NCBI GenBank assembly: GCA_026991135.1
Contig: JALXCD010000067.1
Location: 532-64,531, forward strand
Direction: 5' to 3'
Source: Deltaproteobacteria bacterium
Lineage (GTDB): Bacteria > Desulfobacterota > Dissulfuribacteria > Dissulfuribacterales > QOAL01
Length of the DNA: 64,000 nucleotides
Positions 1-64,000 of this stretch are shown here, one piece after another (positions within the stretch are counted from its first letter, which is position 1; the number at the start of each line of letters is the position of its first letter). Position numbers and translations under genes: made by a program. Under the pieces are notes generated by a model. It was not told the origin of the DNA and made no database searches. It saw nothing but the letters and a program-made list of their open reading frames with translations.

Positions 1-1
1 A

Positions 2-787
2 TTTTATATAGCCAAAAGAATCCCCAATAACAGTCCAATACCAAGAAATCAGCAAACTGCTGCACTTCGCTGGGCGGCCATGAGACTTGAAAAGGCTGCA
101 ACTTATAAAAAACTGGCATCGGTATGGAGAAGTTTTCAGGACGGGTCCCGTAGCACATTTTCTAATGCAATGTCAGAGATAATAGTTATGGCAACGGGAT
201 ATTTATCTGATACCAATCGTATTGATTTTGCAAAATCCAGTGGCCTGGAGATATTAACAGGTTTTGCTGATAAATTGGGAGAGACTGCTGGCACTTTAGG
301 TGAAGTAATTAATACCAGCTATATGGGTTATACAATGGCAAAAAATTCTTGGAGCATATTAAAGGGTGCTGAAGGGTCATTGCGCTCGGCTATCTCACAA
401 ACTTATTTACAACAAGCTGCCCAAGCATATGATCTCGATAATAGTCTTGAACAGCTTGCAAGTGCATGTCGTGACGAGGCCATTACATTCTTGAAACTGG
501 TCTATGATAAGGGAGCATCTAATAGCGAATGGGATAATAAATTACATAATGAATTTAATAGGCTTAAAGGGGCTGCTTTGGCTGTATCTTCTGCAAAAAG
601 CGCTGCCCAAAGTAAAATAAACTCCTTACAAAGCCAGATTGGACAGTTCGGTGGTCTGGGACCGTTATCAGGTGCTTTGGGTAATCCTTCACAAGCGATG
701 AATAAGATAAACAAATTTTTACGGTTTACAGAAGACTTAATAAAAAGCGATAAGAATATGTTTTCAAAGGCCTATGGTTGGAACTAA
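2..787 (+). CDS. hypothetical protein, probably 5'-partial (frame open to window start)
   Basis: The frame of ORF 80..787 has no stop back to nt 2 (..FYIAKRIPNNSPIPRNQQTAALRWAAMRLEK..), so the ATG at 80 may be internal. Helix-rich composition; no motif recognised. Confidence 0.4.
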   Translation, partial: FYIAKRIPNNSPIPRNQQTAALRWAAMRLEKAATYKKLASVWRSFQDGSRSTFSNAMSEIIVMATGYLSDTNRIDFAKSSGLEILTGFADKLGETAGTLGEVINTSYMGYTMAKNSWSILKGAEGSLRSAISQTYLQQAAQAYDLDNSLEQLASACRDEAITFLKLVYDKGASNSEWDNKLHNEFNRLKGAALAVSSAKSAAQSKINSLQSQIGQFGGLGPLSGALGNPSQAMNKINKFLRFTEDLIKSDKNMFSKAYGWN

Positions 788-813
788 ATAAATCAAAAAA
801 AGAGCAGAGTTAA

Positions 814-1941
814 ATGAAAATGCTAAGATATAAAATTGAAATAAAAACCAAAGTTTTTATTGACTTGTTTCTTTTATTGGTACTTTGCTTTTCGATTAAT
901 TCCTGGGCGCTTACGCCTCCTCCCTTAAAATGGAGTCAGATCCAGGCAAATGGTTCAAGGGTCACCGTAATTGGTTCAAGGGATATTTCATTCACCATTT
1001 TGAGAAAGGACAAAGGACCTAAAAGGGATATAGAGACCCATGGTTATGCTTATGTGCTGTCCCGTGGAATACCCTTGCCAGAAGATTGGCAAACTATACT
1101 TTTTGAAGGAAATTGGTGGCAAGAACCAGCAAGGAAAAAGAACTATGAAGAGATGACCATATTTCTTTTTGCAAGATATCCTTCGCTTTTACATGGAAAA
1201 TCCCTAGATGGAGTGCGTCTTAAAAATTTTATCAATATTTCCTATGATACATGGAATAAACAACTCAGATTTGAAGATGTCGGAAGTTTGGAGGGACAAA
1301 AAAGGACAAAAAGGATAAACAGAAATATCCCTACCAAGGCAAGACCCTTTAGACTCGTGGTTGAACGGGAACCTGAAACCGGACTCATTTCGTGGGAATT
1401 TTACGAAAAGGAACATGGAAAATGGAAATTAATTTACAGGTGTGATCATTCGAATCTTTTTGAAGAAATAAATAGTAAAAAGATATACCTAAAATTGGGG
1501 GGATGGACAACTTGGGAGTATCCTGTCAGCACAAGGCTTAGATTTAATAGGCTTTCTTATGCCATTTACAATCAGCCCTTTTTAACTGGAAAAGAATCAG
1601 AAAATGAAGAAATCTCTGAATGTTTATGGGAAGTACCCCTTCCACCGGGTGCAAGAAAAGTTAAAGGCACCAATATTTCTTTGAAAAAGACCAATGGTTT
1701 TATGGGAGAAATTAATGGTTCTGTTGTCTTATATTCAATTGGTCAGCCAATAGAAAGGATCATTCGTTTCTATAAAAATATTTCCATAAAGGGATGGGAA
1801 AGGGCCTTAGATCTTACCGCAGTTGAAAATGGCGGACTTATGATATGGGAGAAGGACGATCAGAGTATTCAAATTGTTATAGGAAAGGGAAAAGGTGGTG
1901 AGACAGAGATTATTATAGGTTGCGGGGAAAAGTTAAGGTAA
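814..1941 (+). CDS. hypothetical secreted protein
   Basis: 375-aa ORF starting 27 nt after the previous stop. It has an N-terminal hydrophobic signal-like segment (VFIDLFLLLVLCFSINSWA). No family recognised. Confidence 0.5.
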   Translation: MKMLRYKIEIKTKVFIDLFLLLVLCFSINSWALTPPPLKWSQIQANGSRVTVIGSRDISFTILRKDKGPKRDIETHGYAYVLSRGIPLPEDWQTILFEGNWWQEPARKKNYEEMTIFLFARYPSLLHGKSLDGVRLKNFINISYDTWNKQLRFEDVGSLEGQKRTKRINRNIPTKARPFRLVVEREPETGLISWEFYEKEHGKWKLIYRCDHSNLFEEINSKKIYLKLGGWTTWEYPVSTRLRFNRLSYAIYNQPFLTGKESENEEISECLWEVPLPPGARKVKGTNISLKKTNGFMGEINGSVVLYSIGQPIERIIRFYKNISIKGWERALDLTAVENGGLMIWEKDDQSIQIVIGKGKGGETEIIIGCGEKLR

Positions 1942-3237
1942 TCAGATTGTACTAATTTTTAATGCCTTACCACTGGCAATACCTGTGAAAAGCCAATAAA
2001 GGGATGCTGAAAGATGGACCATTCCATCGGTAAAAAGATTCGTTGTCCAAAACATGATCAAAAAGGTCATTGCAGCAAGAAATAGAACTTTTTCTCTATG
2101 GGTACCGGAAATTCGGTATGCCCTTAAAAAGAGTCTGAATTGAGATATTATTAATAACAGTAAGAATAAAGCACCCTGCACACCAAACTGGAAGGCATAA
2201 TCTATAAATACATTATGGCCATGATATAGCCCTGCCCTTTTTATAAGGTCTTTATGATATATCTTTATTAGTTTTGTTCCTGTACCTTTAGGGATAAAAG
2301 GATTTTTGGCAATCTCCTTTATAAATTCTCTATAGGTAGAAATTCTAAGCGGTATGGAGCCCCCTTCCATTTTGGCTTCTTCTACCTTCCCCTTTAAAAG
2401 AAGATTCCAGTTTTCCCTTACAAAATAGCCCTTTTCCCCAAAGATAAATAATGAAGCCAGCAGGATCAAAAAGGCCCCAAGGGCAAGGGCCAAATATTTT
2501 GCCCTTGCCTTTATAAATAGTGTTGAAAAGCACATGCCTGTCATGATAGCAAGGGCTGCCCCTCTTCTTGTGGTGCTAAAAAGAACAAAAATGTTTAATA
2601 GTAAAAGTGTTAAATAGGGCCATCTCTTTTTTATGTCTGGATAAATCAGGGCAGAAAAAAGGACCGAGATCAAAAACGTGAGAAAAAGGCTTGTGTGTTT
2701 TATCCCGTTATAAAGTTCACAAAGATTTCCATATAGAAAAAAGATACCAAAGGGGTTTTTAACTTGCTGATCTCCGCCAAACATAAAGGGAGAGTCAGGA
2801 AAAAATATCCATTGAAGCATTATTCCAAAATAGAGACCTAGAAAGATCAAATTAATAGGGATTATTACTTCAGGGAATTTGATTTCATTTCCTTTTTTTA
2901 AAAAATAAAATGAAGTGCCTGTGTATAGGAGAATATTTACAAAGAATTCACTAAAGCAGTTTTTCAAGGAAAATACCGGGTCAGGGCTAAAAAAAATTCC
3001 TGATATTGCTGCCAAAAAGATCAAAATGAAAAAGACAAAGGGAGGCCTTGCCAAGATTGCAAGTGCCTCTTTTTTTAAAAAAAGTGAGTGTTCTCTAATT
3101 AGAATTTTAAATGAGATAAGGGCGATTAAAAGAGAAAGTATGTATCTTTCAAGGGGATAGATGTGAAAGGGGATTACTGTCAAATAAAGCGGGATAAGAA
3201 GGGTTAATATGTCCTTTTTTGATTGATTTATTTCCAT
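1942..3237 (-). CDS. O-antigen ligase-like (Wzy_C/WaaL family) polytopic membrane protein
   Basis: 431 aa with about 10 or more hydrophobic helices. A 'STTRRGAALAIMTG' segment resembles the O-antigen ligase signature region. Sits next to a GT4 gene. Confidence 0.6.
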   Translation of the reverse strand: MEINQSKKDILTLLIPLYLTVIPFHIYPLERYILSLLIALISFKILIREHSLFLKKEALAILARPPFVFFILIFLAAISGIFFSPDPVFSLKNCFSEFFVNILLYTGTSFYFLKKGNEIKFPEVIIPINLIFLGLYFGIMLQWIFFPDSPFMFGGDQQVKNPFGIFFLYGNLCELYNGIKHTSLFLTFLISVLFSALIYPDIKKRWPYLTLLLLNIFVLFSTTRRGAALAIMTGMCFSTLFIKARAKYLALALGAFLILLASLFIFGEKGYFVRENWNLLLKGKVEEAKMEGGSIPLRISTYREFIKEIAKNPFIPKGTGTKLIKIYHKDLIKRAGLYHGHNVFIDYAFQFGVQGALFLLLLIISQFRLFLRAYRISGTHREKVLFLAAMTFLIMFWTTNLFTDGMVHLSASLYWLFTGIASGKALKISTI

Positions 3238-4377
3238 TTAAGCGTACAATAAGTCTCTATAAACACTCACGGTCTTTTCAACCATAAGCTCTTTTGAAAA
3301 ATGTCTTTTTACATGCTCTCTGGCAATTTCTCCAACTCTTTTTAGCTCATCTTGGGAAAGGGTTCTAAATTCTAGCATGGCCCTAGAAAGTTCATGGACA
3401 TTTTTGGGGCTTACCATTTTACCTATGCGCTCCTGTCCCCTTTTTTCAAATAGTTTAAAGATATCCTTTATGCCGTCAGCAGATGTCGTTATCACGGGCA
3501 GCTTCGATGCCATTGCCTCTAGAATTGAAACCCCCAGGGCCTCCCTGAATGAGGGATGAACAAAACAGTCAAAGGCTTTCATGGCAAGGGGAACTTCATC
3601 ATATTCAACCCTTCCTGTAAAAAAGACCTTTTGTGAAATTCCAAGTTCATCAGAAAGGACTTTAAGCCCCTTTTCAAGGGGCCCATCACCCACAATGGCA
3701 AGCCTTGTTTTTGGGTATATTCTAGTTACTTCTCGAAAAGCCCTTAAGAGTATGTCATGGCACTTGGCCTTTTTAAGCCGTGCCACAATTCCAAAATAAA
3801 AGCCGTTTTCTGGAATGCCCAGAAACCTTCGGGCCTCCCTTTGGGTAGCCTTAATACAAAATTTTTTAAGGCTTACTCCATTGTGAATAACTATTATCTT
3901 TTTTTCTGGTATAAATTTGGCATTTTCCCTTACATATTCCTTTACGGCATTACTTACACAAATGACCCTCTTAAGATTCTTTTCAATAAGCCTTATGGCA
4001 AGGCGGCGGTTAACCTTCCTGAGGACATTGGTGGCCCTTACGGTATAGATAAGATTGACATCTTTCATCCCAAGGGTTGAAAGTCCACAGTGTACCAGTG
4101 CCCTGTGTCTTTGGCTATGTATTATCTTAAAGCCATGAGACTTTATTATTTGTCTAAGGGCAAGGATTGCCTTAAGGTTGAGACCTCTAAAATCCTTTTT
4201 GCCAAGGCCAAGGCCAAGGGCCTTTATCTTGGGACCTGACATTACGGAATTTTTCGGATCGCCATAGAAATATCCTATGGTGGGCTCAAATCCTGCCGCA
4301 ACCAGGCCATTTAATACATATTTATGTACGTGTTTGTCCTTGCTAGGGTCGTCAAGTAAGTAAAGGATTTTTTTCAT
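3238..4377 (-). CDS. glycosyltransferase family 4 (GT-B)
   Basis: The C-terminal motif 'EALGVSILEAMASKLPVITTSADGIKDI' is typical of the GT4 E-x7-E region. 379 aa. Confidence 0.8.
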   Translation of the reverse strand: MKKILYLLDDPSKDKHVHKYVLNGLVAAGFEPTIGYFYGDPKNSVMSGPKIKALGLGLGKKDFRGLNLKAILALRQIIKSHGFKIIHSQRHRALVHCGLSTLGMKDVNLIYTVRATNVLRKVNRRLAIRLIEKNLKRVICVSNAVKEYVRENAKFIPEKKIIVIHNGVSLKKFCIKATQREARRFLGIPENGFYFGIVARLKKAKCHDILLRAFREVTRIYPKTRLAIVGDGPLEKGLKVLSDELGISQKVFFTGRVEYDEVPLAMKAFDCFVHPSFREALGVSILEAMASKLPVITTSADGIKDIFKLFEKRGQERIGKMVSPKNVHELSRAMLEFRTLSQDELKRVGEIAREHVKRHFSKELMVEKTVSVYRDLLYA

Positions 4378-4378
4378 G

Positions 4379-5209
4379 TCAGGAATTAAGAATATGTCTC
4401 AGGGATTTTTCAATATTCGGATATTTAAAATCGAATCCTTCTTTTAAAAGCCTCTTTGGAAAGACCTTTTTGGAGCTTATGAGGACTGAGGCAGCTTCAC
4501 CATATATAATTTTTAGTGCAAGTGGCGGAACAGGCAGAAAGGCAGGCCGTCCAAGGACCTTGGCTAGGGCCTTTGTAAAATTTTTGTTGGTAACAGGGTT
4601 TGGTGAGACAGCATTTAAAATACCTGTAAGCCCTTTTTTCAAAATAAATTCGTATATATTTAAAAGATCAGATATATCTATCCAACTGGTGTACATATTC
4701 CCTTTTCCAATGGGCCCTCCTAGGCCGAGCTTAAAGGGAAGAAGCATTTTTTTTAAGGCCCCTCCTTCCTTACCTAGGACCACTCCAAATCGCAATATGG
4801 CCAGATTTTTATTGCATTTTTGGGTCTCGGCCTCCCATGCCCTTGAAAGATTGCCCAAAAAATCAGAAGAAAGCGACTTACAGTCTTCATCACATTCTTT
4901 ATCATCAGGGTATATTCCAATGGCAGAGGTTGATATGAGATATTTGACATCTGATTCATTAATGGCCCTTACTACCTTTTTAGTGGTGTTTATTCTGCTG
5001 TCATAAAGTACCTTTTTGTAGTCCTTTGACCACCTTTTGATTATGGGTGCACCTGCCAGATTGATGACCGCATAGCCCCCTTTTAGTTTTTCTATAATTT
5101 CGGTAACTGTATCATCCCTTTTTATTACAACATGGTCCCTAAATCTTTTTTGCACATGTGTTCCAATAAAACCATTGGCACCAGTGATAGCTATTTTTGG
5201 ATTTTTCAT
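4379..5209 (-). CDS. TIGR01777/YfcH-like NAD-dependent epimerase family protein
   Basis: N-terminal Rossmann motif 'IAITGANGFIGTHV'. The C-terminal DUF1731-like tail and the length are consistent with this family. Confidence 0.7.
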   Translation of the reverse strand: MKNPKIAITGANGFIGTHVQKRFRDHVVIKRDDTVTEIIEKLKGGYAVINLAGAPIIKRWSKDYKKVLYDSRINTTKKVVRAINESDVKYLISTSAIGIYPDDKECDEDCKSLSSDFLGNLSRAWEAETQKCNKNLAILRFGVVLGKEGGALKKMLLPFKLGLGGPIGKGNMYTSWIDISDLLNIYEFILKKGLTGILNAVSPNPVTNKNFTKALAKVLGRPAFLPVPPLALKIIYGEAASVLISSKKVFPKRLLKEGFDFKYPNIEKSLRHILNS

Positions 5210-5215
5210 AACCTT

Positions 5216-7315
5216 CTAGTTTTTTGCTGCCTGTATTGCGGTTATTGCGACGGTATTTACTATGTCTTCCACCAGACAGCCCCTGCTAAGGTCATTTACT
5301 GGTTTTTTAAGGCCCTGGATGATGGGGCCAATGGCTATGGCATTTGACGAGCGCTGAACCGCCTTGTAGGTATTGTTTCCGGTATTTAGGTCAGGAAAGA
5401 TAAAAACCGTTGCCCTTACTGCAACCTTGCTCTCAGAGGCCTTTTTCCTTGCCACCTCCATATCAAATGCAGCATCATACTGCATGGGGCCGTCTATAAG
5501 GAGCCCTGGCCTCATCTTCTTTGCAATTTTAACAGCCTCCCTGACCTTTTCTACATCCTTTCCTTTTCCGGAAGTTCCAGTGGAATAGGACAGCATGGCA
5601 ACCCTTGACTCTATTCCAAAGGATGCAGCGGTTTCAGCCGATGTAACGGCAATGGCAGCAAGCTCCCTGGAATCAGGGTCTGGGTTAACGGCGCAGCCTC
5701 CAAATACAAGTACTTTTGTCGGAAGACACATGAAAAAGACACTTGAGGCAATAATTATTCCAGGCCTTGTCTTTATGATCTGAAAGGCCGGCCTTAGGAC
5801 ATCATGAGTGGCATGGGCTCCCCCCGATACCATACCATCTACCACATCCATATAGACCATCATAGCTCCAAAATAGTTTGCATCAAGCATGGCATCCCTT
5901 GCAGCATCAAGGGTGATACCTTTTTTTGTCTTAGTTCAAAAAACCTCTGAATAAAATTGTCAAGAAAGCTCGAATGAGTATGATCAATGATTTCAACACC
6001 GTCAAGATTAACCTCCAAAAGGGCAGCATTATCTAAGACAGTATCCCTATTTCCCAAAAGAACGATATCTGTCACACCTCTGGTTTTTAATATCTCTGCT
6101 GCCCGCAATATCCGTTCATCATTGCTTTCTGGAAGGACGATTTTTTGTTTTTTCTCTTTGCCCATTCAAAGAGCCTGTACTGGAACATCAGGGGAGTTAT
6201 GATGTGTGAGGGTTTTAATGAAAGCCGATTTTTAATCTCATCTATATCAACCCTGGATTCAAAGGCCCCAAGGGCAATGTCAATTTTTTGGGGATAGTTG
6301 GCGGTTATCTGGGGCTTAAGACGGCTTGCAGCCATGGCAGCAGAGAAGGTATCTTCTTTAATTCCTATTATTGGAATGGATACCGACCTCAGGCCGTTTA
6401 TAAGGTGCTCAACCCTTTTCCCAGGTCTAACCTCCAGTCAAAAGGATGCCGGAAATATTGGGAAAGGTCTTTGAAAAAAGGGAGGAAAGGGTTCCGACCA
6501 CTATATCCTCTCTGTCACCTGGTGTTATTACCAAATCTCCGTTTTCAAGGTGTGAAAGGTAATTGTCCAGAGTCATTGCCGCTACCTTAAATTAGAGTGG
6601 CTATTTGGCTAAGGCTCGAAGGTTTCCCATAGATAAGTGTTCCGTTTAACGTTTCCAGTATTTCACCTACAGTTGGGGATGCCAGTTCAGGTATATGGGG
6701 TATAAAATAGAACGGCACATGGTCCTTTGCCTCTTTTTCAAAAAGATCTTCGAGGCTTTTTATCATCTTGGGCTCAACCATGTTGATTATGGTTGCAAGA
6801 TGAAAACAGCCGTGGGAAGAAATGGCCTTTGAAGATATTTTAAACTCCTCCAAAATCTCCCTTGGGCCTTGTTCCTTTGCATTCATTACGCCAAGAATTT
6901 CGGCTCCAAGATTTTGGGTAATCTCTATATTGGCATCTACATCAAATCCTGCACTGATTCCACTTGACTCAAAGCCTCCAATGATAACAAAGTCAAATCT
7001 TTCCTTTATCTTGTCATATCTTTCAATAACTGCCTGAACTATATCCCTAAATTTTCCATCAGCCCCAAGGGCCTGAATCTCATCGACCTTAAAGACATGT
7101 GCATCCTTATAGTCTATATCCAGATCATATCTTTTAAGGATGAGGTCAAGATCGTTGTCTAGCTTCGGGCCTGAACGAATTACAGGTCTAAAAAAGCCGA
7201 GTTTTCCTACAACTCTTGAGGCAAGCTCCATCATGCCTAGGGTAACCATCAATTTACCACTTCCTGGCTCTAAAGAAGTGATATATATGGCATCATGTTC
7301 TTTATTTAAGGGCAT
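5216..7315 (-). pseudogene. pta: phosphate acetyltransferase (long-form Pta), disrupted by at least 4 frameshifts
   Basis: ORF pieces 6587..7315, an untracked piece at about 6430..6590, 6087..6335, 5860..6165 and 5216..5890 together span 2100 nt. My hand translation aligns them colinearly with the E. coli-type 714-aa Pta: P-loop-like N-domain, DRTGG region ('DLVITPGDREDIV'), and PTA domain ('KIVLPESNDERILRAA' ... '[19 protein letters not shown]'). Frame changes lie near 6589-6591, 6425-6433, 6141-6153 and 5921-5927. Confidence 0.8.
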
Positions 7316-7484
7316 TCATCTCCATCCTTTGATATTTTTTGTAAGTGGATTCTAATAGTTGGATATAAAAAAACAAAGGCTAATTTATAGACAGTTGAAG
7401 TGTATCTTGCGTCTTAAAAACGGATATGGAAAACAGCCTTAATTTGTGATAAAAGAAATCAAGTATGTCTTTAGGAAGTAAGCC

Positions 7485-7880
7485 ATGTACTCTTTTCACT
7501 TGATTGCAGAAAAAAGAATTCAAGAGGCCATGAGTCAGGGCCAGTTCGATAATCTTCCAGGAAAGGGCAAACCCCTTAAATTTGAAGACGATTCCATGGT
7601 CCCTGAAGACCTTAGGATGGCATATAAGATATTAAAAAATGCAGGTTTTATCCCGCCAGAATTACAGACCGAAAAGGAGATAAGGCAGGCAGTTGACCTA
7701 TTGGAGTCAATGGAGGATGAAAGGCTTCGTTATAAGCAGGTTATCAAACTAAATGTACTTGTCACAAAGATGAATTTAATGAGGAAAAGACCTGTTAATT
7801 TGGAAGTTAATCAGTTCTATTATAGAAAGATTGTCGAACGAATAAAGATCAATTCAAAAGACCAGAGTAATACTCCCTAG
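7485..7880 (+). CDS. DUF1992 (DnaJ-homology, YhdN-like) protein
   Basis: 'IAEKRIQEAMSQGQFDNLPGKGKPL' matches the conserved N-terminal motif of DUF1992 proteins. Confidence 0.6.
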   Translation: MYSFHLIAEKRIQEAMSQGQFDNLPGKGKPLKFEDDSMVPEDLRMAYKILKNAGFIPPELQTEKEIRQAVDLLESMEDERLRYKQVIKLNVLVTKMNLMRKRPVNLEVNQFYYRKIVERIKINSKDQSNTP

Positions 7881-8832
7881 GCCCTAGCTCCCTTTTGTGA
7901 AGTCCCTTTTTAAATAAAAAGGAGCGTATTTCATTGCAAAGGGTACATTTTGAGCCAAATTGCCTTTTTTCATCCATCTTAAGGTCCAAAGAACAGGCAT
8001 ATTCATAAAGCCCTCTAACTCCCTTTTCGGCAAGGATGTTGATAATCGGGTACCTATCCTTGTCAAATGCCTTGCCAAGATCCGTTGCCTTTAGTTTTAT
8101 TCCTGCACAAAGGCCCGGGATATAATTCCCAAAAAGATCAATATGAAAATGACTGGTGTCAAAAAGCTCCATACAGCCCTTTTTATTTCTATTAATCAAT
8201 TCTTTTAAAGGCTTCCCCATATCAAAAAAGTACTTTAGTGCCCTTCCACCCGGGTGAATCCAATATCTTTTGGGAATGTCTCTTATAAAGCCCTTGCCAA
8301 AGATATCTTCCAGATCTTTAAGTGTATAGCGCTTTTCAGGGTCGAGTTTTAAAAACATATTTAGGTATTCCGATGTCCAGGGAAATATTCCCATACCTAC
8401 CTTTTGGCAGGCCGAGATTACTCCAAGGACCTTTTTAAGTGGGATATATTCCACGTGAAACGGGCTTATGGAGACAAGGATTCTTGAAATGCCCTCCTTT
8501 TTAAGGGTCAGAAGATAATCTATTGCCCGATTTTCATCTGTGAACCATGAAGAGTTTGTCTCTATGTATTCAATGTGTATCCCTATCTCTCCCGCGGCAC
8601 TAACTACTTCAAGGAGCCCCTTTTTGTTTAAAAAGGGTTCCCCTCCGCCTATATGCATTGTGTTGCAACCAAGGCCTTTGGCAATTTTAAAGGTCTTAAT
8701 GGCGGTTTCTTTGTCTATATATTGTTTGGGCCAAAAAGGGCTACAGTTATATAGGCAGTGTTTGCATGAAGATGTGCAATAATAGTTGGTAATTAGTCCA
8801 CCAGAAATAAGGCTACTTATGGTAAAGGACAT
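7849..8832 (-). CDS. radical SAM protein, unknown function
   Basis: CxxxCxxC motif 'CTSSCKHC' near the N-terminus and 'GGGEPFL' (SAM-binding GGE). The 3' end overlaps the convergent DUF1992 gene by 32 nt. Confidence 0.75.
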   Translation of the reverse strand: MSFTISSLISGGLITNYYCTSSCKHCLYNCSPFWPKQYIDKETAIKTFKIAKGLGCNTMHIGGGEPFLNKKGLLEVVSAAGEIGIHIEYIETNSSWFTDENRAIDYLLTLKKEGISRILVSISPFHVEYIPLKKVLGVISACQKVGMGIFPWTSEYLNMFLKLDPEKRYTLKDLEDIFGKGFIRDIPKRYWIHPGGRALKYFFDMGKPLKELINRNKKGCMELFDTSHFHIDLFGNYIPGLCAGIKLKATDLGKAFDKDRYPIINILAEKGVRGLYEYACSLDLKMDEKRQFGSKCTLCNEIRSFLFKKGLHKRELGPREYYSGLLN

Positions 8833-8833
8833 T

Positions 8834-9322
8834 TTAGTTTAATGGGATTCCAGGATTTAGGTCATTAAAATCGAAATTACCCTTTTCCTCAAAGGGGATA
8901 GAAAAGCTTGGCCCCATTCCCGATGTCCGTCCCCAGATGGTTCCTTTCATTTTAAAATCTATCTTTGGTTCTTTTGACAGGGAAGAAAGAAGCCTTAGAA
9001 CGTTAAAGAGGGAACCAGATAGCCTTACATTGACCTTTTTATCTTCATGAGGCCCAATCTTAACATCTACAGAGTCAGCCCCGTCCATGAACTTTGACCC
9101 ATTTAAGTAAAGGGAATATTTTATGGAGTCTATGTGGATGTCGAATTTATTGGGATTATAAATCCCAAGGGTTGCAGTATAGGTGATGTGAGAAAGGCTT
9201 ACACCTTTTATATTTAGCCCCGAAAGCTCAATCTGTGGAGAAATTAAATCCTTTTTAGGGGCACAAGATGAAATAAGGAAGAAGGCTGCAAAGAGAAAAA
9301 AATATATTGCTGCCTTCTTCAT
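8834..9322 (-). CDS. LEA_2 (LEA14/NDR1-like) lipoprotein
   Basis: Lipobox 'LISSC' follows a signal peptide. The beta-rich body ('GIYNPNKFDIHIDSIKYSLYLNG') resembles the LEA type 2 domain. Confidence 0.55.
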   Translation of the reverse strand: MKKAAIYFFLFAAFFLISSCAPKKDLISPQIELSGLNIKGVSLSHITYTATLGIYNPNKFDIHIDSIKYSLYLNGSKFMDGADSVDVKIGPHEDKKVNVRLSGSLFNVLRLLSSLSKEPKIDFKMKGTIWGRTSGMGPSFSIPFEEKGNFDFNDLNPGIPLN

Positions 9323-9337
9323 TTTATACAGGGATAT

Positions 9338-9619
9338 TTAAGAGCTGGTTTCTTTTAAGAGGGCACTAACCTTTTTATATAACCTTGAGACCTTTCTTGA
9401 TGCAGTTCGTCTATGTAATGTGCCTCTTTTGTGCCCAATCTTGTCAATATAGCTTTGAGCCTTTTTTAGACAATCCAGAGCCTTTTCAGGGGCCTTTTCT
9501 GCGATTGCAGCCTCAACAGCCTTTGTAAGATTTTTTATCCTGGTCTTTCGCATCTTGTTGCGAAGCCTTCTTTTCTGATTTTGTCTAGCCCTCTTTAGAG
9601 CTGATTTATGATTAGCCAT
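9338..9619 (-). CDS. rpsT: 30S ribosomal protein S20
   Basis: 'MANHKSALKRARQNQKRRLRNK' is the canonical S20 N-terminus. 93 aa, basic. Confidence 0.9.
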   Translation of the reverse strand: MANHKSALKRARQNQKRRLRNKMRKTRIKNLTKAVEAAIAEKAPEKALDCLKKAQSYIDKIGHKRGTLHRRTASRKVSRLYKKVSALLKETSS

Positions 9620-9698
9620 TTATCCTCCATACTATATTAAGGATTTTTGAGATTGGCGCCTTTTATAATCTCAAATAAAAACCGTGTCAATACAGGCC

Positions 9699-11075
9699 TT
9701 AAAGTTGTTCATTGGTCGAGGCCTTTTTTTCTGTATCTTCACAAGAATGTGATTGTTTTTTTGAAGTTTCTTGCATTTCATTTATCCCATTAAGAGAGAA
9801 TATTTTTGAGATCATCACAAGTGCCTCTTCCTTGTTTTCGGAATTTCCCTTTTTCAAAAAGATTATAGGGTCATGAAGTATTTTGCTTACCAGAGACTGG
9901 GTCAGCTTTTCTATGGCCTTAAGCTCTTTTTCATCAAGGTTTTTAAGGTTTTTTAATGTCTTTGTTAGCTCTTTTTTTCTGATTGATTCTGCCTTTTCCT
10001 GTAAACCTCTTATAACTGGAACAATATCAAGTGAACTTAGCCAGGATTTGAACTTAATTATCTCAGAATCAATTATCCTTTCTGCCTTTACTGCCTCTTT
10101 TTGACGTTCGGCCTTATTTTCTTCAACTACTTCCTTTAGCTCATCAATATCAAACACATAGCAGTTTTCAATGTCATTTATCTCTGGATCCACATCTCGT
10201 GGAACTGCAATGTCAATAAAAAAGAGCAGTCTGTGGCGTCTAGGTCTCATTATTTTTTGAATCTGTTCTTTTTTAACCACAAAGCCTGGGGCACCAGTGG
10301 AACTAATTACAATATCAACGTCTATAAGGGCATCTTCTACCTCAGCCAAAGATATGGCCTCGCCTCCCAGGGTTTTGGATAGCTCTATTGCACGTTCAAG
10401 GGTCCTGTTGGCCACCTTTAGTTCTGAGATGCCATTTGTTATTAGGTGCTGTGCTGCAAGCTCGGCCATCTCACCCGCACCGATAAGCATGGCACTTTTT
10501 CCAGAGAGGTCTCCAAATATCTTTTTGGCAAGTTCAACTGCTGCATAGCTAATGGAAACAGCTTGGCTTGCAATACGGGTTTCTGTGCGGATTTTTTTGG
10601 CCACTGAAAAGGCCTTATGCATGAGTTTGTTTAGTATTTGACCCGAACATCCTAGCTCGTGGGCTGTCCTATATGCACTTTTTAGTTGGCCAAGGATCTG
10701 TGGCTCTCCAACGACCATGGAATCAAGGCTTGATGCAACCCTGAAGACATGCCTTATTGCTTCCTCCCCTTTGTAAGTATAAGTGCTTTTTAAAAAATTT
10801 TCCGTGGGAACCTGTGCCACCTTGGTCCAGATATCAATAATTTCATCCCTAGCACTGGAATAGTCCTTTACACCTGCAATGACCTCTACCCGATTACAGG
10901 TTGAGAGAAATACCACTTCCCTCACAGAGGGTAATTCCCAAAAAAGCTTTATTGGAGGATTCTCCATTTGGTTTAAGGCAAGCCTCTCCCTTACCTCAAC
11001 AGGTGCTGTTTTGTGGTTTACTCCAATAACTAATATCTCTTTTGAAGGCATATCAAGAGGCATAGGAATGTGCAC
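9699..11075 (-). CDS. hemA: glutamyl-tRNA reductase
   Basis: 'VIGVNHKTAPVEVRE', 'LSTCNRVE' (catalytic Cys) and the NADPH site 'LIGAGEMAE'. The start may be an internal Met (11063 or 11051). Has a roughly 40-aa C-terminal extension. Confidence 0.9.
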   Translation of the reverse strand: MHIPMPLDMPSKEILVIGVNHKTAPVEVRERLALNQMENPPIKLFWELPSVREVVFLSTCNRVEVIAGVKDYSSARDEIIDIWTKVAQVPTENFLKSTYTYKGEEAIRHVFRVASSLDSMVVGEPQILGQLKSAYRTAHELGCSGQILNKLMHKAFSVAKKIRTETRIASQAVSISYAAVELAKKIFGDLSGKSAMLIGAGEMAELAAQHLITNGISELKVANRTLERAIELSKTLGGEAISLAEVEDALIDVDIVISSTGAPGFVVKKEQIQKIMRPRRHRLLFFIDIAVPRDVDPEINDIENCYVFDIDELKEVVEENKAERQKEAVKAERIIDSEIIKFKSWLSSLDIVPVIRGLQEKAESIRKKELTKTLKNLKNLDEKELKAIEKLTQSLVSKILHDPIIFLKKGNSENKEEALVMISKIFSLNGINEMQETSKKQSHSCEDTEKKASTNEQL

Positions 11076-11871
11076 CAGGAAGAAAATAGGTTACTCCAAT
11101 AAAGGTAAATAAAAGGGCCAAAAATCCAATTATGGTCATATATGCACTTCTTTTGCCACGCCAACCTACAGTGAGCCGTTGGTGCAAAAGCGCAGCATAA
11201 AGGAGCCATGTGATGAGGGACCAGGTTTCCTTTGGATCCCAACTCCAGTAAGCTCCCCAGGCCTTTTCTGCCCAGATGGAACCTGTAATTATTCCAAGGG
11301 TTAAAAAGGGAAACCCTATCTTAAGACATTTTTCAGCCATGGTGTCAAGGGTTTGAAGAGACGGAAGCCTTTTAAAAATTGCTCCGAGACGCTTTTTCTT
11401 TATTTGCCTCTCCTGAATTAGATACATAATAGATATGCAAAAGGACATGGTCAAAAGGGCGTAGGAAATAAGGCTTATGGAGGCATGAATAGGCAACCAG
11501 TAGCTTTGAAGTACAGGTGGAAGAGGTAATATCTTTTTAGGCTGTATAACTGAAAGTACAGTTACGAGGGTGATAATTGGACTAATAAAGGCCCCAAGGG
11601 CTTTAAGTTTGTGTCCCATCTGAAATAGTAAAAAGGCAAGGCATAGTGCCCAAGCCAAAAAGGAAAAGACCTCATGAAAACTGACTATTGGAGGGTGTCC
11701 TGTTGATATCCATCGAAGTAGAATGCTCAAGGTGTGGATAAAAAGACCTGCCAAGAGGAAGTAGGTTGCAAATCTTTCAACATCCTTTCTAAGGGTTATA
11801 AGATTAACCAGAAAACCAGCAGTAGCCAAAATATAGGCTATCAAGGTCAAGTGGAGCAGAAATTCAGTCAT
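11053..11871 (-). CDS. CcsA/HemX-like haem-handling membrane protein
   Basis: Tryptophan-rich motif 'WGAYWSWDPKETWSLITW' (WWD). 8 predicted TM helices. Placed between hemA and sirC. Confidence 0.75.
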   Translation of the reverse strand: MTEFLLHLTLIAYILATAGFLVNLITLRKDVERFATYFLLAGLFIHTLSILLRWISTGHPPIVSFHEVFSFLAWALCLAFLLFQMGHKLKALGAFISPIITLVTVLSVIQPKKILPLPPVLQSYWLPIHASISLISYALLTMSFCISIMYLIQERQIKKKRLGAIFKRLPSLQTLDTMAEKCLKIGFPFLTLGIITGSIWAEKAWGAYWSWDPKETWSLITWLLYAALLHQRLTVGWRGKRSAYMTIIGFLALLFTFIGVTYFLPGAHSYAS

Positions 11872-12556
11872 TTTCTCCTAAAACGTTTTTCAGATTATTT
11901 ATATCTTCAGCACAAATTTCTTTGGCCCATCTAAGGATTCTGGCCTGATCGTTTTCTTTTATCCATTTTATACAGTCAAAATTTATGAGCCCTTCCAATC
12001 TCTTTTTCTTTTCATCTCCTTTAAATTTTTTGATAATTATTTTTCTTAGGTACCCAATTAACGAAAGATAAGTGCTCCATTCAGGGTCAAATTCATCCTG
12101 AAGCCTTTTTCTTAAGGCCCTTGAAAGACCAGGGCTTTTGCCAGATGTTGATATTGCAATAGAAAGATCCCCTCTTTTTACCACTGATGGGACTATAAAA
12201 CTGCAAAGTTCAGGCCTATCCACTACATTACAAAAACAGTTGTTCTTACATGCCTCTTCATAGACCTTTTTCTGAGTTGAAACATCATCAGTTGCCGCAA
12301 TAACAAGCCATGCCCCTTTTAGATCCCCTGATTCATACCTTCGGGCCCTATAGGAAATGGCCCCTTTTTTAAAAAGTTCATTTAGGTCGCTGGTGATATT
12401 TGGACTTATAAGTTCAATTTTAGCCTTTGATGGCAAAAGGGCCTTGACCTTTCTTTCAGAAACCTTGCCTCCTCCTATTATTACAACCTTTTTGCCTTCA
12501 AGATTGCAAAAAATAGGTACATAAAAGGGTGTCTTATCGTTTTGAATTTGATACAT
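11864..12556 (-). CDS. precorrin-2 dehydrogenase / sirohydrochlorin ferrochelatase (SirC/CysG N-terminal type)
   Basis: Rossmann motif 'VVIIGGGKVSERKVKALL'. About 230 aa, as expected for SirC/Met8-like proteins. Confidence 0.75.
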   Translation of the reverse strand: MYQIQNDKTPFYVPIFCNLEGKKVVIIGGGKVSERKVKALLPSKAKIELISPNITSDLNELFKKGAISYRARRYESGDLKGAWLVIAATDDVSTQKKVYEEACKNNCFCNVVDRPELCSFIVPSVVKRGDLSIAISTSGKSPGLSRALRKRLQDEFDPEWSTYLSLIGYLRKIIIKKFKGDEKKKRLEGLINFDCIKWIKENDQARILRWAKEICAEDINNLKNVLGEND

Positions 12557-12620
12557 GGGACTATGATAGCAACAGGGTTCTTTTGAGGCAATGTCTCAAG
12601 GGGTAATTCATGGATGGATG

Positions 12621-13244
12621 CTACTTGTTGTTTTTCTCCCGAGCCTTCATGATGGCCTTTAGAAAGGGGTTTTCATCACCTTTCATATTGGTGGGGAATT
12701 TGAATATTTGAGGACGTTTTGAATGTTTTTTATCCTTTTTTTTCTTCTTGGAATGAGTGGAAGAAGAATGTGAAATTGCCGATTTTGGCCTTGGAGTTGC
12801 CATAGCAACTGGTCTTGAAGAGCTTCTTTCCTTTTTGTTAGTTCCAAATACCTTCAAAAAAGCCTTTTCCTTGCCACGGAAAAAAAAGACTCCATCATCT
12901 GTGATATCTTCAACCTTCCAGCCATCTACAAGATCTCCTATGCTAACCTTTCTGTATTCCTTATCCTTGGAGCTTAAGGGTTTTAAAAAAGCCTTCTTTT
13001 TAGAGCCTGAAATTATAACCCCATAAATTGCATAATCCTTTTCAAGTTCTGAACTAGATGCGGCTCCATTGGAGTCATCTGCTGTTTTTTCCCCATTTCC
13101 CCTATCAGGGTCAAAGGGATTCTTTTCTATGATGATATTATATCTATAGTTTGCCCCAATGGCCTTGGGATTGAAGTAAAAAAAGCCCAAAAGGGCTAGG
13201 GAAAGTGAAACTACACTAATAGTTACCCATTTCCCCACTTTCAT
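12621..13244 (-). CDS. GspC/PilP-like periplasmic protein (single TM helix + HR-like beta domain, Lys-rich tail)
   Basis: The ORF extends to 13334; I prefer the Met at 13244 ('MKVGKWVTISVVSLSLALLGFF'). 'YGVIISGSKKKAFLKP...VSIGDLVDGWKVEDITDDGVFF' resembles the GspC HR / PilP fold pattern. It is the last gene of the gsp cluster. Confidence 0.4.
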   Translation of the reverse strand: MKVGKWVTISVVSLSLALLGFFYFNPKAIGANYRYNIIIEKNPFDPDRGNGEKTADDSNGAASSSELEKDYAIYGVIISGSKKKAFLKPLSSKDKEYRKVSIGDLVDGWKVEDITDDGVFFFRGKEKAFLKVFGTNKKERSSSRPVAMATPRPKSAISHSSSTHSKKKKKDKKHSKRPQIFKFPTNMKGDENPFLKAIMKAREKNNK

Positions 13245-15267
13245 CTTGGATGGGGTTATTCGATCTTTTTTCATTTTCTCTAAGTATTCTCTTTTCTTCA
13301 AGCATCCTTTTAAGGCTATGGACCTTTGTAGCAAATTCTCTCGTTATGCGGTCCGCCTCAGCTCGTGTGCGAATTACATGAGGAGTTAAGATAAAAATCA
13401 ATTCCTTTTTTTCCTTTTTTGTCCCCTTTGAGCCAAAAAGATAACCAAGAACAGGAATATCTTTAAGGACGGGTATTCCTGAGTGGACCTCAGTATATTG
13501 GGTGCTCATGAGACCGCCCATAAGAATATGCTGTCCATCTCGTGCTATGATATAGGTGGTTGCCTTTCTGTTGGTGATTCTTGGCGATGTAATTCCGGCT
13601 GTGGCCTGATCATTTACCTTGCTGACTTCTTGGGTGACTTCCATTCTTACAAGGCCACTATCGTTTATAAAGGGTTTTACTTGTAGGATAATACCTGTCT
13701 TTCGATATTGTACACCCTGGGTCTTTACTCCTCCTGAGGAGATGGTTGATTCCGATAAGGTAGGTACGTCTTCACCAATCTCAATGCGGGCTTCCTGGTT
13801 GTCAGCGGCAATGATGTTAGGGGCAGAAAGGATGTCAACATCTGTATTTTCAGCAAGAAGATGTATAAGTGCCCTTAGGGTTCCATCTCCATCATAGAGG
13901 GCGTAGGTAAAACCTGGGAAACCCTTTCCAAGGGACGTGTCTTGAGTAATAAATTTTCCAGCATCAAGCATCATGTTGGCATTATAGGGGGATCCGCTGA
14001 TGTTTATCCCTTTATTTTCTATAAACCACTCAACTCCATATTTTACATCATTAGTTAGAGATACCTCTGCAATGAGGACTTCAATGAGAACCTGTCTAGG
14101 AACAATGTCAAGCTTTTTTAAGACATCTCTAATAATTGCATAATCCTTTGGTCTTGCTTTAAAAATCAGGGAGTTATTTGTTTCATCGGCTATGATTTTA
14201 ACCTCTCCAGAAAGCTCGCCAGTTGATACTGATTTTTGGTCTTTCTTTTTGACCTCTTTCCTTACAAGTACACGTCTATTCTTGGAACTTGAAGAAGCTT
14301 CCCCATAAAGTTCATTTAAAATTTCTGCAAGTTCTTTTGCCTTGCCATTTTGCACAAAATAGACATACACTTTGCTTCCGCTTCCAAGTTGCCCCTGGTC
14401 CAGCTCGTGAACCCATCTTGCCACTTGATCCATGACCTTTTTCCATCGTGTAACCACCAAAAGGGCATTCAAGGTCTTTAAGGGTATGATTTTTATTCCT
14501 GTAGTGTCAATTCCAGGTCTTTTATAGAGGATGCGGGCAGAGAATATGCTTTCAAGATCCTTGGCAAGATTTTCTATATCAGCATTTTCCAAGGTGAAAA
14601 GTTTCCAATAGACATTCTTAAATATGTTTTCATCAAGGATTGACAGAACCTTGCTGACCTTGGCCACATTTTCTGCAGTATCGGAAATGATAATGCTGTT
14701 GCTGCTTGTGACTGGGATAAGAACTGCACCTGGGGACACCAGGTTTCTCAGGTTGCTTACAGCATGGACCGCAGAAAGATACTCGAGCTGAATAACCCTT
14801 ATCACATCCCCTGGCCTTTGTGGAGGAACCTTCGTTTCCACATAGCCTCCAAGCTTCGGGCTATTGGCCTTTCTGACCACCTTGTATAATCCATGAACTC
14901 CTGGAGTTATAGCAAGGCCCTGCATTTGAAGTACAGAGTTGATGAGGTCAAGGAGTTCCTTTTTGCTATATCTCCCCTTAATATGAACAGATATAGTTCC
15001 TTTTATGGCAGGTTCTACCACAAAGTTCAGACCAAGAATGTCGCCAAGAAGTTGATCTAGGACAGGGTAAATGTCCATATTATCTAGGGAGATTTCAATA
15101 TCCCTCTTTTCCCCAGGCTTGGCCCCCTTGTATGGAGAAATTATAAGAGGAGGGCCATCTTCCTTATCTTGAGGTCTAGCTGTATTTTGTGAAAAGCCGT
15201 TTCCCACTAGACAAATGGTCAATAATAAAGCTATGCTTCCTATGATTATACTTTTGTTTCCTTTCAT
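13216..15267 (-). CDS. gspD: type II secretion system secretin
   Basis: Signal peptide, N-domains, and a C-terminal secretin core ('GGLMSTQYTEVHSGIPVLKDIPVLGYLFG'). Confidence 0.85.
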   Translation of the reverse strand: MKGNKSIIIGSIALLLTICLVGNGFSQNTARPQDKEDGPPLIISPYKGAKPGEKRDIEISLDNMDIYPVLDQLLGDILGLNFVVEPAIKGTISVHIKGRYSKKELLDLINSVLQMQGLAITPGVHGLYKVVRKANSPKLGGYVETKVPPQRPGDVIRVIQLEYLSAVHAVSNLRNLVSPGAVLIPVTSSNSIIISDTAENVAKVSKVLSILDENIFKNVYWKLFTLENADIENLAKDLESIFSARILYKRPGIDTTGIKIIPLKTLNALLVVTRWKKVMDQVARWVHELDQGQLGSGSKVYVYFVQNGKAKELAEILNELYGEASSSSKNRRVLVRKEVKKKDQKSVSTGELSGEVKIIADETNNSLIFKARPKDYAIIRDVLKKLDIVPRQVLIEVLIAEVSLTNDVKYGVEWFIENKGINISGSPYNANMMLDAGKFITQDTSLGKGFPGFTYALYDGDGTLRALIHLLAENTDVDILSAPNIIAADNQEARIEIGEDVPTLSESTISSGGVKTQGVQYRKTGIILQVKPFINDSGLVRMEVTQEVSKVNDQATAGITSPRITNRKATTYIIARDGQHILMGGLMSTQYTEVHSGIPVLKDIPVLGYLFGSKGTKKEKKELIFILTPHVIRTRAEADRITREFATKVHSLKRMLEEKRILRENEKRSNNPIQDESGEMGNY

Positions 15268-15836
15268 TGGTTTGCCCTATCTCCCAAAAATAGTGCTTCT
15301 ACTTCAAGATTTACTCTAAGTTCTTTTTCCTTACCCCTCATAGTTGATACATTTATGTTGTTTATCCTTTGAAGCCTTTTGTCAGAATAAAAGTCTTCCA
15401 AGAAATGTACCAATTTTACTATATTTGTTTTTAGATTAAAAATTGCCACAGCAAGTTTATAACTTCTCCATTTCCTTGGCCTACCGCTTCTATAGACAAG
15501 GACATTTATGTCATTCTTAGATGCCTTTTTTAAAAACGAATCCTGGATATTTGTAGCAACCATTTGTATAGTGTCTCCTGGTACAAGGCGTCCTTTTAGC
15601 TGTTCCAATTTCTTTTTCTCAAGGGAAAGGGTTTGATCTATATTTTTTAGACGGTTTATTCTCCTTTTTAACCGACCTATTTTTAATTCTTGGGCCTCAA
15701 TAGTAGTCTTTTGAAGCTCAATACGTGATTCTATTGGCGAATACATGAGGGCATACCAGGCAATAAAAAAAATTAAAAGGGCGCCATATCTTACTAGAGG
15801 AGGCTGTCTTTTAAGGTTTAAAAAGGAGAGGTCCAT
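15264..15836 (-). CDS. GspM/PilO-like bitopic inner-membrane protein
   Basis: Single N-terminal TM helix, a coiled coil, then a small C-terminal domain. Positioned between the gspL-like gene and gspD. It overlaps gspD by 4 nt. Confidence 0.45.
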   Translation of the reverse strand: MDLSFLNLKRQPPLVRYGALLIFFIAWYALMYSPIESRIELQKTTIEAQELKIGRLKRRINRLKNIDQTLSLEKKKLEQLKGRLVPGDTIQMVATNIQDSFLKKASKNDINVLVYRSGRPRKWRSYKLAVAIFNLKTNIVKLVHFLEDFYSDKRLQRINNINVSTMRGKEKELRVNLEVEALFLGDRANQ

Positions 15837-15868
15837 AGTCAGTATTATTATTAATAATGATTAATGGT

Positions 15869-17173
15869 TCATTTTAATGTTAATTCTACAGTATATCTCT
15901 CTTGTCCATTCCTGTTTTTTGTGACTGGGGAGGCAAGTTTTACCTGGGAAAAGAGTCTGCTTTTCCGCCATGCCTCCATGGTTTGAACTGCATAACCTCC
16001 TTCTGCAGAGATGCGTAGTTTATTGTCTCTTAAGGTTAAATATTTTATCCATGCATTTTTAGGGGTCTTTTCTGCAAGTTCCTTTAAGACATCAAGGAAA
16101 TTAGGCCTTTCCTTTAAAAATGCCTTGAGATCACCTTGAAGGGCCCTAATCTTTTGAAGTTCTTCATCCTTCGATTTTAGTGGCTTATATTTTTTTTCAA
16201 GAACAGTAATTACTTCTTGATTTTTTTTTGCAGTAAAACCTAGCTTTGTAAGTTTAAAAAGTCTTAGTCCAGAAAAGGCAAAAAGTATAGTTATTAGCCC
16301 TACAAGCAAGATCTGATAGGTATCAATTCTAAGAGATAGAGGCCTTTTCCGTGGCCCTGGTTTAAAGGATATTTGGGGATAGGAGGAAGTTCCAAGGATT
16401 GATGCAGAAAGGCCTAGGGTCCACTTTTTTATACCAAGTATGTCTGAATTTTCAAATTTTGGCAGGCCCTTAAGCAAAAGTTTTTGATCCAATGTGTCAC
16501 CAAGACCTTTTTCAAGGGGTATTACAGGTGTATTTTCTCCGTATTTAGCAGTAATAACGTCAAGGTTATTTAGAAAATGGCTTCCTTCCCAAAAAGAAGG
16601 GCCATGGAGATTTACAACTATTTTTTCCTCTTCCCTTTGAAGGCTTATGCATGGGAAGGACATCTCTGATAGCTTTCTGAGGAGTATGTCTGTACCAAGT
16701 GAACAAGGGCTTATACAGAAAAGGCTCTTTTGATGGCCTGTATTTTTTATTTCTTCTAAAATGGAATCAATAAAGGGTCGTTTACAATAGGCGAGAAGTA
16801 CCCTTGATATGCCATTTCTTTCATAGGAAAAACAGTCATAATATATCTTTTCGGGGGGAATGTGAGAATGGACGTTTATTGATATTTTTACTGCATTTTC
16901 AGCCTCTTCTGGGGTGAGGCCGGGAAATTTTAATTCTCTTAAGTAATATTTGGTCCTTGGAATGGCTATAGTGATTATTCTAGATCGCTTTGGACTGATT
17001 TGTGCTAAAAGCCCCCTAAGCCTTTCTGCATCGTTTTTTCCAGGTACTTTCGTAAATAAAGGGGGGGTTGATCTTTCCCATCCTTTAAAAGACCTTTTTA
17101 GTAATTCATACTCGATCTGGTGTTCACCAAGATAGATGCCTAGAATTTCCTTTTTAAGCACTATGCACCTCAA
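15869..17173 (-). CDS. GspL-like (PilM/PilN-type fusion) assembly protein
   Basis: 434 aa with a cytoplasmic actin-like N-part, one TM helix ('ILLVGLITILFAFSGL') and a periplasmic C-part. Position is as expected for gspL. Confidence 0.45.
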   Translation of the reverse strand: MRCIVLKKEILGIYLGEHQIEYELLKRSFKGWERSTPPLFTKVPGKNDAERLRGLLAQISPKRSRIITIAIPRTKYYLRELKFPGLTPEEAENAVKISINVHSHIPPEKIYYDCFSYERNGISRVLLAYCKRPFIDSILEEIKNTGHQKSLFCISPCSLGTDILLRKLSEMSFPCISLQREEEKIVVNLHGPSFWEGSHFLNNLDVITAKYGENTPVIPLEKGLGDTLDQKLLLKGLPKFENSDILGIKKWTLGLSASILGTSSYPQISFKPGPRKRPLSLRIDTYQILLVGLITILFAFSGLRLFKLTKLGFTAKKNQEVITVLEKKYKPLKSKDEELQKIRALQGDLKAFLKERPNFLDVLKELAEKTPKNAWIKYLTLRDNKLRISAEGGYAVQTMEAWRKSRLFSQVKLASPVTKNRNGQERYTVELTLK

Positions 17174-17186
17174 GTAGGTATTAGGG

Positions 17187-18038
17187 TTAAATTCTTGGTG
17201 CCTGTCCCCAGTAAACCAGCCTGAATCCTAACTTGCTTCCAGTTTCCTTTTTAAAAAATATTTGATAACAGCTTTGATAGGCACAAGCCTTAAAACGCAA
17301 GGTGCCTAATCCATTTGCTTCTTTAAAATATTCTTTTTCTAATATGTCAATAAGTGGCTTGGGAGCTGCCTCTGATATCAATTTGTCAGTGCCATTATAT
17401 ATAGTAAAGAGGTCCTTAATACCACCTGTCCAGGTAGTCATTTCTTTTTCGTCATCTCTTTCCTTCCAATCCAAGGGTCCCCAATAAAGATCTGGGCTTA
17501 CCCCTCTTACTAGAAGAAGTTGATCAAGAAGTATAAATTTACTGTCTGATGGTTCATAAGAAGGCCTTAAAGACAAATAATAGTCCTTTTCAGCTCCATT
17601 TGTCCTTTCATCTTGGTCGTTGTCTTTCCAGTCTAATATTGAATCGGAAAGGATTTCTCCCTCTTCTTTTCCTAAAAGTCCTTGAAGGGCCATTTCAATC
17701 ATTTCATCTGGGGCCTTATTCAGGTCTATTTTCCCCCGTTCATCTTCAATACTAAATTTAAGGTTCTGTCCACCAATGGAAATTTTATAATGGGTTCCAT
17801 CTGGAACAATAAATTGATCCTGATTTTCCTCTTCCTGGCCAAAAGGCTTTATATGTGGAGCAATTACCAAAAGAGCTGAATTTATGGCAAGTTTTGCCCT
17901 TAAGAGGTTCCATGGATTAAAGCCAAGGTTTCTTTTAAGGGTTGTCTCCAGGGTAAAGTAGCCTCCAATCATGGATAAAAATGCAATTACCCAGAGAACA
18001 AGTATTAATACAGCACCTTTTTGTGTCCTTAAGATCAT
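17187..18038 (-). CDS. gspK: type II secretion minor pseudopilin GspK
   Basis: 'RTQKGAVLILVLWVIAFLSMIGG' is a GspK-type N-terminus. The ORF extends to 18065, but the Met at 18038 forms an ATGA overlap with the gspJ stop. Confidence 0.65.
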   Translation of the reverse strand: MILRTQKGAVLILVLWVIAFLSMIGGYFTLETTLKRNLGFNPWNLLRAKLAINSALLVIAPHIKPFGQEEENQDQFIVPDGTHYKISIGGQNLKFSIEDERGKIDLNKAPDEMIEMALQGLLGKEEGEILSDSILDWKDNDQDERTNGAEKDYYLSLRPSYEPSDSKFILLDQLLLVRGVSPDLYWGPLDWKERDDEKEMTTWTGGIKDLFTIYNGTDKLISEAAPKPLIDILEKEYFKEANGLGTLRFKACAYQSCYQIFFKKETGSKLGFRLVYWGQAPRI

Positions 18039-18691
18039 AGTATCCCTACAGGAATCACATGCCAATTTTGTTCAAATTTTTGGTCCTTAAATTTTATCTT
18101 GATGGCGATTTCACTGGGAATCGGGCCAAAACCTGGATGTTCCTTTGGCCAATCGGAAACATCCACATTCTCATCAAGAAGAGGAGGTCTAAAGGCGAAC
18201 TCGAGCTCTTCTATCCCCTTTATCTCATCAATTATCCATCCTTCGTCCAATAATTTTTGGGGGTGTTGGCCTAAGAAATCCTTTGAGATTTTTTGTTTAA
18301 GGTCAAAGGGCTTGGTTAGTATTTTTTGAGCATAAATAATGCCCTTATTTTCATCATCGTAGGCATAGATCACCTGAATAACTCCCCCTTGAGAAAGGCC
18401 TGATGGGGAATAGGTGGTGGTAAAGGAAATCATGTCCGAATCACCAAAGAAATAGGAAAAGCCAGATAGTGCAGAGCCTGTTTTTTCAACAATGTTTTCA
18501 AGTTGTCTATAAAGAAGGCCTTCAATTGCAGCCTCTGGAAAGAAATTTTCGTTTCCAGCCTTTATTCTTGTATAGGCATTTATTCCGCTTCTTAATGCCA
18601 GGGACAGGACAACAATCAAAAGTGCCATGAGTGTGATGGAAACTAGTACTTCAAGGAGTGTAAAGCCTTCTATAGAGCCTTTTTTTTTCAT
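18035..18691 (-). CDS. gspJ: type II secretion minor pseudopilin GspJ
   Basis: Prepilin motif 'G/FTLLEVLVS'. Size and position match gspJ. Confidence 0.65.
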   Translation of the reverse strand: MKKKGSIEGFTLLEVLVSITLMALLIVVLSLALRSGINAYTRIKAGNENFFPEAAIEGLLYRQLENIVEKTGSALSGFSYFFGDSDMISFTTTYSPSGLSQGGVIQVIYAYDDENKGIIYAQKILTKPFDLKQKISKDFLGQHPQKLLDEGWIIDEIKGIEELEFAFRPPLLDENVDVSDWPKEHPGFGPIPSEIAIKIKFKDQKFEQNWHVIPVGIL

Positions 18692-19107
18692 AGCCCCTTT
18701 ATCTTGTTTTTATCTATCCAGAAGTTCAAAACAAACGCTCTTTTTCCACTAGGTGTAAGGAGCTTTAATACAATTTCCCTAGCATTTTCTGCCTTTATTT
18801 GCCTAACTTCTCCAGATGGAAGGGTTATCTTAGTCTCTACATCTCTTGTTTCAACAGAATAAGACCAGCCCTTTGCCCACTCTAGCTCCCCCGATGCTTC
18901 TTGAGGGAAGCTATTTCGTATGTTCCATGTATCGATAAGTCTTGTGGCTATCTGGGCAGCCCTTTGGGCTTCTAGCCCGCGAAAGGCCTGGGAATGTCCT
19001 TGGGCAAAAAGGGCCATGACCACGCCTATTGCTATGGCTGTTATGGCCGTTGCCACCAAGACTTCCATTAAAGTGAAACCACATTGATTAGCCAGATTTG
19101 ATTTCAT
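18688..19107 (-). CDS. gspI: type II secretion minor pseudopilin GspI
   Basis: Prepilin motif 'CG/FTLMEVLVA' follows the Met at 19107. The track ORF's N-terminal extension to 19200 lies inside gspH. Confidence 0.6.
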   Translation of the reverse strand: MKSNLANQCGFTLMEVLVATAITAIAIGVVMALFAQGHSQAFRGLEAQRAAQIATRLIDTWNIRNSFPQEASGELEWAKGWSYSVETRDVETKITLPSGEVRQIKAENAREIVLKLLTPSGKRAFVLNFWIDKNKIKGL

Positions 19108-19543
19108 GGTAGATATAGGCCCAGATGCGTCCAATGGTAAAAAGATCATTTCTTCCATTTTCCCAGTTAAGCTCAAGCTCTCCTCCACTCGAGCTTCCAT
19201 CAGGGTAAAAGGTTATAGCAAAGACACCATCTTCAAGTTCAATGATCTTATCCCCCTTTATCTCCAAAGACTTGGGAATATCCTTTAGTTTTTTTCCTTT
19301 AATTCCAAAGGCCCTTTTTTCCCCATCAATAATAAAATTGACAGGGCGTCCTGTGCCAATGGCCCTGTTTCTTGCATTTAAAAGCCCTTTTCTAAAGTCA
19401 TAAACAAATCTTTTTTCTTTACTCTTAAATATTCCGCTTGAAACCGAAATAAAGACCATTGAACTCATTAGCCCAATTAAAACAAGGACAACTATGAGCT
19501 CAAAAAGGGTGAAACCGGCCTGATTTTTAGAAGGAAACATCAT
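19088..19543 (-). CDS. gspH: type II secretion minor pseudopilin GspH
   Basis: Prepilin motif 'AG/FTLFELIVV'. 151 aa. Confidence 0.6.
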   Translation of the reverse strand: MMFPSKNQAGFTLFELIVVLVLIGLMSSMVFISVSSGIFKSKEKRFVYDFRKGLLNARNRAIGTGRPVNFIIDGEKRAFGIKGKKLKDIPKSLEIKGDKIIELEDGVFAITFYPDGSSSGGELELNWENGRNDLFTIGRIWAYIYHEIKSG

Positions 19544-20732
19544 TTATTCCAAAAATTGCCATGAGCATGGAAAAGATTATCCCACCTATAACAATGCCCA
19601 TTAAGACTATTGTTATAGGTTCTAACATGGATAAAAAGACCTTAGTGTCTGACTGGATTTCTTCTTCAAAGTCGTCTGCTATCTTTAATAACATTTTGGC
19701 CAATGATCCTGTTTCTTCGCCAACAGAAACAAGGTGAATCATAAGAGAAGGGAATATGTTAGAGCGTTTCATCAAGAGGCTTAGGCTCTTGCCTTGCCTC
19801 ACTCCTGTGTAAAGCCTTTTTATTGCATCCTTTATCAGGGTGTTATTTACCACATCAGCGGAAAGGCTTATGCCTTTGAGAATGGGGATGCCACTTTCAA
19901 GAAGGGTTCCAAGAGTTCTTGAGAATCTGGATAGTTCCATCTTTTTTACAAAAGGACCTATCAAGGGAAGGGTTAGCTTCAGTCTATCAACGGTTTGTCT
20001 TCCCTCAGGGCGAGAAAGATAATATTTTAGTCCAAGGAAAAGGACTAGTATTAAGAGGAATCCAAGCCACCACCACTTCTGGAATAAAAGGCTCACGTCC
20101 AGGATCATCCTGGTCATAAAGGGCATTGGCTGATTGAGATCTTCAAAGATCTGTCCAAACTTTGGAACTACGAATATGACCAGTATTAATACGGACAAAA
20201 GGCCAACTGTTGCCAATATGGCAGGATAGATAGAGGAAGAGATAATAAATTTTTTAATTTGCCTTGTCCTTTCCAAAAATTCTCCAAGGCGCCTTAAGAC
20301 TGACGGCAAAACCCCTCCGAGCTCTCCCACCTTGACCATATTCACATAAAGGTTATCAAAAACGTCCCTATGTAAAGAAAGGGCCTCTGAAAGGGTTTTG
20401 CCACCATGGATGGCATCCTTTAATTCCTTTATGAGCGCTTTTAGCTCCTCTTTTTCCGAGGCGTCACAAAGAATTACAAGGCTTCTTTCAAGTGGAACCC
20501 CGGCCTCCAGAAGGTCCGCAAGCTCTGTGGTAAAGTAAAGTAGGTCATCCAGTCTAATGCGCTTTTTTCCAATTTCGAAGATGGCCTCAAATGAGTGCAG
20601 CTTTTTGATATAAATTGGCTGAAGACCCTTAGAGATGAGGTGGTCTATTACTTCCTTTTGGTTTTGAGCGCTTTTTGTCCCCTTAGTGCGCTTTCCCCTT
20701 TGATCAATAGCTTCAAAGGAAAAGTCAGGCAT
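19527..20732 (-). CDS. gspF: type II secretion inner-membrane platform protein GspF
   Basis: 401 aa with two T2SSF repeats ('LLEAGVPLERSL', 'LLESGIPILKGI'). Confidence 0.9.
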   Translation of the reverse strand: MPDFSFEAIDQRGKRTKGTKSAQNQKEVIDHLISKGLQPIYIKKLHSFEAIFEIGKKRIRLDDLLYFTTELADLLEAGVPLERSLVILCDASEKEELKALIKELKDAIHGGKTLSEALSLHRDVFDNLYVNMVKVGELGGVLPSVLRRLGEFLERTRQIKKFIISSSIYPAILATVGLLSVLILVIFVVPKFGQIFEDLNQPMPFMTRMILDVSLLFQKWWWLGFLLILVLFLGLKYYLSRPEGRQTVDRLKLTLPLIGPFVKKMELSRFSRTLGTLLESGIPILKGISLSADVVNNTLIKDAIKRLYTGVRQGKSLSLLMKRSNIFPSLMIHLVSVGEETGSLAKMLLKIADDFEEEIQSDTKVFLSMLEPITIVLMGIVIGGIIFSMLMAIFGINDVSF

Positions 20733-22357
20733 TAATTAGTTACCCTCATTACCTCTTCAAGGGTTGTGATACCGTTTGCCACCTTGAGGAGCCCATCTTG
20801 TCTTAAGGTCTTCATTCCGTTTTCTTGGGCCTTTTTAGAAATGGTGCTTGAATTTTCTCCATTTAAGATAAGGGCAGGTATGCCATCATTTACTTCCAGA
20901 AGTTCATAGATTCCTGTTCTTCCTGAATAGCCTGTATTTGCGCAACTTGGACAACCTTTCCCTCTCCATTGTCTAACCGGTATTTGATCTTTAGAAACTC
21001 CAAGGGCTGAAGCTGTTTCGTCAAGGAGACCTTCTGGGAGTAGATATTCCTCTTTGCAGTTAGGGCAAATTTTTCTAACAAGCCTCTGGGCCATGACCGC
21101 CAGGAGACATGATGAAATAAGATATGGCTCTATCCCCATTTCTTCAAGTCTTGTAATGGCGCTTGCAGCATCATTTGTGTGAAGGGTAGAGAAAACCAAG
21201 TGGCCAGTAAGGGCAGACTGAACTGCAATTTCTGCTGTTTCGCTGTCTCTTATCTCTCCAATAAGTATGATGTCCGGATCCTGTCTTAGGATTGTCCTCA
21301 AGGCAGATGCAAAGGTAAGGCCAATGTTTGATTTTACCTGTATCTGGTTTATTCCCTCAAGCTGGTATTCAACCGGGTCCTCAACGGTCACGATCTTTTT
21401 TTCCGGACTGTTTATGCGGTTCATTACGCTATAAAGCGTAGTGGTTTTACCGCTTCCTGTTGGTCCTGTCACAAGAATCATTCCATAGGGACGTCTTATT
21501 AGATAGTCGAATTTCTCTAAAACCTTTGGTGTTATTCCCAGGGATTCAAGCTCAAGCTTTACTTCTTCCCTGTTTAAAAGTCTTAGGACAATGCTTTCTC
21601 CAAAGATGGTAGGAAGGGATGAGACCCTGATGTCAATCTCCCTTCTCCCATCCTTTACCTTTATCCTTCCGTCTTGAGGTAGCCTCATCTCGGCAATATT
21701 CATCTTTGCCATGAGTTTAAGGCGTGATGTGATGGCAGGCTGAAGCTTTTTTGATACAGTCTCGATGTCGTGAAGGACCCCATCTATCCTGTACCTAATT
21801 TTTAAATGGTCTCTAAAGGGCTCAAAATGGATATCAGAGGCCCTTACCTCAAGGGCCTGGTTTATAACATGATTTACAAGCCTCACAACCGGCGCTTCAG
21901 TAGCAAGGTCTCTTAATTGTTCAGGGTCATCCCAGAGCCCTTCATCCATGGAGGATTCTGTCTCTTCTTCGTTTGCCTCCATGTCAGTTTCTGCCTCGTA
22001 CCATCGATAAATAGTTGACAGTATGTCTTCTTCAGAGGCTCTAAGAGGCTCAACCCTTCTTTGGTAAACATCTTCCAAAAGTTCAACTAGATAGAGGTCT
22101 GAAGGGTCTGACATAGCAACAATTATTTTGTCATCTGCAACCTCAAGGGGTAAAATTTTCCATTGCTGCATCTGTTGAGGTGTAAGACCATTGACTATTG
22201 GGGGTTTTTCAGGAAAATCATGGGCGTCAATGGTCCTGAACTTTGAAAGGATACCATCATTATCCCTGTTTTCAGGGTCATCCTTTGGCTGGTTTTTATT
22301 TTCTTGATTTCCCTTTAAAAAAAGGCCTAGCTTGTTGCTAATATCCAGTAATGGCAT
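20732..22357 (-). CDS. gspE: type II secretion ATPase GspE
   Basis: N-terminal T2SSE_N domain, Walker A 'GPTGSGKTTT', 'ILIGEIRD', a His box, and a tetracysteine motif (CPNC...CPSC). Confidence 0.9.
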   Translation of the reverse strand: MPLLDISNKLGLFLKGNQENKNQPKDDPENRDNDGILSKFRTIDAHDFPEKPPIVNGLTPQQMQQWKILPLEVADDKIIVAMSDPSDLYLVELLEDVYQRRVEPLRASEEDILSTIYRWYEAETDMEANEEETESSMDEGLWDDPEQLRDLATEAPVVRLVNHVINQALEVRASDIHFEPFRDHLKIRYRIDGVLHDIETVSKKLQPAITSRLKLMAKMNIAEMRLPQDGRIKVKDGRREIDIRVSSLPTIFGESIVLRLLNREEVKLELESLGITPKVLEKFDYLIRRPYGMILVTGPTGSGKTTTLYSVMNRINSPEKKIVTVEDPVEYQLEGINQIQVKSNIGLTFASALRTILRQDPDIILIGEIRDSETAEIAVQSALTGHLVFSTLHTNDAASAITRLEEMGIEPYLISSCLLAVMAQRLVRKICPNCKEEYLLPEGLLDETASALGVSKDQIPVRQWRGKGCPSCANTGYSGRTGIYELLEVNDGIPALILNGENSSTISKKAQENGMKTLRQDGLLKVANGITTLEEVMRVTN

Positions 22358-22359
22358 TG

Positions 22360-22797
22360 CTATTTCCAGCTAACAATATCAGCATCCTCTCCTTCTCCGC
22401 CTTCTTGGCCGTCTCTTCCATAACTGTAAAGATCATACTCCCCATGTTCACCTGGACTCTTATAAACATAATCTCTTCCCCAAGGGTCCTTTGGTACAGG
22501 CTTTGGAAGATATGGGCCAGACCAGTTTGGAAGATCATCGGGTTTTTCCCGAAGCGCTTGAAGTCCTTCTTCAGTGGTAGGGTATCGACCGTTATCAAGT
22601 CTAAATTCATCAAGTGCCTGTCCCAAAAGTTCAATTTGGGCTTTGGCAGTTTTTTGTTTGCTTGCGCTCAGTTTTTTGAAAAATTTTGGTGCCACCAAGG
22701 AGGCCAAAAGCCCAATAATTATGACGACTACCAATAATTCTATTAAGGTGAACCCTTTTTTATTTAACACTTTATTCTTTTGTCGCTTCTTAAGCAT
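22360..22797 (-). CDS. gspG: type II secretion major pseudopilin GspG
   Basis: 'KG/FTLIELLVVVIIIGLLA' and the conserved GspG body 'DPWGRDYVYKSPGEHGEYDLYSYGRDG'. Confidence 0.9.
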   Translation of the reverse strand: MLKKRQKNKVLNKKGFTLIELLVVVIIIGLLASLVAPKFFKKLSASKQKTAKAQIELLGQALDEFRLDNGRYPTTEEGLQALREKPDDLPNWSGPYLPKPVPKDPWGRDYVYKSPGEHGEYDLYSYGRDGQEGGEGEDADIVSWK

Positions 22798-22912
22798 TAG
22801 TTTTCTCCAATGTTAGATTTTTCTAAGACTTATAAATTTTAAACAAATATAACATAAATCAAAAATGGTGCATACCCAGATAAAAAATTACCCTTGATGA
22901 ATTTAAAAAATA

Positions 22913-22931
22913 ATTGAATCATCATTCATTT
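22913..22931. promoter_or_regulatory. candidate operator, copy 1 of a perfect 19-bp repeat (ATTGAATCATCATTCATTT) containing the palindrome TGAAT-N4-ATTCA
   Basis: Identical to 23071..23089. It ends 5 bp upstream of a TTGACT -35-like hexamer. Confidence 0.45.
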
Positions 22932-22935
22932 TTTC

Positions 22936-22964
22936 TTGACTTTCCTATTTTAAAGTGATATTTT
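22936..22964 (+). promoter_or_regulatory. candidate sigma70-type promoter for the nuo operon
   Basis: TTGACT (22936-22941), a 17-bp spacer, then TATTTT (22959-22964). Hand-identified in an AT-rich region, so weak. Confidence 0.3.
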
Positions 22965-23070
22965 TCACGTAGCTTAATTTAAAAAACATAATATTTTTCG
23001 CAACTTTTAGGGTTCGTTTTATTTTGCTGCCAAAAATTTTAGTTGATTTGCTGGGCAGTTTGTGATAGAC

Positions 23071-23089
23071 ATTGAATCATCATTCATTT
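23071..23089. promoter_or_regulatory. candidate operator, copy 2 of the 19-bp repeat, in the nuoA leader
   Basis: Identical 19-mer lying 158 bp downstream of copy 1. It is followed by a small hairpin CAGCC-cttc-GGCTG (23090-23103) and the SD GAGGAGG. Confidence 0.45.
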
Positions 23090-23119
23090 CAGCCCTTCGG
23101 CTGAGAGAGGAGGAAGGGC

Positions 23120-23485
23120 ATGATGAGCGGTTTTGAAACCATCGTCATGTATCTTGGGATGTCATTGCTAGTTGTGCTGGCAATGATTGGTGTTTCGGCT
23201 GCCCTCGGTCCATTCAGGCCAAAGCCAAGAAAGGCTACCACCTATGAATGTGGTGTTCCGCTTCTTGATCCTGCAGAAAAAAGATATGATGTAAAATATT
23301 ATCTTGTTGCTGTCCTCTTTCTCGTCTTCGATCTTGAAACAGTTCTTATTTATCCCATAGCTGTCAGGTACAAGGTCCTTGCTTATATAGGATGGGGAGT
23401 GTTTTTTGAGGTTTTTATATTTGTGGCCGTGTTGCTGGCAGGTCTGTTATATGCAATTAAGAAACGCGCCATTGAATGGGAGTAG
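23120..23485 (+). CDS. nuoA: NADH-quinone oxidoreductase subunit A
   Basis: 121 aa, 3 TM helices, 'YECGVP' and 'FLVFDLE' motifs. First gene of the nuo cluster. Confidence 0.9.
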   Translation: MMSGFETIVMYLGMSLLVVLAMIGVSAALGPFRPKPRKATTYECGVPLLDPAEKRYDVKYYLVAVLFLVFDLETVLIYPIAVRYKVLAYIGWGVFFEVFIFVAVLLAGLLYAIKKRAIEWE

Positions 23486-23494
23486 GAGGCATTT

Positions 23495-23995
23495 ATGGGT
23501 CTTCAGGCATATACCGGCCCCGGATGGCTTTTGACTAAAGCTGAACAGCTTATAAATTGGGGAAGGAGTAGATCTCCTTGGCCCCTTCCTTACGGAACAG
23601 CCTGTTGTGGCATTGAGATGATGTGTGCCCTGGCGGCATCCTATGATATGGCACGGTTTGGTGCAGAGCGCCCAAGTTTTTCGCCACGTCAGGCGGATGT
23701 TCTAATTGAAGCCGGAACAATTACAAAAAAAATGGTACCTGTTTTAAGGCGCATTTACGATCAGATGGCAGAGCCCAAGTGGGTAATTGCAATGGGGGCC
23801 TGTGCCTGTACCGGGGGTGTCTTTCGCACTTACTCCACACACCAGGGAATCAGTGACGTGATACCCGTGGATGTTTATATACCTGGCTGTCCACCAAGGC
23901 CTGAGGGCCTTTTGTATGCACTTCTTAAGTTGATGGACAAGATACAAAAAGATCATCCACTGCGTAAGCAGGTGGTTGAGGCATTGGGGGGCTAG
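23495..23995 (+). CDS. nuoB: NADH-quinone oxidoreductase subunit B
   Basis: N2 cluster ligands 'GTACCGIEM', 'GACACTGG' and 'IPGCPPRPE'. Confidence 0.95.
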
Positions 23996-23997
23996 AG

Positions 23998-24567
23998 ATG
24001 GGCCTCAAGGAAAAAGTTCAAGACCTTCTTGGCAACGATATCCTCGATATTGTGGAGTATAGGGGGGACTTAACTATTGAAGTCCCGAAATCCAAAAATG
24101 TTAAAGTTCTTAAGGCTTTGAAGGAGGTAGAGGGTCTTCAATTTGATTTTTTGGTGGATATTGTAGGGGTAGATAATTCTGCCCTCTATGAAAAAAAGAA
24201 GGCCAAGAAGAAAAAGCCAAAGGGGGATGAGGAGGCAGAGGAAAAAGAACCTGTAAAAGAGGGGCCGCCTCCGCCAAGGTTTGAGGTGGTCTATTTGCTT
24301 TTGGCCTTAAGTACTAATGAAAGATTAAGGGTGAAAATAAGGGTTTCAGAGGATGATCTTGAGGTAGATTCAATAACAGGTCTTTGGCGTGGTGCAAACT
24401 GGCCTGAACGTGAGGTCTATGACATGTTCGGTATCAGGTTTAAGGGTCATCCAAATCTCAAGAGACTTCTTATGTGGGAGGGTTTTCCTGCTCATCCTCT
24501 CAGGAAGGATTATCCCCTTGAGGGACAGGGTGAGCAGAGAGACTTTGATGATTGCAGATTCTTCTAA
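23998..24567 (+). CDS. nuoC: NADH-quinone oxidoreductase subunit C (with an internal Lys/Glu-rich insertion)
   Basis: 'ANWPEREVYDMFGIRFKGHP' is the NuoC signature. The insertion 'EKKKAKKKKPKGDEEAEEKEPVKEGPPPP' lies at about 24190-24276. Confidence 0.9.
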   Translation: MGLKEKVQDLLGNDILDIVEYRGDLTIEVPKSKNVKVLKALKEVEGLQFDFLVDIVGVDNSALYEKKKAKKKKPKGDEEAEEKEPVKEGPPPPRFEVVYLLLALSTNERLRVKIRVSEDDLEVDSITGLWRGANWPEREVYDMFGIRFKGHPNLKRLLMWEGFPAHPLRKDYPLEGQGEQRDFDDCRFF

Positions 24568-24621
24568 GTAGGAAATTTCAATAGACCGGTCTTTATTAAA
24601 TGCCACCTGAGGAGGGATGTT

Positions 24622-25752
24622 GTGGCAAAAAATAATAATGCCCCTATTACTGGCGATTATGTAACCATAAACATCGGTCCGTCCCACCCTGCAATGCATG
24701 GTACACTTAGGGTGGTATGTAAAACCGATGGTGAAACCATTGTAGAGGCCATTCCAGAAATCGGCTACCTCCATAGGGGGGTAGAAAAGCTTGGAGAAAA
24801 TCTTACCTATCACCAGTTTATTCCAATTACAGATAGGCTCAACTATTGTAGCGCAATTGCAAATAATGTTGCCTATGAAAAGGCCGTAGAGAAACTTTTA
24901 GGCATTGAAATACCGGAAAAGGCCAAGCTCATTCGAGTTATAATGAAAGAGCTTGCGAGGATCGCTGACCATCAGGTCTGTGTAGGTATCCTTGGGGTGG
25001 ACCTTGGGGCATTTACTCCATTTTTTTATCTTATCATTCAGCGTGAAGAGATATACGACATATTTGAGTGGTACAATGGGGCACGTTTGACCAACACGTT
25101 TGGAAGAATTGGTGGAGTAAACGCTGATTTACCGGAAATTTTTCATACCAAATGGCCAAAACTTAAGGATACTATTCGAAAGGCAAATGACGAGACGGAT
25201 AAGCTCCTTACCCATAATCGCATCTGGATGGATAGGACCATAGGAGTCAATCCCTTTTCTCCTGAAGATGCCCTTGAGTATGGCTTTACAGGCCCGTGTT
25301 TAAGGGCAACTGGCGTTAAAAGAGATCTTAGGAAGGACGAGCCCTATTATTTCTATAATCAGTTTGATTTTGAAGTCCCAGTTGGAAAACATGGGGACGT
25401 ATTCGATAGGTACTATGTCCGCCTCATTGAAATGGAAGAGTCTATTAAGATAATTGATCAGGCCTATACTATGTATAAGGAACTACCGCCAGATGCTCCG
25501 CTTATGGCAAAGGTTCCAAAGATTATAAAGCCACCTGAAGGAGAGATATATTCTGCCATTGAATCCCCCAACGGGGAGCTAGGTTTTTTTATAAAGAGCG
25601 ATGGAACTGATAAGCCCTATAGAATAAAAATTAGACCCCCATGTTATATGGTTTATCAGGCCTTTCCAGAACTCGTCAAAGGGGAGATGATAGCTGACAC
25701 AATTGCCTGTTTGAGCAGCCTTAACATTATTGCGGGCGAGCTTGACAGGTAA
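24622..25752 (+). CDS. nuoD: NADH-quinone oxidoreductase subunit D
   Basis: GTG start after the SD GGAGGG. 'GPSHPAMHGTLR' and 'GYLHRGVEKL' motifs. Confidence 0.95.
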   Translation: MAKNNNAPITGDYVTINIGPSHPAMHGTLRVVCKTDGETIVEAIPEIGYLHRGVEKLGENLTYHQFIPITDRLNYCSAIANNVAYEKAVEKLLGIEIPEKAKLIRVIMKELARIADHQVCVGILGVDLGAFTPFFYLIIQREEIYDIFEWYNGARLTNTFGRIGGVNADLPEIFHTKWPKLKDTIRKANDETDKLLTHNRIWMDRTIGVNPFSPEDALEYGFTGPCLRATGVKRDLRKDEPYYFYNQFDFEVPVGKHGDVFDRYYVRLIEMEESIKIIDQAYTMYKELPPDAPLMAKVPKIIKPPEGEIYSAIESPNGELGFFIKSDGTDKPYRIKIRPPCYMVYQAFPELVKGEMIADTIACLSSLNIIAGELDR

Positions 25753-25764
25753 GGAGGCAACCTT

Positions 25765-26805
25765 ATGGACAATTGGGTTATTGCACTAATAAAGGTTGTA
25801 TTTATTTGGACATGGACACTTTTAATTGCAACCTTGATGACATGGGTTGAACGTAGGGGCTCTGCCATGATGCAAGATAGGCTTGGCCCAAACAGAGCAG
25901 GCCCTTTTGGTCTATTTCAGCCCCTGGCCGATGGTATAAAGCTCTTTACTAAGGAGGATATTATCCCAGAAAAGGCCCATAAGATACTCTTCAGTCTTGG
26001 TCCTATTTTATTTGCGCTTCCAGCCTTTTCTGCCTATGCAGTAATACCCTTTGGCGACAAGCTCGTAGTAAATGGGAAGGAAATAATCCTTCAGGTTGCC
26101 GATGTAAATGTAGGTTTCCTATATGTAGTGGCCCTGGGGGCCATGGCCGTTTATGGCATAGTCCTTGGAGGCTGGGGTTCCAACAATAAATATTCCATCT
26201 TGGGCGGGCTTCGTTCAACTGCCCAGCTTATTTCCTATGAGGTTCCGTTTGGTCTGTCTCTGCTGGCAGTCGTTCTCGTCTACGGCACATTCAGTCTTAG
26301 AGAGATTTCCTTGGCCCAGCAAGGAACCTTCCTTGGCTTTTTGCCCAACTGGGGAATATTCAAGCAGCCTCTAGGGTTTATCCTTTTCATAGTAACTGCT
26401 TATGCTGAAGCCAACAGGGTACCCTTTGACCTTCCCGAGGCAGAAAGTGAAATTGTTGCTGGATATCATACTGAATACGGTTCCATGAGGCTTGGTCTTT
26501 ATCTTTTCGGCGAATATGTGAACATGTACACCTTGGCTGCACTCATGGTCACCCTCTATTTCGGTGCCTGGCATTTGCCATACATCGATATGAGTAAGTT
26601 CCTTGGGCCAGTTTCCTATGGAATAGCAAGTTTCTTGGTCTTTTTTCTAAAGACAGCCTTTTTCCTGTGGCTGTTTGTTTGGGTCCGTTGGACAGTGCCA
26701 AGGTTCAGGTATGATCAGGTTATGGGGTTGGGTTGGAAGGCCCTTATACCCCTGGCTTTGGTGAATCTCTTTATAACTGCCCTTTGTATTCAGTTAACAG
26801 TTTAG
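25765..26805 (+). CDS. nuoH: NADH-quinone oxidoreductase subunit H
   Basis: 'ERRGSAMMQDRLGPNRAGPFGLFQPLADGIKL' and 'NRVPFDLPEAESEIVAGYHTEY'. Confidence 0.95.
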   Translation: MDNWVIALIKVVFIWTWTLLIATLMTWVERRGSAMMQDRLGPNRAGPFGLFQPLADGIKLFTKEDIIPEKAHKILFSLGPILFALPAFSAYAVIPFGDKLVVNGKEIILQVADVNVGFLYVVALGAMAVYGIVLGGWGSNNKYSILGGLRSTAQLISYEVPFGLSLLAVVLVYGTFSLREISLAQQGTFLGFLPNWGIFKQPLGFILFIVTAYAEANRVPFDLPEAESEIVAGYHTEYGSMRLGLYLFGEYVNMYTLAALMVTLYFGAWHLPYIDMSKFLGPVSYGIASFLVFFLKTAFFLWLFVWVRWTVPRFRYDQVMGLGWKALIPLALVNLFITALCIQLTV

Positions 26806-26818
26806 GCTGGAGCAGATT

Positions 26819-27517
26819 ATGGCAAAACCAGTAGTCAAAAAAGAATATACCTTCCTAGAAAGGATTTATCTCTGGGAGATCGTTAAGGGGCTAAAACTTA
26901 CCTTCAAGCATTTTACCTTTAATTTTAAAGAATCCTTGAAAAAGGGTCCTCATACGGTTCCTACTTGTTGGCAATATCCTGAAGACAGGCGACCAATTGC
27001 CCCTGTTTTCAGGGGTGCCCACATGCTTTGCCTAGACGATGAAGGCCGTGAGCTCTGTGTTGGTTGCGGGATGTGTGCCCGTGCTTGCCCTGCAAAGTGC
27101 ATAACAGTAAAGCGTGGTAAACCTGCTGAAGGTGAAGAGGGCAAATACGCTGGAAAGACAATGAGCACTGAATTTACTATAGACATGCTTCGTTGCATCT
27201 TCTGTGGATTTTGTGAAGAGGCCTGTCCAAAGGGTGCAATTCAGCTCGGTCAGGAATACGAGCTTGCTGAATATACAATGGATGCCTGCATTTATGATAA
27301 AGAGCGACTTCTGGCCAATTTTCAAAAGGCCAAGGCAGAAGGAAAGCTCAAACCGCCCAAAAAGCCCGTTCCAGTTGCAGAGGGAGACAAAAAGGCTGCT
27401 GCAAAAAAGGCTGCTCAAAAGCCAGCGGGTAAAGAAGCTACAAAGTCCAAAAAGGCTACTTCAAAGCCACAGGCTGAGGAAAAGAAGGCGTCAGAGTCCA
27501 AAGGGGAAGAAACTTAA
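26819..27517 (+). CDS. nuoI: NADH-quinone oxidoreductase subunit I (with a roughly 60-aa Lys/Ala/Pro-rich C-terminal tail)
   Basis: Two 4Fe-4S motifs, 'CVGCGMCARACP' and 'CIFCGFCEEACP'. The tail lies at about 27329-27514. Confidence 0.9.
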   Translation: MAKPVVKKEYTFLERIYLWEIVKGLKLTFKHFTFNFKESLKKGPHTVPTCWQYPEDRRPIAPVFRGAHMLCLDDEGRELCVGCGMCARACPAKCITVKRGKPAEGEEGKYAGKTMSTEFTIDMLRCIFCGFCEEACPKGAIQLGQEYELAEYTMDACIYDKERLLANFQKAKAEGKLKPPKKPVPVAEGDKKAAAKKAAQKPAGKEATKSKKATSKPQAEEKKASESKGEET

Positions 27518-27555
27518 GGCAACCTAGGAAAGTTAGTTTTACCAGGGAGAGGTCA

Positions 27556-28053
27556 ATGGATATCTATTTTATAATCTTTGCAATAATGGCACTAGGCGGC
27601 GCACTTTTTACCATTACTGCCAAGGACGCACTTCCAAGTGCCCTTGGTCTGTTAACAGTATTTATTGCCCTTTCTGCCCTTTATTTGCACCTACATGCGC
27701 CTCTTATAGCCATTTTTCAGGTGACCATCTATGCAGGTGCCATATTGGTACTGGTGGTTTTTGTGATCATGCTTCTTATGACCCCAGATGAAAAGCTAGA
27801 GGCAGCACAAAAAAATATGGCCTATCGCATTATGGGGGCAGTTCTTGGTGCATATCTTACAGCTCTGACAGTTGTTGGAGTCAAAGGTATAAGCGAGTTA
27901 ATTTCCGCAAATGAGTTGCCAGAAGGCTTTGGCCATCCTGGGCTTTTAGGAGATTTATTTTTCAAAAAATACCTGCTTCATTTTGAGATGGCATCGGTCT
28001 TACTCCTGGTGGCCTTAATAGCAGGTATTTATCTGGCCAAAAAGAGGATTTGA
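27556..28053 (+). CDS. nuoJ: NADH-quinone oxidoreductase subunit J
   Basis: 165 aa, 5 TM helices, between nuoI and nuoK. Confidence 0.85.
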   Translation: MDIYFIIFAIMALGGALFTITAKDALPSALGLLTVFIALSALYLHLHAPLIAIFQVTIYAGAILVLVVFVIMLLMTPDEKLEAAQKNMAYRIMGAVLGAYLTALTVVGVKGISELISANELPEGFGHPGLLGDLFFKKYLLHFEMASVLLLVALIAGIYLAKKRI

Positions 28054-28358
28054 TGGGGGCCATTATGGATCAATATGTGATACTTTCCTGTCTGCTTTTT
28101 GGAATTGGGGCAATAGGTTTTTTAACCCGTCGAAATGCCCTGATTTTATTCATGTCCGTTGAGTTAATGCTAAATGCCATAAATTTGATGCTAGTTAGTT
28201 TCTCCCATCAAAGGGCTGATATGTCCGGGCAGGTAATGGTTCTGTTCATATTTGCCGTTGCCGCCGCGGAAGTAGCGGTTGGTCTGGCTATATTGATTAG
28301 CTTATTTAAGCATATAAAGTCTGTAGATATAAACAAATTCAATCTACTTAAATGGTGA
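28053..28358 (+). CDS. nuoK: NADH-quinone oxidoreductase subunit K
   Basis: About 100 aa, 3 TM helices. 'MSVELMLNAINL' and 'AAAEVAVGLAIL' carry the conserved Glu residues. The ATG overlaps the nuoJ stop (TGATG); the alternative Met is at 28065. Confidence 0.9.
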   Translation: MGAIMDQYVILSCLLFGIGAIGFLTRRNALILFMSVELMLNAINLMLVSFSHQRADMSGQVMVLFIFAVAAAEVAVGLAILISLFKHIKSVDINKFNLLKW

Positions 28359-28385
28359 TTGGGTAAAAGGGAAAAGGGATAAGAC

Positions 28386-30365
28386 ATGGAAAACTATATT
28401 TACCTGATACCGCTTTTTCCATTCCTGGGTTTTCTAATTAACGGGCTTTTTGGAAAAAAACTTGGAAAAGGTATAATATCTTTTATAGGGTGCACGACTA
28501 TAGGTTTTTCCTTTCTAGTTTCGGTTTTCATATGGAAATATCTTTTGTCCCTGGAGCCAGAACACAGGGTTCTCACCCAGGTACTGTGGAAATGGCTTGC
28601 AGTTGGAAAGCTCAATGTGGAGGTTGGCTTTCTCATTGATCCTTTGTCCATGCTAATGATCCTGGTAGTTACAGGAGTAGGTTTTCTCATACATGTCTAT
28701 AGCACTGGTTACATGTGGGATGACGAATCCTACTGGAGGTACTTTGCCTATTTGAACATGTTTGTCTTTTTCATGTCCCTTCTGGTCCTTGGAAGCAACT
28801 ATTTGGTAATGTTTGTAGGCTGGGAGGGAGTAGGCCTTGCCTCATATCTCCTCATCGGATTTTGGTATCAAGGGATAGATAACGCCATAGCAGGAAAAAA
28901 GGCATTTGTTGTCAACAGGATTGGGGACTTTGGATTTGCCCTGGGCATGTTTCTTATGTTCTGGACCTTTGGCTCTTTATCATACTTAGATGTATTCCCA
29001 AAGGCCCTGCACATGTTTGAAAGCGGAGCCCTTGCCTTAAACTCACCTGTAATGGTTGCAATATGTCTCCTTCTATTTATAGGAGCAACCGGAAAATCTG
29101 CACAGATTCCTCTCTATATCTGGCTTCCTGATGCCATGGCAGGTCCAACTCCTGTTTCTGCATTGATCCATGCTGCCACAATGGTTACGGCAGGAGTTTA
29201 TATGGTAGCAAGGACGAATATCCTTTATACCCTCGCTCCAACTGCCCTTCTTGTGGTGGCAGGCATAGCCTGTGCAACTGCCTTTTTTGCTGCTACCATG
29301 GGAGTTTTGCAAAACGACATAAAAAAGGTTCTTGCATATTCAACTGTTAGCCAGCTCGGATATATGTTTATTGGAGTAGGTGTTACTGCTTATTGGGCAG
29401 GTATTTTTCACCTCATGACCCATGCCTTTTTTAAAGCCTGTTTGTTTCTCTGTTCAGGTTCTGTAATTCATGCCATGAGCGGGGATCAGGATATGAGACA
29501 CATGGGTGGTTTGGCCAAAAAGATGCCTATTACATATTTAACCATGCTCATTGCCACCTTGGCCATTTCTGGGCTTCCACCCTTTGCTGGTTTCTTTAGT
29601 AAGGATGAAATCCTTGGAAAGGCCTTTGTTTTTCCCTTCTATCCAAGTGCAGGTAAGGTTATATGGTTCATAGGTACTGTGGCTGCTGGAATCACGGCCT
29701 TTTACATGTTTCGCCTAATCTTTATGACCTTTCACGGTGAGTTTCGTGGCACAGAAGAGCAAAGGCATCACCTGCACGAATCACCTGCAAATATGACCGT
29801 GCCACTTGTCATATTGGCCATTCTCTCAATTGTTGGTGGATGGCTAGGTATTCCACATTTGATAGGAAAGCTCTTTGGCCATGTTCCAAATTTACTTGAA
29901 ACATTTCTAGAGCCAGTATTTGAACACTCTAATAATATTGTGGCCTCGACTGTTGGAATTCACCATGTTCCAGAGGCAGCAGAGTGGAGTCTAATGAGTA
30001 CTTCAGTGGTTGTAGCCATAATAGGTATTTCTCTCGCCTTCTACATCTATATGGTTCACGGCAAAGAGCTACCGAAGAAGCTGGCCGAAAAATATGCCTT
30101 CCATTATCAGGTCATTTACAACAAATATTATGTTGATGAGATTTACGAAGTCCTGTTTGTTCTTCCAATCTATTACCTCAGTATCTTACTCTGGAAGGTA
30201 GTGGATGCCTTTATGATAGATGGGATAGGCGTCAATGGCCCGGCATGGCTCGTTAAGAAGACATCAGCCGGCACGAGATTGGTTCAAAATGGCTATGTCC
30301 AGACCTATGGTGCATTTATGCTAGTTGGTCTGGTCTCAATAGTTTGCTTTTTCCTTTATAGATAG
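28386..30365 (+). CDS. nuoL: NADH-quinone oxidoreductase subunit L
   Basis: 659 aa Mrp-type antiporter-like subunit. 'WEGVGLASYLLIGFW' and 'GKSAQIPLYIWLPDAMAGPTPVSALIHAATMV'. Confidence 0.95.
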   Translation: MENYIYLIPLFPFLGFLINGLFGKKLGKGIISFIGCTTIGFSFLVSVFIWKYLLSLEPEHRVLTQVLWKWLAVGKLNVEVGFLIDPLSMLMILVVTGVGFLIHVYSTGYMWDDESYWRYFAYLNMFVFFMSLLVLGSNYLVMFVGWEGVGLASYLLIGFWYQGIDNAIAGKKAFVVNRIGDFGFALGMFLMFWTFGSLSYLDVFPKALHMFESGALALNSPVMVAICLLLFIGATGKSAQIPLYIWLPDAMAGPTPVSALIHAATMVTAGVYMVARTNILYTLAPTALLVVAGIACATAFFAATMGVLQNDIKKVLAYSTVSQLGYMFIGVGVTAYWAGIFHLMTHAFFKACLFLCSGSVIHAMSGDQDMRHMGGLAKKMPITYLTMLIATLAISGLPPFAGFFSKDEILGKAFVFPFYPSAGKVIWFIGTVAAGITAFYMFRLIFMTFHGEFRGTEEQRHHLHESPANMTVPLVILAILSIVGGWLGIPHLIGKLFGHVPNLLETFLEPVFEHSNNIVASTVGIHHVPEAAEWSLMSTSVVVAIIGISLAFYIYMVHGKELPKKLAEKYAFHYQVIYNKYYVDEIYEVLFVLPIYYLSILLWKVVDAFMIDGIGVNGPAWLVKKTSAGTRLVQNGYVQTYGAFMLVGLVSIVCFFLYR

Positions 30366-30437
30366 GCCATTTGAGGTACAGGAGAATTAAGGACTAAATA
30401 GAGGGCAAAGAAAAATAAAGAGGAGACAGGGGAGTCC

Positions 30438-32012
30438 ATGAACGCGCCCATATTGACATACACAATCTTTTTACCACTTTTAGGAGTTCCATTTATCCTG
30501 GCTGTTCCCCAAAAGGGTGATGTTGGCAAAAACGTAATCAGAGGCATAGCCTTAGTGACAAGTATCCTGGTCTTTTTGGTTTCTCTTAGGATCTATTTTG
30601 ATTTTGATGCCTCAATTGGTGGCTTCCAGTTTCTTGAAGATCATCAGTGGATATCGAGTTACGGTATTCATTATAAGCTGGGGCTTGACGGTCTTTCATT
30701 TTGGCTGGTCCTTCTAACTACATTCTTAACGCCTCTCACTATTCTTTCGACTTGGAGAGCCATTGACAAGAGAGTGAAGGAATTTCAGGTCTCCATGCTG
30801 GTTTTGGAGACTGCTATGTTAGGTACCTTCATGGCTCTTGATCTCTTTCTCTTTTACGTCTTCTGGGAAATAATGTTGATCCCCATGTATTTGATAATCG
30901 GTGTATGGGGAGGTGAAAGAAGGATTTATGCGGCTGTAAAGTTCTTTTTATACACAGCCGTTGGTTCTCTTTTGATGTTGGTGTGTATTATCGGTCTTGT
31001 ATATTTTCACCAGCAGCAGACAGGTGTAATGACATTTGATCTACTGAAACTCTATGGAACAAAGATTCCGCGTCTTTATGAAATACTCTTTTTCGCTGCT
31101 TTTGCGCTGGCCTTTGCCATCAAGGTTCCAATGTTCCCCTTGCACACGTGGTTGCCAGATGCCCACGTCGAGGCCCCTACTGCTGGCTCTGTCATACTTG
31201 CTGGAATACTTCTCAAGATGGGTACATATGGGTTTTTCCGTTTTGCAATGCCACTTTTTCCGCAAGGCTCTGCCTTTTTCACACCATTAATAATTACTCT
31301 ATCTGTTATAGGAATCATTTATGGAGCCCTGGTGGCCATGGTGCAGCCTGATATCAAAAAGCTTGTTGCCTATTCATCGGTATCTCACCTCGGTTATTGT
31401 ATGCTTGGTCTTTATGTCCTCACACGGCAAGGGGTTGAAGGTTCAGTGCTTCAGATGATAAACCATGGTATTTCAACAGGGGCATTGTTCCTTTTAGTAG
31501 GCATTGTCTATGAGAGGAGGCACACCAGGCTTATTAAGGAATATGGCGGAATTGCCAGGATAGTCCCTATTTATTCAACCATTTTTCTTATTGTAACTTT
31601 ATCTTCAATAGGTTTCCCCACAACAAATGGCTTTATAGGTGAGTTTTTAATTCTTCTTGGTGCCTTTAAGGTGAATAAACTTGCTGCTGTTCTTGCTGCA
31701 ACAGGGGTTATCCTTGGTGCAGTCTATATGCTTTGGATGGTCCAAAGGGTTTTTTACGGCGAGGTAACCAATCCGAAAAATCTTACTTTGAAAGATATGA
31801 ATTTTAGGGAAGTAGTATATATGCTTCCATTGATAGTTCTTATATTTTGGATTGGTCTGTTCCCGAACTTCTTCCTGGACAAGATGCATACATCTGTAGA
31901 TAAGTTCATCTCTCAAGTAAAGGTGGAAAGAACAGATTTGAATTCTCACCATCAGATGGCTAGGGCCTTTTTAAAGAACCATGAAACGAAAGTTGTTATT
32001 GCCAAGGAGTAG
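30438..32012 (+). CDS. nuoM: NADH-quinone oxidoreductase subunit M
   Basis: '[32 protein letters not shown]'. 524 aa. Confidence 0.95.
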
Positions 32013-32015
32013 AGC

Positions 32016-33557
32016 ATGAACGCATTAACATTTAGTTTTGATCTAGGGCATCTTTGGCAGGTTTGCGGTGGCCAGTTGATATTGATTCTTGCCGGTATCT
32101 TTTTGATATTTATAGATATTTTTCTCTTAGATAAAGATGAGTCATGTAGGAATAAATGGCTTGGCTGGCTTACGGTGATAATTTTCGCCCTGACCATCGG
32201 ACATCTCGCCAAGAGAGAATGGGGTCTTCACGATACCGTGTTCATGGGGGTTTTTTCGGCAGATAAATTTAGCGTTTTTGTTTCCATAATCATGGTCATT
32301 TCCGGACTTTTGGCAGCCCTAATGAGTATAGGATATCTCAAAAACAACCAGGTAATGAAGGGGGAATATTATATCCTTCTTGTCTTTGCTGTTGCTGGTG
32401 CAGTTGGATTGGTCCAATCAGTGGATTTACTCATGATGTTTATCACCCTGGAGGTAATGTCCCTTGCTGTTTACGCCCTGGCAGCCTTTTTGAAGGGTGA
32501 TAGAACAAGTCAGGAAGGGGCCCTTAAATATTTTCTTTTAGGGGCCTTTGGGTCGGCCATGTTCCTTTTTGGGGTTGCATTGATCTTTGGGATTACAGGA
32601 AGTCTAAATATTTCCAAAATAGCACAGAGCCTTTCTTCAGGACTTTACGCAAAGGCTCCGATCCTTCTTGCCTTTGCCATGATAATGGCGGGTTTATTTT
32701 TTAAAATGGCAATGGTGCCATTTCACATGTGGACTCCTGATGTTTATGAAGGCGCACCTTCAGTGGTAACTGGTTTTATGGCTACCTGTGTCAAAGCAGC
32801 GGCCTTTGGAATCTTTATTAAGGTCCTTTTTGTCACATTCACGCCGATACTTAGCCAAAACGGTCAGCCAGATTTTTATGCCACTGTAAATCTTTCTGCC
32901 CTTGCCCCATACTGGAAACCTGTTATCTGGTGGTTAGCCCTTTTGACCATGTTCTTTGGAAATCTCATTGCTGTATCCCAGTCCAATATTAAGCGAATGC
33001 TGGCCTATTCATCAATTGCTCACGCTGGATATATGGCAGTAGGTATAATTGCTGCAAATGCAGATGGCAGAATGGGTGTCCTTTTTTACCTTTTTTCCTA
33101 TACTCTAATGAATCTAGGTGCCTTTGGCGTGATTTATCTCATAGACGGAAGGGAAAGAGACGCCCAAACCCTGGATGATTACCGGGGAATTGGCTACAGG
33201 TATCCAACCCTAGCATTTTTATTGAGTCTTTTTCTGGTGGCAATGGCTGGCCTTCCCCCAACTGCGGGTTTTATCGCAAAATTCTACGTCTTTTCGGCAG
33301 CTATTAAAGAAGGTTATTATCTCTTGGCCGCCCTTGGTGTTCTAACAAGTGTCATTGGGGCCTACTATTACCTGAGAGTCCTTTATATGATGTACATGAA
33401 AGAAGAAATCAGAGTGGTTACAAGGGGAACAGTTTCTGCCCCTACTGCCATTGCCTTGATTGTGACCGCCTTGGGAGTTCTCTATCTAGGCATTCTTCCA
33501 GAAGGGCTTGCAAATGTGGCTTCTGCCGCACAGCAAAGCCTGGCCATGATTTTCTAA
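32016..33557 (+). CDS. nuoN: NADH-quinone oxidoreductase subunit N
   Basis: 'KMAMVPFHMWTPDVYEGAPSVVTGFM'. 513 aa. Last gene of the operon. Confidence 0.9.
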   Translation: MNALTFSFDLGHLWQVCGGQLILILAGIFLIFIDIFLLDKDESCRNKWLGWLTVIIFALTIGHLAKREWGLHDTVFMGVFSADKFSVFVSIIMVISGLLAALMSIGYLKNNQVMKGEYYILLVFAVAGAVGLVQSVDLLMMFITLEVMSLAVYALAAFLKGDRTSQEGALKYFLLGAFGSAMFLFGVALIFGITGSLNISKIAQSLSSGLYAKAPILLAFAMIMAGLFFKMAMVPFHMWTPDVYEGAPSVVTGFMATCVKAAAFGIFIKVLFVTFTPILSQNGQPDFYATVNLSALAPYWKPVIWWLALLTMFFGNLIAVSQSNIKRMLAYSSIAHAGYMAVGIIAANADGRMGVLFYLFSYTLMNLGAFGVIYLIDGRERDAQTLDDYRGIGYRYPTLAFLLSLFLVAMAGLPPTAGFIAKFYVFSAAIKEGYYLLAALGVLTSVIGAYYYLRVLYMMYMKEEIRVVTRGTVSAPTAIALIVTALGVLYLGILPEGLANVASAAQQSLAMIF

Positions 33558-33622
33558 CCCTAATATCTACTTTACTAGGACTGATTTATAAACCAAGTCA
33601 TAACCCTTTACAATTGAGAGTA

Positions 33623-33654
33623 AAAGGCACCTTAAACGGTGCCTTTTTGTTTTA
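33623..33654 (+). terminator. rho-independent terminator after nuoN
   Basis: Stem AAAGGCACC / GGTGCCTTT with loop TTAAAC, followed by TTTTTGTTTT. Confidence 0.75.
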
Positions 33655-33838
33655 TAGGCTGCCACGATCACAAAAGACAAAAGGTGAAAGGGCGAAAGAT
33701 GATGACAGAGCCTGTTTTTCAATCCTTGATGAATGTCTTTTTCGTGTCTATTTATTAAATTCATGGTCTGCCTCCTTGCGACCATAAAAATTGGGCTCTT
33801 ACTTTTTATATCGGAATTTATTTGCCCACTTGTGAAAT

Positions 33839-36046
33839 ATGAATATAAAAGATTATATATATATTAAAAATGCGAGGCTTCATAATCTAAGGGGAATTGA
33901 TGTTAAGATTCCACTAAATTCCATTACACTCGTTTCTGGTGTTTCGGGCTCAGGGAAATCAAGTTTTGCTCTGGACCTACTGGGTGGATTTCTAAAAAGC
34001 TATTACTTACAGGTCCTTGAGGTTGCGAGTTCCTATGGAAATGAGATAGATTTTCGTGATTACTTCGAGGTGGTGGATTCACTCTACCCAGTAATTCCAC
34101 CAGTTATATTTGAGTCTGCAAGGACCTATCCCCATCACTTATCTACTGTCTCAACTGTCACAGGAATAAGGACTAGGTTAAAGGCGCTTTTAAAGCTAAT
34201 AGGAACTACTGTCTGCCCTTATTGCAAGAATGCACTGGACCAAACAAGTCTTGATCAAATAGTGGAGGATCTCTTTAGCTCTTTTCTTAATGAAAAGGCC
34301 CTTCTTATGGCACAAATTTCCCTAAAAGAACAAGGCCAGGAAGAGAGGGAAAAGCAAATAAAAAGAATAATAAGAGACGGATTTTTGCGGTTTATGGTAG
34401 ATGGCACGGAGCTTTTTGTTGATAATCCGAAGGCATTAAAAGCTCTTATTGAGGCCAACGATATAGCAATCGTTACAGATAGACTTGTTATTCGACCCGG
34501 TCAACGAAATCGCCTTTATGATTCCCTCAGGCTTTCTGAGGAAATTGGAGATGGAATTATAAAGATCGCCATAAAGAAAAAGAGTGGAACAGACGAGCGT
34601 CAATTCTTGACTGCTCCATATTGTATAACATGTAATAAAAAAATCAAAATTCATGGAGTAAAATCACTGGCAATTGCTGGAAAGGGCCTGCTTGAAATTG
34701 AATCTCTAAGTGTAAAGGAGGTCCTATCTTTTTTTAAAAAAGTCCTTAAGGACTTACCAAAAAAGGGTAGGGCATTCTTTTTAATAAAGGATTTAGTCGA
34801 ATTTTTAAGCCTGTTAGAACGGCTTGAGCTCGGTAATTTGTGTCTTGAAGCCCCTATTTCAAAAATTTCAAGCAATGAATTTACGAAGTTAAGGCTTGCC
34901 ACTGTGGTATCTAAAGCCCTTTATGGTGCTCTTTATATTTTCGATGAGCCCTTTGGCAGTCTTCCAAAGGAGGAACGTGGAGAGATTATAAAATTAATTA
35001 ATGATCTCAGGTCAAAGGGCAATACCATAATTATTATTGAAAATTGTTTTGAGGCCCTGGAAGCAAGTAATTACGTTATCGAGTTCGGTCCCGGCCCTGG
35101 AACAAAAGGGGGAGAGGTTATCTTCCAAGGAGATCTCGATGAAACCGTTTCCCAAAAACTGAAAAAGGAGTTTAGTACCATTGAGTTTACCCTGCCTAGA
35201 AGAAAGGGTAGAAAGGATTATATCTCTATAGATACGGCTAAGGGCCCTATAAGGATTTTAAAAAACACACTTAATCTTATTTCTGGTCCAACAGGTTCTG
35301 GAAAATCTCTCCTTCTAGAAGAAATTCTAAATTGTTTAAATAAATTGCTTGATGGCAGTTTTATTTACCTAGTTGATCAGATGCCCATTTTCAGGCAACG
35401 CTATTCTCTTTGCGCAACGGTGCTTGGGGTCTTCGGGCACATTAGAAGGCTTTTTTCAAGGACAAGGGAGGCCCGTGCCTTTGGACTGACTCCGTCCATG
35501 TTTTCTTTATCCAAAAAAGGAGGTCGATGCGAGGCCTGTAAGGGCACAGGTGCGTTTGAGGCCTTAAAAGGAGGTTTGGGACGCTTGCTCTCCCAGCCTT
35601 GTCCGATCTGTCAAGGAACAGGTTTTGGATCAGAGGTTTTAACAATCAAGTATAGGGGATTAAATATTGCTCAAATACTTGGCCTGACAATTACCGAAGC
35701 TGCAGATTTTTTTTCAAATCTAAAAATAATCAGAGAGCCACTGACCTTGGCAGAAAGGATTGGACTTGGTTATATCCTTTTGGGACAAAGGGTTTCCAGC
35801 CTTTCAGCAGGCGAGGGTCAAAGGCTTAAGCTTTCAGGTAAGCTTTCAAAGGCAAAGGCAAAAAAAGGCTTCTTCCTGCTGGATCAGCCCACAAAGGGCC
35901 TTCATCCAAAGGATGTTGAAAGACTTTTAAGGCTTTTTTCAGAAATGCTGGATCATGGGCACACATTGATTGTTGCAGACAATAATGAGCTTCTTCTAAA
36001 GAACTGTCAGAACCGAATAGAATTATCTAGATTGGTGTCTGTTTAA
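33839..36046 (+). CDS. UvrA-like ABC ATPase paralogue (short, divergent motifs)
   Basis: 'NARLHNLRGIDVKIPLNSITLVSGVSGSGKSSFALD' is a UvrA-type N-terminus. Zn modules are present (CPYC, CITC, CEAC..CPIC). Second Walker A is 'GPTGSGKS'. At 735 aa it is about 200 aa shorter than canonical UvrA. The second Walker B reads LLDQPT (Gln in place of the catalytic Glu, codon 35885-35887). Confidence 0.75.
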   Translation: MNIKDYIYIKNARLHNLRGIDVKIPLNSITLVSGVSGSGKSSFALDLLGGFLKSYYLQVLEVASSYGNEIDFRDYFEVVDSLYPVIPPVIFESARTYPHHLSTVSTVTGIRTRLKALLKLIGTTVCPYCKNALDQTSLDQIVEDLFSSFLNEKALLMAQISLKEQGQEEREKQIKRIIRDGFLRFMVDGTELFVDNPKALKALIEANDIAIVTDRLVIRPGQRNRLYDSLRLSEEIGDGIIKIAIKKKSGTDERQFLTAPYCITCNKKIKIHGVKSLAIAGKGLLEIESLSVKEVLSFFKKVLKDLPKKGRAFFLIKDLVEFLSLLERLELGNLCLEAPISKISSNEFTKLRLATVVSKALYGALYIFDEPFGSLPKEERGEIIKLINDLRSKGNTIIIIENCFEALEASNYVIEFGPGPGTKGGEVIFQGDLDETVSQKLKKEFSTIEFTLPRRKGRKDYISIDTAKGPIRILKNTLNLISGPTGSGKSLLLEEILNCLNKLLDGSFIYLVDQMPIFRQRYSLCATVLGVFGHIRRLFSRTREARAFGLTPSMFSLSKKGGRCEACKGTGAFEALKGGLGRLLSQPCPICQGTGFGSEVLTIKYRGLNIAQILGLTITEAADFFSNLKIIREPLTLAERIGLGYILLGQRVSSLSAGEGQRLKLSGKLSKAKAKKGFFLLDQPTKGLHPKDVERLLRLFSEMLDHGHTLIVADNNELLLKNCQNRIELSRLVSV

Positions 36047-36550
36047 TTTTTCATCTAAGGCTTTTTGGGCCATAATGTGGGAAAGGGTCACCATATAAGG
36101 GACTCTGTTTTGGCCATGTAATTTCTCTACTATCTTAGCAGCAGACTTTATCGAAATTCCGGCAGATGTTATAAAAAGAGGTCTTGAGCTTTTCCTTCTA
36201 TAGACCTTAAGGCATTCCCTGTGCCCTTTAAAGAGATTTTTGGCAATGCCAATAACGGGGATTTTTTCATTTTGACTTTTAAAAAGATGTGCTCCAAGCC
36301 CTGGTCTATTTCCAGGAAGCCAAACATATCCGTCAATGAATATGATGTTCAGGTCTTCCTCTACCCTCTCAAGGACACTCAATAAAAGAGGCAACTCCCT
36401 TTCATAGAATTTCCCAGGGATATAGGGTTTTACCTTTAACTTACGGCCTGTTATTACCTTGGCGGGTTTTTGGGAACCAATGGAGTCAAAGATTACACCG
36501 CAGGCCAAGCCAATGGAGGATTCGTAAGCGGCATCAAGACAGATATACAT
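36023..36550 (-). CDS. nfi: endonuclease V-like protein (short form)
   Basis: 'PYIPGKFYERELP', 'IFIDGYVWLPGNRPGLGAHL' and 'VIGIAKN' correspond to EndoV motifs. 175 aa, lacking the first roughly 40 residues of typical Nfi. The 3' end overlaps the uvrA-like gene by 24 nt. Confidence 0.65.
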   Translation of the reverse strand: MYICLDAAYESSIGLACGVIFDSIGSQKPAKVITGRKLKVKPYIPGKFYERELPLLLSVLERVEEDLNIIFIDGYVWLPGNRPGLGAHLFKSQNEKIPVIGIAKNLFKGHRECLKVYRRKSSRPLFITSAGISIKSAAKIVEKLHGQNRVPYMVTLSHIMAQKALDEKLNRHQSR

Positions 36551-36552
36551 AA

Positions 36553-36580
36553 TAAAAAAGGCCGCTTTAAGCGGCCTTTT
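36553..36580 (-). terminator. rho-independent terminator after atpE (hairpin is potentially bidirectional)
   Basis: GGCCGC-TTTAA-GCGGCC stem, flanked by A6 on the plus strand (U6 on the minus strand) and T4. Confidence 0.7.
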
Positions 36581-36606
36581 AATTTACCCAGACTTTTTAC
36601 TATTCA

Positions 36607-37002
<396 letters not shown>

Positions 37003-37038
37003 TCAATTTTTTATATGGCCTTCTTCTTTTTGCCTAAA

Positions 37039-37758
37039 TTAATGTGCCCCCGCCATGGCCTCTACAGAATAAACTATTGAAAGGACATAGAAGATAAAGG
37101 CCTGGAGGAGACAAACCAAAACACCAAGTATCATGATTGGAAGCGGTGCCAAATAGGGCCCGGCAAGCATGAAAAGGAGTCCAAGGAGGATCTCCTTAGA
37201 AACCATGTTTCCAAAAAGTCGGATGGAAAGGCTTAATATCCTTCCAACATGGCTGAATATCTCAATTGGAAACATCATGGGTGCCATTGCCGGAATTGGC
37301 CCCATAAAATGCTTTATATATTTGATGCCATGAAATCTTATACCTAGAATGTGATAGGTTGCAATTGATATTGCAGTACATCCAAGAGTTACATTCAAGT
37401 TGGCAGTAGGCGACATAAATCCTGGAAAAAGGCCAAGATAATTTCCCACCAGGATATAGAACATAAAGGTTGTCATCATGGGGAAGATGATCATGGTCTG
37501 GCGGTGATCATGGGTTTGTTCTTGAATAAAGTTTTCAGACCAGTCAATAAAAATTTCCATGAGATTTTGAAGACCTGAAGGGACCTTCTTGTTGATGTTA
37601 GATGTTGCAGCCCAGGCAATGATAACACAAATAATCATTGCCAAATAACTATATTGCATGTGTGGTGCAAGAATTTGGGCCAATGGACTTGAGCCTCCGT
37701 GTGCAGGTAATCCCAGGGCATCTAACAAAATACTCAAAAACAATAAGGGATGTTCCAT
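37039..37758 (-). CDS. atpB: ATP synthase Fo subunit a
   Basis: 'LSLSIRLFGNMVSKE' contains the essential Arg. 239 aa, polytopic. Confidence 0.9.
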   Translation of the reverse strand: MEHPLLFLSILLDALGLPAHGGSSPLAQILAPHMQYSYLAMIICVIIAWAATSNINKKVPSGLQNLMEIFIDWSENFIQEQTHDHRQTMIIFPMMTTFMFYILVGNYLGLFPGFMSPTANLNVTLGCTAISIATYHILGIRFHGIKYIKHFMGPIPAMAPMMFPIEIFSHVGRILSLSIRLFGNMVSKEILLGLLFMLAGPYLAPLPIMILGVLVCLLQAFIFYVLSIVYSVEAMAGAH

Positions 37759-37760
37759 GA

Positions 37761-38183
37761 CTAAACTGCCTCCTTAAATTTGACTCTATAAACAAGCATT
37801 CCCAAAACTAAGAGAAAAAAGTTAATAACTCCCACCGATAGTCCTAAAACAAGGCCTACAGGCGAGAAATATTCTTTGTAAAATAGCATTGCCACAGTTA
37901 CTGCCAGGGCGATAATCCCCATTCTGACTGCCATTCCTGCATAATAGGCTGCCATGCTTCTCCATCTTACAACCCTTAAACAATCGCGATTGAGTCCAAC
38001 ACAGTTGAGATTTACTAGTAATCCCCCGAGTAATATTCCAAGGGTGAAATTCAATTTAAATAAAAAAATGGACCCAATGACGAGAAGGGACAAAATCACC
38101 CAGTTGATGCCGATATATAATCTGATAAAAGAAAAGTCCAGGTTGCCTGTTAGTATGTCCTTAACTTTTGGACTTATTGTCAC
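37761..38183 (-). CDS. atpI: ATP synthase protein I-like membrane protein
   Basis: 140 aa, 4 TM helices, immediately upstream of atpB. Confidence 0.6.
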   Translation of the reverse strand: MTISPKVKDILTGNLDFSFIRLYIGINWVILSLLVIGSIFLFKLNFTLGILLGGLLVNLNCVGLNRDCLRVVRWRSMAAYYAGMAVRMGIIALAVTVAMLFYKEYFSPVGLVLGLSVGVINFFLLVLGMLVYRVKFKEAV

Positions 38184-38457
38184 CTTGTTCAGACCCCTTC
38201 TCTTCCCCGCTTTTCTTTTCGGCCTCCTTTGAGAACCTCTTTGTCAATATGATGAAGTTCTTTATACCTCCTCCAAGGCCAAAAAAGAAAAATATTATTG
38301 TAAGCCATGGATACGTGCTCCCTTTAAATAGCTTCGTATCCAAATAATAGCCTGTTAGCACTCCGGCAAAGGTAGAAAAGACAACCGCAAGGGCTATGGT
38401 TGTCGCATTTGTAAAATGACGTAGAGCTTGCGCCAGCTCTTGCCTGAAAGTGCCCAT
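38161..38457 (-). CDS. AtpZ/AtpR-type small membrane protein (putative Fo-associated)
   Basis: 98 aa, 2 TM helices. 'FAGVLTGYYLD' ... 'PWLTIIFFFFGLGGGIKNF' resembles the AtpZ family. First gene of the atp cluster. Confidence 0.6.
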   Translation of the reverse strand: MGTFRQELAQALRHFTNATTIALAVVFSTFAGVLTGYYLDTKLFKGSTYPWLTIIFFFFGLGGGIKNFIILTKRFSKEAEKKSGEEKGSEQGDNKSKS

Positions 38458-38549
38458 TATTTTTTAGCTGCCAGGGGCAGAATTATTAGTATTCTCACTA
38501 TCTTTTCTGCCTCCTAGCATTGGTAAAACTGATAGCACATAATTTTGGG

Positions 38550-39851
38550 TTATGCAAGAACTTTGAATGACAATTCATTTACTTCCAATGCCCATTCAAT
38601 ATCATCAATGCTGTGGGCCATGGATACAAAGGCAGCCTCAAACTGTGATGGTGCCAAATAAACGCCATTCTTTAACATCTGTCTGAAATATTTTCCGTAA
38701 AATTCTGTATCTGCATTCATTGCATCTGAAAAATTTGAGATCTTCCCGTTAACCCCAAAAAAACAGGTCATCATGGAGGAGATATTTTGAATGGTGCATT
38801 TGATTCCGTATTTTTTTGCAATGTTGGTGAGTTCACCCACCATATAGTCCATTTTTTCCTTAAGGCTTTCATAGGTGCCTGGCCTTTTAAGAATCTCCAG
38901 TGTTTTAATGCCTGCTGCAGTTGCCAAAGGATTTCCAGATAAAGTTCCTGCCTGATAAACAGGTCCATCAGGTGCGATATGATCCATTATTTCTGCCTTT
39001 CCACCATAGGCCCCAACAGGAAGGCCTCCGCCAATTATCTTTCCAAGGCAGGTTAAATCCGGCATGACGTCAAAATATTCCTGAGCCCCTCCAAGGCTCA
39101 GACGAAAGCCGGTTATTACCTCGTCAAATATGAGTATTATTCCCTTTTCCTGAGTTATTTTTCTGAGATAAGGTAGAAAGTCATCTTCTGGCAGGACAAC
39201 CCCCATATTGGCAGGAACCGGTTCCACAATCACTGCTGCAATGTCCTTTCCTTCCCTGTCTATGGCCTCATCGAGGGCCTTTTTGTCATTAAAGGGGATG
39301 GCGATTGTATTTTGAACTATCTCTTCCGGCACTCCAGGGCTTCCTGGAATTCCTAAGGTGGCAATACCAGAGCCTGCCTTTACAAGAAAGGAATCTGCAT
39401 GGCCATGATAGCAGCCGTCAAATTTCACAATCTTCTTTTTGCCCGTAAAGCCCCTTGCAAGCCTAATTGCGCTCATGGTGGCCTCGGTGCCCGAATTTAC
39501 AAGGCGCACCTTTTCAATGGAAGGAACAAGCTCCACAATCATCTGGGCAAGCTTTACCTCGCGCCAGGTGGGAATGCCAAAGCTTGTACCCCCTTCAAGG
39601 GCCTCCTTGACTGCCGAGACCACCTCAGGGTGGCTGTGTCCCAGTATAAGGGGACCCCAGGAGCAGACAAAATCAAGGTATGAATTTCCGTCAACATCAA
39701 ATATCCAGCTACCCTGTCCAGATTCTACAAAAATTGGGTCACATCCTACTGATTTGCAGGCACGAACAGGGCTGTTAACTCCTCCAGGTATAACTTCCTT
39801 GGCCTTTTTAAAAAAGCTCCCTGAAAGAATATTTTTTTGCATGTCTTTCAA
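38550..39851 (-). CDS. hemL: glutamate-1-semialdehyde 2,1-aminomutase
   Basis: 'GGVNSPVRA', 'VNSGTEATMSAIRLARG', 'FDEVITGFR' and 'LGKIIGGGLPVGAYGG' (PLP Lys). Confidence 0.95.
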   Translation of the reverse strand: MKDMQKNILSGSFFKKAKEVIPGGVNSPVRACKSVGCDPIFVESGQGSWIFDVDGNSYLDFVCSWGPLILGHSHPEVVSAVKEALEGGTSFGIPTWREVKLAQMIVELVPSIEKVRLVNSGTEATMSAIRLARGFTGKKKIVKFDGCYHGHADSFLVKAGSGIATLGIPGSPGVPEEIVQNTIAIPFNDKKALDEAIDREGKDIAAVIVEPVPANMGVVLPEDDFLPYLRKITQEKGIILIFDEVITGFRLSLGGAQEYFDVMPDLTCLGKIIGGGLPVGAYGGKAEIMDHIAPDGPVYQAGTLSGNPLATAAGIKTLEILKRPGTYESLKEKMDYMVGELTNIAKKYGIKCTIQNISSMMTCFFGVNGKISNFSDAMNADTEFYGKYFRQMLKNGVYLAPSQFEAAFVSMAHSIDDIEWALEVNELSFKVLA

Positions 39852-39913
39852 TCTCCCTATTTTGAGTTATTTTGTAAGAAAACTTTGATGAAACAATTTA
39901 CCCTGATAACAAA

Positions 39914-41008
39914 TTGAATTTCAAGAAAAGAATTATCGGCTCTGTCCTTTTGGGTCTTTGCTCCATTTTTTTACTCCCCCTTTTGGGTATCTATCTAAAA
40001 TCAGAGCCCCTTGGGCCTTATCTTGAATTTCCTCCCCTAACCCACCATGTCATCCATGCCAAAAATTCCCTTTTGGCCTTTTGTCTTGGGGCATTGATTA
40101 TATTTTTGTGTCTTTTGCCCTTTTTAAGGGCATTCTACAAAAATCCCTTGAGGATGAAAAAGGGGCATGAAAAAGGAAAATTTCCCATTTGGGCCTATTT
40201 TGGCCTGATGCTCATGTTCTTTTCATGGGTAGTTTCCTGGGGATATTTAAAAAGGCTCAATATCCTTAGGCCCTATTCCTTTACACCACTTTGGCTCGGT
40301 TTTATCCTTTTTATCAATGGCCTTGGAGAATATCTTACAAGAGAAAGCCTTTTTTCAAAAAATTTAAAGGGAGCCCTTTTGCTCTTCCCCCTAAGCGCCC
40401 TTTTTTGGTGGTATTTTGAATATCTGAATAGATTTGTACAAAACTGGTATTATATAGGTGTTGAGGGCTTTTCTCCCCTAAAATACACTATTATTGCCTC
40501 TTTTTCCTTTTCCACAGTGCTTCCTGCAGTTATGTCAGTAAGCCTTGTTCTCTGGAGGCTTTTTGATTTTAAGGGCCCCTTTTCAAAGGGGCCTGTTATT
40601 TCTTTTCCTTATTCAAGGCACATGTCCATGTTTTTCCTCGTCTTTTTTGGTCTTGGCTTTGCGTTAATCGGATATTTCCCGGATTATCTTTTCCCTCTTC
40701 TTTGGGTTTCTCCACTTGTAATTTTTTGTTCTTTCCAAGCTATTGCCGGTCAAAGGACTATATTTCATCCGGTAACCAAAGGGGACTGGTCCAGGATCGT
40801 ATGCTTTGCAATTAGTGGCCTTATTTGTGGTTTTTTTTGGGAGATGTGGAACTTTTATAGTTATCCCAAATGGATATATGAAATACCTTTTGTTGGGCAG
40901 TTCAAGGTCTTTGAAATGCCGATTTTGGGCTATTTCGGATACCTTCCCTTTGGGGTTGAATGTGCCGTAATTGCCCAGTTGGTTCTCGGAAACAATTCTC
41001 TTAAATAA
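39914..41008 (+). CDS. conserved polytopic membrane protein, unknown function
   Basis: TTG start, 364 aa, about 9 TM helices. The C-terminal 'FWEMWNFYSYPKWIYEIPF...FEMPILGYFGYLPFGVE' looks like a conserved motif, but I cannot name the family. Confidence 0.5.
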   Translation: MNFKKRIIGSVLLGLCSIFLLPLLGIYLKSEPLGPYLEFPPLTHHVIHAKNSLLAFCLGALIIFLCLLPFLRAFYKNPLRMKKGHEKGKFPIWAYFGLMLMFFSWVVSWGYLKRLNILRPYSFTPLWLGFILFINGLGEYLTRESLFSKNLKGALLLFPLSALFWWYFEYLNRFVQNWYYIGVEGFSPLKYTIIASFSFSTVLPAVMSVSLVLWRLFDFKGPFSKGPVISFPYSRHMSMFFLVFFGLGFALIGYFPDYLFPLLWVSPLVIFCSFQAIAGQRTIFHPVTKGDWSRIVCFAISGLICGFFWEMWNFYSYPKWIYEIPFVGQFKVFEMPILGYFGYLPFGVECAVIAQLVLGNNSLK

Positions 41009-41021
41009 AAAGGAGGGGGCT

Positions 41022-42047
41022 ATGGGTAAATATCATTTCAAGAACCTGGTATTTGAGGGCGGTGGTGTAAAGGGTATAGGCTATGTAGGAGCACTAGAGG
41101 CCCTTTCTGAAAAAGGCATTTTAAATGACATTATAAGGGTTGGAGGCACCTCTGCCGGAGCCATAACTGCCATATTGGTTGGGTTAAATTATTCCATAGA
41201 TGAAATAAGGGAGATACTTTGGAACCTTGATTTTAGAAGGTTTCTTGATGATAGCAAAGGTTTTTTGAGGGACACGGAAAGGCTACTTACTGAATTTGGC
41301 TGGTATAAAGGGAACTATTTCAGAAACTGGATAGGAAATCTTATAGAAAAAAAGACAGGAAACAGTGAGTCCACATTTTCAGACGTATATCATCTAAAAA
41401 AGAAAAAGGGGTTTAAGGATATCTATCTCATTGGCACAAATCTATCCACTAAGTTTTCAGAGATATTTTCAAACGAACATACGCCCAGAATGTGCATTGC
41501 TGATGCAGCAAGGATTTCCATGTCTATCCCTCTATTTTTCCGTGCAATTAGAAGTACAAGGGGAGACGTCTATGTGGATGGAGGCCTTTTGAGGAATTAC
41601 CCAGTAAAACTCTTTGACAGGAGAAAATACGTGAAGGGTAAAAATGCTAGAAAGACCGACTATTACGAAAGGATAAATAAAAGGCTTTCAAAGATTGAAA
41701 GGCCCATCTCAAAATATGTGTATAACAAGGAAACCCTGGGATTCAGGCTCGATACGAAAGAGGAAATCTCTCTTTTTAGAGATCATGCAGAACCTAAGCA
41801 TCGAGAAATAGGCAACTTTTTTGATTATTGCAAGGCCCTTATCTTTACAGTTATGGACAGCCAGGAAAATTCCCATCTTCACAGTGATGACTGGCAAAGG
41901 ACCATCTACATAGACACCCTGGGCGTAGGAACAACAGATTTTGATATTTCGGATAAACAAAAGAAGGCCCTTGTGGAATCGGGGAAAAAGGGTGTCAAAG
42001 ATTATTTTGATTGGTATGATAATGCTCAGGACGCCCTAAACAAGTAA
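41022..42047 (+). CDS. patatin-like phospholipase
   Basis: 'FEGGGVKG' oxyanion motif, 'GTSAGA' (GxSxG nucleophile) and a 'DGG' Asp motif. ATG at 41022 follows the SD AGGAGGGGG; the track ORF begins at 40971. Confidence 0.85.
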   Translation: MGKYHFKNLVFEGGGVKGIGYVGALEALSEKGILNDIIRVGGTSAGAITAILVGLNYSIDEIREILWNLDFRRFLDDSKGFLRDTERLLTEFGWYKGNYFRNWIGNLIEKKTGNSESTFSDVYHLKKKKGFKDIYLIGTNLSTKFSEIFSNEHTPRMCIADAARISMSIPLFFRAIRSTRGDVYVDGGLLRNYPVKLFDRRKYVKGKNARKTDYYERINKRLSKIERPISKYVYNKETLGFRLDTKEEISLFRDHAEPKHREIGNFFDYCKALIFTVMDSQENSHLHSDDWQRTIYIDTLGVGTTDFDISDKQKKALVESGKKGVKDYFDWYDNAQDALNK

Positions 42048-42084
42048 GTCACTTCTGTTTTTTTAAAAGCTGGTGGAGGTGGAT

Positions 42085-42861
42085 ATGTATAAAAAATATA
42101 CTTTTTTCTTGGCCCTTTTCTTTCTTTGTTTTTTCGTAAATCCAATAGCTTATGCCTCAAATAATGGTTCGGCTAAGGAGTCTTTAATAAAAATGGCCCA
42201 AAAGATAGCCAATTTGAAAAGTTTTTCAGTGTCTCTCAGAATGGGCTACGATGTTTTACAAGATAACGGTGAAAAGATTGAGTTTAATGAGATTAGAGAA
42301 TTAAAGATAAAAAGGCCATCATTTATAAGGGTCTCTGCAACGAGAAGCGATGGAGAACAGGTTGGTCTCTTTTATGACGGTAAGGTCATGACCCAGTTTA
42401 ATTTGAATGAGAAGGTCTATGCCCAGCTTGAGAAGAAAATGGATCTGGATTCTTTTATTCACTATGCAGTTTCAACCTTAAAGATAAGAGTCCCTCTTGC
42501 AAGAATGCTTGTTTCTACCTTTCCTTCAGATTTAAAGAGGCTTTGTAAAAAAGCAGATTTTGTTGAAAGGGATGTGGTTGTGGCAGATGTGCCTACAAAT
42601 CATTATGCAGGCCGCACAGAGGATGTGGATTTCCAAGTCTGGATAGCCGATGATAATTTGCCCAGACGCCTTATAATCACATATAAAAAGGAAGATGGAC
42701 AGCCGCAATTTTGGGCCGATTTTAAAAAATGGGATATTAATCCCAAGTTTTCCAAGAGGGAATTTGTATTTAAGCCCCAAAGAGACATGGAAAAGATTCC
42801 TATTTTGATTCCTGTTGAAGATAAAGGAAAAAGGATGGAGGAAAAAGATCATGTTAAATAG
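42085..42861 (+). CDS. periplasmic LolA-fold-like protein (DUF2092-like)
   Basis: Signal peptide 'FFLALFFLCFFVNPIAYA'. The beta-rich body resembles DUF2092 by my recollection only. ATG at 42085 follows the SD GGAGGTG. Confidence 0.45.
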   Translation: MYKKYTFFLALFFLCFFVNPIAYASNNGSAKESLIKMAQKIANLKSFSVSLRMGYDVLQDNGEKIEFNEIRELKIKRPSFIRVSATRSDGEQVGLFYDGKVMTQFNLNEKVYAQLEKKMDLDSFIHYAVSTLKIRVPLARMLVSTFPSDLKRLCKKADFVERDVVVADVPTNHYAGRTEDVDFQVWIADDNLPRRLIITYKKEDGQPQFWADFKKWDINPKFSKREFVFKPQRDMEKIPILIPVEDKGKRMEEKDHVK

Positions 42862-43663
42862 AAATGGTCTAATTTTTTTGACAATAATGGTCTTTTTGGC
42901 TGTTTCTTTTTGGGATTTATCTTATGGAAGAAGGTTGGGAAGAGGAGGAAGAAGTTTTTCAAGGTCAGGTGTTGCAAGTAGAGGCGGTTTTTCAGGAAGG
43001 CGAGTCCAACGCCCTCGAAGGCAATACAGGGCCCCAGCAAATAGACAGGCCCGTTTTACTCCAAGGAGCCAGAGTAGGCCAGTGGCTCAAAGGCCTCAAA
43101 ATTATCAACGTCCACAAAATGTTCAAAGTCAAAACAGGATTCAGAGAGGCTCAAATAGAATGGCTACAGGCTCACAAAATAGAATAAGCCCTGAAAAAAG
43201 ACAACAGATAGCACAAAATAAAGGGAATCTTGAAGATAGACAGGAATGGAGAGATAAGAACAGGGAAGACATCCAAAATGAAAGAAGAGAGCGCCAGGAA
43301 AAGAGGCAGGAATTTGCAAAGGACAGGCAGGAAGACAGGCAGGATTTTATTGAAGATATCCACGATGATCATCATGACTGGGACGATCACTGGGATGGCG
43401 ATGGTGGAGAGTTTGTGGCAGGTGTAATTGTCGGTGGTGTGGTAGTAGGTGCAGTGGCAGCAGCAAATGCCAATGATCAATATGATCAGCCACAAGTGGT
43501 CTATAATAACACTACTACCTATGTTACTACCTTGCCATGTCACCCTAAAGAGGTAAAAGTAAACGGAGTGACCTATTTCAATTGCGGCAGCGACTGGTAT
43601 CAAAGAACCTATGCAGGAAGCGAGATTACCTTCATTCCCGTAAGCCCACCGCCTGGTTATTAG
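42851..43663 (+). CDS. secreted/membrane-anchored low-complexity Arg/Gln-rich protein with a Cys-containing C-terminal domain
   Basis: N-terminal TM/signal 'LIFLTIMVFLAVSFW', then a roughly 150-aa R/Q/S-rich region, an acidic His/Asp block ('HDDHHDWDDHWDGDGGE'), a Gly/Val/Ala hydrophobic stretch, and finally 'LPCHPKEVKVNGVTYFNCGSDWYQRTY'. Confidence 0.5.
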   Translation: MLNRNGLIFLTIMVFLAVSFWDLSYGRRLGRGGRSFSRSGVASRGGFSGRRVQRPRRQYRAPANRQARFTPRSQSRPVAQRPQNYQRPQNVQSQNRIQRGSNRMATGSQNRISPEKRQQIAQNKGNLEDRQEWRDKNREDIQNERRERQEKRQEFAKDRQEDRQDFIEDIHDDHHDWDDHWDGDGGEFVAGVIVGGVVVGAVAAANANDQYDQPQVVYNNTTTYVTTLPCHPKEVKVNGVTYFNCGSDWYQRTYAGSEITFIPVSPPPGY

Positions 43664-43693
43664 GAATAGTATTCTACATGTTCAATAACAGCG

Positions 43694-45211
43694 TTAAGGT
43701 GAACATTTCTTGACGCTTCCGCCCCTTCTTGGATCCCCTGCCCCTTCTTTGAAGGGCTCAACCGCATGGACACCTCCAAAATATACGTCTATCTCATCCC
43801 ATAAGTTTACTGGGCCAAGGGTCTTTAGGGCATTAATACCTTCGTCTGGGTAGCCAGGCTCAATCTGGAAAATCTGACCGTCCCAATGGATACGAGGGGC
43901 ATAAACGGCCTCCTTGATGGACATGTTGAAATCCAGATAATTTATAAGTACCTGTGTCATGGCAGTCCTTATCCTCTTGCTTCCTCCGCTTCCAAGGACA
44001 AGCCTAACCCTTTCATCTTTTAGAAGAAGAGAAGGGGCCATCATGGAACCTACCCTTACCCCTGGCGGCGAGGAATGAAAGCCTTCGGGATGGAGGTCAT
44101 CTTCTCCCATCATATTATTCAGCATGATGCCAGTATCCGGTGCAAAATAGCCGGAGCCCTCCCCGTTTGAGGTGGTCATGCTGGCAACATTCCCTTCACT
44201 GTCGCAGATGCTTATGTGGGTTGTCCCCTTTGAGAAAAGCCTTTTTATTCTTGAAAGATTTTCCATGGCCCAGAAAAGCTTTCCATCTATATCTGATTTT
44301 AAAAGAAGGGGCCTTGCATCCTCAATGAGCCGGAAAAGACTAGCGAGCCCTCTTGTATAAGGGCCGTCTCCCCATCTGTTTTCTTTAAAGGAGATATTGT
44401 TCAATATGGTAAGGGTGACGGTTAAAAGGGGTCCGCCAAAGGAAGGGTAGCCATTTATAAGTACCCTGTGGCCCTTATAGTCAACAGAAAGAGGTTTTCT
44501 TTCATGGACTTTGTAGGATTTAAGGTCTTCAAGGGTCAAATAGCCGCCGTCCTCTTCCATGTCTTTTACGATTTTTTTGGCTATTTCCCCTTCATAGAAT
44601 AATTTGTCCCCTTCTTTAATAAGCTCCCGTAAAAAAGCCCCCAGTTTTTTGTTAGAGATTTTATCGCCCTTTTTGCAGAATTTTCCACTTACAGAATATA
44701 TGTCTTTCCCGTCCTGGCTGTATGTCATGATTGGTTTTAGAAGTGTCAAGAAATAGGCCTGATGCTCATTAAGCTCCACGCCCTTTTCGCAATAGTTTAT
44801 TGCAGGCTCAAGGACCGTCTTTAAAGGGAGCCTACCAAGCCTTTTGTGGACATGAAGATATCCCTTGAGGGTTCCAGGAACGGCAACAGAGCCCAGACCG
44901 ATATTGAATATTTGGTCAGACCCAGGAAATTTGACGGTGATAGGAAAAAAATGGGGTTCAAGCTCCTTTTTTAGGCCCTTTCCAGGTGTATCAACAAAGA
45001 AATCAAAAAGCGTTGTTTCCCCCGATGCGGTACGGGCCAAGAGAAAGCCCCCTCCGCCAAGGCTTGTAAGGTTTGGCTCGCAAAAGGAACTTGCAAAACC
45101 TGCTGCCACCACTGCATCAAAGGCATTTCCTCCAAGCTCCATTATGTTGCAGGCTGCTATTGAAACAAGTGGATGGCCGGATGCCACTATGGCCTTTTTT
45201 TTCATCGCCAA
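43694..45211 (-). CDS. ggt: gamma-glutamyltranspeptidase family protein
   Basis: Autoprocessing/nucleophile region 'SKGTTHISICDSEGNVASMTTSNG' and 'GSGGSKRI'. Confidence 0.85.
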   Translation of the reverse strand: MAMKKKAIVASGHPLVSIAACNIMELGGNAFDAVVAAGFASSFCEPNLTSLGGGGFLLARTASGETTLFDFFVDTPGKGLKKELEPHFFPITVKFPGSDQIFNIGLGSVAVPGTLKGYLHVHKRLGRLPLKTVLEPAINYCEKGVELNEHQAYFLTLLKPIMTYSQDGKDIYSVSGKFCKKGDKISNKKLGAFLRELIKEGDKLFYEGEIAKKIVKDMEEDGGYLTLEDLKSYKVHERKPLSVDYKGHRVLINGYPSFGGPLLTVTLTILNNISFKENRWGDGPYTRGLASLFRLIEDARPLLLKSDIDGKLFWAMENLSRIKRLFSKGTTHISICDSEGNVASMTTSNGEGSGYFAPDTGIMLNNMMGEDDLHPEGFHSSPPGVRVGSMMAPSLLLKDERVRLVLGSGGSKRIRTAMTQVLINYLDFNMSIKEAVYAPRIHWDGQIFQIEPGYPDEGINALKTLGPVNLWDEIDVYFGGVHAVEPFKEGAGDPRRGGSVKKCSP

Positions 45212-46311
45212 AACTCCTTTGAAATCTTCTTGATCATTTGGGGGAAATCGCTCTCTTGTTCCAGGACCTTTCTTTGAACAGTCGCACTGCAGCCACGTTT
45301 GATCATGTTTTGAATGATGATGAGATAGTCTTCTGCACCGAATTCTATAAAAATACCTTTAAGTTGTTCCAAAAGGTCAAAAAGGGCCTTGCGAATTGTT
45401 TCTTTTTCAAGGTTAAATGGGCTTACAAAGGTGCCGTCAAGCCCGTATCTTACAGCATTCCATTTGTTGTTTAAAAGTATACTTCTATGAACGGCTCTAC
45501 TTATTCCTTTATTACTATAGACGTATCTTACAAGGCAAAGTATGAGTGCAACTGTGGCCATGATCTCATTAAAATTAATAGGCACATCGCATATCCTGAT
45601 TTCAACTGTTCCAAACAAAGGATGAGGTCTAACATCCCACCATATATCCCTTGATGACTTTATTATACCGGCCTGAAAAAGAAGATTTGCAAGTACTTGG
45701 AAGTTTTCCCAGTCAACAAGAGGGTCAGGGATTCCCGATCGGGGAAGGGCATCAAAAAGCTTTGATCTGAAGGAGCAAAGACCAGTATCTTCACCTTCAA
45801 AAAAGGGAGAAGAGGCGGTAAGGCCAAGGAGCAAAGGCAGATAGGTCCTGATCTTATCTACTACTTCTATAGCCCTGTCAGGATCATCAATTCCAATGTG
45901 GCAGTGAAGTCCTTGAGTAATAAGCCTTCTTCCAACTATTTGAAATTCGTCCATCAGTCGATGATATCTTTCATCATTGGAAAGGCGTTGGTCTTTACAC
46001 CTGGAAAAAGGATGAAGGCTTGATGAAAAAAGGATATATCCAAGTTCATGTGCTCTTTTTTCAAGATGCTTTATCCCTTCTTTTAAATCTTTTCGGACCT
46101 CATAAAGTGAGTTACAGGCCCTTGTTGTCACCTCCAGCATGGATTTTATGAATTCAGGTTTTATCCTGTCTTTGTAGTCTTGACTGATGGATTTCAATAT
46201 CTCTGGCCCTGCCGGGGATAAATTCATTGTTTTTGGGTCAAGGATCTGTAGCTCTACCTCTACTCCAATTGTAAAAAGGGGGCTTTTTTTAAAGGAAGGG
46301 TAATACTCCAT
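45202..46311 (-). CDS. carboxylate-amine ligase (YbdK/GCS2 family)
   Basis: 'FTIGVEVELQILD', 'GLHCHIGI' and 'WWDVRPHPLFGTVEIRICD' are typical GCS2 motifs. The stop overlaps the ggt start by 10 nt. Confidence 0.85.
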   Translation of the reverse strand: MEYYPSFKKSPLFTIGVEVELQILDPKTMNLSPAGPEILKSISQDYKDRIKPEFIKSMLEVTTRACNSLYEVRKDLKEGIKHLEKRAHELGYILFSSSLHPFSRCKDQRLSNDERYHRLMDEFQIVGRRLITQGLHCHIGIDDPDRAIEVVDKIRTYLPLLLGLTASSPFFEGEDTGLCSFRSKLFDALPRSGIPDPLVDWENFQVLANLLFQAGIIKSSRDIWWDVRPHPLFGTVEIRICDVPINFNEIMATVALILCLVRYVYSNKGISRAVHRSILLNNKWNAVRYGLDGTFVSPFNLEKETIRKALFDLLEQLKGIFIEFGAEDYLIIIQNMIKRGCSATVQRKVLEQESDFPQMIKKISKEFWR

Positions 46312-46320
46312 AAAGGAAAA

Positions 46321-47511
46321 TTATTTCTTAAGAGCCATTAAAGCAACATTTTTAAAAAAATTCGCTCCTATTTCAAGGACATCTTCATTAAAGTTGAATT
46401 TTGCACTGTGTGCGGGAATATTTTCCTGGCCCTCAATAAGTGCGCCAAATCTCACAAAGCATCCAGGCACCTTTTCCAAATAATAGGAAAAGTCTTCACC
46501 GCCAAGGCTTGGGGGCATGTCTGATACAATCTTTTTTATTCCTGGGGTGGACCTTGCTGCTTCCTTGGCTATCTCTGTGGCTTCCTTGTCATTGATTACC
46601 GGTGGGTAGCTGTCAATAAACTCAAGATTTACCTGGGCATTAAAGGAGCTAACGAATGATTCAACAAGGGTCCTGAATCGTTTTAATACCTTTTTTCGTA
46701 TTTCAGGATGAGTAGTCCTCACCGTCCCGTAAAGGGTTGCACGACCGGCTATGATATTGTTGGCAGAGCCAGCATTTATTTTGCCAATTGATATTACGCT
46801 CGGATATGTAGGGTTAAGCTCCCTTGTTACCAGAGACTGGATGGCAGTCACAAGATGGGCAGAAATTACTATGCTGTCAATGGCCTCGTAGGGTCTGGCC
46901 GCATGTCCATCCTTTCCAAAGATTTCAATCCTAAAAGAATCCGCAAAGGCGCAGATGAGCCCGTCCTGGACAACCACTTCGCCAACCCGGTAGTGCCTGT
47001 CAATGTGGCCTCCAAAGATATAGCTTACATCTTGAAGAGCTCCTTCTTTAATCATATATATAGCCCCACCAAGGCTTTCTTCAGCAGGCTGAAAGATAAA
47101 CCGGACCCTGCCGTCGATTTTATCCTCCATTTGCTTTAATAGGGAACAGGCCCCAAGCGCCATTGCCATGTGCCCATCATGGCCGCAGGCATGCATTAGC
47201 CCAGGATGCCTGGATTTAAAGGGAAGACCGGTCTTTTCTTCAATCTTAAGGGCATCCATATCGGCCCTTATGGCAACACAAGGGCTGCCCTTGCCAATCT
47301 CGGCAATGATTCCAGTCTTGGCCACATTTGCCCTAAAGGAAATTCCAAGTTCCTTAAGGATCTTTTGTATGAATTTTGATGTCTTTTCCTCTTTGAAACC
47401 TGGCTCCGGGATTTTATGAAGGCTTCGCCTAAGTGATACAAGCCAGGCAGAAAAATCCGGGCGGGTTTCTTTTCTTTCGTCTTTCATGGTGGACTGCATT
47501 ATTGTTTTCAA
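46321..47511 (-). CDS. M20D family amidohydrolase (N-acyl-amino-acid/hippurate hydrolase-like)
   Basis: 'MHACGHDGHMAMALG' and 'FIFQPAEE' metal-binding motifs. Confidence 0.85.
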   Translation of the reverse strand: MKTIMQSTMKDERKETRPDFSAWLVSLRRSLHKIPEPGFKEEKTSKFIQKILKELGISFRANVAKTGIIAEIGKGSPCVAIRADMDALKIEEKTGLPFKSRHPGLMHACGHDGHMAMALGACSLLKQMEDKIDGRVRFIFQPAEESLGGAIYMIKEGALQDVSYIFGGHIDRHYRVGEVVVQDGLICAFADSFRIEIFGKDGHAARPYEAIDSIVISAHLVTAIQSLVTRELNPTYPSVISIGKINAGSANNIIAGRATLYGTVRTTHPEIRKKVLKRFRTLVESFVSSFNAQVNLEFIDSYPPVINDKEATEIAKEAARSTPGIKKIVSDMPPSLGGEDFSYYLEKVPGCFVRFGALIEGQENIPAHSAKFNFNEDVLEIGANFFKNVALMALKK

Positions 47512-47728
47512 TGGTTTTTATGTCAATGTGTATTCAGCCTCAATAGAATGAAAAATATAAATGGTTCATGGAGATTACTCTGGTAAATAATTCCGGGTTA
47601 ATTGAACTTTTTATCTAAAAAAGATAAAAATTTTTCACATTAAAATTAATATCATCACTTGCTTTCTTGAACCAGCTACCAAAAGGTGTTAGTTTCGAAC
47701 CAATTAAAATATATTCAGGGGAAAGGAT

Positions 47729-49162
47729 ATGGAGTTTGAGGCAGTTATTGGCCTGGAGGTCCACGTTCAGCTTAAAACAAAGAGCAAGATCTTCTGCTCA
47801 TGCTCCACGGAGTTTGGCGCACCTCCAAACACCCACACATGCCCGGTTTGTCTTGGGATGCCAGGGGTCCTTCCGGTTTTGAACAAAAAGGCCGTGGAAT
47901 ACGCCATGAAGATGGCCCTTGCCACAAATTGCAGGATAAACAGGACAAATGTCTTTGCCAGAAAGCATTACTTTTATCCTGACCTTCCAAAGGGTTATCA
48001 GATATCCCAGTATGAATTGCCCCTTGCAGAAAACGGCTGGATCGATGTGGAGGTTGACGGCAAAAGGAGGCGGATAAGGATAAACAGGATCCACATGGAG
48101 GATGATGCAGGAAAACTCATCCATGACGAGTCAAGGCCCGTAAGTTACGTGGATCTGAACAGAACAGGAACACCCCTTATAGAAATTGTAAGCGAACCAG
48201 ACATAAGGACACCGGAAGAGGCATCGAGCTATCTAAAAAAGATTCGCCAGATAGTCCGCTATTTAAAGATAAGCGACGGGAATATGGAGGAGGGAAGCCT
48301 TAGGTGCGATGCCAATATAAGTCTTAGGCCAAAGGGCCAGGAAGGGTTTGGCACAAAGGCAGAGCTTAAGAACATGAACTCCTTTAAGCACGTACAAAAG
48401 GCCCTTGAATACGAGATAAGGCGCCAGAGCGCCCTTATTCTTGACGGAAAGGAAATTGTCCAGGAAACAAGGCTCTTTGATGTGGCAAAGGGCGTTACCC
48501 ATTCCATGAGGGGAAAGGAAGAGGCCCACGACTACAGATATTTCCCTGATCCGGATCTTGTGCCAATAAGGGTTGATGACGACTGGTTGAAGGATGTTAA
48601 GGCCTCTTTGCCAGAGCTTCCTGATGAAAAAAGGGAGAGATTCGTAAAAGATTATGGAATCCCTGAATACGACGCAGGGGTCCTTACAGAAGGCATTGAC
48701 CTTGCATCCTATTTTGAAAGCTGTGTTGAACTTTATCCAAAGGCCAAAAAGGTCAGCAACTGGATCATGGTTGAGTTACTAAGGCTCCTTAAGCAGGAAA
48801 ACCAGGACATCCTTTCCTGCAAGGTAACTCCCAGGTCCCTGGCCGAGCTTTTGACCCTAATAGATGATGGCGTGATCAGCAATAAGATAGGGAAAAAGAT
48901 ACTCGAAGAGATATTTCATGAGGGCGGAAGCCCAAAAGAGATTGTTGAAAGGGAGGGCCTTTCCCAGGTTAGTGATGTTTCCGAGCTTTTGGCCATTGTT
49001 GAAAAGGTTGTAAGGGAAAACCCCAAGGAGGTTCAAAAATACAGGGCAGGCAAAAAGAAGGTCATGGGCTTTTTTGTAGGACAGGTCATGAGGGAGACCA
49101 GGGGCAAGGCAAACCCCAAGCTTGTAAACGAGCTTTTGCTAAAACTTCTTGAAAGTTCCTAA
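47729..49162 (+). CDS. gatB: Asp-tRNA(Asn)/Glu-tRNA(Gln) amidotransferase subunit B
   Basis: '[12 protein letters not shown]', '[15 protein letters not shown]' and 'HMEDDAGK', plus a C-terminal YqeY-like tail. Confidence 0.95.
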
Positions 49163-49164
49163 AG

Positions 49165-50238
49165 ATGAAAGAGATACTTGAAATATTGAAAGAGGCTGGA
49201 AGCGAGATCGTTCCCTTTAGATGGGAGGATGACGCCTTTTATCTCCTTGACCAGAGAAAGCTTCCCTGGAAGGAGACCTGGCTTTTATGTAAAACCTGGG
49301 AAGATACCTTTTCTGGCATAAAGGACATGGCCGTCCGAGGGGCTCCTGCCATTGGCATAACCGCAGCCTTTGGCATGGTCCTTGGAGCAAGGGAAGTGGA
49401 AAAGAAGGGGGAAGATGCTTTTAGCGAGCTTTTATCCATTGCTAAAAGCCTTAAGGAGGCAAGGCCCACTGCTGTAAATTTAAAGTGGGCAGTTGACAGG
49501 GTCCTTGGGGCCCTTAAAGGTGTTTTCGCGGAAGGGCTATATGAAAGGGCCCTTAAAGAGGCCCTTTCCATCTGGAAGGAGGATTGTAGGGCCAATATCC
49601 TCATGGGGCGTTATGGAGGGAAGCTTTTGCCCCAAGAGGGAGGGGTCCTTACCCATTGTAATGCAGGGGCCCTTGCAACAGGCGGCTATGGCACAGCCCT
49701 TGGAGTGATCAGGGGAGGAATAAGTCTTGGGAAAAAAATAAAAGTATTTTCAGATGAGACAAGGCCCTGGCTTCAAGGCTCAAGGCTTACCTGCTGGGAG
49801 CTTTTAAGGGACGGGATTTCAGTAACATTAAACGTAGATAGCGCTTCAGGCCTTTTGATGAAAAGGGGGCTTATCCAGGCAGCAGTAGTCGGGGCAGACA
49901 GGATTGCAAGTAACGGGGATGTGGCCAATAAGATTGGGACCTACAACGTGGCGGTTCTATGCAAGGAAAATGGGATACCCTTTTATGTGGCAGCCCCTTC
50001 TTCCACCTTTGACAAGGACGCATCCAGCGGGGATGAAATACCCATTGAGGAGAGGGATGAAAGGGAGGTGCTATATTTTTCAGAAAAGAACATGGCCCCC
50101 CAAGGGGTTAAGGCATACAATCCTGTCTTTGATATCACCCCCTCAAGGCTTATAACGGCAATTATCACTGAAAAAGGGGTGCTAGAACCACCCTATGAAA
50201 AGGCCATTTCATCTAAAATCTTTGGAACTTCTCATTAA
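49165..50238 (+). CDS. mtnA: S-methyl-5-thioribose-1-phosphate isomerase (eIF-2B family)
   Basis: 'VRGAPAIGITAAFG', 'THCNAGALATGGYGTALGVIR' and 'VGADRIASNGDVANKIGTY'. Confidence 0.85.
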   Translation: MKEILEILKEAGSEIVPFRWEDDAFYLLDQRKLPWKETWLLCKTWEDTFSGIKDMAVRGAPAIGITAAFGMVLGAREVEKKGEDAFSELLSIAKSLKEARPTAVNLKWAVDRVLGALKGVFAEGLYERALKEALSIWKEDCRANILMGRYGGKLLPQEGGVLTHCNAGALATGGYGTALGVIRGGISLGKKIKVFSDETRPWLQGSRLTCWELLRDGISVTLNVDSASGLLMKRGLIQAAVVGADRIASNGDVANKIGTYNVAVLCKENGIPFYVAAPSSTFDKDASSGDEIPIEERDEREVLYFSEKNMAPQGVKAYNPVFDITPSRLITAIITEKGVLEPPYEKAISSKIFGTSH

Positions 50239-51109
50239 AAATATCTCTGAGACCTTTGATGCCCATACAGTAGCGCTCTTTTTGGCCAGGGGGGAAGAGA
50301 CTTTGGAGCTTTTTGATTTCTGGTCATTCTCAGATGATATTGAAGAAGATACAAATATTTCAAAGGGCCAGGGGCCCATTGGATGGGTATTCAGGGAGAA
50401 AAGGCCCCTTAATATCTCAAGGTTTAGAGAAGGAGAAAGGCTTCTTGGAATTTACAAGAAAAGGCCTGGGATAAAGGCCCTTTTGGCAGTGCCTTTGCCA
50501 GAAGGCCAAGGGGTCCTCATGGTGGACAGCAAGACAAGACTTGCCTTTTCAAAAAAGCAAGAAAAGATACTCTTAAATTTTTCAAGGACTATCTCTCATC
50601 TCCTTGCCCTTGAAAAGGCTATTTCCATACAGCCTGTTTTTAAAGCAATAATTAAGTGGCAATCCATGAAATTTAGTGCCTATGAGGATAATCTTCTTTC
50701 CTTTATGTCAATCTTTTCCTTTGAGCACTGCTTTATCTGCAGGCATATACCTGATCGTCAATTTTTCATGGTAAAAGGTGTGATTTCAAGTGACGAAAAT
50801 GAATATCTTCGATTCTTGAGGGACAGGAGATTTGAGGTTGGAGCAGGGATGGCAGGCTGGATTTTTAAGGAACAGTCTGATTTTTTGAAGGTTCATGGAA
50901 AAAAAGGGCCACGGGGTTTTCTATTTGAAAAGGATGAAGATATACCCTTTAAAGACAACATTCTTGGGTTTTTTTATCCTCCTAAAGAAAATGCCATTTC
51001 GGTGGAACATGTCCTTTTATTTTCAGGCCCAACAGTTACCTATTCCTTCCCCAGAGATGTAATTCTTGAGATAAAAAGGGGGCTTTCAAGGGGGGCACCA
51101 TGGGAATAG
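50195..51109 (+). CDS. GAF-domain protein (probably two GAF-like modules)
   Basis: 'GPIGWVFREKRPL' ... 'ALLAVPLPEGQGVLMVDS' is GAF-like. A second, similar half carries 'GMAGWIFKEQ'. It overlaps the mreB start by 10 nt; the start is uncertain (ATG 50195 or TTG about 50222). Confidence 0.55.
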   Translation: MKRPFHLKSLELLIKNISETFDAHTVALFLARGEETLELFDFWSFSDDIEEDTNISKGQGPIGWVFREKRPLNISRFREGERLLGIYKKRPGIKALLAVPLPEGQGVLMVDSKTRLAFSKKQEKILLNFSRTISHLLALEKAISIQPVFKAIIKWQSMKFSAYEDNLLSFMSIFSFEHCFICRHIPDRQFFMVKGVISSDENEYLRFLRDRRFEVGAGMAGWIFKEQSDFLKVHGKKGPRGFLFEKDEDIPFKDNILGFFYPPKENAISVEHVLLFSGPTVTYSFPRDVILEIKRGLSRGAPWE

Positions 51110-52146
51110 GGGAGACAAGTTCTTTTGGCCGTCTTAAGAACCGAATAAAGCAGGATGTAGCCATTGATCTTGGCACAGCTAATACCCTTGTTTTCTTGGA
51201 GGGAAGGGGAATAGTCCTTTCAGAGCCAACTGTGCTTGCCCTGGATGAATTTGGAAGGCCCTTTGCCCTTGGAGAAAAGGCTAAGGGTTTTCTTGGAAAG
51301 ACACCTCCAAATATAATAGTAAAAAGGCCCATGAAAGGCGGAGTAATTGAAGATCTTGATGCGGTTTCCACTTTTTTAAGAAGCATTGTGGAGTTATCCA
51401 GAGAACATCGTCCCTTTTTGTCCTCAAGGGTTGTAATTTGTATTCCATCAAGGCTTACCCAGATTGAGAAAAAAGCGGTTCTCGATGCTGCAAAGGAGGC
51501 CGGATTTAAAAAGGTTTTCTTGATTGAAGAGGCAATGGCAGCTGCCATTGGCGCAGGTCTTGATATCTCAAGGAAGAGGCCCTTTATGGTGGTGGACATT
51601 GGGGGTGGAACCACCGAGGTAGCGGTAATAAGCCAGATGGCGTATCTTTACTCTGACTCAAAAAGGCTAGGTGGCGATGACGTGGATGAAGCCATCTCAA
51701 GGTGGCTTTTAAGAAACGAGGGGCTTAAGGTTGGGCCGGTAAGTTGTGAAAGGCTCAAGTGGGAGATCGCTTCGGTTTGGCCAGAAGATTTTGAGGAAAT
51801 TCCTAGTGTTGATGTTGCGGGGATAGACGTGAAGGGACTTTCTCCTGTAAAAAGAAAGATCGGGCCAGGAGATATTTACAAGGCAATAATTCCCATCTTT
51901 GAAGAAATCTGCGATTCATTTTTAGAAGCCATAAAAAATATCCCTGAAAGTGCTAGGACTGAGATCGAAAGGAAAGGAATAACCTTGACGGGCGGAACCG
52001 GCCTATTAAAGGGAGCCAGGAAGTTTTTGGAAAAAAGACTTTCTGTACCTGTTAAGTTGACGGTCAACCCCCTTGAAACCATTGTTCTAGGGGCAGGAAA
52101 GACCCTTTCAGACCTTAAATACTACAAGAACGTCTTCATTAATTGA
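51100..52146 (+). CDS. mreB: rod-shape-determining actin homologue MreB
   Basis: 'VAIDLGTANTLVF', 'PMKGGVIED', 'VVDIGGGTTEVAVIS' and 'ITLTGGTGLLKG'. Confidence 0.9.
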   Translation: MGIGETSSFGRLKNRIKQDVAIDLGTANTLVFLEGRGIVLSEPTVLALDEFGRPFALGEKAKGFLGKTPPNIIVKRPMKGGVIEDLDAVSTFLRSIVELSREHRPFLSSRVVICIPSRLTQIEKKAVLDAAKEAGFKKVFLIEEAMAAAIGAGLDISRKRPFMVVDIGGGTTEVAVISQMAYLYSDSKRLGGDDVDEAISRWLLRNEGLKVGPVSCERLKWEIASVWPEDFEEIPSVDVAGIDVKGLSPVKRKIGPGDIYKAIIPIFEEICDSFLEAIKNIPESARTEIERKGITLTGGTGLLKGARKFLEKRLSVPVKLTVNPLETIVLGAGKTLSDLKYYKNVFIN

Positions 52147-52161
52147 TTTTAAGGGTATGTT

Positions 52162-53112
52162 ATGACAAAGGAGCCATATCTTTCAGTAATTATTCCCATT
52201 TATAACGAGGTTGAAAACATAGAGGAGCTTTTAAAAAGGGTCTTTGAGGTCCTTAAGGGCATGGGTGTAAGTTTTGAGGTGATAGCAGTTGATGACGGAA
52301 GCAGTGATGGAAGCACAGAGCTTTTAAAGGGACTAAAGGCAAATTTCAATGAATTAAGGGTGGTGATCTTTAGGAGAAATTTCGGGCAAAGCGCTGCCAT
52401 GACCGCAGGCTTTGACCTTTCCAGGGGAAAGATAGTTGTTACCATGGATGGTGACCTTCAAAATGACCCAAAGGACATACCAAGGCTCGTTAAGGCAATA
52501 GAAGACGGTTATGATGTGGTTACAGGTTGGAGAAAGGACAGGAAGGATGCATTCCTTTCGCGCCTTTTGCCTTCAAGGGTTGCCAACTGGATAATAGGAA
52601 AGGCAACCGGAGTAAGACTCCATGACTATGGCTGTTCCCTTAAGGCATACAGGCAGGAGGTAGCCAAGAATCTTCTTCTATATGGAGACCTCCACAGGTT
52701 CATACCTGTTTTGGCTGAGCTTCAAGGGGCACGGATCAAAGAGGTGGTGGTTACCCACCATCCAAGGACAAGGGGAAAGAGCAAATATGGGATTGGAAGG
52801 ACGTACAGGGTACTTCTAGACCTCATTCTCATGCTCTTTTTTCAAAAGTTTGCCACGCGTCCCCTACAGTTTTTTGGCCTGACTGGTGGAATCATGCTTT
52901 TTTTCGGGTTTTTTATCGAAATTTATCTCACCTATGTAAAGCTTTTCCTGGGAAAGGATATTGGCAATCGCCCCCTCCTTCTTTTGGGCTTACTACTTTT
53001 TCTTTCAGGTCTTATTCTCTTTGGTATAGGGCTTTTGGCTGAGCTCATCATCAGGACCTATTATGAGGCAAGTGGCAAAAGGATCTATGCCATAAGGGAG
53101 ATAGTTGAATAG
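52162..53112 (+). CDS. GT2 polyprenol-phosphate glycosyltransferase (ArnC/GtrB/DPM1-like)
   Basis: 'LSVIIPIYNE', 'IAVDDGSSDGS' and 'VTMDGDLQNDP', plus two C-terminal TM helices. Confidence 0.85.
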   Translation: MTKEPYLSVIIPIYNEVENIEELLKRVFEVLKGMGVSFEVIAVDDGSSDGSTELLKGLKANFNELRVVIFRRNFGQSAAMTAGFDLSRGKIVVTMDGDLQNDPKDIPRLVKAIEDGYDVVTGWRKDRKDAFLSRLLPSRVANWIIGKATGVRLHDYGCSLKAYRQEVAKNLLLYGDLHRFIPVLAELQGARIKEVVVTHHPRTRGKSKYGIGRTYRVLLDLILMLFFQKFATRPLQFFGLTGGIMLFFGFFIEIYLTYVKLFLGKDIGNRPLLLLGLLLFLSGLILFGIGLLAELIIRTYYEASGKRIYAIREIVE

Positions 53113-53118
53113 ACCCCC

Positions 53119-54102
53119 TTGAATAAAATGAAAGGGTTAAGGGGCATAGCAAGGTTTTCCATAAGGGCTGTTGTCAGCGCCCTTTTGCTAATATGGCTTT
53201 TTTCAAGGATAGATGCAAAAAGGGTCCTTCACTCCTTCTCCCTGATACCTTTCGAGGCGTGGGCCCTTGCCTTTTTTCTCTATATCTCATCCCAGGTGAT
53301 AAGCTCACTCAGATGGTATGTAATCGTAAAAACTTTAGGGTTTAAAAGGTCTTTTCTTACGATTTTAAAATACTATTTTGTAGGCATGTATTTTAACCTC
53401 TTTCTCCCAACTGCCATTGGAGGCGATGTTTTAAAGGTATTTTTTCTTGCAAGAGGTGGGGAAAGTAAGCTCAGAGCAGGGTATTCTATCTTTTCCGACA
53501 GGGTCTTTGGCTTCTGGGCCATGTTTATTCTTGGCGGAATAACCTGTCTCATACACCCAGGCCTATTGCCTGGAAAGTGGCAATTTCTCTTGGTTGCCAT
53601 ATTTTTTTCAAGTACGTTTTTGGCAATCTTTGCACCTGTCTTAAGGCGCATTCTTAAGGTCCTTTCACGGGGCCTTGTCAAAAAGAGCGAACTTTTTAAG
53701 GCCATTTTTGAAAAAATAGAGGCCCTTTTAATTTTCTGGAAACATCCGGCCATACTTTTTAAGGCCCTTTTTCTTTCCATAACACTTCAGCTTTGCGGCA
53801 TGTATGGGGCCTATCTTTTGGGAAAGGGGCTTTTGATTCCCCTTGATTTTGATTATTACCTGGCTGTAATCCCCCTTATTTCTGTTCTGACCATTATTCC
53901 CATAAGCGTAAGTGGCATTGGCCTAAGGGAGGGCGGTTTTGCCTTTTTTTTTGGAATAAGGAATGTTCCAATGGAAAAGGCAATAACATTGAGCCTGGGA
54001 GTCTTTGCAATTCAGGCGCTATCAGCACTTTTGGGTGGAATATTTTATATCCTCGGCGCTCACAAAGAGGTGGAAAAAGGTGAAAAGGCCCTTAAAAAAT
54101 AG
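53119..54102 (+). CDS. flippase-like / LPG-synthase-TM (UPF0104) family membrane protein
   Basis: 'YFVGMYFNLFLPTAIGGDVLKVFFL' is the family signature. 8 TM helices. Confidence 0.7.
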   Translation: MNKMKGLRGIARFSIRAVVSALLLIWLFSRIDAKRVLHSFSLIPFEAWALAFFLYISSQVISSLRWYVIVKTLGFKRSFLTILKYYFVGMYFNLFLPTAIGGDVLKVFFLARGGESKLRAGYSIFSDRVFGFWAMFILGGITCLIHPGLLPGKWQFLLVAIFFSSTFLAIFAPVLRRILKVLSRGLVKKSELFKAIFEKIEALLIFWKHPAILFKALFLSITLQLCGMYGAYLLGKGLLIPLDFDYYLAVIPLISVLTIIPISVSGIGLREGGFAFFFGIRNVPMEKAITLSLGVFAIQALSALLGGIFYILGAHKEVEKGEKALKK

Positions 54103-55654
54103 CTATGAAGCGTGGTTCTGGGTCCTTTTTGCAGCCCTTGTGGCAATAAGGTTTTCCTTTCTTTTCCTTGCCCCCTTGGAGCTTTCTCCAGATGAGGCCT
54201 ATTACTGGGACTGGTCAAGGAGGCTTTCCTGGGGCTATTACAGCAAGCCCCCAATGGTTGCCTGGCTGATCGGCCTTTCAACAAAGCTTTTGGGGGCAAA
54301 TGAAATGGCTGTTAGGCTTCCTGCAGTTATCCTTGGGCTTGGAACCGTCCTTGCAATATATCTATTTTTTAAAAAAGAGGTTGGCGAAAGGGCAGGCCTT
54401 TGGGGTGCCCTTATCTATTCTTCAACCATAGGTTCAGCAGTTTCAGGCTATATTATGACCATAGATGCCCCACTTCTCTTTTTCTGGACCCTTGCCCTTA
54501 TGACCATCTGGATTTCTCTAAAAAGGGCCGTAAAAGGCCACGGAGAAGATTATGCCCTTTGGCTTTTTTCCGGAGCCTTTGTAGGTCTAGCACTTCTAAG
54601 CAAGCAGACTGCCATTTTCCTTCCCCTGGCAACGCTTCTTTTTCTCATGGTCCTTTTCCCCCAAAGGAATCTTTTTAAAAAAAAGGGCATTTATCTTTTC
54701 CTCTTGGTCCAGCTTTTACTTTTACTTCCCTTTTTATATTGGAACTATCAGCACAACTGGATAACCTTTGCTCATACTGCCCATCACTTTAAGGGCCTTG
54801 AAGAAAAGGGTCCCCTCTTAAACCTTAAAACCCTTTTTGAGTTTCTTGGAGGTGAGGCAGGGTTAATAACCCCTGTAACATTTTTTTGTCTTTTGGCCTG
54901 CTCCCTTTGCTTTTTTTTCTGGGCAATCAGAACCTTTAAGGGCAAAGGGGATCGTAATGAAAGAGATTATTTTATCTTGTTTCTCCTTTTGACCGGGTTT
55001 TTGCCCCTTTTGGCCTGCCTTTTTTTAAGCCTCAAACAGAGGGTTAATGCAAACTGGCCAGCCCCCTTTTATATCTCTCTTTGCATACTTTTGGGCCTTT
55101 GGGTGGAAAGAGATGAGATTTGTAGCCTTGGCCTTTTAAGGAAAATAAAGGAAAAGGTCCTGCCAGCAGGTGTTATCATTGGGGCCATTTTGGTCCTTTT
55201 TGTCTATTTTTCGCCCTTTTTTTTGGCCAAACTCGGTCTTTTGGGAAGGCCCTTTGACCCAACTGTCCGATTAAGGGGCTGGAAGGAGCTAGCAATAAAG
55301 GTTGAGGAAGTTTTTAATAGGTTACCTTTCCGCCAAAGGACTATACTTATAACGAGGAGGCGGCAGACAGCAAGCGAGCTCACTTTTTATATCAGATGGC
55401 ATCCAACCGTCTATAGGTGGAATGGCCTGCGGAGTGAAGTAAAAAGCCAGTATGAGCTTTGGCCACAGCCTGAGACAAAAAAAGGGCTAAATGCGCTACT
55501 TGTATTTGATGCAGATAAGGGCCTAAACGGGATAGAAAGGTGCTTTAAGGAGCTTAGGCCCTTAGGGACCATCAATATCCCCCTTGGTAATCAAAGGTTT
55601 AGGAAGTTCAAGGTGTTTTGGGGAAAGGGACTTTACAGATGGAAGGGAGACTAG
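54080..55654 (+). CDS. ArnT/PMT-like glycosyltransferase (GT39/GT83)
   Basis: 'SPDEAYYWDWSRRLSWGYYSKPPMVAWL' is a typical first-loop DE/YY motif. The ORF opens at 54005; I prefer the GTG at 54080, which follows GAGGTGG. Confidence 0.8.
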   Translation: MKRPLKNSYEAWFWVLFAALVAIRFSFLFLAPLELSPDEAYYWDWSRRLSWGYYSKPPMVAWLIGLSTKLLGANEMAVRLPAVILGLGTVLAIYLFFKKEVGERAGLWGALIYSSTIGSAVSGYIMTIDAPLLFFWTLALMTIWISLKRAVKGHGEDYALWLFSGAFVGLALLSKQTAIFLPLATLLFLMVLFPQRNLFKKKGIYLFLLVQLLLLLPFLYWNYQHNWITFAHTAHHFKGLEEKGPLLNLKTLFEFLGGEAGLITPVTFFCLLACSLCFFFWAIRTFKGKGDRNERDYFILFLLLTGFLPLLACLFLSLKQRVNANWPAPFYISLCILLGLWVERDEICSLGLLRKIKEKVLPAGVIIGAILVLFVYFSPFFLAKLGLLGRPFDPTVRLRGWKELAIKVEEVFNRLPFRQRTILITRRRQTASELTFYIRWHPTVYRWNGLRSEVKSQYELWPQPETKKGLNALLVFDADKGLNGIERCFKELRPLGTINIPLGNQRFRKFKVFWGKGLYRWKGD

Positions 55655-55657
55655 GGC

Positions 55658-56260
55658 TTGGTTGACTGGATTTTTCAACTGGATAAGGCCCTTTTTTTCA
55701 TGATAAACAGGGCCCATTTTCCATTTTTAAACACCGTAATGATAAAGGTCTCTGATTTTTCCTTCTGGGTCCCCATTATAGCCCTTTTTATAGTCTATAG
55801 ACTCGTAAGGGGAACTAATCGCGAAAGGCTCATGTGGCTTTTGGGTATTTTTCTTGTAGTTACAAGTGATGCCCTTTGTGCAAGGCTCCTTAAGCCCCTT
55901 TTTGGAAGGATAAGGCCCTATGAGGCCCTTGACGGGGTTTATCTTTTTAAGCATTCAAAATGGATAATTACAGATCCCCATTTCAGAAAGGCAATAGCCG
56001 GCACCCTTTCATGGCCCTCGTGCCATGCCACCAACTGCTGGTCAGTCACATTCTATCTTTTGGGAACAAAAAGGCTCCTTGGCCTCTTTTTCGCCCCTAT
56101 TGCCCTTCTGGTCAGCTATTCAAGGATATATCTAGGGGTTCACTATCCCCTTGATTGCCTTGGAGGAGTTTTAGTAGGGGCCATTTGGGGAGGAGTCTTT
56201 GTTATTGTTTATAGAATTATTCTATCAAATCTTGATAAAAGATATTCGGATCTTTTCTAA
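55658..56260 (+). CDS. PAP2 family lipid phosphatase
   Basis: KX6RP ('KPLFGRIRPY'), 'PSCH' and 'SRIYLGVHYPLD' motifs. TTG start. Confidence 0.8.
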   Translation: MVDWIFQLDKALFFMINRAHFPFLNTVMIKVSDFSFWVPIIALFIVYRLVRGTNRERLMWLLGIFLVVTSDALCARLLKPLFGRIRPYEALDGVYLFKHSKWIITDPHFRKAIAGTLSWPSCHATNCWSVTFYLLGTKRLLGLFFAPIALLVSYSRIYLGVHYPLDCLGGVLVGAIWGGVFVIVYRIILSNLDKRYSDLF

Positions 56261-56458
56261 AAAGACAAACCAAAGCCCCACTCAATTTTTGTAGAATTTT
56301 TTGTCATTAAAGGCCCTTTAAAAATGTATGAGAAACGGCCTTAAAAACTTTGCCACCTTTAAAGAGGTGAAAACATGTTTTTAAAAAATCATCGAATTTT
56401 GTTACCCTTATCTCAGAAAAAAGGACCTACCTTCTACCATGTCCAAAATGCCAGGCCT

Positions 56459-57112
56459 TTAAAGATGGGTTTCAGCTTCTTTTGCCATTTGTTTTAAAAC
56501 TTGGATTACTTCCGGCTTTTCTTTCAATTCAGGATAGTCTTCTAATGTTGTTGCTGCCTTGAGATAAAGATCAAAATCCTGACCAAGAAATTTTTTTCTA
56601 AAACCCCTTCTTGCCATATCAAAATCGTAATGGAATTTTCCCCAGAGAAAGGCAAGATCATACGGGTCTTTCCAAAGAACTCGTCGTCCGCAAGCATATA
56701 TCTTGTTTAAAAAAAGATCATAATCGCTGAAGGTGACAATACCGTAAACATCTTCCGTGTCGTTTATTGGTTTGAAAGGAAACGATATAAATGACACCTT
56801 TATTTCCTGGATGAATACATCGAGATTGTCGGCTCCAGGTTGTTGGATGAAACCTTCGATATCAAAATTCTTTTGTATCTTCCCAAGAATTGAGGTAAAT
56901 GTCCTGTCTTCGTTAAAAAAGAAATCTAAATCTAGGCTTTCCCTATGGTTGTGGCGAAACATGATGGCAGTTCCGCTGCCAAGGACAAAGGAAGGAAAAA
57001 TTCTTTGTATTTCATGTGCCAGGTGAAACAGTTTTTTCTGCCGGGTTTTTGGACACAAGGGATTTTCTCCATTCCTTAACTGCTGCCCTACAACCTCGAA
57101 AGACATCGTCAT
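56459..57112 (-). CDS. AbiEii/AbiGii-type nucleotidyltransferase (type IV TA toxin family)
   Basis: 'LGSGTAIMFRHNHRESLDLDFFF' matches the GGTAL..HR.S.D.DFF NTase signature. 217 aa. Confidence 0.6.
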   Translation of the reverse strand: MTMSFEVVGQQLRNGENPLCPKTRQKKLFHLAHEIQRIFPSFVLGSGTAIMFRHNHRESLDLDFFFNEDRTFTSILGKIQKNFDIEGFIQQPGADNLDVFIQEIKVSFISFPFKPINDTEDVYGIVTFSDYDLFLNKIYACGRRVLWKDPYDLAFLWGKFHYDFDMARRGFRKKFLGQDFDLYLKAATTLEDYPELKEKPEVIQVLKQMAKEAETHL

Positions 57113-57329
57113 AGGTATTAATCACATGGCTGCAGACATCAGGCCAGAGTTCAAATGCAAGTCGAAGAGCCTTGTAGTTTGTTGAGTCACACATAATTCT
57201 ATGAACTAAAACTTCCAGCATGATCTTATTGTCAACGGCATCCCATGCCCATTTTTTTAATTCAGCCGGGACAGAAACTATCTGGGTGAATTTCGGCCTG
57301 ATTCGTTTAACGGTGCCTTTGACGTGCAT
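57012..57329 (-). CDS. hypothetical protein upstream of and overlapping the NTase (possible cognate antitoxin)
   Basis: 105-aa ORF whose last 101 nt overlap the NTase ORF in another frame. No SD seen. No family recognised. Confidence 0.35.
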   Translation of the reverse strand: MHVKGTVKRIRPKFTQIVSVPAELKKWAWDAVDNKIMLEVLVHRIMCDSTNYKALRLAFELWPDVCSHVINTYDDVFRGCRAAVKEWRKSLVSKNPAEKTVSPGT

Positions 57330-57413
57330 AACTTATTTTAACACGTTATGATGTCTCTGAAAAAGTAATTATTCTTTAGAGAAAAAGGGAGTCTAGGCTT
57401 TTATCGTCCTCTG

Positions 57414-57456
57414 GGGAAGGAACTTTGAAGGGTTCATTTTTATATGCCTCCAGCAT
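57414..57456 (-). repeat. decayed duplicate of the WYL-stop/DUF2779-start junction
   Basis: 57433-57456 (TTCATTTTTATATGCCTCCAGCAT) equals 60567-60591 apart from one missing C. Similarity is weaker on the flanks. On the minus strand it reads ..EMLEAYKN and ATG-AAC-CCT-TCA-AAG (MNPSK..), against ..EKMLEAYEK* and MNLSK.. in the intact copy. Confidence 0.7.
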
Positions 57457-57728
57457 CTCTTACGGATTGCAGACCTGGTTCCTTAAAAAACATGAACTTG
57501 CTCGCATTAGTCCAAAAGCTTAAGGATCGACTCTGGCATCAATGGGCCTTACACACTCTGGCGAGTAATTGGTGGGCTGTTTACCAAAAGGCTAACCGGC
57601 CAGGCGGTCATCTTGTCTGAAGGTATGGGGCCAAGAAGTGCAACAAGTTCCCTGTCTGGCGTCTTTCTTAAAAGCCATTTTTCATAGCAAGATTTTTTAA
57701 GGGATAACTGGCATATCTTTCCTGTTTT

Positions 57729-58001
57729 TCAGTATCTGGATAATTTTTTGTAAATATCCCGCCTGTGGCCAACCTTTACAATCCAGACAACAAGCTTCCT
57801 ATCCTTTATTGAGTATATTATTCGATAATTGCCTTGACGGATTCTGTATCTTTCTTGCCCTGAGAGCTTTTCACATCCAGGTGGCCGAGGATCATTTGCA
57901 AGGGATTTGATCCGCTTGATGATCTTCTTTAAATCCTTATCAGGGATCTTGTCCAGGTCCTTAAGAACGGATTTCTTTAAAAATATTTTATAGGCGGCCA
58001 T
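57729..58001 (-). CDS. RelE/ParE family type II toxin
   Basis: 'YRIRQGNYRIIYSIKDRKLVVWIVKVGHRRDIY' is the typical RelE/ParE core. 90 aa. Confidence 0.85.
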   Translation of the reverse strand: MAAYKIFLKKSVLKDLDKIPDKDLKKIIKRIKSLANDPRPPGCEKLSGQERYRIRQGNYRIIYSIKDRKLVVWIVKVGHRRDIYKKLSRY

Positions 58002-58221
58002 GCCGTTTAAGCTCTTTTAACACATCCTCAAAGGCAATTAGGGGTTCGTCTGCCCTTTCTTCAAATGCAGCCAAGTCTTCTGCATCTTCTGCAAGGCTTA
58101 GACGTATGGCCTCGTTAATAAGCTCTGACATGGACCGTGATGTGGCAGCTGCCTTTATTTTTAAGGCCCTGTGAATATCAGGATCCAGATATACTGTGGC
58201 CCTTTTGCTAAGCTGTGCCAT
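57988..58221 (-). CDS. ribbon-helix-helix antitoxin
   Basis: 'KRATVYLDPDIHRALKIKAAATSRSMSELINEAIRLSL' is an RHH fold pattern. It overlaps the toxin start by 14 nt. Strong SD AGGAGGTG. Confidence 0.8.
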   Translation of the reverse strand: MAQLSKRATVYLDPDIHRALKIKAAATSRSMSELINEAIRLSLAEDAEDLAAFEERADEPLIAFEDVLKELKRHGRL

Positions 58222-58307
58222 ATTGTCACCTCCTGGTATTAAAGCAGTATAACATCAAAATGTTTTTGTGACTATAGGTTGGTTAGATGAGGATGTATTT
58301 TTTTCTT

Positions 58308-58323
58308 TGCCAGCATTTACCAG
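58308..58323. promoter_or_regulatory. candidate operator upstream of the parA remnant (TGCCAGCATTTACCAG)
   Basis: Nearly the same two-hexamer unit as the first two iterons of the downstream array (TGCCAGCATATTGCCAG at 58996-59012). Confidence 0.45.
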
Positions 58324-58346
58324 AAAAGCACGAGAAGGGGCACGAA

Positions 58347-58739
58347 ATGCTAGTAATTGCCATAGCCAATCAGAAGGGAGGAGTCGGAAAGACCGCAACC
58401 ACCTTTAATCTTGCTCATGCCATTTCAAGGGCTGGGAAAAAGGTCCTCATGGTTGACCTTGATCCCCAGGGGTCGCTTACTGACTATGCGGGCTTTATTC
58501 CTTCAGAGCAGGATGACACCATCTATGAGGTGCTTCACGGCCAAAAATCCATTCTCGACGTCATACTTAAAGAAGAAGGGGAGGGCGCAGGCGACATTAA
58601 GGTCTTTTCTCCCATTATCTACACAGTAAGAATACAGGAATCCCCTGTGGCAAAGCAGGCTATATTTGATTACGCCCCAGAGACCGAGGCAGGAAAAAGA
58701 TTCTTGGAGCTTGGAAGGGAGGTAATAGATGAGTGCTAA
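58347..58739 (+). pseudogene. parA: ParA/Soj-type partition ATPase with a large in-frame internal deletion (probably non-functional)
   Basis: Deviant Walker A 'NQKGGVGKTATT' and A' 'VLMVDLDPQGS' are present. The ORF is only about 130 aa. It jumps to a ParA C-terminal-like end ('ESPVAKQAIFDYAPETEAGKRFLELGREV') with no Walker B region. Confidence 0.6.
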
Positions 58740-58995
58740 AAGGGTTTCCATGAAGGGGGCAAAGGGTCTTTTAGGCGGAATAGCCCCTAGGGACAAAAAG
58801 ACATCATCTGAAGAGGCAGTTAAAACTGCTCAAACTGTGACAAAGACCAAAAAGAAAGACATAAAATGGCGAAAGGCCACAATAAGGTTTGAAGAGGGTT
58901 TCTTTCTAAAAATTAAGGATAAGCTAGCAAGGGAAGGCCGCACCCTTCAGGGATACATTGAGTACTTGATAAGACGGGATATGGAAAAGGACTGA
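58729..58995 (+). CDS. ribbon-helix-helix protein, ParG-like putative centromere-binding protein
   Basis: A Lys-rich flexible N-tail is followed by 'RKATIRFEEGFFLKIKDKLAREGRTLQGYIEYLIRRDM' (beta-alpha-alpha pattern). The start overlaps the parA stop. Confidence 0.6.
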   Translation: MSAKRVSMKGAKGLLGGIAPRDKKTSSEEAVKTAQTVTKTKKKDIKWRKATIRFEEGFFLKIKDKLAREGRTLQGYIEYLIRRDMEKD

Positions 58996-59086
58996 TGCCA
59001 GCATATTGCCAGTAAAAGCTGGTAAATACTGGCAATATACTGGCAATTACCAGCAATATTACAGTAAATGCTGGCATTCGCTGGCA
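58996..59086. repeat. phased iteron array (putative parC/parS-like centromere): 9 hexamers CTGGCA/TGCCAG and variants at 10-11 bp spacing
   Basis: Hexamer starts: 58996 and 59007 (TGCCAG), 59019 (CTGGTA), 59029 and 59040 (CTGGCA), 59050 (CCAGCA), 59061 (ACAGTA), 59071 and 59081 (CTGGCA). The array fills the whole convergent intergenic gap. Confidence 0.7.
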
Positions 59087-59095
59087 CATAAAGAA

Positions 59096-60571
59096 TCAAA
59101 GGCCGGCGACTTTACACAGAAATTCATAAAGCCTTAAAAGGGCCAGGGTATCCAGGCGGCAGTATTCTAGAAGTGCATTCCTTATTTTTTCCCTCTCCTC
59201 CCTGTCTTTTATCAGGTGAAGTGTGGCAAAGGTGTCCATGGCCATTCCCCCATTTCTGATTTCAAGTCCATTGTAATCAAGGGTTTTGTCATCTGGGAAA
59301 ATGGCAGGCAGGACAGACTTTAGCGAAAGGCTGCCGTTAAATTCCGGGTGGTAGTAGCCCCCGTTCCTAAATGGCTCCATAAGGTCCTCAAATCTTTCTA
59401 GAAGGGAGAGAAGCTCATTTTTGCGAAGAGGGTCATAATCTGCAAGCCCTTTTATTATCCCTTCTTCAAAGCCCTTGTTAAAGGCCACAATGCTCCCTTG
59501 GGGCCTTATGTCCTTTAGCATATGTGAAATGACATGATTTCTAGGGTCCTCGTTTTCATCTGCCAGAAACTCCCTGTGTTCAAGGTTTCCGTCTTCGTAA
59601 AGTATGTGGAGGGAGTATTGAAAGGGTATATGCATGTAGGGCCTTTGTCCGTCAAACCTTGGGATTGGCTCATTGAAGGTTTCAAAGTCAAAAAAGTGTA
59701 TGGGATAGGAAAGGCGAGAAAGAAACTGCCTTATCTTTTTCCTGTCAACATGGACGGAACCCGTCTTTTCGGTCTCTATCTGAAGTGCCTGTATGGCATT
59801 GGGCCTAAAGTCTTCCGGGATGTCTGAGATTTTAAGAATGCCTTCCTGGTAAAGCTCAAATTTCTTAGCCTGAGTTAGGCGGTAAAGATTAAAAATAGAG
59901 CGCTCGGGCACATTGCGCCAGCACCATGACATATAGTCGCAATCATAAAAATTAAAACAGTGGGGACCAATATCCACTTGGGGCATATCGCCTTTAAGCA
60001 TCGTAGAAAATTTTTGTCTGTAATCCTCAATTTCTCCCTGCTTGGACACCACCTCATGGGTTACGTCCTTAATGGCAAAAAGCCCCTTGATGTCTAGCTC
60101 TCCCTTGCGGACGTAGCTGTTGTCTATATGAATGATGAAGGCCCTTTTTATCCTAAGGCCAAAGTTTGAAAAAGCCCTATATTGAAAGGCAACATCAAGA
60201 ATGTGATAGTCCTTTACGGACGTAGAGGCCTTTACCTCATATATTTCCCAGCCATCCCCGTCTCTTTTGAGGATGTCTGCCATTGCAAAGTCTCCCCTTG
60301 CGCTTACCGTGGCTTCATAAATCGTATCCACTCCGGCATCAAGCCACTTCCTGGTCTGGCTGATCATGCCTTTAAAGTTTTCAGGGTCAAAGGCCACCTC
60401 TTTTCCGCCAGGAAAAAGCCTTTTAGCCAGATCTCCCACCATGCGTCCAGATTCAAATCTGGCCTCTTGCCCCTGGTCCGGCTCATCCCTTGGAATGTCG
60501 CTATTTTTGTAGAGCCAAAGGGATTTTGCGCACTTGACTCCCCTTACAAAAAGGGACTTAGAAAGATTCAT
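59096..60571 (-). CDS. DUF2779 protein: N-terminal Cas4/RecB-like PD-(D/E)xK nuclease with Cys cluster, plus a C-terminal DEDD-like exonuclease
   Basis: 'MNLSKSLFVRGVKCAKSLW' is a DUF2779-type N-terminus. Also 'DGWEIYEVKAS', 'HCFNFYDCDYMSWC', 'FFDFETF' and 'YCRLDTLAL'. Confidence 0.7.
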   Translation of the reverse strand: MNLSKSLFVRGVKCAKSLWLYKNSDIPRDEPDQGQEARFESGRMVGDLAKRLFPGGKEVAFDPENFKGMISQTRKWLDAGVDTIYEATVSARGDFAMADILKRDGDGWEIYEVKASTSVKDYHILDVAFQYRAFSNFGLRIKRAFIIHIDNSYVRKGELDIKGLFAIKDVTHEVVSKQGEIEDYRQKFSTMLKGDMPQVDIGPHCFNFYDCDYMSWCWRNVPERSIFNLYRLTQAKKFELYQEGILKISDIPEDFRPNAIQALQIETEKTGSVHVDRKKIRQFLSRLSYPIHFFDFETFNEPIPRFDGQRPYMHIPFQYSLHILYEDGNLEHREFLADENEDPRNHVISHMLKDIRPQGSIVAFNKGFEEGIIKGLADYDPLRKNELLSLLERFEDLMEPFRNGGYYHPEFNGSLSLKSVLPAIFPDDKTLDYNGLEIRNGGMAMDTFATLHLIKDREEREKIRNALLEYCRLDTLALLRLYEFLCKVAGL

Positions 60572-61566
60572 TTTTCATATGCCTCCAGCATTTTTTCCAA
60601 GGCATGCCTAATTTCTTCTCTTAGGCCTTCTGGCTCTAGGAGCTTTGCCTCTGGCCCATAGGTCATCACCCACCTTTTTATGTCGTACCAGCCAGAGGTG
60701 ACCATCTCGAGTATGATGGAGCCGTCGGGCTTTTCAGTAATCTTCTGCTTTCTTGCCCATTTGCGCTCCCTTATGTAGCGGGCCTGATCCCTTGAAAACC
60801 AGATCTTTACGGTGAACTCCTCGTCGTAGATGATGCCAAAGGTGGTATTAAGGAACTTTTCTGGGTCAAAGTCCTCGGGATACTCAAAGGTCTCGTCTGT
60901 TATCTTTAGATCCTTTATTCGCTCAACGGCCAGAATCCGTATCTCATCAAATCGACAGATATTAACAAAGCAATATAGCCCACCGTTGTTTTCAAAAAAA
61001 TAAAGGGGAGCGATCCTGAAATTCTTGATCTTGTCGTCTGAAAAGGCATGGTAGGTTACTAGACAGACCTTGCCCTTGAGTATGGAGCTACAAAGGTCCT
61101 CTATCACCTGCTGCTTGTCAGAATAGTCCTTGTTGAACTTAGAAGGCGCAACAAAGAGAGAGCGCACCTTTTCAAGCTGGGGAAAAAGCCCGGAAGGGAC
61201 AAACATCTCTATCTTTTTGAAGGCGGAATCTATCCTCTTTTCTATGTCTGTTCCTCTAAAGGCCGCCTCTCCCTTTTTAAGGAGATAAAGAGAGATGATC
61301 TCGGAAAGTGAAAAACGCACATCCGGTATGGTAAGATTTGGAAGTCTTTTTTGAAACTCATCAATAAAAAACCACCTCTTTTTTCTTCCAAGGGGCTCCT
61401 TTTCATTTGTCAGTGGAAAGCCCAGCTCCTCTATGGTGTTTAGAAGCCGATAGACAGACCTTTTGTCTATCTCCAGGCGTTCTGAAAGCTCGTTGACCGT
61501 TGCCCCGGAGGGCCTACTCAAAAGATCTATGGCCCTTAGAAGTTTTATAAGGTTTGCGCCCCTCAT
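60568..61566 (-). CDS. WYL-domain transcriptional regulator (wHTH-WYL-WCX architecture)
   Basis: wHTH 'LLRAIDLLSRPSGATVNELSERLEIDKRSVYRLLNTIEELGFPL'. WYL-like core 'VCLVTYHAFSDDKIKNFRIAPLYFFENNGGLYCFV'. The ORF is open to a GTG at 61623; I prefer the ATG at 61566. The stop overlaps the DUF2779 ATG (ATGA). Confidence 0.8.
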   Translation of the reverse strand: MRGANLIKLLRAIDLLSRPSGATVNELSERLEIDKRSVYRLLNTIEELGFPLTNEKEPLGRKKRWFFIDEFQKRLPNLTIPDVRFSLSEIISLYLLKKGEAAFRGTDIEKRIDSAFKKIEMFVPSGLFPQLEKVRSLFVAPSKFNKDYSDKQQVIEDLCSSILKGKVCLVTYHAFSDDKIKNFRIAPLYFFENNGGLYCFVNICRFDEIRILAVERIKDLKITDETFEYPEDFDPEKFLNTTFGIIYDEEFTVKIWFSRDQARYIRERKWARKQKITEKPDGSIILEMVTSGWYDIKRWVMTYGPEAKLLEPEGLREEIRHALEKMLEAYEK

Positions 61567-61604
61567 TTTCCCTTTCTTAAAATTTTCTGAAATTTTTTTT
61601 AAAA

Positions 61605-61625
61605 GTGTGACCAGTTTCGTCACAC
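61605..61625. promoter_or_regulatory. perfect inverted repeat GTGTGAC-N7-GTCACAC in the divergent control region (candidate WYL operator)
   Basis: The 7-bp arms are exact reverse complements. Located between the WYL start (61566) and the ClpP-like start (61695). Confidence 0.5.
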
Positions 61626-61694
61626 ATTGCTGTCATGATAGTTCCCGAAGGCAACTTCACCTCAAACTCCAAACTTTATCATTACGGAGGGAAA

Positions 61695-62264
61695 ATGGAA
61701 AAAGAAAATGTGAGGCAGTCATCGGAAACCCTGGGAGACCAGGGGATAATTTTTATTTCAGGGACCATAAACGAAGGCATATCAGAAGATGTATGCAGGC
61801 AGATCCTGGAGATAAACATCAAGGAGAAGGTGGATCACATCCAGATGATTATAAATTCGTCAGGCGGAGCAATGAACGCAGGCTTTGCAATCATAGACAT
61901 GATGGAGTGGTCATCCATTCCCGTATATACCATTGGCATAGGCATAATCGCTTCCATGGGGCTCATGATTTTTATGGCGGGCGAGAAGGGAAGAAGAGTC
62001 ATAACCCCCAGAACATCCATACTTTCCCATAGGTTTTCCTGGGTCAACCTAGGTCACCATAGCCAGCTTGTGGCTGCAAGGAAGGAAGAGGACCTTGCTC
62101 ACGAAAGGATAGTTGCCCACTACCAGCGCTATACCAGGATTAAGGATCGTGGCGAGCTTGAAAGCACGCTCCTTAGGGACGTGGATACATGGCTGTCTCC
62201 AGGAGAGGCGCTGAAATACGGCATTGCAGATATCATAGAGCCTGGAAGAAGGCAGGCCCTTTAA
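61695..62264 (+). CDS. ClpP-fold (S14-like) serine protease paralogue lacking the N-terminal axial-loop region
   Basis: It aligns by eye to E. coli ClpP from 'RVIFLTG': 'GIIFISG', 'INSSGGAMNAG', 'IASMG' (Ser), 'ILSHRF' (His), 'RDVDTWLSPGEALKYGIAD' (Asp). ATG at 61695 follows the SD GGAGGG; the track ORF starts at 61635. Confidence 0.75.
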   Translation: MEKENVRQSSETLGDQGIIFISGTINEGISEDVCRQILEINIKEKVDHIQMIINSSGGAMNAGFAIIDMMEWSSIPVYTIGIGIIASMGLMIFMAGEKGRRVITPRTSILSHRFSWVNLGHHSQLVAARKEEDLAHERIVAHYQRYTRIKDRGELESTLLRDVDTWLSPGEALKYGIADIIEPGRRQAL

Positions 62265-62289
62265 ACAGTCAAAAAAAGGAGGAAAGCAC

Positions 62290-64000
62290 ATGACAGAAAC
62301 AAATTGCATGGCAGCGGGCTTTGCAGCGCCAACATTAAAAATATCTCCGCTTGGGTCTAGATGGCACGTTGGAAAGGGAGAAACGGACAGGGAGTATTTT
62401 AGAACCAATCTTGAGCATCTGGAAATGATAGAGACAATCATGAAGCTTAGGCTCTGTGAAGCCTGTTTGAGGATAAAGGGACTTGAAAGATTAGAAAAGA
62501 CCCCCTTTGCCAGGCTTGCCCGCAAATATCCTGACTTAAAAAGCGTTAGAGAAGGAATACAATTTCTTGAAGGCAAGAGAAAATTAATGGAAAAGAGCTC
62601 TCTTAAAGAGGGAATAGAGCTTAAACTTTTGCGCCTTGCCGAGACATACGGGCTTAACGAATTTGACCAGCTTATTGTTCAGCTTCTTCTTGTATATCAA
62701 ACCAGTGTGGAATTTAAGGCACTTGTCGAGGCTTGCAATGATGAAACCTGGGGCTCTGTTTTTCCTATGCCCTCTACAGGCGCCATACTTTCTATTTTGT
62801 GTCCGGATTACAAAAGCCAGTTAAACCATCTTCCACATTTCAGCATGGAAGGCACCCTCATTGGGGAATCCATTATCAAGGCGGAAGGCTTTATCAGGAA
62901 AAAGCCTGTAATGGATGTCAACATGAGTCTTGACGGGCAGATTGTGCGTTTCCTCATGGGCGATGAAAGGCGCTACAGGTCCGATTTTTCATGTATAGAA
63001 GTTACACGTCCTTCAGCCGGGCTTGAGCAAGTGATAATAGACGAGAAACTAAAGAAAGACATAGTGGAATATGCGGAAAATTTTGTGCGCTCAAAAAACT
63101 GCAGCCCATGCAATGACAATTTCTTTGGATATGGTACAGGGTTAACAATGCTTTTTCATGGACCTTCCGGGACAGGGAAGACCATGATGGCTCATGCCCT
63201 TGCTGATCATCTGGGGAAAAAGCTTCTGAGTCCCATTTCTGATGATATTGATGAGCTCTTTGATATTTCGGATATTTTGCCTCGCCTATTCAGGGAGGCA
63301 AGGCTTAGCGATGGCATAGTGTTTCTGGATGAGTGCGACGACATCATAAGAGCTGATTCGGCTGCAAACCGCGCCTTTCTTATAGAAATTGAGAAAGCTG
63401 GATGCATAACGATTCTTGCCACGAACAAGGTTTCTGACTTGGATCCAGCCCTTGAGAGGCGTATCAACCTAAGGGTCCGATTTCGTTTGCCAGATAGGGA
63501 TGAAAGGGCAAGAATCTGGCAGACTCTTTTGCCGCCGAATGTCAAAATGGCAGATGATGTAACCTTTGAGGAGCTTGCCGAGAGATTCGTTTTCACAGGA
63601 GGATTGATCAAAAATGCCATAGTGATGGCGTTAAATAGCGCTGAAAAAAAGGGAACAAACATCATCCTTTCTAGAAAGGCCCTATTTAAGGCCGCTTCTT
63701 ACCAGGCTCAGACAATGTTTGATACGTCCAGTCCGGAGCATTCCTATAAGCCTGACATTTCCATCCAGTCCCTTCCCATAAGGGCCGCCGAAAAGGCCTT
63801 TCTCGCCCGCCTTCCGGAAGCACAGAGAAGGAGCCTTGAAAAAAGGGAATGCGGCATTCTTTGCTACCTTGGATGCAGGGATCAGGAAACGGCGGTTTCA
63901 TGTGTGGAGGCTGTTGCTGCAGAATGTGATGCAGGCGTAAGCATGTTCAAGCTTTCGGAAATACTTGCTCCACCCTCCAGGGAGCAAATGGTGCTTGACC
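62290..64000 (+). CDS. AAA+ ATPase (classical clade, Afp15-like N-domain architecture), 3'-partial: runs off the window end
   Basis: Not in the ORF track. My hand translation from the ATG at 62290 (SD AGGAGG 7 nt upstream) gives about 570 codons with no stop. Walker A 'GPSGTGKT' (63160-63183), Walker B 'VFLDECD' (63319-63339), then 'ILATNKVSDLDPALERR', 'RIWQTLLP' and 'TGGLIKNA'. Confidence 0.8.
   Translation, partial: MTETNCMAAGFAAPTLKISPLGSRWHVGKGETDREYFRTNLEHLEMIETIMKLRLCEACLRIKGLERLEKTPFARLARKYPDLKSVREGIQFLEGKRKLMEKSSLKEGIELKLLRLAETYGLNEFDQLIVQLLLVYQTSVEFKALVEACNDETWGSVFPMPSTGAILSILCPDYKSQLNHLPHFSMEGTLIGESIIKAEGFIRKKPVMDVNMSLDGQIVRFLMGDERRYRSDFSCIEVTRPSAGLEQVIIDEKLKKDIVEYAENFVRSKNCSPCNDNFFGYGTGLTMLFHGPSGTGKTMMAHALADHLGKKLLSPISDDIDELFDISDILPRLFREARLSDGIVFLDECDDIIRADSAANRAFLIEIEKAGCITILATNKVSDLDPALERRINLRVRFRLPDRDERARIWQTLLPPNVKMADDVTFEELAERFVFTGGLIKNAIVMALNSAEKKGTNIILSRKALFKAASYQAQTMFDTSSPEHSYKPDISIQSLPIRAAEKAFLARLPEAQRRSLEKRECGILCYLGCRDQETAVSCVEAVAAECDAGVSMFKLSEILAPPSREQMVLD

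Follow-up and report, generated by a model that had tools for sequence, protein, structure and literature searches.

The well-studied AAA+ partners of the ClpP peptidase, ClpX and ClpA/C/E, belong to our knowledge to a single AAA+ clade and dock through internal loops of the IGF type, and we know of no ClpP partner outside the HCLR clade. Cdc48-like proteins of archaea and actinobacteria follow another route, docking with their C-terminal tails on the self-compartmentalised 20S proteasome. ATPase and protease genes are also paired in the anti-phage system IetAS, which Gao et al. reportedly described in 2020 and which consists of the ATPase IetA and the protease IetS. IetA is a single-AAA protein of ~370 aa, and IetS is a subtilisin-like protease. 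The case cited for docking of a Cdc48-like protein on the 20S proteasome is Cpa (PMC6017811). On the regulatory side, the transcription regulators DriD, PafBC, CapW and SiwR are sensors of single-stranded DNA (ssDNA) (PMC10853764, PMC11804915, PMC11662680, PMC10693628), and DriD recognises the site CGAC-N7-GTCG (PMC10853764).

In this study we analysed a 64,000-nucleotide stretch of DNA (the window) from a Deltaproteobacteria bacterium, whose last part carries an ATPase gene placed directly behind a gene for a divergent ClpP-type serine protease. We think it rather probable that the two genes form an operon under the control of a DriD-like WYL regulator and encode an inducible AAA-ClpP protease. 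The earlier note on this DNA dealt with the ATPase; the ClpP and WYL context, the palindrome between those two genes and the C-terminal LFG tail are new, and the ClpP/WYL context is the more interesting part.

The ATPase gene is cut by the edge of the window. On re-translation, the plus-strand frame that begins at ATG 62290 runs without a stop codon to position 64000, as had been claimed, and by our own arithmetic the odds of 570 stop-free codons in random sequence, (61/64)^570, are ~1e-12. Direct reading places a ribosome-binding site, AAGGAGG, at 62276-62282 (+), 7 nt 5' of the ATG, and the stop codon of the upstream gene (62262-62264) stands 25 nt ahead of it. A database protein of 740 aa (P0001) matches the fragment over its residues 1-570 with 100% identity, two independent metagenome contigs carry the same DNA, and the complete gene is found on contig L001 (3629-5851). 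This confirms a genuine gene of 740 codons, of which the frame covers the 5' three quarters: the first 77% of the protein (570/740 aa; 62290..64000, +) is inside the window, and the last 170 codons lie past its edge, with a predicted gene end at ~64512, ~512 nt outside. The frame was missing from the ORF track solely because it does not end in the window, as the note had supposed, since the program lists no ORF that extends beyond the end of its input; when edge-truncated frames are dropped in this way, a track can miss the gene at a window end that has most to tell. The track lists the three ORFs that the note had mentioned, 62049-62576 (-), 63207-63665 (-) and 62636-62824 (+), plus 63686-63901 (-). 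The view that the minus-strand ORFs are antisense artefacts holds, since they lie wholly within a frame conserved in hundreds of homologues, to ~27% identity, and have no support of their own. Their appearance in a mechanical ORF list is the one point in favour of the opposite reading, in which they are the real genes and the plus-strand frame stays open by chance or belongs to a pseudogene. The 570-codon frame with its ribosome-binding site and domain matches, at least 397 homologues, conservation over the full length and a confident fold prediction refute this reading, to which we give practically no credence.

The ATPase begins with a winged-helix-containing domain (PF22977, residues 33-229; 62386..62976, +), detected with Pfam (E 2.4e-20, 73.6 bits against a cut-off of 27) and confidently modelled as a helical domain. 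It is followed by D1, an active AAA module of the classic clade (residues ~235-478; 62992..63723, +) recognised from Pfam, profile searches and invariant motifs. Indeed, D1 matches Pfam AAA (PF00004) with E 8e-16 (59 bits, cut-off 21.2) and contains the Walker A motif GPSGTGKT (residues 291-298; 63160-63183, +), the Walker B motif IVFLDECD (residues 343-350, including D347/E348; 63316-63339, +), the sensor-1 residue N379 and, in the second region of homology, the arginine pair R390/R391 (63457-63462, +). All of these are invariant in an alignment of 61 homologues, so that the Walker A/B, sensor and arginine-finger-region motifs claimed before are present, and the AAA-family match sought for the translated fragment is found. 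The D1 profile matches Cdc48/p97, Rix7 and FtsH with E values down to 1e-42, and the best relatives of D1 in the PDB and NCBIfam are Cdc48, FtsH, PAN and CdvC. D1 has no conserved aromatic pore-loop-1 of the canonical form (Ar-hydrophobic-Gly), a phenylalanine or tyrosine being found nearby in only ~51% of the sequences, a point against reading the ATPase as a threading unfoldase.

The window further contains the start of D2, a degenerate AAA module (residues ~495-570 in the window, the module extending to ~730; 63772..64000, +). The strand and loop equivalent to its Walker A, GILCYLGCRDQETAV, contain no lysine, and according to the homologue alignment the P-loop lysine, the conserved glutamate of Walker B and the arginine fingers are all missing from D2. 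Its sequence by itself was not enough to assign the module, as a profile search of PDB sequences with D2 alone gave nothing meaningful (best E 0.46); an hhalign comparison of D1 with D2 is collinear and suggestive only (E 6e-4, probability 28%). The AAA fold of D2 was settled by a structure search and by intermediate sequences. When modelled alone (pLDDT 88.9), the D2 region matches in Foldseek solely AAA modules of the classic clade, those of Vps4, Ycf2-FtsHi, Rpt/PAN, p97 and FtsH (E down to 1e-8, probability 1.00, TM 0.5-0.6), and the D2 profile matches distant relatives in their second AAA module, which is intact (domain E 1.8e-12). Moreover, the AlphaFold2 model of the whole ATPase (pLDDT 83.6, pTM 0.73) aligns through D1 and D2 with the tandem-AAA proteins p97/Cdc48 and Rix7/NVL over 545-655 columns (Foldseek, E ~1e-18; TM 0.46-0.61 for Rix7/NVL). 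The suggestion of a second AAA-like module without a P-loop, fitting tandem-AAA proteins, was therefore right, the module starting at residue ~495. Our results support an ATPase with two AAA folds in succession on a single chain, made of a winged helix, a competent D1 and a D2 that keeps the AAA fold without the residues for nucleotide binding and hydrolysis.

This architecture resembles that of Cdc48/p97/VAT and Rix7/NVL, which likewise have two stacked AAA modules behind an N-terminal domain and provide the best structural and D1 sequence matches. In contrast to Cdc48-type proteins, the window ATPase has a dead D2, its N-terminal domain is a winged helix and not a double-psi barrel, and the linked protease is ClpP and not the 20S proteasome. 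It is not a Cdc48 orthologue, scoring 38.6 bits against a cut-off of 802 for TIGR01243, with a D2 that has neither Walker A lysine nor arginine fingers. Nor is it a member of the Clp/Hsp100 group, ClpX models giving E 0.004-0.015 and ~15 bits against cut-offs of 359-371. The only plasmid-borne match is an AAA ATPase of pADAP-type conjugative plasmids from Serratia entomophila/proteamaculans (34% identity over D1), but the match covers residues 241-462 only, and the winged helix, D2 and LFG tail are not shared. Plasmid collections contained no full-length relatives of the ATPase.

The upstream gene encodes a ClpP-like serine protease of 189 aa from ATG 61695 (61695..62264, +), or 209 aa from an upstream ATG at 61635. 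A GGAGGG at 61686-61691 points to the later start, as do alignments with homologues, which set in near residue 20. The protein matches Pfam CLP_protease with E 2e-34 (119.5 bits, cut-off 20.2), and the Ser-His-Asp triad is kept in 28/28 sequences, so that both the fold and the catalytic residues are those of a ClpP. The positions of the canonical docking pocket are fixed otherwise in these 28 sequences: Y60Q, Y62I/V/L, F82W, F112V, L114T and L189E (E. coli ClpP numbering, with a ruler sequence that placed the triad correctly). With this replaced pocket and a best NCBIfam score of 110 bits against a cut-off of 228, the protein is not a housekeeping ClpP. The locus resembles ClpXP, ClpAP and ClpCP in that an AAA+ gene lies beside a gene for a ClpP-family peptidase with an intact triad and points in the same direction. 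It differs from ClpX, ClpA and ClpC in the classic-clade D1, in a candidate docking element that is a C-terminal tail and not a loop, and in the replaced pocket of the peptidase. The ClpP-like protein also matches head-maturation protease families of PHROG (phrog_94, E 6e-26) and the ATPase matches phrog_3757, of unknown function, as would be expected of a prophage remnant with a ClpP-related head-maturation protease and a phage ATPase. However, cellular ClpP models score higher (119.5 bits with Pfam; in NCBIfam, 110 bits for ClpP against 60 for head maturation), genes for capsid, portal or terminase are absent from the neighbourhood, and a tblastn search with the ATPase against 50,697 phage records gave no match. 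We reject this reading, which is very improbable.

The C-terminal tail of the ATPase, which has low pLDDT in the AlphaFold2 model, contains the triplet L732-F733-G734, invariant in 61/61 homologues. No internal IGF/LGF loop was identified in the ATPase; the C-terminal LFG is a short hydrophobic-Phe-Gly element like the IGF(G) motif of ClpX and as such a candidate docking motif. All 20 complete relatives encoded next to ClpP combine a single Walker A motif with a terminal LFG, whereas relatives lacking ClpP carry two Walker A motifs but not the LFG, 4/6 of them ending in IGF/GFF. The terminal LFG and the single-Walker-A state therefore co-occur strictly with an adjacent ClpP. We argue by analogy that the LFG tail may dock on the ClpP paralogue, with a residue order unlike that of IGF/LGF loops. 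Such docking would have parallels in the IGF loops of ClpX on ClpP and the HbYX tails on the 20S proteasome.

The two genes could also be co-regulated without their products forming a complex. The ATPase would then act on DNA or nucleoprotein, for instance in repair, where it could be a remodeller or resemble a clamp loader and work together with the DUF2779 nuclease described below, and the ClpP paralogue would work with housekeeping ClpX/ClpA. The winged-helix domain, the frequent presence of the nuclease gene, a regulator related to DNA-damage regulators and weak matches of the ATPase to the RFC and RuvB families agree with this. We nevertheless consider it quite improbable, as the best structural matches are protein unfoldases and not DNA motors, and as the LFG and single Walker A are tied to the adjacent ClpP. 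Furthermore, the paralogue has lost the Y60/Y62/F112/L114/L189 pocket used by IGF loops, which makes service by ClpX/ClpA unlikely.

Divergently from the ClpP gene, the minus strand encodes a transcription regulator of 332 aa from ATG 61566 (60568..61566, -), with HTH, WYL (Pfam, E 1.4e-6) and WCX (E 1.6e-20) domains. Among solved structures it comes closest to DriD (8tp8 and others, E ~2e-9) and PafC. With DriD, PafBC, CapW and BrxR it shares the HTH-WYL-WCX domain order and a gene position divergent from the target operon, and it is found beside ClpP in related loci with 42-53% identity. The divergent promoter region contains a perfect inverted repeat, GTGTGAC-N7-GTCACAC (61605..61625, either strand), identified with a repeat finder, and the consensus of this operator-like palindrome in the family is TGTGnC-N7(AT-rich)-GnCACA. 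In a leave-one-out analysis, the motif discovered by expectation maximisation had its best locus-wide match in the WYL-ClpP intergenic region for 14/17 loci. Together with the three domains of the regulator, its conservation makes the palindrome the candidate binding site. It resembles the DriD box in its GnC half-sites and 7-nt AT-rich spacer, but the half-site is TGTGnC in the window family and CGAC in DriD. A promoter scan of 61400-62400 found no sigma-70 consensus promoter. For the direction of control (activation or repression) and for the ligand we extrapolate from relatives whose match reaches just E ~1e-9. In the literature searched, no report names a ClpP-AAA pair as target of any characterised WYL regulator, and no description of the ClpP-WYL-tandem-AAA module was found.

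From these observations we infer a dedicated AAA-ClpP protease that ssDNA induces and that serves in stress response or defence; it could work as follows. The ATPase gene would be the second gene of a two-gene operon that begins with the divergent ClpP and is controlled by the divergently encoded DriD-like WYL regulator at the shared intergenic palindrome. Binding of ssDNA, from DNA damage or an invading element, to the WYL domain would switch the operon on. The ATPase would then form a double-ring hexamer, with D1 as the motor and the dead D2 ring as a structural adaptor, whose flexible, invariant P-x-L-F-G tails would dock on the ClpP paralogue at its remodelled pockets. The winged-helix domain may select specific targets for degradation by the complex, for a purpose that could be a damage response or anti-phage/anti-plasmid defence.

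A competing view is an IetAS-like abortive-infection pair, in which the ATPase is a sensor or switch that on infection releases or activates a toxic ClpP-like effector. IetA/IteA is the best named match of the ATPase, at its AAA core (PADLOC, E 1.2e-18; NCBIfam, E 7.9e-18), and IetA is also paired with a protease; the poorly conserved pore loop of D1, the WYL regulators and nearby toxin-antitoxin or defence genes would fit as well. However, the match is to the generic AAA core only and far under the family cut-off (64.7 bits against 510 for IteA, NF042959), the window ATPase is a tandem-AAA protein with a winged helix where IetA has one AAA module, and the neighbouring protease is ClpP-like and not subtilisin-like. 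A double ring with a C-terminal tail and a ClpP neighbour that forms its own compartment would rather be expected of an unfoldase paired with a peptidase, and no family members were found in the phage and plasmid collections. We regard an IetAS-like pair as unlikely, if less so than the absence of a complex.

Taken together, the data suggest that the inducible AAA-ClpP protease is a rare, undescribed machine, the ATPase family comprising 189 cluster representatives among 1.84 billion proteins. More tentatively, and with doubts that outweigh our confidence, it may represent an unrecognised class of Clp-type proteases, with a Cdc48-like double ring, a dead D2, LFG tails, co-evolved ClpP pockets and an ssDNA/DriD-like switch, triggered by damage or infection in anaerobic Desulfobacterota and their relatives. 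If so, ClpP would have a Cdc48-like partner of the classic clade that has an inactivated second ring and docks by its C-terminal tail, and would have been recruited independently by another motor lineage, with the tail-docking logic of proteasome activators. The link with an ssDNA sensor of the DriD/PafBC type and with a Cas4-like nuclease would then give the WYL-controlled damage and defence responses a proteolytic output.

The gene order, with WYL on the minus strand and ClpP and the ATPase on the plus strand, is found in ~25 loci of Desulfobacterota, Geobacteraceae, Terriglobia, Synergistaceae, Bacteroidia and Dependentiae, and the ClpP paralogue lies directly 5' of the ATPase in all related loci with upstream DNA. 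Related loci have no conserved fourth gene downstream of the ATPase; the genes found there are variable (HD, PD-(D/E)XK, WD40, another AAA, MCP and unknowns). Nmad2 and Nmad3, downstream in this genome, were rejected as operon members, being 361 nt away and absent from all other loci. The window also has toxin-antitoxin genes and AbiEii, and integrases, transposases, restriction nucleases and scattered defence genes surround the relatives. Housekeeping genes (AcrB, H+-PPase, ALAD) are among the neighbours too, so that the island or defence context is just partial. On the far side of the regulator lies a DUF2779 gene (59096..60571, -; Pfam DUF2779 E 1.5e-42, RNase_H_2), whose domains have been interpreted as a Cas4-like nuclease fused to an RNase-H-like exonuclease (PMC13621843). 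In 8 related loci its homologues flank the core, now on one side and now on the other, as a frequent accessory neighbour of varying position. A strain in culture, Geomobilimonas luticola JCM 17780, has the module too, which opens it to experimental tests.

The frame at the right edge of the window (62290-64000, plus strand) is a real gene, the 5' part of an ATPase gene that belongs to a rare, tightly conserved and uncharacterised module. The earlier note had described it as an ORF of about 570 codons absent from the ORF track; translation indeed gives 570 sense codons with zero stops, none being found on re-inspection up to 64000, and its absence is a trivial edge effect, as the list leaves out frames running off the source. 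For this span the mechanical list holds only 62049-62576, 63207-63665 and 63686-63901, all on the minus strand, and a 62-aa plus-strand ORF. By our own arithmetic, the chance of a random open frame of 570 codons is about 1e-12. An AAGGAGG motif lies 7 nt 5' of the ATG, and the preceding gene stops at 62264. Moreover, a database search showed the fragment to be 100% identical to residues 1-570 of P0001, a protein of 740 aa whose gene is carried by L001 and L002, two independent metagenome contigs. L001, the same DNA as the window, continues beyond its end and carries the P0001 gene, thus providing the downstream sequence that had been sought; the gene is expected to end about 512 nt past the window edge.

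Assignment to the AAA family held in a Pfam search of the translated fragment, with PF00004 at residues 287-399 (E 8e-16), preceded by a variant of the PF22977 winged-helix domain at residues 33-229 (E 2e-20). Matches in NCBIfam and PADLOC are all sub-threshold, the best being the anti-phage ATPase IteA/IetA (65 bits vs a cut-off of 510), with Cdc48, CdvC, FtsH and PAN next. At least 397 homologues were found in the database search, typically 740-765 aa long with the same two Pfam domains, bearing no name or a generic one and originating mainly from Desulfobacterota-type metagenomes. In an alignment of 61 full-length homologues (31-72% identity), conservation spans the entire protein. The Walker, sensor and arginine-finger motifs previously read from the sequence are borne out, since GPSGTGKT, DECD, sensor-1 N379 and R390/R391 are invariant, as are P656, Q661, W665 and L732-F733-G734 in the C-terminal third. 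The canonical aromatic pore-loop-1 is not conserved in this first module (D1), F or Y occupying an adjacent position in about half of the sequences.

The earlier note had also proposed a degenerate second AAA-like module without a P-loop, as in tandem-AAA proteins, and this interpretation is supported as well. Aligned profile to profile, residues 235-480 and 495-740 are collinear over 202 columns with the motifs in register, at only modest significance (E 6e-4, probability 28%). An AlphaFold2 model of the ATPase computed from the alignment (pLDDT 83.6, pTM 0.73) has only tandem-AAA proteins as best PDB matches, namely p97/Cdc48 and Rix7/NVL, over 545-655 aligned columns, with TM up to 0.48/0.61 for Rix7. 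The C-terminal 246 residues (D2), modelled by themselves (pLDDT 88.9), match classic-clade AAA modules exclusively (Vps4, Ycf2-FtsHi, Rpt/PAN, p97, spastin and FtsH; E 1e-8 to 1e-6, probability 1.00, TM 0.5-0.6, about 250 columns). A sequence-level search of the PDB with the D2 region returned no match, and the D2 profile matches the second AAA module where it is still intact, in distant relatives with both Walker A/B pairs retained (domain E 1.8e-12, 8e-9 and 8e-6). The Walker A equivalent of D2 reads G-x-S-D-I-x-T-G, without the lysine; its Walker-B-like strand keeps the Asp and lacks the conserved Glu, and the arginine-finger region reads L-P-x-E-F. Given these structural and profile matches and the lost motif residues, D2 is therefore a decayed AAA module.

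The family is rare: among 1.84 billion cluster representatives, the family-specific D2 profile matches 189 proteins at E ≤ 1e-3, of which 83 reach E ≤ 1e-30, and D2 is always C-terminal in the full-length ones. A phage collection gave no match to the ATPase family, and the only plasmid matches are to an "AAA family ATPase" on conjugative Serratia entomophila/proteamaculans plasmids (NZ_MT039141 and others), at 34% identity and over D1 only. No description of the module, of PF22977 or of the ATPase family was found in the literature searched.

Directly 5' of the ATPase lies a ClpP-family peptidase gene (61635 or 61695 to 62264, plus strand; Pfam E 2e-34), itself divergent from an HTH-WYL-WCX regulator gene (60568-61566, minus strand). 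Scanning one genome per species gave 80 loci. A ClpP homologue (52-69% identity) stands directly 5' on the same strand in every locus having a full-length ATPase and upstream DNA (about 25 loci), and a divergent WYL homologue (42-53% identity) lies 5' of it in nearly all of those. Among the carriers are Desulfobacterota, Geobacteraceae (one of which is the cultured Geomobilimonas luticola JCM 17780), Terriglobia, Synergistaceae, Bacteroidia and Dependentiae.

The module ClpP falls under all NCBIfam ClpP cut-offs (110 vs 228 bits), and the catalytic Ser, His and Asp are kept in 28/28 sequences. Pocket residues were numbered on an E. coli ClpP sequence, which placed the triad correctly. Positions Y60, Y62, F82, F112, L114 and L189, which in E. 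coli ClpP form the canonical pocket binding the ClpX-type docking tripeptide IGF, are replaced and fixed: Y60Q and F82W (each 28/28), Y62I/V/L, F112V, L114T and L189E. A shorter axial region at the N-terminus is a further difference.

The L732-F733-G734 (LFG) tail, invariant in 61/61 homologues, is presumably flexible, its region being of low confidence in the model. All 20 complete ClpP-adjacent relatives (20/20) carry exactly one Walker A and terminate in LFG plus 0-19 residues, even where identity is as low as 27-34%. Where no ClpP is adjacent, the relatives lack LFG and carry two Walker A motifs. These include six distant relatives (L028, L031, L033, L036, L040 and L041; 23-29% identity, 840-1080 aa) with two intact AAA modules, a far longer N-terminal region and no ClpP or WYL gene beside them. 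KIGF or VGFF forms the exact C-terminal end in 4/6 of these, the ClpX-type ClpP-docking tripeptide standing at the very C-terminus. Mainly because of the strict co-occurrence of LFG with an adjacent ClpP, a correlation between sequences, we read LFG with moderate confidence as a putative ClpP-docking element.

Longest-ORF starts give WYL 60568-61623 (minus) and ClpP 61635-62264 (plus), both reaching into the intergenic region; they are probably too far upstream, because only 11 bp would be left between the divergent genes and the operator would be covered. A WYL start at 61566, agreeing with the L001 gene call, is better supported, and ClpP probably starts at 61695. The resulting AT-rich spacer of 128 bp contains a perfect inverted repeat, GTGTGAC-N7-GTCACAC (61605-61625), with counterparts between WYL and ClpP in L004-L039. 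An EM motif search of 17 such intergenic regions yielded the consensus TGTGnC-N7-GnCAC(A) with an AT-rich N7; in a leave-one-out test, the best match of the whole locus on both strands fell inside this region, only 0.5-4% of most loci, in 14/17 cases. The closest solved relatives of the regulator are DriD (8tp8 and others, E ~2e-9) and PafC, BrxR and CapW being absent at E < 0.01. DriD is activated by ssDNA and binds CGAC-N7-GTCG with an AT-rich spacer (PMC10853764), the same layout as our palindrome, and PafBC, SiwR and the repressor CapW sense ssDNA too (PMC11804915, PMC10693628, PMC11662680). By extrapolation from these relatives, we infer that the input signal may be ssDNA.

The module thus combines a DriD-like WYL regulator, an operator-like palindrome, a ClpP paralogue whose pockets are remodelled and a tandem AAA protein of the classic clade, in which D2 is dead and the LFG tail invariant. 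We interpret it as a putative AAA-ClpP protease, dedicated and inducible, and if so a variation on known protease types; we hold this assembly and docking model with moderate confidence, and a role in damage response or defence only tentatively.

The surroundings resemble a variable island, and defence is a candidate role. A DUF2779 gene (59096-60571, minus strand), encoding a fusion of a Cas4-like nuclease and an exonuclease according to PMC13621843, comes after the WYL gene and recurs in 8 related loci at variable positions; genes 3' of the ATPase vary between loci. Among 146 neighbouring ORFs, DUF2779, restriction-type nucleases, integrases/transposases and two-component sensors recur, with isolated matches to Zorya, Mokosh, Shosta, BrxL and DrmD, and housekeeping genes too. 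Farther upstream in the window, genes of toxin-antitoxin and abortive-infection type cluster at 56459-58739: AbiEii (56459-57112, minus), a ParE toxin (57729-58001, minus) paired with an RHH antitoxin (57988-58221, minus), and a 150-aa ParA/MinD-like N-terminal fragment (58287-58739, plus) that looks truncated. The DNA 5' of the island (51100-56260) is ordinary chromosomal, encoding MreB, a family-2 glycosyltransferase, an LPG-synthase-type membrane protein, a PMT_2 glycosyltransferase and a PAP2 phosphatase; the module therefore lies at the margin of a block of cell-envelope genes.

About 360 nt past the ATPase stop, L001 carries two overlapping genes for "nucleotide modification associated" domains, Nmad2 (PF18753) and Nmad3 (PF18754), at 6212-7668; no other family member has this pair beside it, and neither NCBIfam nor PHROG gives a match. 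A PIN toxin paired with a PhD/YefM antitoxin follows, together with a short ORF bearing a SRAP domain (L001:7910-8957). Three Geobacteraceae modules (L012:6192-7153, L016:6492-7247 and L020:6066-7158) have one or two extra plus-strand ORFs between WYL and ClpP, including a weak GIY-YIG-like match, a DnaA-type ATPase domain and a 91-aa ORF. Finally, the ATPase ORF ends after 292 aa at L039:7869-8744 and the ClpP match at L011:7257-7777 is in two pieces, possible signs of gene decay or of misassembly of those MAGs.
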